From: Takakia lepidozioides
Taxonomy: Eukaryota; Plantae; Bryophyta
Length of the DNA stretch: 64,000 nucleotides
Direction of reading: 5' to 3'
Assembly (NCBI GenBank): GCA_030704615.1
Contig: CM060733.1
Span: 14,074,001-14,138,000, forward strand
The notes beneath the pieces are model-generated. The model saw only the letters and a list, made by a program, of their open reading frames with translations. It ran no database searches and was not told where the DNA came from. Made by a program: the position numbers and the translations under genes. Every line of letters starts with the position of its first letter. Position 1 is the first letter of the stretch. Below, piece by piece: positions 1 through 64,000 of the stretch.

Positions 1-2343
1 CCAGCAACTTCTACAGTCTTGAATCCACCCTGCTTTCCATGCTATGCTAAGAGGTGACGGGAGGATTGTAGGACATTCTAGAATTCACCGCTATCTTTGT
101 GTTAGTCCATACTGGTTCTAAGGCTTTCTCCGTTGCTCTTTGTTCAGTAGCCCTCAAAATTGTTTTCTGTTTTCCTCTCTCCAAAACAATATTCTGGTGC
201 AATAGGAGGCTGCAGAATTGAGCTGCTCTTTGGATCAACCCAGTTAGCACCAGATCTTGATCGTACACTAAGCTTGTGGACGGTGTTTGTATGGTCTTCA
301 GGTGCTGCAAATTTGTGGGGTTTCATGCGCCAACACAAGCAGATTCATCAATCTTCCAGCCTACTGATATTTCGCTAAGAGGTCGAGGCGGTGGGGGATA
401 TTCTCCACCATAATGGAGCACGAATGATCTCCAAAGTGTATACAAGGGAATTCGGGCCCGCCGAGCAGACTCAGCTCCTCAATCCATTAGTCCTCCCTCG
501 GGAAATATTGGAGGGTGGGTAGTTGATCTTGTAGGTATGTGGTTGTTTTGCCAACTCTACCCTGCAAAGGGAACAACGAGTTGGAGTTGGTTCCAACTTC
601 CCCGTGAGTGTCTAGCTATCTCAAGGATTGCTAGTTAAGATCAGGGATCAGCCATCTTGGAGTGGTTGCAGGAATTAGGTGTTGAATAGCTTCAATTGAG
701 GTGTGTTTTGAAGTAGTGTTGGTGTAATCAAGACACTTGATTGTGCCTACTAACTTAGCAGAGTCTTCACCCTCACTGTTGACCTGGACCCTAACTGGGG
801 TTGCAGGAGGAACTGCTTCTTTGGGAAGAGCTGAGCAAGCAAGGCACTGTCATGACTCGCAGTAAGCCAGTGTGATTTATTTTTGGTAAACATTCAGGGC
901 CGATTGCGCAGGGTTCACACTGCTTCTGGAACTTCTGCTATTGATGAGTGCTATGTGAATCATGATAGCCAGGGTGGGAAAAAGAAACAAGTGGATTACT
1001 TAACTTGCTAAGGCCAAAAATCCAGGGGTACCAAAGTCGAACAAATTTGGAGAACCACAGAAAATCAAAGAACAAATCAACCACCAAATGGTGCAGGAAG
1101 GCGATGTCACCTGCATGTAAAATGTTAGTTGCTGCCAAAATTGCAGTGTGTTCTTGGGCACTTTGCAATTTGTGCTTCTACCCTTGCAGCAAAAACAGAG
1201 AAACCTAAGGACCAAAGGTACACACTTACAGCCAAGATTGCACCAGAGACTCAGAAGAACTGCATGAAGAACTGGCATGAAAGAGGGTAATCAAATGGTA
1301 CTTCAACAAAAGCACCTATTTGCTTAATAGTGTGCCTCATGCAGATATGCTGCTAAGAAGCATTTCTGAAAGATTGGGTATCGCGGAGATTATCCAACAG
1401 GTAAGTACAAGCTGACATCAAAATGCTGCATGCTGAGAGTGGGTTATGCTTAGGCACTCAAAAGAACGGCCTGGAGTTAGCTACATGGCCATACATGTTT
1501 AACCCTTAAACGGCAAGCCTACCCCTGCAAACCACCAGTGAAGAACATGTCATATCATTTCCAGTCAAAGCCAATGGAAGGCAGCCATTCGAGAATGTGA
1601 ATTTAGAATAGGCTCTTGCACACATTTTGTCATAACATAAGCCTAATTCAAGGTTATACATGCTTACACATACGGCGAGACTTCACACTTCCTACTCCAT
1701 ACTTCCGCCATGTAGATGTGTTCTTCCCTGCTTCAGGATGGTATATAATTGAGGCTAGAAAACACCTGCTCCCGGCGTTCTCACAGAGTATGAGCACCTC
1801 TCAGATCAAGGTCCCGCTTTACCAATAAAGCTTACTTTGAACAATCTAGCCCATTGAAACGCTTGCTTCACATTCTATTCCAACATCAATGCCATAAGAT
1901 GAAATGTCAGCCCTTACATCAATACTGAATCCCTTTCATAAGATTGTGCTAGTCTAGATTGATCGTGGGTGAGTTTTATGACATGGTAGATCAAAGACCC
2001 AGCTATGCTGGAAGGTAAGTACTATGCCCTCAAGGCCATGCAAAGCATCGTTCACAGGAGAGTAAAGACTCCATCTCTTTTCAGCAAAACAGCTTCTCCC
2101 ATCCATCATCATCTGCTCAGTAAAACCCTAAAACAATTCACAATGTACAAATGACTTGATTCCTCCAAGTGACCAATTCCAGAATGCAGCAAACAACTTC
2201 CTGAAATCTTGTCTCTCCCCTACGACGAAGCTGAAGCTCAGATCTCACAAAGACTGCACTGAAACTGGTTTAGAAACAGCGAACACGAAGCAATTGCCCA
2301 CCACAGCCGTGCGATCCCAACAGCTGCCCAGCTTCCCAAAGGA

Positions 2344-2634
2344 CTACTTCAAGTAGGCAGGACGGGCATCTTTTCCCCAGCCGACGTTCTTCAGAGAATC
2401 CATGTACTTCTTCACCAGTGGCCGGCACTTCTGCAAATGGTTCACACCCTCACGCCAATAGCAGTGCTGGACCCGCTCCCGCAGTATCTTCGACTTCTCG
2501 ATAGCCACCCACTTCTCCCTCACAATGTGCTCGCGCAGCTCCAGCATCGCCACAGGATCCGCATACGGCTGGGCCGGGTCGAAGTCATCGGGAGGGGTAT
2601 CGTCGAACTTGGGATGCTCTGCCTTGTACACCAT
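2344..2634 (-). CDS. NDUFB10: NADH:ubiquinone oxidoreductase (complex I) 1 beta subcomplex subunit 10 (PDSW)
   Basis: 96-aa uninterrupted ORF with plant NDUFB10 motifs FDPAQPYADPVAMLELREHIVREKWV and CYWREGVNHLQKCR...GWGKDARP. Confidence 0.93.
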   Translation of the reverse strand: MVYKAEHPKFDDTPPDDFDPAQPYADPVAMLELREHIVREKWVAIEKSKILRERVQHCYWREGVNHLQKCRPLVKKYMDSLKNVGWGKDARPAYLK

Positions 2635-2846
2635 CGCTGCTGCTCCTTTCTATAACCTTCCCTCTTACCCTTCTCTCTCACAACATGAGAGCAAGGAAAA
2701 ACAAGCATTTGGGTCGACGAGGAACAGGGGATTTCATCCTCAAGTCCTGCTGGATACGATGAATGTCGACCTACTGCGGAGAATAAGGAAGGAAGGAAAG
2801 AAAGAGAGAGAGAGAGAGAGAGGGAGTGAAGATTGTGGAGGAAGAC
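2635..2846. promoter_or_regulatory. Short divergent intergenic region between NDUFB10 and the ecdysoneless-like gene, with a (GA)n tract
   Basis: Start codons at 2634 (-) and 2847 (+) are separated by 212 bp; GA repeat at about 2803-2822. Confidence 0.6.
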
Positions 2847-5800
2847 ATGGCAGATGATGGCCTTGACGCTGTGGTCTACGACATTTACACCGATGCTGTG
2901 TTGGGTTCTTCTTCTCTGTCAGATTCTGCAGTGGTTGCGCAACTTGAGCAGCTCCGGGCGGCCTGTTTTGACATTGTAGCCCCGTTCACCAAGGATTATA
3001 TCTGGCAGCACCAGGCTTTTAACCTTGAATTGTCGTCTACTTCTCTCACGTCTTCTAGGCGGCCGTCTCATAGCCAAGCGGAGGATTTTGGGGAGGATGA
3101 CTTCTCGAGAGTTGTATCGTCTCCGACTGCGTCTGTTCCGCATCTTTCAGGAAAGACCCAATTCGGAGATAATATTGAAGACGAGTGGTTTGTCGTGTAC
3201 CTTCTGTATGAGATATCTCGGAAGCTTCATGGAGTCTCAATCACAGTGAGGGATGGTGATGGTGAATTCTTGCTGATAGAAGCAGCATACGCGATTCCTC
3301 GCTGGCTCAAGCCTGACAACAGCTGGAATCGTGTTTTTATAAGACAGGGCAGTCTTCACCTTCTCCCACTCTCCAATCTTCCTGTGAAACCTTCTGTAAG
3401 TGAAGCGTTAGAATTCATAACGAGTGGGAAGTCAAAGACAAAGGCATCTGATGCAGCTCAAGCATCCGTGTTGCGACGCATCGAAGATTACCCCAAGAAA
3501 GCACAGAGGGACATGCACAGAGTGCGCGTTACTGTCCCATTGCCAGTGGCTCAAATCCTAAAGCATGAGCCTCAGCTGGTTTCTCTGGCTGTGGAAGCTT
3601 TTTACCGTAGAGATATTGACTGCATGAAAGCGGCATCCCGCATGCAGAAGTTTCTACCAAAACAGGCTGATGGCCAGACAGAGATGGTGGATGTGGTAGT
3701 GTGCATGTCAAGAGCAATGTATGCCCAGCTGATACAACAGGTATTCCAGGCACCCCGAACCTACCCAATGCCTCCTCTCTCTTCTTCTCATTTTAAGGAC
3801 GCAGAGATTGGCATGAAACTCACCTGTGGATTTGAGATGTTGTACTCGGAACGGTCTACTTATGAGGCCCCGATCGATTCTACACGAACTTGTACCGTTG
3901 ATGCAAGTGAGGGGGTAGGTGCTAGCAATATAGAAGTTGGCAACTCCAACAGAAGGGAGGAAATTCCTGGAAGTGATGTCGGGTGGCAAGTGTTTAGGGC
4001 AAGCTTGGAGAACAGGGGTTATTTCAGGGGACTTTTGGAGGGCTCCAGGGAGCATCGGCAGCTGTTGCAAGCTGCAGTCCAGCGATACTATCAAACAAAA
4101 TTGTTCAAGCAAGTGAGGTGTGTGGCTGCAAGTTCTCTCTTGTTATGTGAGATGATCATGTGAAGTTTTGTGTACATTGAGCAAGAATGCACTGGTTGAG
4201 ACAACATGGGAACACCTTGGATTGTTGCGAAACCAGATCAAGCAAATTCAGTTGTCACAGTCAGGGTTTATCAGCAGTGAGGAGCTTGAAATATTTGTGC
4301 ACTTGCTGATGAACCTAGGATGTCGGGGACCCTGGAAAAATCCTCTTTTAAGTGATTGTCTTGGAATGATTAATATAGTGAGTGCTGCTGGTTATGTCAA
4401 ATTCTGATGAGTACTCTTGTCCAGCTGCCATTGCGAGGAAGCCGTGAAGGCTTTCTCACTTTTTTAGTGTTTTTTGTGACAGCTCGGCTATGCTCACCCC
4501 AATTCAGCGAATCCATGATATCCTTTCTATGCCACACACTCGGGCTGATTTCTCGTATTCAGATCTACAGCAGACTGACGATGAATCTTGGCTTTATGAC
4601 GGAGAAGTAGATCTCAAGAATGCTATTCTTGAAAGACAGAGGGAGATGGAAGCATACGAGGCAAAATCTGCTTCTCGCAAGGAGTCATCCAAGAAGCATT
4701 CAATGGAGGGTGATAGTCAGGGTCAGCCAGTAAACAGTGGGAAGGAATCACCATTCGATCCTGTGCAGCTGGTTCAAAGCATGAACTCCTTTGTGAGTAA
4801 GCTTTCAAGCTATGAAGGGGCTGAGTTACCTAATGGTGAGTGTACCCCTACACTGCAATCTTGGGCCCTCTGGGCTTACAGACCCATTTTTATTTCTCCT
4901 TTTTGTCTGTGCTTAAGTGGGACAAGAGGTGGTTGGGATGTGACACCAATTTACTGTGGTCACTGCTAAAATAGGTTCTCCTTCTGCGACTGGTTTGAGT
5001 CCACCTCTTGTCCTGGCTGTGCTTTGTGGTCCAGTTGTTGTTTTCATCGACCTTTTTCATTTGAAGAGTACAATTTAGTTCAGTGGGTGGGTATCTAATC
5101 AACCCTGTAACTGTCCTACTGTTGGGAGTGGTCTTGCACCATTTCAATTTGTCTCATATTACAGGATAGTGAGTTGCTAGCAGGTGGGATAGCTTACTTC
5201 ATAGTGGTCCATGAGTACATTTCCTGATAGTTTCCATGATATCTGACTCGTTTAGGTGTTGCTGCATGAAACAGATGAGGAGGTGTCAGTCAACATGTCA
5301 AGGTTTATGAAAGAGCTGGAGTCAGCTCTTGGCTTGAAAGAAATGTCGAACTTTCCACCACATACTGCTCCAAGCAATGAGTTCGACTCTTCTGCATCAG
5401 AGATGGACTTTGGTATGTTCAGGGAATCGTCCTTTGCTACATCGTGTACTTGGAGAGCTGGATATTTGTTTTATGGTTTAAATTGACATGTATGTTTCCT
5501 GATTTTTTCCAGACATGCTGCTGGTCCTAACCCTTAAACCTATATCACTGTGGCACTCAAACAAATGTGGTGATTGACTAGATAATTCGATCCCTCCCCT
5601 CACCATTCTTGTGGCTGCAAAAAGTAAGAGTGAAGCTCAACCCTGCGAATGGACAGTCGTTCTGCGGTAGCTTCATACTGGGTTTGTCACCCAATAGCCC
5701 ACAGGGTCACCTACGAGTACTGTGTCCTTGACTTCTTGTGAATGGAATATACGTATTGCTTTTTCTTCTTTTGGCCCTCTCTCCTTGCTCTGAGTGCTTT

Positions 5801-6515
5801 CTTTGTTGTTTGGTTGGCTACAGATGAAAGTGGTAGCGAGATCAGTGATGATGAGATGCCATGGCAGGACATGCCTTCTGGAGATTTTGCTGCAGCAAGT
5901 AGTGCTGGTAATAAGCGTGAAGCAGACAACAAAAAGAAATTTGCAGGCATTGATGGGTTTTTTGAGGAATATTCGGAGGCTTTGGATCGAGAATTGAACA
6001 TGACCAGTCTTGCCAAGAGCTTTGATCGAGCTGAGCATGCTGCGGAGCTACCTGAGGTTTTGCTCTATCCTTAAGATGTACTCATTGACCACAAGCACGG
6101 ATTGGAAGATGGAGGGGTGGCATTGCCATTACAACATCCTGACTTAAAAACTGACAGCCTATGTAGTGCGCAGGATTGAGTAGCTTATCATCTCAACTTT
6201 TAGTATTTCCGTTTCGGTTCAGGGTGTTATACCCCTTCTTGACAGTAAAGACCTTTTTGATATCACTGACAAAATGTGATCCACTCCTAAAAGCTGATGG
6301 ACTCTGGATGGGTGCAGACTACAACACGAACGGAGGTAGATGGAGAAGACCAAGATGTACTTCCTGTGGATATCGATGTGAACCTTGTGACAAGCCTTTT
6401 GCAATCCTACAGGTCCCAGCAAGGAATGCCAGGTCCAGCATCAAACTTGCTAGGTGCCATGGGCATAGACCTACCAGACCTTTCTGAGGACAAGCCTGAC
6501 AGAACAAGCAAATAG
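2847..6515 (+). CDS. ECD: Ecdysoneless/SGT1-family protein; exons 2847-4117, 4483-4835, 5275-5412, 5824-6056, 6318-6515
   Basis: Motifs YIWQHQAFNL, FGDNIEDEWFVVYLL, DGEFLLIEAA, DDESWL, SSYEGAE, and C-terminal PVDIDVNLVTSLLQSYRSQQGMPGPASNLLGAMG; four GT-AG introns with consistent phases. Confidence 0.92.
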
Positions 6516-7784
6516 AGATTTTGTGTGCCACCTCCGCCATTTCCTGAGCACCAACATCTCGCCTTGCTGGTAATGAACTCCTTCCTCTTCAGTGTCCAGT
6601 TTATTGACAAAGGCAAGTTTCATGTAAATCTATTTTCGTGTCAAAGGGACACATTTAGAAAATATGTTTCACTAGACTGAGCCTGATCACAAAAATGTAT
6701 GTCTTCAAAGCACATTTCAGCGGGGTCCCCGTTTCAATAGCGAGGCAACTCTTTGCCTTGCTCAGTCGCATAGTAGCCTACTCTTTCAAACAAAGTGGCA
6801 AAGCTTGTGGCTCAAATTTACTGTTGAGGCTCCCTCAAAAGGTAGTGGAGAGACTGGGCATCTGCTGGACCATTACAGTGGGCTCAGCCCACAGTTGAGC
6901 ACGTTAACTTGCACAAAGAAAACCTGGACCCAACCTTGCTGAATATGGCACAAATTTTTGAGGTGAAGAGTTGTGAAGACGTCTTGTGTACAGGAAGCTG
7001 TGCATCTGTGCTGGCCACCAGGATCACTGCCCAGTCTCTCCATTGCTGTGGAACAATTATACACCAGGAAGTACCTAATACCTCTGACACATGCAGGTGT
7101 GCAGGAAACGCATCCTTTGCAAGTGTTACCAGTACATACGGTGGGGACTACTTCCACTGCTATCTACTCACGGAGAGATTGTTGCTGCAGTCAGTGTTGC
7201 CCATCTCTAATTTCTCTGGCCAAATCATACGAAATTTGCACTGCATGAGGTTCTCTGCCTCAGCCAACGCTTTTTGGAATGATGGTGGGTAGACAGTGGG
7301 TTCGTCTGTGTACTTTGTAGACTTCAAAGGTTCTAGGAACCTCAAACTCTACAGACTTGAATCTTGTGAATTGGATCGCTGAAAGGGCCTCCGAGACCCG
7401 GAAGTATCTGTCTTTCCTGTGAATACAAGAAATGTCTTTTCCATGGTATACATAACCATGCAGTATTGCCGCACCTACTGTTATTTGGCTGTGGAGTAGT
7501 TGGATGGAAGGATTCTGGATGCTTCTCGTTCATGTGCTGGTTTTGGTTAATCAGTTTTAAAGATTATATCAATTTCATAAAAATTCAATGCATCGGAGCC
7601 CGATGAACGTATGACTAAGTTTTGGGATGAATGTGGTGGATGCAAGATCTGGGAGATCGTCGCCGTCGAGGAATTAGGGCTAGGACTGGGTGCATTGACA
7701 GCAAAGCTCTTCACCCTGTCGTTCTCTTTTCGTCTCTATGCCATCGCTGCGTGAGACGCTGCTGGTCTGGGCTGAGACGACACC

Positions 7785-9362
7785 ATGGTGCACGTCAGCT
7801 ACTATCGCAACTGTAAGTCACTCTCTCTCACTTACCACCTTATGCGTCTGCATCCCAATTTCTCGTCTTTCGTTGTTGGAAAACTTTTTCAATGAACTGA
7901 ATTCTGTTCCCCCCCCTGCACGGTGTTTTGCGGTAGGTGGTGTTTTTGTGTTTTTCTTACATAGAATGTGGAAGAAGAGCGCCCCAGTAGTCGATGCATG
8001 GAACCGCCAGAAAGTTGTTGGGGCTTGCTTTGTCTGATCCGTCCACCTTTGCATTCAGTGGGTTGGGGCGGTCGTTTTCGGTCCCTAGAAATGGTTGATA
8101 CGGTTCAGGCTACTGTTGAGGGTGGGGCGTTGCTATAGCAGACCTACATTCCTTTGTTTGTGCGGGTTTCTCGGCCATCACTAATACTCCAGATTGAAAT
8201 CCACACGGTTTATAGTGTTCGGAAAATCGTTGGGGAGGGTGTCCTTGATGTCTCATGGTGGCCGATCTTTCAGATAGCAAGTCATTTAAGAAGCCCCGGA
8301 GGCAATTTGAGAAGGAGCGACTGGACGCGGAGCTAAAGCTGGTGGGTGAGTATGGGCTCCGCAACAAGCGTGAGCTTTGGAGAGTGCAGTATGCTCTCAG
8401 CCGTATCCGCAAGAATGCCCGAGAATTGCTTACGCTGGATGAGAAGAACGCTCGCCGTATCTTTGAGGGAGATGCTCTCTTGCGGCGTATGAACCGCTAC
8501 GGTCTCCTTGATGAGAGTCAGAGCAAGCTTGATTACGTGCTGGCCCTTACTGTAGAGAACTTCCTGGAGCGCCGCCTCCAGACTCTTGTGTTCAAATCTG
8601 GGATGGCCAAGTCCATTCATCATGCCCGCGTTCTCCTCAGTCAGCGCCACATCAGGTCAGTTCTAGTATCTCTGCAGATTAAAGCTGAATTGGAAGTCTT
8701 GGAGGATGCGTCATTTGGCGGCTGCTGAAGTAGCCAACTCGAGCTGGATTTGTCTGTACCTTGGTTCCAAACTTTGCCTGGTCCTAGAGAGTTGATGTGC
8801 AAGCTCCATCTCTTAATGCCCTTATGCATTTCCTAGCTTGAGCAATCCATCAGGTGGTCCTCCTTGTGCAGAGGAGTCAAACATGGACATGATCCTATGT
8901 AGCTTGAAGTGACACCTAGAAGCCTGCCCCCTGTGAGTGTTGGTAGGTCTGATTCAGGCATCACATAGGCTCTCAGCTAGGCTCTCATCATCACATAGGC
9001 TCTCAGGACCAGGGGATTTTGCTGGACTAAAGCATTGATCTCTCACTTTTAAGCACTTTTAAGCCAGCCCCTTATTAGGGCTGCTAAGTTTGATTGGAGC
9101 AGGGGCAGATTCTTGCCGGTGGAATAGATGCTCACTATTTGTTCTGGAAATGTTGCCACTGTGATGATGCAGGGTTGGCAAGCAAATTGTTGACGTTGCA
9201 TCTTTTCTCGTCCGTGTAGACAGCCAAAAGCACATCGATTTTTCTCTTTCCAGTCCACTTGGTGGTGGCAGGCCTGGTAGAGTAAAGAGAAAGAATCTGA
9301 AGTCTGCATCCAAGAAAGCCTCTGGTGGGGATGGTGATGAGGAAGAAGAGGATGAAGATTAA
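7785..9362 (+). CDS. RPS9: 40S ribosomal protein S9 (uS4); exons 7785-7812, 8274-8655, 9173-9362
   Basis: Spliced product [43 protein letters not shown]...[10 protein letters not shown]...[41 protein letters not shown]...EEEEDED*; GT-AG introns in phase. Confidence 0.97.
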
Positions 9363-10723
9363 GAAGTCATAGCTGCTGCAAGGTAGATGCAAGAAGTGGT
9401 GTTGGCGAGTAATAGTATTTTCTTTGTCTATATCTGAAATGAAAACAGATCATTGACCAACTGATCGCTTTAAGTTTTGTGGTTTTGCCTACATTTCAAA
9501 GAGGGTGTATTTGTTGAGTGTTCTCTCAGGTTGTCTTGAGGTCTATCATAATGAGTAAAGGCTATAGAATTGGAGGTGAAGGGAGTAGGATATGAAGTAG
9601 AAGTTCAATGTGAAAGGAAAAGCATCGTCGACTGGGTGCATTGGGAAGGTCCCATTTACAGTCTACGAGTGCTACCACCGAATGGTGAGTTGTTTGCTGC
9701 ATGTGCTGGAAATGTTACTGGCTCAACAAATGTGGCAACCTGTTTGCCTCATTTTCGTCATGGACATCAGCTGTACATCTAATTCCTTACATTTCATAAT
9801 ATACCTGATCGGCATGTATTTAGTGAGATTCATTACAATTTTCTTGAATGGTTTGAAGCCTTTTTGGAGGTTTACATGGGATGTCATAAAATGAAAGTAT
9901 GAATCTGCTGAAGGAAGGTAGAGAGGATTGAGAGTCATCTGGTTTTGGCAGGTCAACAAGATAGCACATCTTCTCAAAACCTTTCAATACCCTATGAAAC
10001 CCACTTGTACTGACTTCAAGCCTGTGTCAGTGGAGTTTAACATGCAACACCACAATCTAGCTGGCACTGCATCCTTCAGTATGGAAAAGGTGTAATACTG
10101 CCAATGCTCTATCTGGATGTGCCCATCAGCAGCTCTAGATAGTTTCGGTTGCTTCTAAAGGATGCAAGTTATGAGAAGGAGGACTTGCTTACCATTGCTT
10201 GAACTATTCGTAGTTCCCTTCTCACACATATATGCATTCTAATAAGACTTGCATACTTATGTTGTTTCGTGGGCCATTGATTGACCTGCTATTTGTAGTT
10301 CTCTTAACAGCTGCAAGCCATGGCCTCTTCTCGCAAGTTAGGAAAGAGGCATCTGCTTGCTAGTTCATGGTTTGCTGAGTCCAACTTCATTTTCAAAATT
10401 TTCCAAGGCAATAAAAGTGGGCATTAGCAGGAGCCCAGTTGTAAGGATCCTTGAGGCATGTAAGAGTAGACTGAATTTGAGAATGGTGGCTTTAAAGTCA
10501 CTGAACAAGTGAACTAAAACATGAGGTACTTGGTACTTCGATACGAACTGGTAACCAAATAACTAATCAGTGAGGAGCAGCTTCATTAGCCCTAACTTAA
10601 CCAAAAGAGCACCACAAACTTTCTCCGTGTTTCCCCCTGCACGAGGTATGGAGAGAATGAACTTACACAGGAGGCACCAACCTTGAAGTTTTGTGTTTGC
10701 GAGGGAGGATTTAGGCAATAGCT

Positions 10724-13700
10724 ATGGCCGCTGGTGAAGCATCTACTCCGTCTCGGTGGGGTGTGATTCTTTTCGTTTCTGCGGCTCTCTGTGCGTGTTC
10801 GTCTGCTGCTGAAGAAGATTCCCACCTTGGGACCGTCCGTGTCGTCTTCCAGGTCCCCGTCCTTCTCTCTCTCACAAACCCAGACACTCGTCGACATTAT
10901 GCATATTTTTCACTGAATGCGAACTTCTGTTTCACCCTATTTTCGAGCGGGGAGATGTAGGCAAAGTTGTGGAAGGTCACACTCAAGCCGAATCCCACCC
11001 ATAAGGCAATGTTATGTCCAATGGACATGCCCTACTGACTTTCCTGCGCTGAATCCGATATATCCCACAGCTCCAGGGTTGTGAGTTTCGTCCCGAACTT
11101 CGTGTTCCAGTGAGTTGGTCAAACTTTTTTTTATAGCATGTGGCTTTTGTGCGCATCTGCTTGAAGGTTTTAAGATTTAGCACCTTTGTGGTCAGATCCT
11201 ACGCTTCAATGGACGAAAATGACTTCTTGACGAGGAGAGTAACTCATGCAACAGTTTACTTACTTTGGTCCAATTAGGCGATCAAATGTTTTGTGGAACT
11301 GCTGGAATGCAGTTTTTAAACACTACGGTACCTCTCAGTCGGGATTACTCTGCGTAAGGAATACTTCCAAGCTGGGTGTTTCCCACCTTGAGCGACATAT
11401 CACTTCCTTCCCACCTAGCCTTGGAAATAAATGAAAGTGGCTGGTGCAACATAGTAGGCCCAACTGCAACTTTTACAGAAACATCTGTGGAAGCATCTGA
11501 CATAAGTACAGGCTTGAACCTGTCAAGATGTTGCAGAAAATCTCCTCTTGAATTTGTCTCCAGGAAGTCATAGTATCCATAAAACTGTAGATGTTTGGAT
11601 AATGTTAACTATGGCATAAGGACCAGTGTCTGTTGTTCCAACTCTCCCCTTAACAGAGCCTTGCATAGGCAAATGTGCAATCTTAATAACTTTGCTTTGA
11701 TCAGATCCAACCCTCACATAAACAGATGAAAGATATAACTTCAATTTGCTTGCGCAGATGCTGAAGGTGCCCCAGCCTCGCCCAAGGCATGGTATTGGTT
11801 TTGATGGGGACAAACAGTTACTTGTGTCACTGGGTCCATAGCACTAATCTGAGGGCAGTGGAAAACCCTGGAGTGCAAGCCACATTTGGTTTCAAAGATG
11901 GGAAAGATTGACTTAGAAACCAGTAGTGTCAACGCTCTCAGGGGGGCCACTTGGTTGGGCATCAGTCCTTGTGGTCCGTAGGACTTCAGTTAGCAGCAGC
12001 AGTCTCCTATTAGGCGTGGGAAACTAGGATTTAGTGCCACTTCAGAATTCAGGTATAGATTTCCTACAATATTATTAATGAATATGATGGAAAAAGCTGA
12101 TGTCGGGCCCGATTGGTGCAGACAAACTATGGTGACATTGAGTTTGGATTCTATCCCAAGGTTGCCCCCAGGACTGTGGATCATATTCTGAAGCTGGTTC
12201 GGCTGGGTGCATACAATACAAATCACTTCTTTCGGGTGACTATCTCTCTCTTATTTTTGCCATTTGGGGAGGTCTTGTGTACCTTCCGGGATGAGAGTGT
12301 GGAGCCCTAACTGAGGGATTCCATGGCTGAAGGGCACACAGCTTTTCTTTTGCTCTCTTTCAGGTTCCTCTTGTAGTTAGACCGTGTCCTTGGAGATAAT
12401 AATCTTTTTGCTTCTTCGTCTTCTTCTTCTTCTAATCTCTTTGTCCCTCTGGTACCCTTACTCAATAATCTTGTGGCGACATGCAGGTGGACAAAGGATT
12501 TGTGGCACAGGTAGCAGATGTTGTAGGGGGACGGCAAGCGCCGATGAATCAAGAGCAGCATGAAGAAGCAGAGAAGACCGTTCCTGGCGAGTTCTCCAAA
12601 GTGAAACATGTTCGGGGGATTCTCTCAATGGGAAGGTAACTACTTCAGAACCAAGAAGGTTTCCTTTTATCTTAGTGAAGCACCTGACGAAATCTCAACC
12701 TATGGCAACATGTCAAGTTCCTGTCTTGGCAATGAACATATTTCTATCCAGATCTGGTATACATTCTCATCATTGTGGTTCTCTATTCCTGACACTAGTG
12801 TCCCTGTATGTGAGCAGACTGTGTTTTAAAATGTTGCATAACAAGGGACAGTGGCTGAGCAAGGAGACAGTAGAGCATTAGAATGTACTTTGTTTCCCAT
12901 AGCCTTGTGGCCATAGACCCTGCGCCCAGTCTGGACGGAAACATAGGGAATAGGTGTACCTTTGTGAGGGGCTCACTCCAGTAGTGTGACTTACCTTGAT
13001 ATAAATGGTAGAGCATTAGAGAAAGACTGCCGTCCTTCTTTATACGATGGCTGGTGGGTATGCAGGTACGATGACCCTGACAGTGGAGCATCATCGTTCT
13101 CTATTCTCCTGGGAAATGCCCCTCATCTTGATGGACAGGTCAGTCACCATGTACTTGTCTGTTGATGGTGAGAGAGAAGACTCCGGCCGAAGCCAGCATA
13201 AATAAGAGGCACTTCCCTTTGCGGTTTGTCTGTTGAGATTTTCTGTTGATGAGCTTGCAGACAGGAAACAAAAGTGGGACACTAAACATGTGCACAATGT
13301 GAAGGAATGATTGACCATTCCCTCTGTGCTGTGGCTGTGCTGCCTACAGCCTGTCATGGGTTTTTTAATCCCCTCAGCCTCAAGTCTTTGCACTTAGACA
13401 ATGACAATCCAGAGGCAGGGGTCATTGAATATTTGTTTCAGGGCTCGCAGTCACATCATACACGGCATCTACGTAACACCTTTTAAGACCACTGCTTAGA
13501 CTGTATTGAGGAAAGGCCAGACAGGTCATTTTGTAGGACGCCCGCATGTCATTGGCTTCAATTTCAATCATTGGCTGTGTTTGTGGTGCTGTTTAAGTAC
13601 CAATGAAAGACTTTGGTCAAATGTTTGGACATTGTGACAGTATGCTATCTTTGGAAAAATGACCAAGGGTGACGAAACACTTTCTAGGCTTGAGAAACTG

Positions 13701-13783
13701 CCAACCCGCACAGAAGGCATGTTTGTTATGGTGAGCTTGTCTTCCAATCCACTGAAATTAGTTGCATAAAAGAAGGAACCTGC

Positions 13784-13822
<39 letters not shown>

Positions 13823-15189
13823 ATGGTCTCTCTCTCTATTGTTCCGCCCAGTCTGGGCATGGGGTCTATAGCCACAAGCGACGGCAAACAACCTCTTTTG
13901 AGTACATTCTCTCTCTATGAAGGTCTTTACCTTGCCCTTAACATTTATGCCTTCACCCCTACCTTTGTCTGGTGGGGTCCAACATAGGATAAATCGTACT
14001 TGTTGTCAATTGCTATGTTGTGCAGTGGGAGTTAGTATGTTGACAATTTCATGGGTTTGATCATGTTGTTGAATTCATCTTTCCATGTTAAGGGAATGTT
14101 ATGTCAATAATTGTCAGATTCACCTGTGAACATACGCGTGTCTTGTGGTCAACTCATTTCCTTCACCCTTGTGTTGCAGCCACTTGAGCGGATTAGCATC
14201 CTCTCCACATATTACTATGGTAAGTGGGTACCAGTTGGTGACAACTGAGGGAGGTTGACGTCTTGTGAGACATGATTTCACGGGATCTGGATGTGATATT
14301 GAGACCAGTATGCCATCTCTTATCTTCATGCTGCTTGCTGCTTGCTGAAGTTCACTAAAACCAAACAATTTCATGTCATGCTGACTCTAAATGATCGGAG
14401 ACATGCAAATTTAGATGGGTACATGAGGGAGATGTACCATTCCTGTGAATGTTTGATATTGTATACATTTGATGGGGCTGCTAACCCTCCTGAGCTGGTC
14501 AGAGGATTTCATCTCACCAAGTAAAGAGAGACACAGTGAGGGAGAGCAATATGTTTGTCCTAGCAAAAATTGAGGGGGACTGGGTGGGGAAGCAGATATA
14601 GAAGGGCATGTGGTGAGTACCAGTTGTGAAGATGAGATCACCATATTGAGGAGGCGCTTAGTTCAAACAAACAATGTGCTCCAAATGCAGGTATGTTGTA
14701 CCTCATCTCTTGGGCTCATTGCCTGCAATGCCCCCGAAGTTGTGGTTGCACTGGCCGTTTTCTTCTGAGGATTTTTGGGTGAGACCAGTTAATCTGTTCT
14801 GTACTATCTTCTAGACTTTCCTTCCTAGTGCATGCCCCTAGAATGGAGGGTTGTAATATTTGCAGACGTTGCTTGCCATAGCCTTTGTGGCTTTAGACTC
14901 AGTGTCAAGAAATACAGGGAAGAGGAGGCAGAGGCGGAATGGCACCCACTATCATCGCGGAGGACTCACTGCAGACCTTTAAACTGTAGCTCATTCCCGT
15001 CATCCAGATTTCTCAAGGAATCTCTTCACCTAACATACATTTGATCTTAGTAACCCCAGCATACTGCACTCCCAACAAAGAACATGACCAAGTGAGAAAG
15101 AGAGAGGTGCGCATGTGAGCCTCTTGACAGCACAAACATGAACAGTAATTTCCGTGTTTGTTTTGCAGAGGACGAAATGTCTTCCATGA
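10724..15189 (+). CDS. CYP23: Cyclophilin-type peptidyl-prolyl isomerase, CYP23-like, with N-terminal signal peptide; exons 10724-10852, 12122-12235, 12487-12635, 13066-13138, 13641-13730, 14180-14219, 14596-14690, 15169-15189
   Basis: Spliced motifs RVVFQ-TNYGDIEFGFYPKVAPRTVDHI...NHFFR-VDKGFVAQV...KHVRGILSMGR-YDDPDSGASSFSILLGNAPHLDGQ-YAIFGK...EGMFVM-PLERISILSTYYY...RTKCLP*. Confidence 0.9.
13786..13819. repeat. (CT)n microsatellite in cyclophilin intron
   Basis: Uninterrupted ct run. Confidence 0.9.
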
Positions 15190-16355
15190 AAATGCGCTGC
15201 AAGGAAAGCTCTAGAAGCTTGACTTTTGGATCCCAAAACAATTTGCAATGGCAGCCAGAGCAGGCTAGCATTGTGTTACGGTAGTGGCTGAAGCCAGGAA
15301 AACCAACTTTGATCTGTCTCATCAAGATCACTGTACAGTATGTATGCTGGCTTCCAGTCTAAAAATGTAACATTTCTCAGGACTGGGAAAGAAGCTCCAC
15401 AGACTTCTGAGCATGTTCAGCCTCCTCCATTCATGTGCCTTCTCATTCTAGGAAAATCAGTCCTTGGAACTCAAAATGTGGCAGCAAGTAGTGTCAATCA
15501 ATCAATCCATCAGCTTTCAGGTACAATTGGTTTGCCCTTTTAGATTTGACAAGGTGTACAATTGCAGCATGACATTATGATGCATCTCTGCAATCAGATG
15601 TTGATACCACCTTTGTCATGGGAGGCGCAAATATGCAAATGGCTTAAGATATGAAACATGTTGCAATAATGAAACATGAAGGGTTTAACTGGATGTATAC
15701 TGAGATGTGTGTGCACCAGCCATGCAATATCTTGATACAACTGAGTTAGACGGTTGACCTACCACCTGAACTATACAGAACAGGTGGTCTCAGTCACACC
15801 GCTGTGCAAAAAGCTCCTTCCATGTTCCTCGGTAGGAAGAAGGCACAAATGTAAAGTACATATCAATGTTCCAGAAGTCTTGGCAAGTACTACTTCACAG
15901 ACTCCAACTGCCTACTCTCTCTTATTCCCACCTAACACATTGAGCACATCTCAAAAGCCACTGGTTATATCAGCAAAGATCCCTCTGTTTCAAAACCCCG
16001 GCCCTCATTAATATGTCAATTCCTCTACTCAGCGATACAGGGAGGTAGGTACTCCACAGTATTTCCTGCCAATCTGAAGAGTTCAACTATACATGAATGG
16101 ATTCACAGGGTGGGATGAAATGGACGTTCCGACCCAAGGTTGTCGTTGTTTGAATATATAACCAGATATAACATTGCTTGTGGCGTGATCCAGTAAAAAT
16201 GCAATCGAGATCAATCTCCTAAGACTGAATCACTTTCAGATACTCAATGTAGATACTCAATGTGTCTGCCTAAACATCATGGAAATGGCAATTCATAAGA
16301 CCAGATCGAGGATGAAGTTAAGGAGATTGGCAGTCCAGCTACTACCAGGCAGGAT

Positions 16356-16820
16356 TCACCAGTCGATAAGTGAGGATAGTTGAAGGGACTTCCCTTCACA
16401 GACAGGACTCTCATCGAAGTTGGAGGCCGGAAATTTGGCAGTGACGATCCCCACTTCAAATACGAGCTGGTCATCATCAATGACAGTGATGCCGGTAACA
16501 GTCCACCAAAGAAAGAACGCCTTCACTGTGATTCCTTCCAGATTGCTCAACCGTCCGTAGGACACCTCACCACTGATGACCTTGGCATACTGTAATGGAT
16601 ACCCACCCGTAATTGTGACCCTGCATTTGCCTTCCAGGTTAACCTCAAAATTGCCATTGGATTCAAGCGTGTAGCTGGTCACAATATGTGGCAACAGGCC
16701 TGATGGAAAACCATAATCCTCCAGCTCCTCATATGCTGTTTTATATGCCTCAGCTGGGCCTGCCCTCAATAGGGCCAACACACCGATGACAATAAACAGT
16801 ACAGATGGTGGTGCTAGCAT
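16356..16820 (-). CDS. DUF538-family protein with predicted signal peptide
   Basis: From the ATG at 16820: hydrophobic leader, then TAYEELEDYGFPSGLLP...GNFEVNL...ISGEVSYGRLSNLEGITVKAFFLWWTVTGI...FEVG...FPASNFDESPVC, the typical DUF538 pattern. Confidence 0.88.
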   Translation of the reverse strand: MLAPPSVLFIVIGVLALLRAGPAEAYKTAYEELEDYGFPSGLLPHIVTSYTLESNGNFEVNLEGKCRVTITGGYPLQYAKVISGEVSYGRLSNLEGITVKAFFLWWTVTGITVIDDDQLVFEVGIVTAKFPASNFDESPVCEGKSLQLSSLIDW

Positions 16821-18200
16821 CGGCAATACCGTTGACTGTCGTCCGGAGACCCATGCCCTCGACGATGCCTGCTGCCGATTAAGATAGACTGAACCGTCCG
16901 CCACCATCACGTCCAGGCCTACAGTAACGCTATCTGAATATGTCATAAGCAAATCCTGCTCCCCAAATTTTCCCTGGTAGATAAAATCCAAGAGATGAGA
17001 CAACACTGAACTCTGGTATGTTTGGTCTCTCCTCCTTTACTCTCATCCGTAACAAATACTGAGACAACAGGCTTCTGAAGACACAAAAACAGAGGCACTC
17101 ATATACACAAGTAGAACAAACTTCCCGAACAAGACGTCACTAATTAAGAATACTCGGGGTCAGACATTTTTCGGTGAGAAATCTGCTCTAGACTCGAACA
17201 TCTAGGTGTGCATTCGAAGAGAACTGAGGGAAAGACGAAGAGAGAAAGTCACTACAAATGGCGCACCTCTCCATTGACAAGGAAAGACTTAGCAATGAAC
17301 CCTGGACTCCATATCAACAAGCTTCTCCAAATCTAGTACAGCATCATACAAGGAACCCAAGATTCCGATCCCCTCAGAAGGAGATACTCACCACTGAATC
17401 AACTCCTCGCCAGCAAACGGAATCTTCTCCAATGCTAGCACCCACAAAAACCCACAAAACTCACAGAAAGACAATCGACACTGAATCCGAGCTTCTCCAG
17501 AGCCTACAAACGCCCCTCACAAGACAATCAGCTCGGATGCATCCCACTCCATCATCTTCTCCAAAGGTCTACCAAGAGCTCGAGAAAGAGCTCGTGGTTA
17601 TCGTGGGTCCCTTTGCACGCCTGCTTATCATTGATACGACCGTTTTAAACTAATACTATTCTGCCACTTGTCCCCATTGACCGGTAGATGCCGGTAGCCG
17701 TTCCACCTGGGTAACAGTGTAGGGACTTGGTTTCGTGCAAACCATTGTTGTATGTGAGACTGTGGGTCACATTCATGAAGCCCCAGTTGAAAGCTGTTTG
17801 ACCTTTCCCCCATATGAACAAGGAGTGAGTCTTCCTAATTGTCGGTTTCTGTTGTCCACAGTTGAGATGAAGCAAAAATGAGAAAGAATATGACAGGATT
17901 GCAGAACTGAGTCCATAAACAGGACACAGAAAGCGAAGGGGCTGTGTTTTGTGTGGTGCCAGACAATCGCGTCTGGATGCAGAACATAGGAGTGTACAGC
18001 AATGGACACAATAGAGAAAGTAGCAACTGAGAAAATAGGTGCAGAACATTATCTTCATGAAAAGTAAATATTGCACTTGCATATCCACCACCTACAAAAC
18101 CTACAATGACCAAGGTAACTGGTGGCTCATCAAATTCAAAGACCACCAGAGATTCATATTAGCCTCTTAATAAGCCTCTTCAGTAAGCTCCTCTGATGCC

Positions 18201-21200
18201 TCACTTCTCTAAAAATGATATTGTGAACTGCTGAAATGATCTACAAGACATAGGGAACAGAATCTGATTGGCTTGCAAAGTGCCCGTCAACATTGCAACC
18301 ACCTCTTCCAACATATAGATCTCGTCCACTTGCTGCTGGTGGACCCAATCCTCAACCAAACTGCCACAAACACCATAATTGTACTTAGATGCATCACCTC
18401 AACAACCCTAGGATGTCCTTAAGGAGTAAATTGCCCAGCCCAACTGCGCAATAAGAAGGATTGAACTTGTCCAGGTCAACAGTCAACCCTAGAAACATGA
18501 CACAATTCAACTAAAAGGCTATATGCTGTTTCACGGTGGCACGCCTAAAACTAAGAGCTCCAAAGGAACATCACAGGCTTCACCATAACTAAGTCACCAG
18601 GCCACACATACAAAGTGGGCACCTCAATGCAAGAACAGCTGCTCTTCGCGGAAATCATCGAGGAAAACACAAAAGTAACACCCCCAAAGTCAGATATTGA
18701 AAAACCGGAAACCACAAGAACACCACAAAGCCATCTTCTAATTAGGATAGGAAGTACCACATACAAGAGGGAGCCCCTGCATCCATCTCTCTCCCTCTCT
18801 CACACACACAAGTACTTGCACACGAGACAGTTCCATGTCTGCCAATAATGCTTCTTTTGTTTCTTGTAAATTCTTGTCTCTGTTCTTCAAGCTTTCCATA
18901 CAGTTCTTATTTGTCTTTCTTTCTTTCTGTTGCAAGTACCAAATGTACCAACGTGCAGTCCAGACCCAGATTATGTCTTTCAGGTGTATACTTCCATGGG
19001 CTTGAGTTTTGTTTCAGTGCCTAGATTCCTTCTTTGTAAACCATCCTCTCACCTCAATTCATCTGCTCCAAACTTGCTGCAGTCACGATACATGAGCTTG
19101 ACCACAGGCTGCAAAATGGCAGGGACCACCTCCCTTGCTGATACTAGAGAGCTCGCTCTGCCCATCCCTCCCCTCATTCCTGACTCTTCACCTGAGACTT
19201 GCAAGGTTTGTTGCCTGTCTAGCCCATCCAATGCAGCTTCAGGCCCTGGTACATAATTTGTGTTACATGCACCTGTGCAAATCCATGCATCTTGGTTGAG
19301 AAGAACAAGCTGTAATAGGGGCGCCTGTGATGTGAAGCTTCGTACCAGATAGCGACACGAGCCAGTGCCCTCCGTGTTGGCTTGCAGTTGATGGGTGATC
19401 ACTCTCTCAAGAGTATGGTGCCTGGCAGTACAATAAAACAGTAAGTGACAGTAATTGTGCAGTGAAAGACAGACGGAGAGAGACAGGGAGACCCCCAGCA
19501 AGGAGGAAGACTTGTGCTCATTGATGTGTGCACTGTAAGATCCCTGTGAAGCTTGAAAGACACTAAGCAACTGACTCTGAGCGAAACTCTACATGTACTG
19601 ACAGGCACTTGACTGACTCTGGCTATTTCACATGTAGCCAGAAAGAATTGGAGTTCACTGGAATGGCACCTGGGGTGTTCTAGAGGAGCCAGGAGAGCTG
19701 CATACATAAATTCAGAAAGGGTTCCATCAAACCTGAATACATTAAGAGAGCTGCGGGAAACTTCATCAGTTGAAATGAGGCATTTAAAAAAATGCACCCC
19801 TTTCTTGCTGCTGTTTGGATGGCGTTCAGTTTCCTTTGAGCTTGCACCCACCAAAGATGAGCAAGCATTACAAAAGTAAGGGTCCCATTCAGATGCTTCG
19901 GACGGACCCCCTGGCCCTGTCATAAACCCATTCCCCAGGCTCATAGAACCTGTTTCAGCTTCTGGCAAACTGTGCATGCCTCTGGCGGCAGATTCTATGT
20001 TGGCTTTTGAAGGAATAGTCTCCTTGAAGCACTTACTTGACATGCAACAAGAATTGAGATTTTCTAGTTCACCCTGTATCCCCTCCATGCCAACCCACTC
20101 ATTAGTAGCTTGTGCAGGATCTCTAAGAGCAACTGGGTGTTGAATTGTAGTTGTGAAGGCCCCTGTTGGAAATATGCAATCAGGAGTCACAGAACTTTCG
20201 GTTGCTGTATCTCTCCAGCATTCCCTGTCAACAGCGGAGGAGACATGCAGCTCTTCATCTCGACAACGACTACCTGAAACATCACAGCTAGTGATAAGCA
20301 GGCCGGTTTCACCACCCACCTTGTCATTCAGTAGTCCCAAAGCACCAACATCGAAATTTCCCACCGTTTCTAGATTCTGCGGCATGTGGTGCAAAGGTTG
20401 TTCCAGGGACTCAGGATTTGTGTTTCCAACCCATGAAATCTCTTGAAGTCCCTGGATTGGTGTATTTAGGTCAGCCTTGTTGTTTGGCCTCGTGCCCTCT
20501 GGATACATGTTGGAAGATGTAACCTCTCTGGTGCATGGATCACCAAATATACCTTCTTTATCAACAAAATCATCCTCTCTGTTCCCCAATCCCTCCTCTT
20601 TTGACATATCAGGATTTGCCCTAGCATCTTCAATGCCCACTCCAGCTGCTGTATCAGCATCGCAATCTAGAGCATCTTTGACTGTGATGTTGCAAGCCCC
20701 ATCACCCAAGATATCATTGTGATGCACAATGCAAGTGGTGGATGTCACAAGGCATGTCCCCTCTGCTGGAACAAAGAGCTGCTGGAACTGTGCAACAAGA
20801 GACTCTGTCTTGACACCAAATGAGGAACAGCAACAAGACCCAAACCAGTGTTCTGCTACTTCCCGCCAGTCTGCTGAAGGAAGTTCTACAATGCGCCTAC
20901 AAGCCACCAGAACTTCTTTAAATCCTCCAGAAAGAGTTAATTCTACTACAAGATGACTAATTTCAAAGACAAGGACTCTGATGAACAACTTTACACCCTA
21001 AGATCATAAACTTTCAATAAAGCCCAATCTTTGGTCAAAGCCCACTCATGACTGATTGTGATATGAAGTTTCTCTTCCTTCCTATCCATGGATCTGTTTA
21101 TGTCAAGTCACAGCCAGAATTTTACAAAGTAGAGTTATGGAAATGTGCATATTCATTGGGGCTATGATTACCTGAATGGAGTGTGTGTGAGCTTAGACGA

Positions 21201-22041
21201 GCACACGTTGCAGTAAAACATAATCCCTTCATGCGACGTAAGGGCTTGTGCATCTGAAATTTCCGCCCCACCAAGAACCACCACTTGACACTTCAAAGTG
21301 TGTACTCGTACAGGGACTACCGACGAAGACCTCCAGAAGGTCCCACCGGGATTCTCCGTGAAGATGTGGAACTGCTGAAATTCAGCTGACTTACAAAGAG
21401 GATGCAAGGGTCTGAATTTTTAAAACAACCGGGCATCATTGGGTTATTCGAAGCAAGTTCGAGCACTGCTCTTCCGGTACATCTACTTTACAACGGTGGT
21501 TGTGGTTGCACTGACCCATTGTCCATTGGGTAGAGCGATTACGCGACCTCCTCTGGGTGTGAGAGAGAGACAGAGAGAGAGAAAGAGAGAGAAGAGGGGC
21601 GGGGAAGGTACCAGAGTCCAAAGAGAATGAGCATCTTAGCTCTTTCAGCGCTTCATGGTTGCCTTCCTTCTCATTTCTGAGTTGAGAAGCATCCGATGAC
21701 AGCAGTTCCAACAGAGGAAATCCCGAACGAAAGGACCCATCCAGAGATAGAAGCTGTATTTTGATCTCTATATGGTCCCCACGAGCCGAGAAGCGAATGG
21801 GAGCAGAGAGGTCCAGCAAACAGGGAGGTATTGGAACATGGAGAGAGTGAGACTTTCCATCCGCAGAGTCCCATCGACAGTTGAGAACAGAAAACGGTGA
21901 GGCGGGAGGACCTTGGAAAGTAGTTTCGAGGTCGAGACAGTCACCAAGGGGAGAAAGCAAATTATGGAAAAGAGAAAGGCGCAGGCAAAGTAGATGATGA
22001 AGTGCTTCGTATGAAAACCGCCACTCCTCTACTGCCGCCAT
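18201..22041 (-). CDS. UBE3D-like (HECT_2, E2C-binding) protein; exons 22041-21612, 21253-21172, 20896-19733, 19421-19053, 18360-18201
   Basis: Motifs WRFSYEAL, FYCNVCSSKL, ELPSADWREVAEHWFGSCCC, CNACSSLVG, GVHFFKCLIS, LQLVLLN, VVKLMY, and C-terminal NQILFPMSCRSFQQFTISFLEK*; splice phases consistent. Confidence 0.82.
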
Positions 22042-22364
22042 CTCGCCCACATCTCCCAGCGCGTACGCACGCAGTTAACATTCCATGAGCGATTGTTGAA
22101 AAGGAGCTCTCATGTCTTGGCCGCCCTTCACTTGCTTTTTCCAGCTAACTTTCTTACTATACTCTACCTATTAGGTTTCCGCTAAATATTCTTCTTTTCC
22201 ATCTGCTAATATGACGTTGTTTAGCGGCCCAGCCAAAATAGCCAGTATAAGTTAAGCTATGAACACTCTTTCTAAGCCTCGCAGCTTTCTCTCTCAGCGC
22301 AGAGCCGTATGTCAGTTTACGATACCTCTCAGAAACCAGCAAGACAGCAACGCATTGTCTTCCG

Positions 22365-23576
22365 ATGAATCACAACTACACCGGCACTACCCAACTGCGG
22401 AAACCAGGTCCTGCGTAGCCCGCTCCTGAATGCACTGGATGCATTACAGAGGAGGAAGACGAATTCAAAGCTTCATGATGCGCACACGACCGAGTGGAAG
22501 TCACTTCCCCTGAAAAGTACAAGTACACACTCGCTCCTTTTACTCTGAAAGTTCCTCGAGCTGGGATTATCAGCAAAACTTTGCTTTGGAACATATGAAG
22601 GGGCTTTGACACATGAAACACTCATATAGACAAGCATAGGAATAGAGAATTTGTTCATGATGCTGGAGCCCTGCTACTACTACGCAGCTTCAGATATTAC
22701 AGAAGAGGCTATTCCCCAATCACATACCACAACATTGTATCGGAAATTCCTAAATCACAAGCCTGCACCTATGAAGGTGACATTCTAATTCACCCTGCTG
22801 CCAATTTTCTGGAATAGTCTATCTGTAGGCTAAAAGGCTCTGCCTGGATTGACAACTCCGACAGTGGCTCAGTTCTGCTTAGGGAGTGGGTGGACACATC
22901 GACACATGTTGATTTCTGGTTATGAGACGCCAGTTGCTGGAAACTCATCACCAGAGCGGAGTACTTGCTTGACTCACATGAACTTTTGCGAAGACTCAGC
23001 TATTCAGAATGGATCTCTCCCAAGCACATCACAGAACAACAGTACAATGGTCAATGGCTGCAGAAATGCGAAGGCAAAGACAAACATTTACTCCATACAA
23101 GCGCGGAAAACAAGTTGTCCTGGAAAAGGCTACTGAGATGGTTGTCCCAAGAGATCATTTGGCACCTCAAGCTCAAGAGCATCATCACATCCCTCGCTAC
23201 AACTGACCTGCCAACAAACTACTTGTCACTGTCCTATTTTCTTTCCGTATACTTCACCCTTCGTAGTGTGTACGCAGAAGACTCCAGCCATAGCAACTTG
23301 TAGCTCTACTTGCATGTTCACCTCACTGGTGATACCCGGGACAGATACCACAGATGGTCTACAGTTATGCTTCTGAGAACTAGGTGGATGGATATTGGAC
23401 CTGTGCAGCATCTCCCTTTGGCTGGAAACCACAGATGGACCAGAAACCTGCAAGAGGAACCTTGGTGGATGTTTGCTGGGCCTGCATAACACAACTTCAG
23501 TATTACCAGGACACACACCCACTTCACTACCATTCAGCACAAGAGAACCAGAGCAAGACATACAAGAGCTGGATGA
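22365..23576 (+). pseudogene. Decayed long reading frame of unknown family
   Basis: One frame from the ATG at 22365 (includes ORF 22965-23303) runs about 400 codons with about 9 scattered stops and protein-like composition; no family recognised. Confidence 0.3.
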
Positions 23577-24520
23577 TTGACTGTACCCACAATCCTCGGG
23601 CACACACTCGCTTTTTTGTCTTGCAGCACAGGAGGACCAGTAAAGAGGATACCAGACTGGGTGGCTGATTGCAAGGCCTGCACAAAGTACCCATGACCCT
23701 AAATTTGCTCCCCCCTTACCTTTCAACACCCACACCATAGAAATTTAGCCCCCTTTTCTGTGGAACCCCTCTGTTTAGCAGATTGTTTCCCTATGATGCT
23801 GCCTACTACCAGAAACAACATCCTCACTTATTACTTCCTAATACTAATGCTTAATCTATCACATTTTCTGTACACTGAACCCCCTATCCTATGCTCCTAT
23901 CCCATGATCTTGCCATCCAATTCATACAAGTCACTATCATCTATTTGCTTTGTATTCTGGATATCTGTGATTTACCATGCCCACTACTAACCTCATTCAA
24001 GCATTCTCCTCTACAAAATTCCAGACACTCTACTCCTCGTAGGGGGACAATGCAACCAAAAAATTACCCTAAAAAATACAGACATGAATCTACACTATGT
24101 ACTCAAAAATCCAAGGCTGAAACAAAGCAGTTATGCCAAAAATTCTAGTTTCACTCCTCTCATCACAATATACCGTTGGCCCCTTCATATACTCCCTACT
24201 ACCAACAACAACAACACACTCCCTGTCGCGCATTTTTAGCCACTAATTTTTTTATCAAACACTACCTTTATACAACACTACTTTTATACAACACTTGCGG
24301 AATTTTATGACCAAACACACTACTAACAACATAATACTTTAAAAAATCTGATTTAGAAAGTTCCAAACACTCTTGCTCCTCACAAGAAACGCCCCCACTT
24401 CAGAAGACAATGTTGTCACATGCTTACTATCCAACACACAAACCTATTTCTCCACTATTTACTCACAAAATCATGGCAAGCTTCGTCTTCCACCTCCACT
24501 TTGCATCCCTCTCACATTAC

Positions 24521-25030
24521 ATTTTCAACCAATCTTTCAAACATCTCAGTTCATTTTTTAACTACCATTGATTTCAGTTTTACAGGCTTCAGTTTTCAGT
24601 TTACAACAAGATTTTCAACCAATCCTTCAGACATCTCAGTTAAATTTTTAACTACCATTGATTTCAATTTTCAGTTTTCAGTTTTATATACCTAAGTTTT
24701 CAGTTTACAGCAAGATTTTTAGCCAATCCTTCAGATATCTAGTTAATTTTTTAACTATTATTGATTTCAGTTTTACAGACCTCAGTTTTTAATTTACAGC
24801 AAGATTTTCAGCCAGTCTTTCAGACATCTCAATTAATTTTTTAACTACGAATGATTTCAGTTTTACACACTTCGGTTTTCAGTTTTCAGTTTTACAAACA
24901 TCTGTTTTCAGTTTACAACAAAGATTTTCAGCTAGTCCTTAAGACATCTCAGTTAATCTTTTAACTACCATTGATTTCAGTTTTACAAACTTCAATTTTC
25001 AGTTTTGCAAACTTCGGATTTTTAGTTTAC
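24521..25030. repeat. AT-rich tandem array, about 5 units of 90-120 bp
   Basis: Unit ATTTTCA(A/G)CCAATCCTTCAGACATCTCAGTTAATTTTTTAACTACCATTGATTTCAGTTTT... starting near 24521, 24611, 24715, 24804, 24924. Confidence 0.9.
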
Positions 25031-25594
25031 ACCTAACCAACAATGTATATTAGGAATTATAGAGGGATATTGGACAGATCACAAACATATATATATATAC
25101 ATATATAACTTTCAAATTACCGAACCATGTTGTTATTTAGCTTACTATAACCCTCTCTTTTTTATTCCTGGACCACTCTCTAATGGACAGGCTGGGCGGC
25201 TTATTATGGGGTAGTATTGGCATGAGTTAGTGACATAAAGTACAGGCAGGTGGCGTGGGATGCCTTTGTGAATGTAGTTGGTGAAAAGACAAAGAAGTAA
25301 ACCGCACTCAAAACAACATAGTCAGAGCTATCACAGATTTGACGAGAGTAATGGGACTTGCATTTGTGAAAGTGCCCATTCTAAAGATGCAGGAGGTTTA
25401 GGAGGGGCAAGAGATTGCAGTGCCGAGGCAAACTCTTCTCATGTAGGTGCAGACAATTCGAACATGTGAAAAGAAGACTACAGAATAAAACTTCAGATAA
25501 CTATAGTGAATTGTAAAACACTATAGATGATTTTACTACAAAATAATGGCATCGGCAGTGGCTTGATAAGTAGCATGCTCACATGTAGTCATGC

Positions 25595-26024
25595 TAGGTT
25601 GCGTTGACGACCCAGATATATCGCCAATTGAGTGCATTTTTGAACACTCGATATTTCTTGACCCTATGTGAATTCTCTTTCTGGTCTATCATTGCCAAAT
25701 TTTGGTCCTTTGTTGTACTCTGGCCTTGGCAATGCTTGGTTTTCTTTCTCAATGATTCTCATGAGCCTCTCAAGGTCATCTTCCCTTTTGTCTTTGATAA
25801 GGTTATGCAGGATGCAACAACAATGTGTAAACACATCTGGAACCAATGTAACATGAAGCTCAATTTTGCAAAGCATTTCTCTTAAAGGTTTTTTTCATGA
25901 TTCCGAAAGCATTTTGGACTACAGATCTTCCCCTTCTGTGTCTGCGATTGTAGAAGAGTTCTAGGATTGAATGATTGCCCTCTTTATGCGGTGTCATTAT
26001 CCAAGAAATGCAAGGGTAGCCCTT
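25595..26024 (-). mobile_element. PIF/Harbinger transposase (DDE_Tnp_4-type) C-terminal relic
   Basis: Minus-strand translation KGYPCISWIMTPHK...FYNRRHRRGRSVVQNAFGIMKKTF, then after a frameshift VPDVFTHCCCILHNLI. Confidence 0.8.
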
Positions 26025-26029
26025 ATGAA

Positions 26030-26169
26030 TTTACAAAGCCTACTGCTCAACACACAGGCCATCAAGGGCCCCAGGACGGTTTGAAGGAACATGTTGAAGG
26101 ATTGAACCCAGGATCACCTAGGTTATGCATAGGCAAAGCACAAACACCCAACCACTGGGCTACCTGCTC
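26030..26169 (-). mobile_element. tRNA-derived SINE (or tRNA pseudogene) head
   Basis: Minus strand GAGCAGG-TAGCCCAGTGG (A box)...GGGTTCAATCC (B box)...CATGTTC; no canonical cloverleaf; abuts and truncates the Harbinger relic. Confidence 0.6.
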
Positions 26170-26499
26170 AAGTGCATAATCAAAGACCCCTCCCACTTCA
26201 GTTTTGCTATATCTGAAAAGGGACGGGTTCTCATGGCAGATAGCGTATATCGAGAACATGTGAATTGTGGTACTTCGATTCATTTTGTTAGGTGTTGTTC
26301 TATTTTGGTGGGGGTTATTTTGTTGGCATCATGTTGAAGTCAAGGGGGAAAATGTGGTTCTAGTTTTCCCGTACTTGACTGTCACCAGTTAGCAAGCCAG
26401 CCCTAAATTTGAATCTCTTTTAGAACAAGCTTGTATTTTGAACCCTCTTGAGAGGTTGGGTTGGTTGAGGTTGACAACACATCAAGTGCTCTATTGATA

Positions 26500-27065
26500 G
26501 GAAAAAATCATCAGTTGCTGCGGCACGTTGGTGAGGGAAAGTCTGGGTGCTCGCAGCGATCAATGCTCAACATTGTGATGCAACTTCGCAAGGTTTGTAA
26601 TCACCCTTACCTCCTAGCAGGATCTGAGCCTGAAGGAGGAAGCCCTGAATTCCTACAAGACATGCGCGTGAAGGCATCAGCAAAACTGACACTATTGCAC
26701 TCCATGCTACAGATCCTGAAGCCACATGGTCATCGCGTTCTGATATTTTCTCAAATGACCAAACTCTTGGATATATTGGAAGATTACCTGACATTCCAAT
26801 TTGGTCATTAGAGTTATGAACAAGTTGATGGATCAGTGCCGGTTGCCGATCGCCAGACAGAAATTGCAAGATTTAATCAGGATCACTCTTGTTTTGTGTT
26901 TCTGTTGTCCACTCGCTCTTGTAGACTTGGCATCAATCTCGCAACGGCCGATACAGTGGTCATCTGTGATTCTGACTTCAATCCCCATGCAGACATTCAA
27001 GCTATGAACCGTGCCCATCATATTGATCAGTGTAAAACTTTGTTGGTATACAGATTTGTTGTTGG
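26500..27065 (+). pseudogene. CHD3-type chromatin remodeller fragment (CHR4/PKR1-like helicase C-terminal region)
   Basis: SMLNIVMQLRKVCNHPYL...KASAKLTLLHSML...HRVLIFSQMTKLLDILEDYL, in-frame TAG at 26809-26811, then VDGSV...FVFLLSTRSC.LGINLATADTV.I.DSDFNPHADIQAMNRAH; the rest of the gene is absent. Confidence 0.88.
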
Positions 27066-27709
27066 GCCCTTGAGTTTGAACGATGTGACAGTATCTGAGG
27101 GGACTGGTGACATTGAGACAGCATCAACTGCGCTATGTCACACCAACACTGTGCCTTACTGGTGTATGTAGGGACTTCCCAGTGTTGAATAGGCAAGCTT
27201 TAGAGGGTTTCCAAAGTTGAGCAGGAAGAGAATTTAATAGATATGCCACATTCACATTCTTACCATGGATGGCAGCACTCTGAGGAGGAAGAAGGGAGCA
27301 GGACGGCACATCTGAGTCAGCACCAGAGAGTACACAGCTGCTGGTCGAGCTCTCAAGCAGTAACTGTGAGTGGCTGTCCAGCACAACTAATGTTCGATTG
27401 GATTGACCTCATTATGTCACCTTGCCAGATTCGCATGTGCCTGGGGTCCCTTGGAATTAAGAGAGTTTCACCCAAGGTGGATGGTTTAACCCAACCTCTG
27501 ACCCACCCATGGCTAAGCAAAGCCGGCTGATGATTGTGAGTCATATGGCTGAGACAAAGAATCTGCTATTGAACTATAGGAATTGGGAATGATTGAAGGA
27601 CAGACTAGATCAAGTTCCTAGGGCAGTACATCGGTGTGCTGTGCAAAGATTAGAGCTGAAGTAGACTGATTGTTAAGACATTTGGCTCCACTTCAAGGTC
27701 TGGATCTTG

Positions 27710-29445
27710 GCACACATGTCCACCAGGGCAGTGTCCAGAATGACATTTGGTACAATTCCAGCTTTGATGATGTCACCATGCACCTCTTTGCCCTTTCCTC
27801 TTTGCCCTTTCCAGGGCTGCCAGGCTTGCACAAGCATTGCAAACGCACACAAATGTGATGTGGTTGCGCTTCACCCCTTCCCCCATCATTTGCTCATAGG
27901 TCTCCAAGGCCTCCATCCCGTGCCCCTGCTGTGCATATCCTGCAAGCATGGCATTCCATGACACCAAATCTCGTTCAGCCATATTGTTGAACACTCCCTC
28001 CGCATCCTCAATGCTCCCACATTTGGCATACATGTCCACAAGGGTATTGTTCAGAATCACATCTGGTACAATTCCAGATGTGACGATGCAACCATGGACC
28101 TCTTTGCCCTTTTCCAGGGCTGCCAGGCTTGCACACGCATTGCAAACGCACACCAACGTTATGTTGTCGGGCTTCACCCCTTCGCTCATCATTTGCTCAT
28201 AGGTCTCCAAAGCCTCTATCCCGTGCCCCTGCAAGCATCGCACTCCACGACACCACATCTCGTTCAGCCATAGTGTTGAACACTCCCTTTGCATCCTCGA
28301 TGCACCCACATTTGGCATACATGTCCACCAGGGCAGTGTTCAGAATGACATCTGGTAATTTGACAGGCATTCGCCTTTTTTCCTCGGTTGTCCCACCATT
28401 GACTGGGGTCAGAAAAGTATTCATTCCACAGCTTCTCCTCATCTCTGTTACCTGTTTTTGGATACTTTCCTGTTGTGACATTGGCAGTATCATGTCAAAG
28501 TCACTCCAAACTATCAAAGATTCACGCAACCAGCTAACTTGCAGAATTCAACATGGAAATTTAGGGCCGATTCTGATAAGAGGGAAAAACAGGGTGAAAT
28601 GTGGTGCCTTCATTAGCAGTGCCTGATTTTATCAATTGTGCCGCTGCTGCTGCGGCTTCCAGTTGACCATCTACCCATGCAGGTTTCTTGTAGCTATCCT
28701 TCCACAGGGAATCATAGGTAATCTGGAGCTTGAAATCTGGACCTCTACCCCTGGTCCTTCAGCTATCCCTGCCTGTGCACAAATCATGAATACATCCTCA
28801 GCCTTGCTGCTAGCAGCTGACACTGACAGCGTGAAGTTCTTCCAGCAAACACCCAAACCCTACTTTCACGTAGTTCCAATTATGATTGCATCTGCTTCTC
28901 TATGTAGTCCAACAGGCATTCACCTTTCTGTCTCCATTGTCCCACCATTGACTGGGGTCGGAAAAGTGTTCACTCCAAAGCTTCTCCTCCACGTCACCAC
29001 ATTTCATTCAGCCATTTTGTCAAATACTCCCTTTGCATCCTCAACCACATTTCACATACGTGTCCACCAGGGCAGTGTCCAGAGTGACATTTGGTACAAT
29101 TCCAGCTTTGATGATGTCACCATGCACCTCTTTGCCCTTTTCCAGGGCTGCCAGGCTTGCACAAGCATTGCAAACGCACACAAACGTGATGTGGTTGCGC
29201 TTCACCGCTTCCCCCATCATTTGCTCATAGGTCTCCAAGGCCTCCATCCCGCGCCCCTGCTGTGCATATCCTGCAAGCATGGCGTTCCATGACACCAAAT
29301 CTCGTTCAGCCATATTGTTGAACAGTCCCTCAATGCTCTCACATTTGGCATACATGTTCACAAGGGTATTGTTCAGAATCACATCTGGTACAATTCCAGA
29401 TTCGACGATGGAACCATGGACCTCTTTGCCCTTTTCCAGGGCTGC
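27710..29445 (-). pseudogene. Mosaic of PLS-class PPR gene fragments (cluster 1)
   Basis: P, L and S motifs (VSWNAMLAGYAQQGHGMEALETYEQM; ITFVCVCNACASLAALEKGKEVHG; VILNNTLVDMYAKCGSIEDA) in truncated, frameshifted pieces at about 27710-28355 and 28995-29445, separated by a non-PPR module (28356-28990). Confidence 0.88.
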
Positions 29446-30008
29446 ACCACCGATTGCACCCTACAGCTTAAACACAGGGAGAGTAAGGTCCTCTTCAAAT
29501 CCTAGAAAGTTCCTCAGTTTTAGGTTATTTGAGTTAAAATGCCCACTGCATTCCAACAACGTCGCTATCCTTCTATTATGCCCGCTAATTGACGAGCGAG
29601 AGAGAGAAGAGAGCCAGGCCCAGGATCAAAAATTACCTGCTGACTTCCACATGCCCTGTCGAGGAAATGCCTTCAGCGACAATTCGATCTGCATTTTTAT
29701 AGTGGAGGAGAGCATCTGACGAAAGACCCCACTCATCTGCACGCACCGCTTGTGATAATTCAAGAACTATTCATTCATTTAAAGTGTAGTACCTGATGCA
29801 TGATCATCAGAGGGAGGGAGATCTCTTCCGCTTCCAACAAGCCAGCAAGCATAGGATGCCAATATTTGCAACCAAAGTTGCATCAACAGCCGCAACAGCA
29901 CCCAAAATCTCGCAGGAACTATGATGATTCGCGTCTACAAAGCAAAGCCCAGGAACTCAACCAGTATACCACTCGAGCTGCGAACTTCCGTTACAACCGA
30001 CACACAGA

Positions 30009-30150
30009 AATGACGACGATGACGTGGCTGACGACGACGACATGGCGTGACGACGATGACGTGTCTATGATGACATGGCGATGATGATGTGTCTACGATG
30101 ACGTGTATACGATGACGTGGACGCTCCACGTTAAACTAGCTCTCGACCTA
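30009..30150. repeat. Cluster of (GAT/GAC)n-GACGTG motifs; related copy at 46250-46370
   Basis: Repeated ATGACGTGG/ATGACGTGT/GACATGG units followed by AACTAG..TC..GACCT in both copies. Confidence 0.6.
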
Positions 30151-30926
30151 GAATTTAATACTGAAACCGAGGTAAGGTCGGGTGGGGAGGATTTGACAGT
30201 GGCCCACCGCCGGAGGAGCCCAGTCTGCCGGAATCCGGTGAAAGTACCGTCGGATCGCACGCTTCCATTAAGTTCTTAGATTATTCCCATTGCCATCTGT
30301 TACAACACACAACTCTGCATTCAACACACCCGCAAACCAGGGATTTATCCAAGACAATCTAAGTCACAGACCAACAGAGTCTGATATCAAATTTATCTCA
30401 CCTCATCACTCCTTGGACCATTTCCTCAGAGGTTCTTTCAGCCACGCAGGTCGCAGGTGGGCCTGCGAATTTTTGGTAGCCACGTCGTAACGACGGTGCA
30501 CCTTAAGGGAGAAAAGCAAGCATAGAGCAAGAAAGGTTGCAGGGCTTGCCAAGGAGCTGCCGTGGGTGGGCCAAAAGAATTCCGAACGTATTTGAGGGGC
30601 GGTAGGACCGTGTGACTGTGTGCACCTGCCCGCCGTCGGGGTGCTGGGTTTAGTCTACATGTGCGCGCAATCCTCCTTGTATTGTACGCATCCCTGGAAG
30701 TCAAAGAGGGGCCCAATTCAGGCCTGGAAAGTTGGAGAGGATGTCATATAATCTGGGCGAAGAAAGCTCTCCAGTGAAGAGCAGCTTGCAAGAGACACAA
30801 CGAGATACATCGAATCTGTCACGGTGGTGCAGCAATTGTCTATTCCAGGCAGTGAAGGAAGATTGGACAGTTGACGCTTGGGGATTCAAGAGTTTCAGGG
30901 TGAAGAAGATCGGTTGAGCCAAGAAA

Positions 30927-33900
30927 ATGGGTTCAGCGCTGAGCTTCTTAGGATCCAGTTCTACCGCTGAGGAAGTAACTACCGGTTTGGACCTGCATTC
31001 GAAAACTGTGATGGTTACTGGTATTTCTTCATCCTCCTTTGTTAACTTAGCGTCTCATGATCACCTAATTCACTCTTGACATGTTTGCACCGGCTTGATC
31101 TCACGCGTCGCTTGTTCCATCGATGTTTTTTACAGTGTAGTGCCCTGGCACCCAGCCAATTGCATAGCTGCTTGCAGTTGCCCACTGGATTAGTTTTTAG
31201 AGGGTTCATGTGAAAGGAAACAACCAGGCAGGTGAGAGATAGGTGGCGGAGAGAAGGGAAACGGAATGAGGAATACAGAGGGATGATACACATGTGACTT
31301 GAATTAGCCCTTGCATAGTACCTTGCTTTGCATATATTCTTGAATCCTGCCAATTGGCTCTAATGTTAAGATTCAGACAGTGCACACACACATATACAGA
31401 GGGAGGAAAGAATTCGGAAGAAGGGGAGGATCGTAGGTGAAACATTGAGTTCATGCAATCTATGCTCCTAATTTGAACAGTCAGGAAGAACAATCATTCA
31501 GTAGCTTTGTGTGACAAAACATTCCATTCTTCTGATTGGGTGAATCAGAAGGAAAGAGAAGGGACGACTACAGAAGGAAGTTTCTTTGTGTGAACAAGAG
31601 AGAGAAAATGTGGGTGGCCACTAAAGTCACAGATATGGAGTGCAGGAGCGTCATCTGGTTTAGGAGTGGAGACAGCAAGGGTGTTGGCAAAGAGAGGGGC
31701 ACGTGTCATCATAGCTGTCCGCAATACAAAGAAAGGAGAGGAAGTGAAAGCGAAGATTTTGGAGACGACACCAACTGCCCACTTGGATGTTTTGGAACTC
31801 GACCTCAACTCTCTCTCAGCTGTTCGCAAATTTGCAGCTGATTTCAAGTCGAGAAATATCCCTCTCAATGTCCTCATGTAGGGTATTTTCCTCTTAATGT
31901 TGATGCACAGAACTCGTGCAGATGTCACTGTGGTGGGTTGATGAAGGAGGGCTTGGATGGAAGTGAAGTTGGTCCTGGCTGTGCATGACATTAGACAACT
32001 TTGATCTCAGTGAACTCTTCTTACCTGGTATAGAGAACCAAGCTGTGTAAACTTACATAGGTGGCATGGCATGTGAACAGCAATAATGCAGGGGTAATGT
32101 TGGCCAGTTTCCAGCTGTCAGAAGACGGTCTTGAGAAGACTTTTGCCACCAATCATATTGGTAAGTCAGACTGTCTCTTTCTCTCCCTGGTGGGTGCCAA
32201 TCCCATAAAAGGCTACGGGAGGGTTAGTTTTCTGAGGGGTCAATGACCTTGGCAAGCCAGTGCTCGCAGGAAACTGCATGAGTACATTTTCTCTCTCTTT
32301 TGGTGTGATTTTGTCTCAAGATGCTAAGCTGGTGATGAATGATTGAAATGTTCCAATTTTCGTTGGTGGTCCGCAGGAACCTTTATTGAAATCCTGGTCT
32401 TTGTAAGCAGGTACATTTCTTCTGACCAATCTACTGCTTGATACCTTGAAAGCAACGGCCAAGGAGACTGGAGAGCAGGGGCGCATTGTGATTTTGGCAT
32501 CTGAGGCTCACAAATCCGCATACAAGGAAGGAATTCGCTTTGACAAGTTGAATGATGAAAAGAGGTATAAAGAGAACATGGTTAAGCCAGTGTCACAGAG
32601 TCATCAAAGATTTTACACCTTTCTGGTAATGGAAACAGAATGTACTTATTGATGGCTGTCTTCAAATGTTGGCTATAATGTACCTTTTGAGGGCATACTC
32701 CCCATTGGACAACCCTCCTAGATAGTTGTGGCGTTTTTGGCCCACAAAACATGCGAAAGTCTACCGGAAGTGCCATTGTACTCCTGTACACCCATGAACA
32801 ATGCGGTTACAGCAAATGCAGTTCTGATGTATGCACTGTATTGACATCCTACTACTAAGCATTAAGCTTGATTCCAACACTCCTTTAGATGGAAACGAAG
32901 GTGATAAACTTTGCTGCTGTGCACAGCTAGTCACACTATCAGAGAAAAGGCCAGATATTGGCAGACATAAGAAGAGCAATAGAGATTCTAAACCAGAGTG
33001 GACGTAACGAAGGTTATCAGGTAAGCAGTAACTGAAGTTCTTGCCAGTGGGCATGGGTAAGCAGTTACAAAGCTTGGTCTGCATATGGACAATCCAAGCT
33101 GGCCAACATTCTTCATGCAAAAGTGCTTGCTCAACGTCTCCAGGTTAGTCAACAGTCTCTGTTGCTTAGTGTAACAACCTGGCCAGGCGAGTGAAATTAA
33201 GCTTCTCCAATGTACCATACTTGCTGATGTGGCCTCAGGATTTTAGCCCTCTAATGTGATAGTAGTGTCACAAGCTACAAACTGGGACTGCCAAGACTGT
33301 GGCTGCAAAAACTGGACTGAGGGTCTGTGTAATGTAATGGTTGTGCATTACTTTTGCTAGGAAGGGAGAGAGTCAGGACAAAGCGGAATTAGGGAATTGA
33401 CTTAGTCAGTACGAATTTGTGTGTTGGAAAAGACATGGTGCTCATGAAAAACATGCTGCAATTGAGCAGGACGAAGGAGCAAATGTGACTGCTAATTCTG
33501 TTCAGCCTGGACTTGTCATTACCAACTTTGGCAAGGGTCAACTTCCATGTAAGCCCAGTCTTGTTAGCTGGGTGCCTGTCAGGGTGAAGGTGCAGGGAGG
33601 ACTCTGTATAGTTATTTTTCTTTGTTTCTATTGCACCCCTGCCTCTTTATGATTGATGTGACATGTGGGCAAACAAGGGAGGACAAGTGTTTTGCTTTTT
33701 GGAAAGAGGAGTACAGAATCTCTCCCTGAAAACTGCTCTTTGTGTTTGTAACAGCTGTGCTCTCTATCATTCTCAGACCTTTCGCGAAATCTGTTTCTCA
33801 GGTAAGTGAACTATGCGATGCATTAGAATGAGAAAGTATGCCTGCTTTTGTCTTCATGATTTGCTGACCTCTTGATATCTCTCTTGAATGTGGCTGACAT

Positions 33901-34216
33901 GGAGAGAGAATCTCCACTGCTGGAGTGAGAGCCTTCAGTGATGAGAGTGGCCCCGTTTCTCCCTCTTCTATTTCTTAACAGTTTCTTGAATACATCATGC
34001 TGAAATTCAGCTTTGCTGCGTCTCAATTTATTGTTTTCTGGTATACAGGGCGCGGCAACAACATGCTATGTGGCGACACATCCTGATGTTGCGGGGGTTT
34101 CTGGAAAATATTTCCTTGACTGCAAAGAAGACAATAATGTGTCTGAGAAGGCCAAAGACGGGGAGTTGGCAGCTCAACTATGGAAGTACAGTGAGGATTT
34201 TGTTGCTTCACATTAA
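30927..34216 (+). CDS. Short-chain dehydrogenase/reductase, TIC32/retinol-dehydrogenase-like; exons 30927-31020, 31646-31877, 32081-32160, 32411-32564, 33065-33143, 33470-33548, 33755-33801, 34049-34216
   Basis: [12 protein letters not shown](P)-binding VTGASSGLG, LINNAGVM, FATNHIG, catalytic [32 protein letters not shown]; all introns GT-AG and in phase. Confidence 0.93.
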
Positions 34217-36419
34217 GAAGAGGTGATGACAAGTTGAAATCTCATCAGGCTGTGGACCAAGTGGTTGAGATGCAGTTTAGGCCTGTTTTCCTTCAATTTT
34301 CCACCTATGACTGATGTACACCATATCTACCACCCTGGACTAGACATTTCCTGTGTGGAGTTCCCAGAATCACAGTTGCCAGCTCCTTCTCGACTTCTTT
34401 TTTGTCATGTGAAGCTAATGCTAATTCTGCTCTGTTTGAGGGTCTCAATCTTGTGTCCAGGTTTCTGCAGACATATTTAAACGGCAAGACTAGTCCTTAT
34501 ATTAGCAGGTGCTTAGCATAGCTCTACTTATGTTTTGTTGGTCTTCCAGGGAGAGGGTGGTTACGAGTAAAAGATCTGTGCTACTATCAGAAAGTGTCCC
34601 ATGAATTGACTAAGGTGCAACTTATGATAAATTTTGCCCCTAGAGAGGTTTGACACATATAAATGAATGAAATGCTTAGAATGAATGAATCTGCCGTGTT
34701 TACGCCAAACTCTACAGTGATCTTGGTTCCTGTAATAAGCATCTGACGGCTTTGCATGCATGGACACGGGCATATTGTTGCATTTCAGGCAAATCTAGAG
34801 TCATTGGGCAGAAGTACAACTTCCAGGATACAATCTGCAGGTTTTCAACAACACCCCTCCGGTAAAGAGATATACACATTGTGGTTTCTGGCTATGAAGC
34901 ATCCCGGATGCATCATTATGACAATGTTGTTCCGAACCCCACAAGTTTCCAACCTCTGTCTGGCAATTCATCTTCTAACTCATCTACCGGGAACAAATTT
35001 AAGTTTGGACAATGATAAGGACTGAAGTTGAGATCCTTGATGTACTCATGTCTCTCTGCGAAGCATCTAGAACTTTGATACTATGGTGTTGGAAAAGACA
35101 CAAGGAAAGAGACGTTTATTGTTTAAAAGAAACTCCCCGCTCTAAGTTTGAATTTCACTGAAGTACTGAAGGTAGGTAGGCCCAAGTCATATCATCCTTC
35201 CACTTTGGACATGGCCGTAGACACTTCAAACTCCCAAGTCTACTGCACCTAGCATCCATCCACAAGAATACAAAAATTAGCCTAAAATTGCCATAGTTCT
35301 TGGGCATCACATGGGATTAATTGTTCATTTAATAATTGGTTTTGGTGTCATTTCTGAACATACACGGCCAACTCTTGAGTAGTTACTGTAACTTATGCGT
35401 CTACCGAGTAAGTGCTACCAACTCTGCTGCTAATCAGGGAGTGACGAGAGGCAGAATGTAAGCCCTATGGCTAGTAAGGAGATCGTCCATGTGGCCAAAT
35501 AGAAGTATGACACCTCCTGAAGGAAGTGTAATTATGGTGTTTCTTGGGGAAGGTGGACACCTTTGTGATACCTATTGTGGATTGAACCCACAACCACTTC
35601 TGAGGTGGTATGTGCCGTCCATAAGGCAAGATGTAGCTATTCCAATTTGTTTTGAGAAAGAGCTACTAGGTTTGGGGAAGGGGAGTATTGATTACAAAAC
35701 TTAAAACAATAAAAAATATGAACAATTAATTTTCTTATTTTGACCAACCCAAGGGGAAAGAAAACATGACGAACCCTATATATATATATTAAAAATATAT
35801 ATATATATACGAACATGCATGGAAAAGAAAATCGGCCAATAGCGTAGGTGCAAGTCGTGGAGTTAGTCACCACTTCTGTAGTCCATGCAATTGCCATGTG
35901 GGATCCCCTGAAGTATGGATAATTATTTGTAAAGAGTGGGAGGAATGGAAAGGGAGATCTAGATTATTGTATAGATATGCAATGCGGGAATGAAGGCTAA
36001 AGAGTGAAGGGGGAGTGAAGGCTAGATCGAGCGGGGAGCAGGGTTGTAAAAATTGGCAATGGTACAGCTGTACATCCGGAGTTGGCGATGGAGCCGTACT
36101 TGCCTATGCAGTTGGTCAAACCTATGCCAGATTTTTTTTTTTTTAAAAACTGGTTCGGTGTCATTTTTTCTATTTTTTCTATTTTTTCTATTTTTCTTTA
36201 AAAATATATTAATACTGATCTTTGTTAGTAGGTGGAATTATCAAGGCTCATGTATCTGGATATTTTGTCTGTTGTTTTCGTAGGTATTTGATGTGGATGA
36301 ACAATTTTATAATTGTTCTTGACTTTGGGTTATACTGTTGTCCATTGTAGTTTGTCAAGTTTACATGGTGACAATTTGGGGGTCATAGCATTTTTTGAGG
36401 TGAGTTGTGTAGATCCAAT

Positions 36420-36900
36420 ATCATGGCGCACAAGCAAACGGTCTTTATTGCGATGTTCCAAAGAGCAATTATGAAAGTGAATTTGCATTGAAACACGCAG
36501 CAGAGGTCGGAGATTCGTATGAGGGCATTGGAGAAAAAAATATATAAAATTCTAAAGCGGCCAATTGGACGACCTAGGACTGAATATTTAAAGCGACATT
36601 GCAAATCAAGCAAGAAGAAGATGATCATGATCATTCAGGACATAAAAAACAAGAGAAAAATACACCAACTGGAGTATGGTTTGCTTCTCATCTCTAGCCT
36701 CCCATCTACGCAAAAAACACCGTAGCTTGAGTACAGATTTGCATTGCATCAAGGCATTTCACAGAAAACCTGGAAACGTTTACGGCCCCATATGACAAGT
36801 TGAGTGGAGGATCATTGGCAAAATGGTTTACACCAGAAGGAGTGCTGAAAGAGAAATTCGGTCAAGCCATAGAAAGAGGAACTGTCTCTCTTGTTGCTAC
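36420..36900 (+). mobile_element. Degenerate DNA-transposon ORF fragment, possibly pogo/DDE_1-like N-terminus
   Basis: Frameshifted reading KRPIGRPR (AT-hook-like)...KYTNW..FASHL*PPIYA.KHRSL...FHRKPG..YGPYDKLSGGSLAKWFTPEGVLKE; family assignment from memory only. Confidence 0.35.
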
Positions 36901-37199
36901 CACACACCTCTCAATTATGAATAATAGTATGGGTTAATGGGTCTGGATAATGCATATTTGTTGAAGACACACTGTTAGGGTATAAATGTGTATTATCAAA
37001 ATAGAACTCAGGACTCAGAGTAAGGTTATTTAACGAGTTTGGCTAATCCGCATATATCCATTGGATAAATACAAATTAGATAGGGTAAATGTAGCCTGGT
37101 AAATCTTAATTTTTGCAAAGGATTTTGAGTGGATTAGTGATATAAAATTCCAATAGCTTCGAAAGAAAAGTCAACATTGAAATCTCTAAATGCATAAAT

Positions 37200-37680
37200 T
37201 TGCTTTAATGTCGAAGTCATCCAAATAACTATCCACCAATTTATTTATCTCATCTTCAAATTCTTCTTTCAATTCATTAAGCAAGGACTTTCAGCTTTTG
37301 CCTTGGTGACATCATCAAAATCATTGGTAAATGCATTGCAACCAATTCGTGTGTCGTCAGGCCAATTTTTGACAACCAACACAAGATGGTCCAAATCCAA
37401 TGACTCCAAGGCAAGGACTTCAACTTGTCAAAATGCTAGCAATCGAGAATAGTCTCTTTGTCTCGATCTAGCTACCGGGGATCCTTAGGATTTGTCGTAC
37501 TAAATATGCAATCGTCGAGAATTGCCCCTCACGTATTCTCTACCATTCCAAAGATTTTTCACATGTTTCTATGGGAACTTGCATATGCAAAAAACATGTA
37601 ATTTCTCGCAGTACAGACAATATATTGATCTATTAGCCTTCAAGCATGAAAAATGAGACTTCAAGCATATTTCATTATAT
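37200..37680 (-). mobile_element. hAT transposase C-terminal dimerisation domain relic
   Basis: LEW*RIREGQFSTIAYLVRQILRIPGS*IETKRLFSIASILT...LDHLVLVVKNWPDD. Confidence 0.85.
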
Positions 37681-39289
37681 ACCTCAACTAATAAATCAGC
37701 CATAAGTACATATTTGATCCCCGTTACAGAGATTTATCATTGGTGGGCAGTTTTGTAGGTCGCATAAGTGTCATCCGCATTGCTCACAATAGATTGGTCA
37801 TTCCCTTGCTCATTAACTTGTATCTAAAGAATCATCCTTCAACGGGAATATAGGTCGCAGATCCCGAAACAATAAATAGTAGGAATATAGTGTTTGGAGG
37901 TACTAGTGGAGTCTTTGGGGCTGACATTTCATTACAAGACCTTGTCTTTGAACATGCTAGGATATTTTTAATGTCTTGAGCTTAAAACTTGATTTTTCAA
38001 GATTGGTTTATTATTCTCAAGGTCTATTTTGAAATCTGGTCAAGTCTGATTTTTTGTGGTTGAAGTCTAATTTATAGAGTTAATTTATAATGACTAAGAT
38101 CAAGTTTGAAATTAATAAACAACTGTAGTACATCTCTAACCAATGCTAGCCAATTTTACATGTCACACTGAACGTTCTTTCTTCTAAACCTTCGATATAT
38201 TATAACTAGCTACGCTAACTCATCTGAGCTATTTATTGAGAGGGAAGAACTGGATTGTTAAAAAGAAGTATATTTTTAGTGCAAATTTTACTCTATCATG
38301 TGGTTGTGTGATGTCTGCTTCATTGTGAAGATCTCCACTTCCACCAGTTTTTTTTCTTTTCCTTGGAGGCTTCCCAATCACCGCAGGTCCTTCAGCCAAG
38401 TTGGCACCCAAAATGTCGTCTAATAGCAACTGTATAGCCACCAATGATTTTCATAATATATTTCCAAAGTTAATGTGAGAATGAAGAATTGGACTGTAAA
38501 AATAAATATGTTTATGGTAAGAATCTTACCGTATTATTTGTTTACGCCTGTCGGCTTTGGTCTTAAAATCTATACTGAAATAACGCATGATGTTGGATCC
38601 ACCAGGCCTTTTGAATTTGTTAAGGTACTCATCTAACGGAATCTTCATCACTTACCCGAAAATGCCTCAATGAATTTCTTTAGGTTTTTTTTGTTGGATC
38701 TCATTTAAAAAGAGGAGAGTGTCAGATTGGGTTGTTAGTATGGCAGTCAAGGAAATGGACGATGTGGCTGATCTTCCTCTCGTTGTCGAGGGCAACACCG
38801 AAATGTTATGTTTGTCTCAGATTGCGAAAAAGTTCATCAATCCCGCTGTTGGAGAGAGAGGTTGTCTACTCGTTGATCAAGGTGGTCTTAGACCTTGGAA
38901 GGGCGCTCTAGTCCAAGATTTTATAAAGAATGTGACGGATGAGTGTTTACAAATCAATAAGAGCTCACTGAGCCTTGTGCCCGAAGAGATTGAGTTTGTG
39001 CACGAAGAGATGTCATCCGTGCTTATGTTTACAAATTGTTGACAGGCAATTATCATCCGTGGTTGTGTAAAGCAGACTTTACACTGATCATGCAATCGAT
39101 GATGGGCTCGACTGCAAATGCAAAATTCGTGAAACGATTCAGGAATGTCATCGCCAAAGCAGCCAAGCTGCATGGATGGAGTTCTTCTGAATCAGACTCT
39201 TGGATACAATAAAAGATTCCATTTGGAATTTTTGTAGAGGCGTTGCGGCTATTGTGGGATTCACAATGTTCTACCGAAAAGTAGCGCCA

Positions 39290-39960
39290 AAAGCCTTTAG
39301 AAATATAAGTATATACTGCTCAACAAGTCCAATGTCACTTGATTAGCTGACGTAGGTTTGCAATAAATAGTCATGTCGTTTTTAACGCTCTTGCAGGCAT
39401 CATCTTTGCTATCAAACACCTTGATATCCGTTGCTGCTGGAAGGTTCAAGTCATATTGACATCGGTCACCCTCGAACAACATGCACGAGAAACGGCCTCC
39501 CTTGTTAATTATTGTATGGGTAAGAGTTTCGAATTATCAATAGTCGCGCATCCCTACAGAGTCTGTGTGTCCTGAAAACTCTATAATATACAACATCTAA
39601 CCGATAACTTTCTTCAACGATAGACACATTGCAAATCGGCCTATGATCCAGTCGGATGCAATGTATACATCTCAACGAGTATATAATTGGCGCAGGTTTG
39701 ATTTTTTGGGACTAAGTGTCATTTGCTCCTTGAGCACATTTGTCTCATCAACATGCTAGTGAAACAGAGCATCACTCTCGCTAGCAAATGTATCAGATGC
39801 AATTGTTGCATAAGCTACATTCAACCCTTCCGCAGACATCTGATTCATGGTACTGTTGATTACAGACTGTTTCCAATAGTCCAAATCAAAACCATAGGTA
39901 GGTTCCTACAAGGCTGTCCTAGGCACTCATCCGGCGGCAAAAAACTAATCCTCTGATTCT
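39290..39960 (-). pseudogene. Crinkler/RHS-type (CR NTPase + restriction-endonuclease-fold) gene relic
   Basis: Motif order G.VPRTAL ... SESDALFH ... VYIASDWII ... GMR...FETLTHTIINKGGRFSC ... LNLP ... YCKPTSANQVTLDLL, with stops. Confidence 0.55.
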
Positions 39961-39964
39961 GTTT

Positions 39965-42441
39965 TGATAACTACATTGCAAGCTTCAATTGAATCCCTAC
40001 AAGCCTCCATCTCTTTTAAATCAAACATGTAGTGACACATACAAATATAGAGTTCTCATGAACTTCTTTTGGTCCTTAAAAGGGCATTTTAGGGGTTTGC
40101 AAATGTATATCTCTGTAAGTGAAGAACTTGCTCTCATATTTTAGCTCTAAAAAAAAACTTTTTGGTTGACAATTGGGACCACTTTGACTTCAACTTTAAA
40201 TTCTTTGTTTTGACTCTCAAACTGTACGTATAAATTGATGGCCACAGCCAATGCATCGCTAAGTAACCAATACCCACTATATTGATTGAAAATACAATGT
40301 TGTAATAACTGGTGACAATCTGGAGGATATGACTTCAGTCGCAGTCCACGTCTTAGCATATGGGTCACGATTTTGTAGAGCGACTGTTTGATGACTGTAA
40401 CACAATAAAAATGGCTTAACGGTATCTGTTGAAATATGATGACTTTATGTTAAACAAAACGAGTTTTCACAGGATTATTCAATTTTCGAGGACGAAACTT
40501 TAGAATCCATGCATACTGAATTCCATTCTTGACACTCTTGCCTGAACAAATCCATACAAAATTATTAGACAAAATTTGTGTCACATGAAAAATACCATAG
40601 CAGATCTGTATATGAAAATGTAATATAATTCTCTAATTTTCTCATTGTTCGTAGAATATTGGCATGTTTTGCTTAGTGCGTGCCTAAAACGAGCACCTTT
40701 AAAAATAAACTAGATCAGCAAACGCTTCACATGCGATGACCATTTTCAGCCCAACAGTCATGGTTCCCAAACTTGTGTCTTTTCCTTCACATAGCAAATA
40801 ATTTTGTTTGTGATGTCAAACCTGTCAAAGAGTGCACGAAGTTGAAGTGGTTAGGCCTGCACTAGTGATGTCCTTAGCCTCGAACAATCCGACATTTATG
40901 TGTCTTGATTCCCAATTTGTAATCAAAAAATTGATTATCAATGCAAAGGTGTCCACCTTAAGTACTCCAAACCTCATAAGCCACAAATTTGTTACACTAC
41001 TCAGATGGAAGTATCATTTGACAATGAGCAATATTAAATTCTCAATAAATGCTTTTTGGTGCTCATAATTTTTTTAAGACACTTGATTTTAGAAAAATTG
41101 GGAAATAGTACTTGGTGCAACCTTAGTGCGTTTCTTGTGCGACTGTCTATCACTAAATTCATGAGATGCGGGGTTTATGCGGGGTGAATGCAGGGTTGAC
41201 TGGACCAAAATAGACATTACTGGCATAGTTTTAGATGACTGCAATTGATGATGTCATCAATTGAATTTGAATTAACTCATTAAAACCAGCAAACATACAT
41301 ATCATTGGATTTCTAGCTTCAATACGCACCCATAACAACTCTCAATCATGAATCCGATAAGAAATGACTCCGCTATGGACTTTTGAACACCGTCATTGTG
41401 GACTGTTATCGTAGTAAATGGAATTACAATGGACTCAAGTTCTCATCTATGCCATTCGTGAATTCCATTGAAATTTGGACATATGATGGTCATTTTGGTC
41501 CACATCATAGGTATGGATTTGAAGTGGCAAAATCATTTGTTATTTGACTCATATGGACTAATATATGTAAAAACAATAGGTGTTTTTTGAAAGTCCATAG
41601 CTCATCTTGTTTTTTGGATTTTGGGTGTCATTGTTTTTCTAGAAGTATAAAAACCTATAATCTTCAATGGCTAGGTGGCATATTGATTTTTTTTTGTAAA
41701 CTCAAATTTTTAGTTTTTCATAATTTCTCTAAATAATAGACTAATATATTTAATAAATTGTATCTTTAATATTTGGGGTAGGACTCTTTACTAAATATGT
41801 TCAGTATACCATTATCTATCACCAAACAAATATTTTGAATAATATCCTCAATGTTTTGTTTTTGGTCATAGACTTCTATGGAGCAGGATCTACCGTTTTT
41901 GGTCCACTCAACCCTGCAACTGTCGTGTGTTGAACAATGTTAAGTTCGAAAGTGTATCTACTGGTCACCTCTGCATGTTCATTTTCAGTGTACTTCTTCA
42001 TTGTAGTGGTGTCAGATAACTTATTATACATAACAATGCCCTTCCTACCCTTAGTCTTGTTAGCCAAAACCTCACGACCACAATAGGCAAGAAAACACAA
42101 AAGACATCTTCGAGTCCACATAATAACTTGCTGATGCAGAAGTACAAGTTACTTACGAATCCTGCCCTCTTTTGCTGCCAAATCCGTTTGTACTTGTTGA
42201 CTAAGTCCAATGCTTGATGATACACATTGGATCTGGGAAACATTATAGGGTTAGCTTCAACATGAGAAGTATTATCAACCTCAAGTAGTTGGACAGGGTT
42301 GGTCTTATTTACGCCCGACTCCATAACTTCCATTTCTACCACTTGTTGCGATTCAACATGCAAGAATTTTCCCATATCCCAAGTAGGATGGGTGGCCATT
42401 GTTTCATATTCATAGATCTTCATAGAATTTACAATACTCAA
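39965..42441 (-). mobile_element. Degenerate hAT transposase (BED finger plus catalytic core), interrupted by a TIR element
   Basis: CLLC...KGRKGIVMYNK..TTTMKKY.E.EH (BED); KKRTKVAPSTISQFF; QKAFIENLILLIVK; DTFALIINF..NWESRHINVGLFEA; HALSKTCQYSTN; RPRKLNNPVKTRF; GYWLLSDALAVAI. Confidence 0.85.
41182..41925. mobile_element. Non-autonomous TIR element, copy 1 (about 740 bp, 4-bp TSD)
   Basis: TIRs GGGTGAATGCAGGGTTGACTGGACCAAAA / TTTTGGTCCACTCAACCCTGCAACTGTCG; flanks TGCG / TGTG (one CpG-type mismatch); hAT coding sequence resumes on both sides. Confidence 0.85.
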
Positions 42442-43759
42442 TAGGCAAGAAAGATCCCATATCCTAAATATGATGAGATTACATTCTCAAATCCATGAAG
42501 ACACCAGATCCCACTGACCTCTAAAAGCTGTTGGCTTTCCACGGATCTTGGAGCTAGTGGATCCCACCGTACTTACACTATCTCTAACTAAACCACTTGA
42601 CTTCCCACATTCCGCTTAGCTTCACATTTCACACACCCATACGTCATACAAGAAAAAAGACAAGTTTTCTTAAGAAATAGCTCGATGAGAGTCTGAATGG
42701 CAAGTCACTTGTAAACATCTAACAAACAGAAAGCTCAACAAACATAAGAAGAGCACAATAAAACCTAAATATGACAACATAATCGAAGATAGCTAGTAGT
42801 GAGGAGGACAATCAATTATTCTTGAAGGCGGACCAATGTGAAGAATATGAAAGAGCTTGCAACAGAAATAATGGCGATCCATGTCAAGTGGCAACCCTAG
42901 CCCATTATCCGGATACTATTTATCTGCCAAGAAAATAGTACCCGATATAAAGGTAGGATAAAATCTGGATTTTTATCCTTCAACTTACCTTATCAACACT
43001 GATTGATATATATGCTAATACTGTGTACTTATCCATATACCATCCCAATACTGGTATTTATCTGTCAATCACTCTCGGATGTGAGACACTTGTCTGGGCT
43101 CCATAAATATCAAGGTAGAATTCCGAAATCTGGCAAATATGTGGAATCTGTCCACACGGGATAGACCAATAGAATATGTCATCAGGCCTTTACGTTTTTT
43201 CTTTTTTAAGGATTGGAAGGTCAAAAAACGTATATCGAAAAAAGATGAAATTTCATTTTTTTTAAATGTTATTTATTATTTGTTAGTTGTTATTTATTTA
43301 TTTTTTCCCCCGAGGAAACATCAGCCCCAGCAATTAAGGCTCGAGGGGCGAAATCAATTCATTAAGGGGCCACGAAGACAAACTGCGGCAGAGCCTAGCC
43401 CCAAGGCAGAGAAGAGATAGCTTACATGGGTTTGAACCCAATCTATGAAGGAACCCAGTTTGTTTGTTTTGTTTTGTTTTGTTTTGTAGCGTTGAGATGT
43501 CCCAAACCGCGAGGCCCCGGCCCTGGTGTTTGGTACCGTTGGAAAGCCCTCGATGAGGAGGGGTGCACCGGCTTGGTCTCATGACTTTTGGACCTGCGGT
43601 GTGGGAGATCTGGATTTTCAAATACTTTTGGTCGCCGGAAATTCAAGAAAAAATAGCAAAGTGGGCTTTCATGGGACAATGATTGGAGCCTCGATGGGAG
43701 AAATATCAATAATGATTGGATATAATACTATCCAATAAATTTATGAAAAAAATAAAATA

Positions 43760-44280
43760 GGCCTTGACATGGGAGACGTACTTGGATACATAGGAGATTG
43801 CACTTGGGTTAAATGACACTAGACACTTGGGCCTCTACATGGGACACGCACTGGGATACATGAATAGAAGATTGCATTTGGGCTTAGATGGGCCTCGACA
43901 TAGGAGACGCACATGGGAGACGCCCTAAATCCATAGGAGATTGCACTTGGGCTTAGATGGGCCTCGACGTAGAAGAGGCACTGGGATACATAGGAAATTG
44001 CACTTGGTCTTAGATTTCAATTCTTCACACATGGGCCAATGCCCTAGGCTACCCTAGAGGTCGCACTTGGGCCTCCACATAGGAGACGCACTGGGATACA
44101 TAGGAGATCTTGCACTTGGGCTTAGATGACACTGGACACTTAGGCCAACGGCATAGCTATCCTAAAGGTCGCATTCGGGCCTCGACATAGGAGACACAAT
44201 TGGATACATAGGGCATTGCACTTGGACTTAGATGACACTAGAACTTGGACCAACGGCACAGGCTACCCTAGTAGGCACTC
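43760..44280. repeat. Degenerate tandem array of an approximately 55-75 bp unit
   Basis: Recurring GGGCCTCGACATAGGAGACGCACTGGGATACATAGGAGATTGCACTTGGGCTTAGATG, about 6-7 variants. Confidence 0.85.
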
Positions 44281-44850
44281 AATACACAGGCTTACCAACG
44301 AGCCATAGCCTTGTTTTGCATTATGTTTAACTAGGGCTTCGCGTTGCTCCACACTACTAATGACAACCTCTGAGAAGAATGTTCATTTTAATCGAAAATA
44401 TATTTTATGCGAAAACAACAATGTAAGAACTTAATGCATGTGTGCGATTTGATGGTATTTTCGCCCGATTCAAGCAGTGTCGGTTCTTTAAGTTTTGTTG
44501 GAAAAAAAAATATATTGGAACAACTGTTACTTAATCATCCCAAGTTATATCTTCCAAATGAAAAGCAGTAGTCTTTAAGGGTGAAGTGACACCATAAGTT
44601 ACGTGTGCTTCAACATTTTTTCTTTTTTTCCCGATCATTTTTACATGGTTTAATATCTCTTATATTCTAAAATTTGAATAAATGTATAACAAATCTAAAT
44701 AAAATTATATTTCATATGAATTTTTAAATTAAAAATATTATTAATTTATAAATAAAAGTATATCCAATCAATGAATGGTTTTTGATTTATTGTAAAAACT
44801 ATATTTTTAATTGTCAAAAATATAGATAAGAGATAGAAATCCAATATTAA

Positions 44851-45754
44851 CCCTTAAAGAACAAGACCTCTTTTGGTGGGCCACCCCCAAAAGTGTACGT
44901 AGCTGCTAGGGCCCAACTCCTAAAGGGGACAGTAGCCGTGAGGCGAAGTGGCTCTTAGTTATGCGGTTTCCTCTCTCTACATACCTGCATGTCGTGAGCT
45001 CTATCTTGCTATCCTGAATCATCCAGAAATTTGAACCTCACAAATACATTCCTGACTACAACATTACCACATATTCATCTACCCCCAAAAAATTAGGAAG
45101 ATCCACCTTTGGAATGGGTAGATTATTACAAAATACTATTGTGAATCTTTTAAGCCCACTCAAAAATTGCATGGCAAAAATGGTTGACCATTAAATTCAA
45201 GTGTCCAGTTGAGATTTCTGAGGCAGATGCCCTCCATAATCTGATTGTATGGCACCCAAGGGACTCGCTCCACCAAAAAGCAGACCAAAAGTCCAAAAAT
45301 ACAAATAGGCTGCTTTGTATGTGAAATCTGGGGGGTAAATTATCACGGTTTGGCTTCTTACATTGCTTCTTACCCAAGTAAATCCATGATGTGATATTTG
45401 TTTTCTAATTCCTTTGATAAGTAAGTGCACACTAACATTACATAGTGCCTTGTCAAAAACAAATTTGGCATTTTGATAAAATCTGAGCCCTAGATGTTGT
45501 TTTCAAGATTCCTCATTTGGCTTGCCACGTAGGCAAGTCAACGCTGGATCTCCAGACCCCTGACACTTTGAAAAATTCTAGGGAGTAGAGCTTTTCAGGG
45601 CGCTTTAAATTCCCACGAAGTTTGCTTCTCCCTAACCCCCTCACTTTACCTTCGAGATCCACTTCCATCCACTCACATCCCCAAAAGGTGGATCGTGACA
45701 AATGACTGACACGACCCGAATCAGCCCTATTTGGATCGCGTCGTCGTTTAGAGA
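44851..45754. mobile_element. Possible TTAA-flanked (piggyBac-like) non-autonomous element
   Basis: TTAA|CCCTTAAAGAACAAG ... GTCGTCGTTTAGAGA|TTAA; the inverted ends are only weakly similar. Confidence 0.25.
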
Positions 45755-46459
45755 TTAAGAGTTAAGACATTTCATTAGCTATGATCATTATTATATTTAT
45801 AAAATATATATGTATTATTACAATAATAGTAATTTGAAACTTGCTCACCATACCAAAGGGTTCAACTTGTGAGGGTTTCGAAAACTATGTAAACCATTGA
45901 TTTCTATTTGATTTTATATCATAATTAATATTTAGAAGTGCTCACCGCTATGGAGCAAGACAACAAGTTTTCACTTGCCTATCTTTTTGTCTGTTCTCTC
46001 TTATCATGTCTTTTTTAGTGTTTCTCTTTTCTTCCTCTTTAGTTCCATAGGCTCCTTGGACACGGGGTGGTATCCCCTTGTATGCTTTATAGCACTTGCA
46101 GAGTTATTTTTTTTCCAGCCTTTATTACTTTGAAAAAGGCTCTATCTTTTTTGCTAAAATGATAAAAAAGAAAAAGAAGTGCTGTAACAATTAGTACAAA
46201 GAGTTTCAAAAATCTTTTTTTTTCCCCTTCTTGGGCAGCTTAAAAAATGGTGATGATGATGTGGCAAAAAAGACATGGCAATGATGACGTGGAGATGATG
46301 ATGTGGCATGATGATGCGTCACTATGGTACCATATTCGTGCTCTACACTAGAACTAGGCTCCGACCTTTAGTCCTCATTAGAACAAGTCTCCAACCCCTC
46401 AGACGTCACTAGAATTAGTTATCAACGAGACGTAGATGTTATTGTTCTCTATTGGAAAT

Positions 46460-47480
46460 TCTAGATAGATTTTTCAATTTAATATGCCAATCACTTTTAT
46501 ATATCCGTTTTACCCAAGTCTTATGAACATGTGGGAAATGACTTGGTGGGAGGTATACAGAAGTGGAGAATCTTTGACACCAGTGAAATCACACCAGTTT
46601 TTATTGATGGTATTTCTTAACCTTATACTTTTCAGCCTAAGGCCCAGCCCACTGGCCTCTTAGCCCTCAATGTTATTCTCGATTGGACATAACTGTTCAA
46701 TAACCCTAGATAGATTTTTAAATCTACTATGCCAGCCACTTTTCTATATTTGTTTTGCCTAAGTCTTATGGATATGTGGGAAATGACTTAATGGGAGGTA
46801 TACGGAAGTGGAGCTAAATTGGAATCTTTCACACAAGGGAAATCACACCAGTTTCTTGTAATGGTATTTCTTAGCCTTATACTTTTCATTCAAAATATTA
46901 GAATTTTAAGCCTTTATATTGAGTTGAAATGTGGTGTTTGGTATGTTGCAGGCTGCAGATAATTATAGTTCATTTGTTTGTGGATACTTCAATGCACAGG
47001 TTTGGGTTTGCACCCCTGGTGGCCATGGCCTAAAACAGCTAAATGAATATTGATGGATACCTCAATGCATAGGTTAGGGTTTGCACCCTTGGTGGCCTGA
47101 AACACCTAAACAAATGTTGCTGGATAACTTTTAGTAATGCGCTGGGAATATTAAGTATTAATGGCAAAAGTACATGGATATATGTAGGGGAATATGGATG
47201 AATATGTTCCCCTACATATTCCCATTCATGGATGGATAGAAATGTAAAAGTGGGAATTTGTAGTAGGCAATAGTGTGAGTGGGAAAAACAAGCCTGGGAA
47301 TATTAAGTGTCAATGGCAAAAGTACATGGGAATATGTAGGTGAATATGGATGAATATGTAGTATACTTTTCATTCATGGATGGATAGAAATGTAAGGTGG
47401 GAATTTATAGTAGGGAATAGTGTGAGTGGGAAAAAAACCTGGGAATATTAAATGTCATTGATAAAAGTACAGCAGAATAT
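46460..47480. repeat. Stack of local direct duplications
   Basis: Two copies of about 175 bp (46461-46635, 46706-46888), two of about 65 bp (near 46981 and 47054), and about three of about 150 bp starting CTGGGAATATTAA (near 47141, 47294, 47439). Confidence 0.85.
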
Positions 47481-47815
47481 TAGGATAATATAATAGAATA
47501 TAATGGGAATTAATAGATGGATAGAACATGGATGAATAGATGGATGGATAGAAATTATTATATATATTTATGCATTCATGGATAGATAGATAATATATAT
47601 ATATATATATTAATTTTTAATATAAATAAATTAACAAATATATTGATGTAGAAATATATTAAACTATATTTTTATTGAATAAATATAAAAATACTTCATA
47701 TTTCACCCTAACCAATCAATCTAATATTGTGTGCAAATAACACTTCATTCCAAGGTTTTGGAAGGTCTACCACGTGCAATTTGTGCTTCAATGCCCAATC
47801 CACTATCAAATCCAA

Positions 47816-48485
47816 TGTCGTGCGCATACATATCGCTACACAACTACATCGCTGTCCAAAACCACCCAACATATGTGCACACCACACACTAGTATACCAC
47901 TAGTCCAACCACTAGGCTACAACTAGTCAGTCACTAGGCTGCCACTATGCTGCCCACTATGGCAGTCACTAGTCCACACAATGATAAAGGAGAAGAATAC
48001 AAGCACAAGCTCATGCGAGATCACAAAGCTGAAGCATGCATATATAAACTCATCACTCAAATAGAAGTCAAGCCAAGTGCACCCCACGCCATGGGGAATC
48101 CACACTACGGCGCCATAGCTAGGCGCGGTGAGGCTCAACTCGAGAAAGATGAGCCTCCCGCGCTTGCCGTGAAGATAACCACTCCAGGGCCTAAATCTGC
48201 CTTGACCCCTGGATTGACACTTGGGCCAATCCCAAATATCAATATGTAAAAGCTAGTTATTTCCTAGTTAGTTTCACACTAGTGGTAAAATAACTTGACA
48301 GCTATCGTGCGCATACATATCGCTACACAACTACATTGCTGTCCAAAACCACACAACACATGCATGAGCACACCACATACTAGTATACCACTAGTCCACC
48401 ACTAGTCCAACCATTAGTCCAACCACTAGGCTACAACTAGTCAGTCACTAGGCTGCCCACTATGGCAGTCACTAGTCCACACAAT
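47816..48485 (-). repeat. 3' terminal repeat block B1-gc-A2-B2 of the split-repeat retroelement
   Basis: Two B copies (starting TGTCGTGCGC / TATCGTGCGC on +, rich in CACTAGT) flank one A copy (TGATAAAGG...AACTTGACA). Confidence 0.9.
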
Positions 48486-48495
48486 CGCCCCCCTA
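48486..48495 (-). other. Polypurine tract
   Basis: Minus strand TAGGGGGGCG directly before AT-TGTGTGG, the start of B1. Confidence 0.65.
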
Positions 48496-48529
48496 GCTGG
48501 TGCTTAGGTCCGTCTAAGTCCAGGTAGCC

Positions 48530-49270
48530 GGGTGAATGCAAGGTTGATTGGACCAAAATGGACGTTACCACCACAGTTTTAGATGACTGCAATTGATAGC
48601 GTCATCAATTGAAATTGAATTAACTCATTAAAACCAGAAAATATATATGTCATTGGATTCGTAGCTTCAATACGCACCCATAGCAATTCTCCAATCATGA
48701 ATCCAATAAGAAATGACTCCACTATGGACTTTTGAACACCGTCATTGTGGACTGTTACCGCAATGAATGGAATTACAATGGACTCAAGTTCTCCTATATG
48801 TCATTGGTGAATTCCATTGAAATTTGGACACAAGGTGGCCATTTTGGTCCACATCATTGGTATGGATTTGAAGTGACAAAATCATTTGTCATTTGACTCA
48901 TATGGACTAATATATGTAAAACAAATAGGCATTTTTTGAAAAGTCCATAGCTCATCTTGTTTTTTGGATTTTGGGTGTCATTTTTTTCTAGAAGTATAAA
49001 AACCTATAATCTTCAATGGCTAGGTGTCATATTGTTGTAAACTCTAATTTTTAGTTTTCAATCATTTCTCTAAATAATATACTAGAATATTTAATGAATT
49101 ATATCTTTAATATTTGGGGTAGGACTCTTTACTAAATATGTTCAGTATACCATTATCTATCACTAAAAAAAATTTAGGATAGTATCCTCAAATTTGTTTT
49201 TGGTCATGGACTTTTATAGAGCAGGATCTGCCGTTTTAACCTTTTGGTCCACTCAACCCTGCAACTGCCC
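48530..49270. mobile_element. Non-autonomous TIR element, copy 2 (about 740 bp, perfect AGCC TSD), nested in the retroelement
   Basis: Colinear with 41182-41925; GGG...CCC ends; AGCC at 48526-48529 and 49271-49274. Confidence 0.88.
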
Positions 49271-49487
49271 AGCCACAAGATGTGATAATGACCATAGCCT
49301 CACTAAGTCCTCCACCACTGTCCTACTACACTCAAACTCGATAGATCAAGAGGCCGGGTGCAAGAGTTGTCCCATCGTTAGTCGTCGTCTTGCAACCTAT
49401 GAACTTGAGCCTAGGATCTCGTGTATTGACTCCTATGAGCTTGGCCTCCCATGTCTTGTTAGCGGCCTCTAGTCATGTCCACTGCCA

Positions 49488-49551
49488 CTATCCCAAGCAG
49501 TGTGGACACAACCAATCTCCATCATGAACCTTCTCAAGAGGTGGAGTCAAG
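49488..49551 (-). pseudogene. PHD-finger C-terminal half ending in a stop codon
   Basis: LTPPLEKVHDGDWLCPHCLG* matches the PHD consensus CLxPPLxxxPxGxWxCPxC. Confidence 0.7.
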
Positions 49552-52500
49552 GATATGCACAGCAAGGGCGTGGGATGGAGGCTTTTGAGAACTATGAGCA
49601 AATGATGTGCAAAGGGGTGAAGCCCAACCACATCACATTTGTTTGTGTTTGCAATGCGTATGCAAGCCTGGGAGCTCTGGGAAAGGGGAAAGAAGTCCAT
49701 GGTGACATCGACAAAGCTAGAATTGTACCAGATGTCATCCTGAACACTGCCCTGGTGGACATGTTTGCCAGATGTGGGTGCATTCAGGATGCGAAGGGAC
49801 TTTTCCATACTCTGGCTGAACGAGATGTGGTGTCATGGAATGCGATGCTTGCAGGGTATGCACAGCAGAGGCACAAGATGGAGGATTTGGAGATCTACGA
49901 GCACCATTACACTTGTCCACTTCCAACCTTTGGTTGACGGTAATTTCCTTCTCGCTCCAATGTTGTTGTGGACCCCCTTCTTGGTGTTTTTCCTTGACTT
50001 GAATGTGAGCAAGGACATCACAGCCCAACATTGCGTTAGATAGATTTGAAAGCTCGTTGAACTTGCTCTTCCCGAAGCTGTGTTTAAGTTTTGTAATCTT
50101 GGGTTAAACGAGTGTGGACTGCAATTTGACATTTCGGGCAAGAATGATGTGGTTATAACTTCTTTGTGGGAGCTGCCCATACCATGTGACCAATGGCAGT
50201 AGACCACGTCTACAAAAGCTTTGGAACAGATAAGGGGGTGAGATGTTGGAAGTGTGGAAGGAGTAGAGTATGAGACTAACTAGTAGCCCTAGACGCCCTC
50301 TCCAGCAGTCAGAACTTGGTATGAAATTTGTATACGATAGTTATCTCACCGACCCAGACAGGGAGAGTCATTAACTCGTGGTGAGCTACGGGAAATTCTT
50401 CAGTGGACATGTTTTATGGAATACCTAGCTGGATCGAGGAGGTCGACCAGCAGGAGAGTGACGCACTTCTTCAGCGCATGCATCAGCTTGTACAAAATTA
50501 TAAGATCAGATCTCCTCCAATGAATGAATGTTGAGAGAGAATAAGAGAGTTGCACTCTGTTTCTAAATTGACGAATATAAGTGTGACACGGATAGATACT
50601 GCTTGTGCACATCCCACAAAAATTTGGGAAAAGAGAGAACAGATCGGGTAAATTGGTTATCACAAACGAGCTGTAATGGTATGGCCTTGAATCAGCGGGT
50701 AGAATCACTGGTCCATGCCAATCGGAGCATCAAACTACCAGTAGAGCTGGTATTGAACTCATTTGTGACTGTGAATGTATCACACTGAGAAATCCGTACT
50801 GCCAATGACGCCTCAAACCATGAGCAACCTGGAGAGACAGCAGTTGGGCCGACATTTGGGATGATTTAGCAACCGACTTAATGGGCGTTCTATAGCATTG
50901 ACTATCTCACATCCTTACACGCACACAGATACACTCAATGAGTATTAAGTATCTCAGAATAGTTGGTGCTCTATCCTGATTGGGGAAGGGTGTTCAGCCC
51001 GACCACATCAGGTTTGTGTGCGTTTGCAGTGCGTGTGCAAGCCTGGCAGCCCTGGAAAAGGGCAAAGAGGTGCATGGTTGCATCGCCAAGGCTGGAATTG
51101 TACCAGATGTGATTCCCTGTGAATCAATAGCTACAAGAAACCTGCATGGGTAGATGGTCAACTAAAGGCTGCAGCTGCAGCGGCATAGTTCATAAAACCA
51201 GGCACCTCAACCATGCCCACAACTTCTGAAAGAGGATCAAGAGAGGGAGCCAATGAGGCATTTCAGCAGATTCAGGTACGTATGTCTGTCCCTTGCTTAA
51301 GTGCATCAAGATGGAAGGTCTGGACGTTGGAAAGCAGATGCTCACTCACATTATCCAAAGTGGATGCACGCCAAATGTGTTTCTACTCAACACCCTTGTC
51401 TCCATGTATGTCAAGTGCGGGAGCATCATGGAAGCCGCAACAACAATGCTCCTTCACTTAACTTGCCCACCAGATTCCAAGCTACTCATGCAAGAGACAA
51501 AGGTAAGTATCTAAATCTGTTGAATTGTTTCCTTGGTTTATAGGGGGCAGGGCAAAGAATCATAGGTAGTTTTGTGCTTGAAATGCAGCCCTCTTGCATG
51601 AATCTGAACCCACATTCCATCCCTGCTCCTTCAGCTATTCCTGCCAAGAGAACTCCACGACACCCACATCTTGTTCAGCCATACTGTCAAACACTCCCTT
51701 CATACATGTCCACGAGGGTATTGTTCAGAATGACATGTGATACAATTGCAGCTCTGACAATGTCGCCATGGACCTCTTTGCCCTTCTCCAGAGCTGCCAG
51801 GCTTGCACACGCATTGCAAATTATCAAAGGTTTACTCAACCAGTAACTTGCAGAATTCAACGTGAAAATTTAGGGCCAATTTTGATAAGAGGGAAAAACA
51901 GGATGAAACGTGTTGAAGAAGGTTGCCTTCATTAGCAATCCCTAATTTTATCAATTGTGCCGCTGCTGCTGTGGCTTCCAGTTCACCATCTACCCATGTA
52001 GGTTTCTTGTAGCAATGGATCCACATGGAATCATAGGTAATCTTGTGCTTGAAATCCGGCCCTCTTCCAGGAAACACCTCAACCCTAATGATGAGAGGGA
52101 AAACTGAAATAGGTTGAAAAAAAATGTCACCAATTTAGGGCCGATTCTGATAAGAGGGAAAAACAGGGTGAAATGCGTTGAAGAAGGTGCCTTGAGTAGC
52201 AGTGCCTGATTTTATCAATTGTGCCGCTGTTGCTGCGACTTCCAGTTGACCATCTACCCATGCAGGTTTCTTGTAGCTATTCTTCCACATGGAGTCATAG
52301 GTAATCTGGAGCTTGAAATCTGGCCCTCTTGGATGAATCTGGACCCACACTCTATCCCTGCTCCTTCAGCTATCCATGCCTCTGCACAAATCATGCATAC
52401 ATCCTTGCCTTGCTGCTAGCAGCTGACAACGACAGCCTAGAATTGTCCCAACAAACAACCCAACCCTACTTATCACACTAGTTCCTATGCTGACTTGCAT

Positions 52501-52930
52501 CTGCTTCCGGCAGACATTCACCACGGTGCAGCTGAGCGGGCAGAGATTGAAACACGATTGAAATGCGGCTTGCTACAAGCTAACTCTCCCAAGAACCTTG
52601 TAAACATTAGGAAGAATACCCATGGAGGATTTGACTGACCATGAACCCAAGAGGACCTCTTGTGTCTGCTGCTTATGTCTGTAGTCATGTCGGATCGGTC
52701 TGTGAGAACCACCACGGTGTAGCTGAGCGGGCGTCGATTGAAACACGGACTGACCAAGCTGACTCTCCCAAGAACCTTATAAACATCAGGAAGAATACCA
52801 AATCATGGTACTAATAGGAGCCAAGAGCCCACATTTGTTGCGCTTCGCCCCTTCCTGCATCATTTGCTCTGCAAAGCCTCCATCCCACGCTTCTGCATAT
52901 CCTGTGATCATCGCGTTCCATCTCTCATCT
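49550..52930. pseudogene. Mosaic of PLS-class PPR gene fragments in both orientations (cluster 2)
   Basis: PPR pieces at about 49550-49905 (+), 50985-51115 (+), 51270-51440 (+), 51650-51820 (-), 52800-52920 (-); the non-PPR module of cluster 1 recurs at 51115-51215 (+), 51555-51645, 51840-52070 and 52133-52510 (-). Confidence 0.85.
50040..50854 (+). mobile_element. 3' remnant of a second LTR retrotransposon (PPT plus about 610-bp LTR, 50244-50854), possibly copia-type
   Basis: AAGGGGGTGAGA directly followed by TGTTGG...CCGACA; upstream ALPEAVFKFC.LGL weakly resembles a copia RNase H end. Confidence 0.4.
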
Positions 52931-53302
52931 CTCGACTTGATACTACTATGAAAATGTGCAGGAGAAAAAAAAAAAAAAAAAACCAGAAAGAAGCCAAGTC
53001 CCAACCCTCTAATGGGCAACCCTATAAGCAACTTTTTAAAAACAATTAACCTTTTGGTTACCAAGCTTGCACTAGAAGTCATTCCGGTGACTATTTGGTG
53101 GCAAGCTCGTGTTGGTCAACCATCATTGACCACCCTTCCCTCTAGTGCGGAGCCATACAGTCATGACAACGTCTACCAAAATAGTCGCCCAGAGGACTAC
53201 GTAGTCACGTAGTCATTTCAACGACTACTTGAAGTCCCATTTGGTCCAAAAATACAGGGAAGCCATGGTCAAAGTCAGGAAAACCATGACTACCGCGCCT
53301 CG

Positions 53303-56113
53303 TCAGTGAGATATACCGCGATCTGTTGTAGTGCAAGCTTGTTGCACCCGTCGATCAGCCACCCGCTGCAAATCCTTGCTCGTGCCCCATAATGGAGTCT
53401 GAGCAACCATGGCAGGCAACTCCGCCATACTATACATGTCATCCTGCTCTCCTGGAGGTGTGTCATCCTCTGAATGAGCGTTGCCCTCTAGCAACTTTTC
53501 AGGCTAAGTCACTGCAGCTGTGAATGCTGCTAGTGTCGGCATCTTGCCTTGCTGGGCAACCGCAACTCCTCCTATGAACGTCACAGGGAGCTGCACACGC
53601 CGGCCTTCCCTTGACTGCCATCCAGGCCTATAGGAAGCTGACTCCTCCCAAAAATCCAGGGTGAAGCCCATGGGGTACAACACTGCTCCACCAACTTGGA
53701 CATTGTATGAGACCGCGTCTGTCACAATGGCCTTGGCTCGCATCACTGAGCCATCTGTAGGGTGATCCGGCCATAGTCTGATAGCCAACTCACGTCGTGT
53801 CATGCCCCGAGCCTGCTCCGATCCTCCCAGAGACGTCTGTATCTGGAAAGGACAAGGTTCCATATCTGCCTCCGTGAGGCCCAAGCCTGCAATAGCAGCT
53901 CTGCCCAGCATCAATTTGGCTGAGCTCCCGAGTCCAACAAGACCCACAGTGGCCGGTACCTCTTGTCTGCCGGTCCACTCAAACAGAAAATGCCATGATC
54001 CTGGTTGTCTAACGTGATAACTCGAGGTGTCACCATGGCGTGCTCAATGGTTGGCCTAGCTGGCAACTCCATCAACCTGGCAGCTGCAGCTTGCCATGGC
54101 GCCGCCGTGGCAATCTTGACCCTCAAATCCGAGGATCCCTCCGGCACTACACCTCCCACTATCTCCGCAGAAGATGACGTAACCTCCCCACTCTCACAGA
54201 GTGTAGCTGCCAGCCTGAACACCTCAGCTGGTCTTACCCCCGGCATCGCAATCATGGCCGAGAACAATGGAGCCTGGCACACAGATGTGGCCGCCCCCAG
54301 TAGCACACTAGTTGCCGTAGCCTTGGCAACACTAGGTAGTGGTGTTGTCCATGTAGCTCTCCCCAATGGCATAGTAATCTCCGCCTCGGTAACAGTCGGG
54401 CGAGAACTAGGTGCCATGGATGGCGTCGATACTGTCTCCGCCAATGTGAATGACTGAGGAAGCCTGGCCTGACGGCTTCCTTCCGCATGCTGTGGATCCA
54501 ACTCCACCTCTGCACTTCGTTGCTCGGGAACTCGTGCTGCTCCTCGGGTCACTCCCACCGCCGACTCCACTTGCACTAGTAGTAGTGCTGCCCCGCACAT
54601 GAATCCCATGCCTCCCATATTTCGTCCCTCAAGAGCAGGAGGTGGACCATCCGGCCTTAGAGCCGGTAACCACCTAAGTTGTAGCCATGGCAGCGAGCCT
54701 GTGCTCTAGCTGCTGAAGCCGGTGGCCATGCCTTGGTCAACACCCTGACCTCCGCGTCCTTGGCCATGTTGAGCTTGCCCATGGCCTGTACCTGGTGCCT
54801 GGCCACCTCGTCCTCTCTGGGCTGCTCCCCCGGCCACCATTATTCCCTTGGAACTGGCCTGGGCGCAACTCAGGATGCAAACCATAACACTGGGCCTCTC
54901 CATGCCCGTGTTTGCCACAATGCCCACACTGCAATTGTGCATGTGCCGGCTCTTTGCCTCCCTCCGGGCAATCCTTCTTGACACGGGGTCCAACACATGT
55001 CCAACACACCACCTCCGCCCGTTGTTGGCTTACAAATGAAGGGAGAGACCCCTGCATGTGAGGTCCTCTCTGTCCTTCCCTGAGCTTCACCTGAGCCCCC
55101 TTGTTGCCTTGAGCACGTTGAGGTAGTGGTTGGCTAGGAGCACCACTACCCCGTGGTGTCTACTTAGCAAATCCCACCATGACCACTCGTTCCTCCACCA
55201 TGTTGAGCTCTATCCACTCTGCCAGCAAAAACAAATTTGCTAAGGTGGGTTGGGCTGCTTGTAGGAGAGTTGCATCCCGCACCCTTCGCCTCAGCTCCTT
55301 GTCCAATATCCCATACCAGAATTGGACTGCCTGAGCTTCCGTAACCCCTTGGGTTACATTTATGAAGCGCCTCATGCAAGTGAAAAGTCTCCCTCAAGCT
55401 CTCAGTCGGCTTCCGTTGGAACTCTTGCAAGCTCCGCACTTCTTTGTCCTCACCCCTTGGTAATTCCATCTCAACTCTTCGAAGAATTCTACAACAAGGT
55501 TGAAGGCAGGCACGGGTACTGGTGCTGGTGCGGCAGTGGCTTGGGTGGACCTTGTAGCTACGGTACCACTAGTCCCACTAGTCCCATTGCTGCTTGTTGA
55601 AGCTGCCGGTGCAGCTGCAGGTGTAGCCACTGCCCTCGTGGCTCTAGTGCCCCTAGTCATGGAGACATAGTCAGGTGACCAGTACATCCTCTACTCCTCA
55701 ATCTCAGCCTCATGCCCCCGCCTGAACTCATGGTAATCATCCATGGGCGGCCCCTCAAGGTACTGAAAAAGCCCCTTCCATGTCATAAAAGGCGTAAACA
55801 GTTGTGGATTGCGCATTTGCTGCAAATCACACCAACTATCAAACTCTTGGATAAAATCATCCAAGGTGCCCACCGCCCCAGAGTACCTTCGTGGCCCCTT
55901 GGTAGCTCCATTCATCTCCTCCATTGTGTCCCACAACAATGGCAAAGAAACAACTTGCACCGCCGGTGTGAGTCCTCCTGATTCACAATCCGAATCAGAA
56001 CCTTCCGTAGAAGACACAGGAGGTGAAGGTGCCCTAAACAGCACACCTCGTCTTGTGTACCCACTAGTATCGCTAGTGCTCGAACCGGCACTCTCCCCAA
56101 CAACTAGTGGCAC
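53303..56113 (-). pseudogene. Retrotransposon Gag (capsid-like region plus CCHC knuckles) and aspartic protease, disrupted by stops and frameshifts; Ty3/gypsy-like
   Basis: LDDFIQEFDSWCD; FQRKPTESLRE...AQAVQFWYGIL; CGHCGKHGHGEAQC knuckle; protease LLDSGAQP...PCPFQIQTSLGG...YNVQVGGAVLYPMGFTLDFW; no RT, RNase H or integrase seen. Confidence 0.85.
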
Positions 56114-56839
56114 CTCCGTATTGACAAACTGTCACTCAACCGGTAATGAACTTGTCCCTAACCCCCTCTCCACAAGGTAACCGGGTAGAGAACTTGTTGC
56201 GGCTTATGGTTTGGAATACTAGGTTCCTAACATAGCCTACACATGCACCTGCATCCACCGCAAGCACTCCTATGGTTGGCTGGTCATCACCTCCAACCTC
56301 ACCACAAGAGAAACAATGATGGTCTGACTGGTCATCACCCCAGCCTCACCATCGACAACATGCTCTAGGACTGGCGGTGATCAAATCCGGACCAATAATC
56401 TATAAAAACAAACGCCCACACAAAACTAACATGGCGCACAGTCAAGCATGCAGGTATGGAGGGGATCCAAACACAAGAAATCAGAACAACAACTCCCCCA
56501 CACCAAAAACAACTCCACGGTGTTGCTCCTGCAAGGACACCCCAGCCCAAACCCGGACTGACTCTTGCCTCCACCTACGGAAAGGTCTTGGCCTAATGAG
56601 AGGGTGGAAAACTACGAGGAAGAGAAGCTAAAGCAATGCCTAACCCCAGCATGCCCTCATTCCAACACTCTTCCTCTCCTCTCTTCTCTCATTTGCATGA
56701 CCATGGGAATATCATGAAGATACTCCTCAAACCGCCCTCCACGAGCTTCGAAATTTGGCCTTCAAGACCACATGTCAGTCCTCAAGCAGTCCACCAGTGC
56801 CTCCACAAGTCAGCACAGGCCGTCCACATGTCAACATGG

Positions 56840-57460
56840 GCCACCACAGACCAGCACAGGCCCACACAGATCACTGATCACAGGCCCACACAGGTCACAG
56901 CCCCACAGACCACAGCCCGTCACAGCCCATCACAGCCCCACAGGCCACAGATCACAGCCCGTCACGGCCGGTCACAGCCCCACAGGCCACAGGACACAGC
57001 CAGTCACAGCCCCAAAGGCCACATGGCACAGCCCATCACATCCCCTCACAACCTGTCATAGCCTGTCATAGTCCATCACAGCCCCAAAGGCCACATGGCA
57101 CATCCTGTCACAGCCCTATCAGGTCACAGGGTCACAGCCCCACAGGCCACAGTCCGTCACAGCCCCAAAGCACAGCCCCTCACAGGCCACAGGGCACAGG
57201 TCACAGCCTATCACAGCCCGTCACAGCCCCAAAGGCCACAGGGCACAGCCTGTTACAGCCCTACATAGGTCACAGATCACAGCCCCGCAGGCCACAGCCT
57301 GTCACAGTCCATCACAGCCCCACAGGTCACAGCCTGTCACAGCCCCAAAGGCCACATGGCACAGCCCATCACAACCCATCACAGCCTATCACAGCCCTAC
57401 ACGGGTCACATGATCACGGCCCCACAAGCCACAGCCTGTCACAGCCCATCACAGCCCCAT
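56840..57460. repeat. Low-complexity TCACAGCCC / CACAGGC minisatellite in the retroelement 5' leader
   Basis: Dozens of CACAGCC variants in tandem. Confidence 0.9.
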
Positions 57461-58843
57461 CCATGGCCGCTCATGGCAGTTTAGCCATTTCTCCAAGGGG
57501 TTTAGCCATGCCAAGCTAGGGTTTGTGTCTCTTGGACTCTAGGCTTCTTTGCACCGAGTTATGGCGGCTGTGAGGAAATCAGCGAGGTATTCTTGCTCTT
57601 TATGGCTCCCACACACCACCAATAGTAGCTCTAATTCATGAGGAAGATGGTTGCCACAAACCAAGCCTTTTTTCTCACTTAGACTCCCCAAATACGCCAC
57701 TAAACTCAATGGCAAACAACCAAGCCTTGCTGGTTTCCAGCCCTTGTGAGCATTCATTCAAGCGCTCTCCTTGGCCATAGCATATGTCTTAGAGCCTATT
57801 CCAGCCCCCTACACCTGCCACTTCAAGATCCATGCTCTATCTAGGCTTGAGGTTGAAACCCCAACTCACATATGCCCTACAAGTGCTTTTCTTTTACCCA
57901 AGTGGGAACCAGCCCTAGCCCTTCCATTTTAGCTCTCTAAAGCTGAAAACAAAAACCCAATGGACTGAAGGCATGCTCCACACTTGCCCTACAGAGAAAC
58001 CAGTCATTTCCTTCCATTCTTGCACCCCCAAACCTGAAAGTACAAGCCTTCAACAGGCTGAAAGCATGCTCCACACATGCATTGCCCTCACATAAGAGAA
58101 ATCAGCCCTTCCCTCTTCCTTGCTTGCCCTCCAAGCTTGAAGATGGAAGCTTCAATGGGCTGCATGCATGCTCCACACATGCAACCCCTTCACACAAGAG
58201 GTATCAGCCCCCTATCTTGGCTCCTTGGCTCCTTGATGTTCTCTAAGACAAGACTAAGCACTCCACAGCCTTTGCCAAGATCCTGAAACCCTAAGGCTTA
58301 TATTTCTAGCCACAAGACACTTCTCTTGTTGTGCAAGAGCTCTTCTTCCAAGCTCTGAAACCCTAGGTACAAATTCCATGGCCTTGCCGCACCTCTTAGC
58401 TCCTGTTCCAACCCTGCTCTTGCCATGGCAAGAGCCCTCATACCACTGGAGTTTCAGATTGAAACCCCCAACTCAACATAGCCACAAATGCATTGGCTTG
58501 ATACAAGAGAAATCAGCCATCTCTCTTCACTCATACCTCCTTATGAGCTTGAAGTTGGAGCTCCCGATAACTGTGACTTGCATCTAACACCCTCGCAGCT
58601 TCATACTCACCACACTTGGCTACCATAGCGTTGAGCTATGCAACACTGCTCTCAACACAGGCTGCCTGCCTCTATATCCATTGCAAACCTGAAACCTGTT
58701 TGCCATCGTACCCTATCCGCTTTGGATAGGCTCATGCACTGATCCCTGCACTCTAAGCTGAGTTGATTCTCATCTGAAAATACACAAGTGCTAACAACTA
58801 ACTCGTATCTAGCATTCACAGATACGAGCTCATCTTTCTCGAG

Positions 58844-59160
58844 TGATAAAGGAGAAGAATACAAGCACAAGCTCATGCGAGCTCACAAAGCTGAAGCATG
58901 AACTCATGCATATATAAACTCATCACTCAAATACAAGTCAAGCCAAGTGCACCCCACGCCATGGGGAATCCACACTACGGCGCCATAGCTAGGCTCAACT
59001 CAAGAAAGATGAGCCTCCCGCGCTTGCCATGAAGATAACCACTCCAGGGCCTAAATCTGCCTTGACCCCTGGATTGACACTTGGGCCAATCCCAAATATC
59101 AATATGTAAAAACTAGCTATTTCCTAGTTAGTTTCACACTAGTGGTAAAATAACTTGACA
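58844..59160 (-). repeat. 5' terminal repeat A1 of the split-repeat retroelement
   Basis: 317 bp nearly identical to 47982-48300; begins TGTCAAG and ends TTTATCA on the minus strand. Confidence 0.92.
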
Positions 59161-59164
59161 CCAA

Positions 59165-61797
59165 AGTCTCATTTTTTTAAGTTTGTTATGGCCTTTAAAA
59201 CTCCTCTGCATACTTTGTAAAATTCCCAATGTCCACACAAGAATTTCGCACTTGATTTTCTTGCACAATGTAAAAAATGCATCACAAGGCTGTTTTTCAA
59301 AATTCAAAAATTTGAAAGGTCAAAGTGTAAATCACAATCATAATCTCAATCTCTTACCTTGTTCATTTCGTTGATATGTAAACTGGTCTTCTCTAACAAT
59401 CTTACAGATTTTCGTACATTGTCATCCTGCAGTAAACAAAACACCATGTTAATTTGCTTTCAGTTCATTGAATACCTGAATCAAGTAACAAATTATTCTA
59501 TAAACACATTACCTACACATACCTTTAAGCAATTTAGAGGAGATGCTGGTTCAATCACCTAAAGATTAGATATGTCATTGACCTGCAACACTACCATTTA
59601 AAATTGAGAGTTTTACAGTATCATAGATACAGTTCTAAAACTAAAAAATTGATTTATACAATGTATAAATTTAAATTTAAAAATTTGATGTGTGACAAGT
59701 CATACTTACTGGCTCTTTTGGAGATTCTGGATCTGTATGCACAACATGGTCTGTCACTGGTTCAATTGTAGATGTCTCCTGCTCCCATAAATCTCCAGTA
59801 TAAAGCTTTTTCTACATGATAAAAATATAGGAGTTTAATGTACAAGGAACAAAAATTAATCATGTTAAAATTAACGTTTTGTGTTGGTTAAAAACTACAG
59901 TTATAAGAGCTAATGTTGGCAGAATACCAATATTTTATATAAACATCACAGAAGTAAACAAAAAAAATTGAACTAGTATTTATATTGTAGTTTAGCACAG
60001 GTTTAAATAAAGTACCTCACCTTTTCTTGGACAATTAGTGTTTTAGGTGGTGGTACCTCATCCTCCTTAACATCTCCACTGGAGAACTTTTCCTGAACAA
60101 GTAGTATCAATAAAAGTAAGTGTAATTGAACTTATGTAATTCAGATCCAAAGATAAATTGAATTATTTAAAAACCTAAACTAAAGTGAAAGACAAAAGTA
60201 AATTAAAAAAAATACTTACATCAACATGTTCAGAAGCTAAGAAGCTTGGAATGGGATATATACTTGTAACAACAGCTGGTATCTCTAGGGTATGACCCTG
60301 CAAAAATCAACAACCAATTTTAAAAGTTACAGTAATGAAGAATCAACAAATTTTGAGATATAGTAATACTTACAAGAAAAAAAATTAAGAGTAAAATTAC
60401 TTTCTATTGTCCTTCACAACAGAAATAATACAGACTATATAAATTTTCAGAATACTTTACCTCAGTGAGCAGTTTGACCTGGAGCTTGTAGTCTTTGAAT
60501 TGCTGGCCACAGGGAATATATAAGTTTTCCACACCTTCAAGAATGCTCAGAACACATACTCTCTATGATTTGTAAGGATGTACTCTTAAAATTTCAAGTG
60601 ACATTACATATCCAAAAAGCATGGAATGCTCTTCAAAACCAAGAGTAGACTTTCCAGCACATTTATCAGGTCTGAAACACGTGGTATCCCTCAGAGAAAG
60701 TTTTGTAGTAGTAATGGGATGTTTTAAACCCCACAGTTCAAGGGTATGAACCCCATTCTTACATAGTGTAAGAATCTCTTGGTCATCTTTGGAATATTGA
60801 ACAGGTCTATTAATGATCGCCATTTTCTTGGACTTCAATGGTACTGACATATCCAAATCTTTCAAAGCTGCAGACCTTTTCACACCTGTGTCCCTCTTGG
60901 TATTTTTTTCCTTCTTCCCATTCACATAATGTTTTGTTTCTAAAAACCAGTTGTAAATGTCATCTGTCTTCCACCTCAACTGAGTACCTGTTTTGTTGAA
61001 CACCAATGATGGAAAAGATGGTTCTCTCTCCTTGATAAAGATTTCCAGAGATTCTTGGGTACTTTTGTCATGCCTAAAATTGGTCTGATAGAATGATTGA
61101 ATCAGAGGATTCTCAACATCATAGAACCAACCTCTAACAATGGACTGATTGAAGGTAAATGCTTTGTGTACCTGAGGATGAAACCGTTTCAAATACCTCT
61201 TGCCGTAAAGATCAACATTGTCATCTGCCTCATGTTTATAAGGACGTGGTTTGAAAATCCTCTCGTAGCTGACATCTGGATCAAGTGCACTCATTCCAGT
61301 CGGTTTTGCATCACCTGCATCACTGGCATCCGTATCCAATCGACATACTCCAATCGATTTTGAATCACTTTCGCCACAACTCTTACTCCTTTCTTTAGAA
61401 CTCATTGCCATGCTTGATTTGGACTTTTCAAACATTTTCATACACACTTTTGGCTTTGAAACTTGTACTTCGTCTGTATGTACAGAACTTTCATGAGCTG
61501 CATTTTATCATTTTGAAAATGAAGAACATTACCAAGAACCAAGGACTCTTGAATCTGTGGACTGTTTGGATCAGAGTATTCGGCAATCCAGCCTAACAAT
61601 GCTTTTACATGCTTCAAAATTTTCATACCTAAGTCCTTCATGTCTTCTCCCTTCAAATCTAATAAATCATTTCCATTAACTTCAGCTTCAAGAAAGCTTT
61701 CTATGTAATCTGTGCATCCCAAAAAAGTTTCAAGAAAATAAGCTACCTCTGTAAATGACCACTTTAAAATCTCACTATGAGGAGGACGGTTTTCCAT
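59165..61797 (-). pseudogene. Decayed multi-exon gene with an N-terminal SAM (sterile alpha motif) domain
   Basis: KWSFTEVAYFLETFLGCTDYIESFLEAEVNGNDLLDLKGEDMKDLGMKILKHVKALL fits the SAM consensus; followed by a frameshifted 294-aa ORF and several small exons separated by AT-rich GT-AG introns. Confidence 0.6.
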
Positions 61798-61920
61798 TCT
61801 ACCTAAGTAAAACAGAACTATACATATAAAATACTACATATTAGAAAAACACACTAGAGGTTGAAAGCCCAATACTAGAGGCCAAACACTAAACTGGAAA
61901 CTGAGAACAAAAGACCAAAA

Positions 61921-62086
61921 ACTAAAAACTAAAAACCTAAAACTTGCTATGGGAAGCAAAAGGAACTGGGCGGCAGGACGCCGGAGACTAACGCTTAAAT
62001 AGGGAAGAAAACTAAAAATTGAAAACCTAAAACCTACTATCGGAAGTAAAAGGTACTGGGCAAGAGGCCGGAGACTAACGCTTAAG
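61921..62086. repeat. Two direct copies of an approximately 80-bp unit
   Basis: ACTAAAAA.T.AAAACCTAAAAC....TAT.GGAAG.AAAAGG.ACTGGGC...GCCGGAGACTAACGCTTAA occurs twice. Confidence 0.8.
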
Positions 62087-62379
62087 TGGGGAGTGAAGAG
62101 TAGACTAGAAACTGCTTACTAAACGCCCGATATGAGAGGTGGGATGAAGAGGCGGGAAGTCAGACATTGAAATCTAAAGTAGATAAACGATACTTCAAAA
62201 AAACCATCCACAACCACACATAACCAAAAACGTAGTAATTAAAAGAAATTATATTATCAGAAAGTATGAATCATTCTTTATATTTAGTAGATAAATCTCC
62301 ATCACTTCATCATTCTTTAACTACGCAACCAAAACTGCGTACTATGCCTTACTCAAACCACAACAATTCAATTAGAAAT

Positions 62380-62780
62380 GGGCATCGAAATGGGCGGGCC
62401 ACGGACTGCACCAATCGAGTTACATTTGGTCTAACATGACGTCCTGCTATGTAAATGTTGCGGCTTGGGGATTTCTAAATCTTTGGAGCACAGTTGGTTG
62501 CATTGCAGAATACCTCAAAGGTCTGGCCTCATCTTCTGTCGGTGATGTATAGATGAAAATCAGCGTATTGCACTATGGAACATCTGGAAAGCTAGGTGTA
62601 ACTGGACTCTTAACAGGGAAAAGACTTACCTATCTGTGTTGCTAACTACTATTTTTCAAGAAGTTCAAATTGAGGGGAGAAAGACCTGGGCAGAGAGATT
62701 GGAAGCTCATCTTATAAGATTTAAAGTGCATCATAACAACGCCATTTCATTAACATGTCTAAGCCAAGGAGATCAGTACC
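62380..62780 (+). mobile_element. L1-type LINE ORF2 3' relic (zf-RVT region)
   Basis: HL....CYVNVAAW followed by IALWNIWKARCNWTLNRE. Confidence 0.5.
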
Positions 62781-63190
62781 TCCTGAGCATTCTTCAAATG
62801 TATTAGGGAAAGTAATATGTCAATCGATTGGTTTGAGCATGAGTGTTTTCAGTTGCCTTTCCTTGAGCAACAGTTAGTAAGGAACCATCATCCAATTTAA
62901 ACTCTGCAAATCTTGCCCTAGAGAAAGGACATCTATGCCAGTATAAAAGGTGTGCGTGGTGCGGGAAAACGTGTCGAGTTCATAGCTTCCAGTATGCCTA
63001 AAAGAAGGTTCCCCAAGGAAAGATGGACTGTAGGCAATACCTCAAGCTAGTGATCCTGCACTCTAGATGCGTGGCTACAAGGATTGGACATGATGCTTCC
63101 ATAGAAATTTGGGAACTAATGGGTACATTTTGCTAGAGATGCCGAAGATTCCTCAAACCTTACTCACTAAGCATCTCTAATTAGCATTCA

Positions 63191-63431
63191 GAGGAGAGAG
63201 AGACAGTGTACTCATAAGACATTGTTGGCCGTAGCCTTGGGGCCAATGACCCCGCGCCCAGTTTGAGCGGAACACAAAGGGACAGAAACTACCTTGTCAG
63301 GGGCTGACGTCAGTAGTATGAGGAGAGAATGTACTCATAAAACGTTTGGCGTAGCCTTGTGGCCATTGACCCCGCGCCCAGTTTGAGCGAAACACAAAGG
63401 TACAGAACCTACCTTTGTCAGGGGCTGACGC
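63191..63431. repeat. Two direct copies of an approximately 115-bp unit
   Basis: GAGGAGAGA...TGTACTCATAA...GTAGCCTTG.GGCCA.TGACCCCGCGCCCAGTTTGAGCG.AACACAAAGG...TTGTCAGGGGCTGACG occurs twice. Confidence 0.85.
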
Positions 63432-64000
63432 CTCTAGTAAGACTTACCTTGGAATAAACAATTGATCTGGGTTTTCGAGATATCCTCTAGAAATTCCTTC
63501 ACACAAGCATCAACTTGTTGTATCTTGTGAGCTCTGCATTGGTGTCAGCTTAGACCTAGTTGATATTCGCAGATAGTACCTCTGCCTTCGCAGATAAGAC
63601 TACAATGTGTGAATGTTTTATGCCCCTCAGGGGTTTATTGTTTTCCCTCTTAATAAATCAATTGGGCTTCATTATTCCCATTTTCTATTATTATTATTAT
63701 AATTTTGAGCTTTAATTTTTTTTTCCCGGTACGACTGCGCTGGGGCAGAAGCAATTTCCAAGGCGACCGCTGCCACAGCGGTTGCCTGAAATTTTTTTTC
63801 TTCATTATTCTTAATTTTAACTTCGTGCTTTAAGGTTTTTTTTAAAATGTTTTTCTCCCTGTGCGACTGCGCAACGGCAGACGAACTTTTCCGGTGACCG
63901 CTAAGAGAGAGGTCACCCGGATTTCCTATTACAGAAATCAAATTCCTTACAACTTTGCAGCCATGTTGTACATGGAGTTAATTTTGAAAAGACGTGTGGA

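Follow-up and report, generated by a model that had tools for sequence, protein, structure and literature searches.

How does an LTR retroelement begin reverse transcription when no tRNA-type primer-binding site (PBS) follows its first repeat? The question is raised by a gypsy element on the minus strand of the window, by which we mean the whole 64,000-nucleotide stretch of Takakia lepidozioides DNA analysed here. A sequence-only reading of this stretch had proposed that the element self-primes in the manner of the Tf1/sushi group of gypsy elements. From the analysis of the locus, of its family and of more distant relatives, we conclude that the element very probably self-primes. Self-priming matters in this case because the PBS fixes the right end of the cDNA and the polypurine tract (PPT) its left end, and neither of these is the integration site.

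Layout of the element

Read on the minus strand, the order of the element is A1, PBS, leader, gag/protease, a region of PPR-gene fragments, PPT, B1, GC, A2 and B2. Repeat A1 (58844-59160, minus strand; 317 bp, TG...CA) forms the 5' end of the integrated element, and repeat B2 (47816-47981, minus strand; 166 bp, with a CA end) forms its 3' end. B2 is joined without a spacer to A2 (47982-48300, minus strand; 319 bp), and a GC spacer (48301-48302) separates A2 from B1 (48303-48484, minus strand; 182 bp), the terminal CA of which has decayed to TA in the window copy. A1 and A2 differ by six substitutions in 308 aligned bases and by two indels of 10 and 8 bp. Directly before B1 stands the polypurine-tract-like run AGGGGGGCGA (48485-48494, minus strand), which is kept in relatives. 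At the level of the family, the B1/A2 joint (48296-48305) takes the form of a 10-bp palindrome, GACAGCTGTC, in which both integration ends are joined head to head. A 4-bp target duplication, TTGG on the minus strand, flanks both ends of the element, outside the start of A and the end of the last B (left copy 59161-59164, right copy 47812-47815). Since the entire series A1-PBS...PPT-B1-GC-A2-B2 sits within this duplication, the integrated ends lie inside the repeat that the PPT and the PBS define.

The 5' leader carries a tandem array of short CACAGCC-type units (56871-57470), and is followed by a broken gag with two zinc-knuckle-like motifs and an aspartic protease (53336-55924, minus strand), with stops and frameshifts. 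No Pfam match was obtained in five gag-protease ORFs, and the similarity to relatives stops before the methyltransferase. In the internal region that follows (48527-53300), which contains PPR-gene fragments and a 740-bp repeat, DNA methyltransferase (DNMT), reverse transcriptase (RT), RNase H and integrase were not detectable. Because tblastn with four polyproteins of relatives against the window found gag and protease only, the window copy is non-autonomous. PPR-gene fragments in both orientations occupy the place of pol (49473-52500). They match at 76-91% a cluster of PPR sequence (27700-29450) at a distance of 20 kb, and a non-autonomous copy that captured host PPR sequence is possible. The 740-bp repeat is MITE-like, with inverted-repeat-like ends, and is present in two copies (48527-49267 and 41179-41922; 89%), one of them just upstream of the PPT. 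Other pieces of host genes in the window (SGT1/ecdysoneless-like, DUF538, HECT_2 and SAM domains) lie at 2787-4163, 16356-17036, 19399-20997 and 61438-61833.

A primer-binding site complementary to the element's own repeat

As the sequence-only reading had stated, no TGG is present within the first 30 nt behind A1. Directly behind this repeat lies the 16-mer GCTCATCTTTCTCGAG (58828-58843, minus strand), which is the exact reverse complement of 48139-48154 in A2. The counterpart in A1, the predicted self-primer segment (58999-59014, minus strand), differs at a single base, and the CpG-type mismatch noted earlier was located at 59002; a 17th pair is possible between 58998 and 58844, the last base of A1. 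As a chance control we took the longest perfect complement between a site and its preceding 320 nt, on both strands of the window. A 16-nt perfect complement was found at none of 127,260 positions; complements of 15 nt and of 14 nt occurred at four positions each, all of them within two inverted-repeat regions, and complements of at least 10 nt at 155 positions. The claimed match between the 16-mer and A2 thus agrees with the sequence and lies beyond the window null. A 235-nt RNA starting at 59014 is predicted to fold with the 16-nt duplex (z = -7.1), and none of 200 shuffles was as good. In plants, self-priming has been called where the PBS begins 0-5 bp behind the 5' LTR and complements it over at least 10 bp (Neumann et al., PMC6317226); here there are 16 bp, starting at the first base. 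ARAGORN found no tRNA genes in the window, and 58600-59300 gave no Rfam match near the gathering score.

The leader hairpin (58802-58828, minus strand; 9 bp in this copy) had been described as abutting the PBS. Its arms (58802-58810 and 58820-58828) are indeed exact complements, but the hairpin does not abut the site, as base 58828 is common to both. Position 58811 is G in 80% of the depth of run X1 (see below), which adds a tenth pair. The sequence of the hairpin is not kept in relatives, where weaker stems are found instead. A second site in A (about 58921-58930 in the window; 6820-6830 in the relative L038, and equivalents) pairs with the repeat end and the first PBS bases in both families, and resembles the U5-leader inverted repeat.

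The pairing and the insertion ends across the family

Further copies of the family were examined as Logan contigs from four runs of one sample (X1-X4), with thousands of contigs over the 1.2 kb around A1 (4,163 in X1). In X1, 364,728 of 367,452 depth units have G at position 59002, and in X2-X4 the share is 98-100%. Since pairing at 59002 holds for about 99% of the family depth, the mismatch is a private change of A1 in the window copy. No variant of at least 3% was present in 58828-58843 among the variants listed, and the 16-mer of A2 had two listed variants, which were below 0.1% in X1 and X3 and absent from X7, a run of another study. Depth ratios of A, B and the PBS were not taken as copy numbers. 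Run X12, presumed to be RNA, yielded seven contigs, one of them spanning the A|B joint (depth 3.7), with a drop in depth near 48080 and with changes at 48147 and 48148 within the primer segment; as these contigs show neither transcript starts nor ends, the drop was not used. The two changes are a point against self-priming.

The X1 contigs also mark the insertion ends. Loose ends before 47816 were found in 70 of them, with mixed flanks (agreement 0.41), and the B end is therefore an insertion boundary. Behind 59160, the loose ends of family contigs comprise mixed flanks and the B end followed by GC, and it is because of the latter that the joint of the family is read as the palindrome GACAGCTGTC. 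Among the variants listed for the A|B joint in the window family, none is an insertion of at least 1%; a joint of such uniformity is compatible with inheritance as well as with precise joining.

Relatives and the covariation of the pairing

The closest named relatives of the protease are Marchantia and Sphagnum proteins, several of which run gag, protease, C5 methyltransferase, RT and RNase H. The C5 methyltransferase thus lies between protease and RT in the closest relatives, and is deleted in the window copy. In a metagenome scan, 80 of 105 confirmed loci were kept (proteases about 41-56% identical); no relatives were found in viral contig and genome contig collections. The A...B-A-B layout recurs in L038/L056 (one locus) and in L018, and L006 has B-A, after which its contig ends. 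L056 encodes RT, RNase H, Integrase_H2C2, rve and PHD, and no tyrosine recombinase was found in the four L056 ORFs scanned. Among 120 matches listed of 949 RT matches, about 45 carry PHD and none PF00385 (chromodomain). The best PDB match of a relative's pol is Ty3, which indicates Ty3/gypsy only. The window and relative families have in common the purine run before B1, the B end and the GC joint, and both keep GGCTCA before and TGAGCC behind the primer segment. Target duplications are exact in the window and at five of seven independent relative loci with both ends, with one mismatch at the other two, and the NCGN pattern is seen in none of these eight.

Several loci stand apart. A third family (L030, L040 and L051, all one locus; decayed and A-rich) has A...B-A-B repeats and a G-run before B1, and was not counted; the pairing scan gave no specific site in it, and no duplication was recognisable. 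In L023 (4920-5820), inverted pieces of A and gag-protease are followed by a partial A, 10 PBS bases and B, an arrangement that resembles an autointegration or deletion product. With its PBS bases between A and B this locus was considered as an end-joined junction, and was not counted on account of its rearrangement and possible origin by deletion. L036 (at 5374) and L043 (at 7304) represent a relative with an internal deletion; its methyltransferase region runs straight into B, and the PPT is missing.

To follow the pairing among relatives, we used 17 A1 copies, which remained from 24 after three duplicates, one copy without a PBS and three without the segment had been set aside. At least nine of PBS positions 1-11 pair in 14 of the 17, always with the same place in A, and the pairing of the relative family runs to about position 20, position 12 being weak. 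Conservation of the pairing among copies, a point on which the sequence-only reading had staked its proposal, thus holds in about 99% of the depth of the window's own family and in these 14 copies. When the window family is set against the majority of the relative family, both sides differ at 9 of the 16 positions, all of which are paired in each family; with partners swapped between the families, pairing fails from position 7 onwards. Among the relative copies, nine have T:A at position 13, three C:G, three T:G and two no pair, and position 4 is G:C in one copy. The compensatory changes for which an alignment of copies had been suggested are thus present as two-sided changes among relatives, with the reservation that the covariation of the two families may represent one replacement event and not nine. 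If G-U pairs are permitted, the true site pairs better than any other site of the same repeat in 11 of the 17 copies, equals its best competitor in two and is inferior to it in four; the 11-nt test is therefore not very specific by itself, since other sites match or beat the true one in 6 of 17 decayed, A-rich copies. Owing to the decay of the copies, a strict scan for perfect inverted repeats of at least 11 nt picked up the true site in hardly any of the relatives.

The predicted primer and its start

The geometry of the duplex is that of a primer: it brings the 3' end of the complementary segment to the base that directly follows the repeat, and in both families it terminates precisely at the edge of the repeat, which is where a primer has to end. 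A GC-rich hairpin (48123-48163, minus strand; z = -3.2) surrounds the intact primer segment of A2 (48139-48154), and A1 lacks 10 bp of the 3' arm of this hairpin. For an RNA that begins with the 16-mer, binding of the A2 segment to the PBS is predicted at -20.3 kcal/mol; 12 nt give -14.6, and with at least 25 nt, which take in the upstream hairpin arm, the value drops to about -5. The modelling thus favours a transcription start near 59014, as the sequence-only reading had predicted, and a 3' primer copy that would be hidden by the hairpin. The drop in binding was not reproduced in L008, L022 and L057, and two relative copies pair poorly in cis if started only 10-11 nt before the segment end.

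In the 339-bp subfamily of the relatives, TATAAA starts 42 nt before the segment end. The usual plant TATA-to-start spacing would place the RNA start 11-13 nt before that end, which points to a shorter primer of 11-13 nt in these relatives. The homologous place in the window family lacks a TATA box; a TATA-like box, recognised by its sequence, lies 3' of the primer segment instead (58910-58917, minus strand). In the relatives, TATAAA lies upstream of the segment, and the place of this downstream box holds no TATA.

With this geometry, the family-wide conservation and the two-sided changes in relatives, the earlier claim of self-priming stands on firmer ground, and the self-primer itself remains a prediction. 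In its own right, self-priming is a known mechanism. The hairpin around the primer segment of A1 is partly deleted at 58993-58994, where 10 bp are missing between short direct repeats, and the segment is gone in 3 of 24 relative A1 copies (L018, L034 and L066); the hairpin may be a deletion hot spot after insertion.

A proposed replication route

We consider it rather probable that the window element is a gag-protease-only gypsy copy which uses a self-primer from its own repeat, and whose ends inside the LTR stem from end-joined cDNA cut by integrase. Transcription would start at the 16-mer or a few bases into it (about 59014-59010). The 5' 12-16 nt of the RNA would pair with the PBS and, once cleaved off, serve as the primer of minus-strand DNA, as in Tf1/Tf2. 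The nascent minus strand would be transferred to A2 and the plus strand primed at the PPT before B1, which would generate a linear cDNA with the true LTR B+A; standard LTR reverse transcription from such a PPT and PBS yields B+A at both ends. The ends of the linear cDNA would be joined, which would create the A|B joint, and a DDE integrase, acting in trans in the case of the window copy, would open the B|A palindrome of the left LTR and insert the DNA. The final product, A1-internal-B1-A2-B2 with TG...CA ends and a 4-bp duplication, is what is seen.

For one step of this route, the cutting of end-joined or circular cDNA at the internal palindrome before integration, the balance tips slightly in favour. 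The layout itself supports this step, and retroviral integrase can cut a palindromic LTR-LTR junction (PMC1905944, PMC4372172). Filler DNA is present at one (L018) of three independent intact A|B joints (window, L038/L056 and L018), which counts for end joining because end joining would leave such filler. The mirror form A-B-A-internal-B counts against a circle by its absence: none of 24 A1 copies has B before it, and a symmetrical 2-LTR circle should also yield this form. Also against a circle is the single B at 8 of 11 independent 3' ends of relatives, for which one-LTR circles, B-by-B recombination or assembly collapse may account.

An unlikely alternative retains self-priming and does without a free circle. 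The split layout would be rebuilt in the particle and the integrase would act on a linear A...B molecule, with B1-A2 serving as a splint, or after a template jump that copies B to the right end, as proposed for split-repeat elements of the DIRS group. DIRS-1 does restore its ends from an internal junction copy and has mostly linear cDNA (PMC7192593), and both the occurrence of one of the two permutations only (mirror forms in 0 of 24) and the apparently uniform A|B joint of the window family speak for such a route. However, the conserved PPT before B1 and the PBS behind A1 would predict a B+A LTR, and with these signals placed as they are there would be no templated way to copy B2; the filler at the L018 joint and the lack of a tyrosine recombinase in the four L056 ORFs scanned also tell against it. 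The pairing could also be structural only, with a role in packaging, dimerisation or translation control, if RNA started behind the TATA-like box at 58910-58917 and so lacked the segment. Tf1 pairs its self-primer over 11 nt, which the 16-20 nt found here exceed. The TATA-like box lies 3' of the 16-mer with none upstream in the window family, and Tf2 normally makes a primer-less RNA from a downstream start (PMC5341516). Such a purely structural role is nevertheless improbable, given a duplex that ends exactly at the repeat end in both families, relatives that have TATAAA upstream of the segment and no downstream TATA, and no other primer being evident.

Half-tRNA priming exists in moss copia lineages (PMC6317226), and a host tRNA fragment or small RNA might by the same token prime at the PBS of the window element, the complement in the LTR being incidental. 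We regard this as highly improbable: the first 30 nt lack a TGG, ARAGORN found no tRNA gene in the window, 58600-59300 gave no Rfam match near the gathering score, and from family to family the PBS follows the changes of the LTR and not a conserved RNA. Hardly credible at all is an ordinary LTR element with A as its LTR, in which B was duplicated locally by accident. It is true that TTGT, the 4 nt behind A2, departs from the left flank (TTGG) by one base only. Yet 70 X1 contigs with mixed flanks mark the B ends as insertion boundaries, another family has the same layout with a duplication behind B, and the PPT precedes B1, not A2.

Comparison with known elements

By analogy, priming of the window element likely works as in Tf1/Tf2. 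In Tf1/Tf2, in the Tf1/sushi group and in plant Tcn1, the PBS complements a segment of the 5' LTR and not a tRNA, as is the case here (PMC6317226, PMC4600332, PMC5341516). Membership of the group does not follow from the earlier link to Tf1/sushi, which is an analogy only, because relatives carry a PHD finger and a DNA methyltransferase, with no chromodomain among the matches listed. The Tf1/sushi group has ordinary LTRs, and Tcn1 also has chromodomains (PMC6317226, PMC4600332, PMC5341516), whereas the lineage of the window is set apart by PHD and DNMT in relatives, by a duplex of 16-20 nt, by a segment within a local hairpin and by a split LTR. L056 has PHD and not the chromodomain that Tcn1 has behind its integrase, and the integrated ends are the start of A and the end of B in place of the two complete LTRs of Tf1/sushi. 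Tcn1 and TAR are the plant lineages named as self-priming by Neumann et al. (PMC6317226). Phygy, a non-chromovirus of Physcomitrium, was rejected as a counterpart, as its target duplication prefers NCGN (PMC6317226) and this preference is matched by none of our eight duplications.

The lineage, one of gypsy elements with a DNA methyltransferase, a DDE integrase and a PHD finger, is most like KnitGypsy-Dnmt3. This element of Klebsormidium nitens combines a gypsy pol with a cytosine methyltransferase and a DIRS-like repeat arrangement (de Mendoza et al. 2018, PMC5890265), both of which are shared: relatives have the C5 methyltransferase between protease and RT, and the repeats run A-coding-B-A-B. 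The Klebsormidium protein P0150 is among the protease matches, and the RT matches include proteins of Klebsormidium that carry DNMT, RT, integrase or PHD. The window copy differs from KnitGypsy-Dnmt3 in having lost DNMT, RT, RNase H and integrase. In the accessible text of the original paper (PMC5890265) we found no PBS, priming, PPT, target duplication or integration mechanism, and the accessible literature on the name KnitGypsy-Dnmt3 came to one later preprint. The searchable literature, excluding subscription journals and Repbase reports, gave no priming or integration mechanism for this lineage. Gypsy-7a_cRei of Chlamydomonas reinhardtii, an active gypsy element with a PHD finger and an LTR drawn in subparts, is alike by description; the legend that presents it shows no DNMT, and priming is not discussed in the accessible text (PMC9940879).

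The order A1...B1-A2-B2 with an internal copy of the joined ends is also that of PAT-like, Ngaro and VIPER elements, the DIRS order (PMC7192593). These elements encode a tyrosine recombinase (PMC7192593), whereas the relatives here encode an rve DDE integrase, and the window element differs further by its TG...CA ends, its 4-bp duplication of varied sequence, its PPT and its PBS. Membership among DIRS-order elements was rejected on the grounds of rve and Integrase_H2C2 in L056, with no recombinase in the four ORFs scanned. For the cutting step, the nearest likeness is the retroviral 2-LTR circle junction, where a DDE integrase cuts palindromic, head-to-head attachment ends, as is proposed here (PMC1905944, PMC4372172, PMC1180852). 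The retroviral junction is an end-to-end joint and a side route, whereas the palindrome here is templated inside the LTR and its use would be the normal route.

Conclusions

Self-priming has been predicted for 12% of 13,566 plant LTR elements (PMC6317226). What is new in the element described here is the combination of self-priming with integration ends in the middle of the LTR, the route between the two being a proposal. Tentatively, and with slightly less than even confidence, we extend this proposal to an old gypsy clade of the green lineage, in which self-primed B+A cDNA would be obligatorily end-joined and a templated palindrome in mid-LTR opened by a DDE integrase, so that priming signals and integration ends would be uncoupled, and in which a hairpin that depends on upstream sequence would hide the 3' copy of the primer. 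If this is true, a DDE integrase would routinely use the internal junction of joined cDNA, which in retroviruses is regarded as a dead end or a side route, and self-priming would extend to a lineage outside Tf1/sushi and TAR. LTR finders that need a target duplication around two like repeats would then overlook this lineage.
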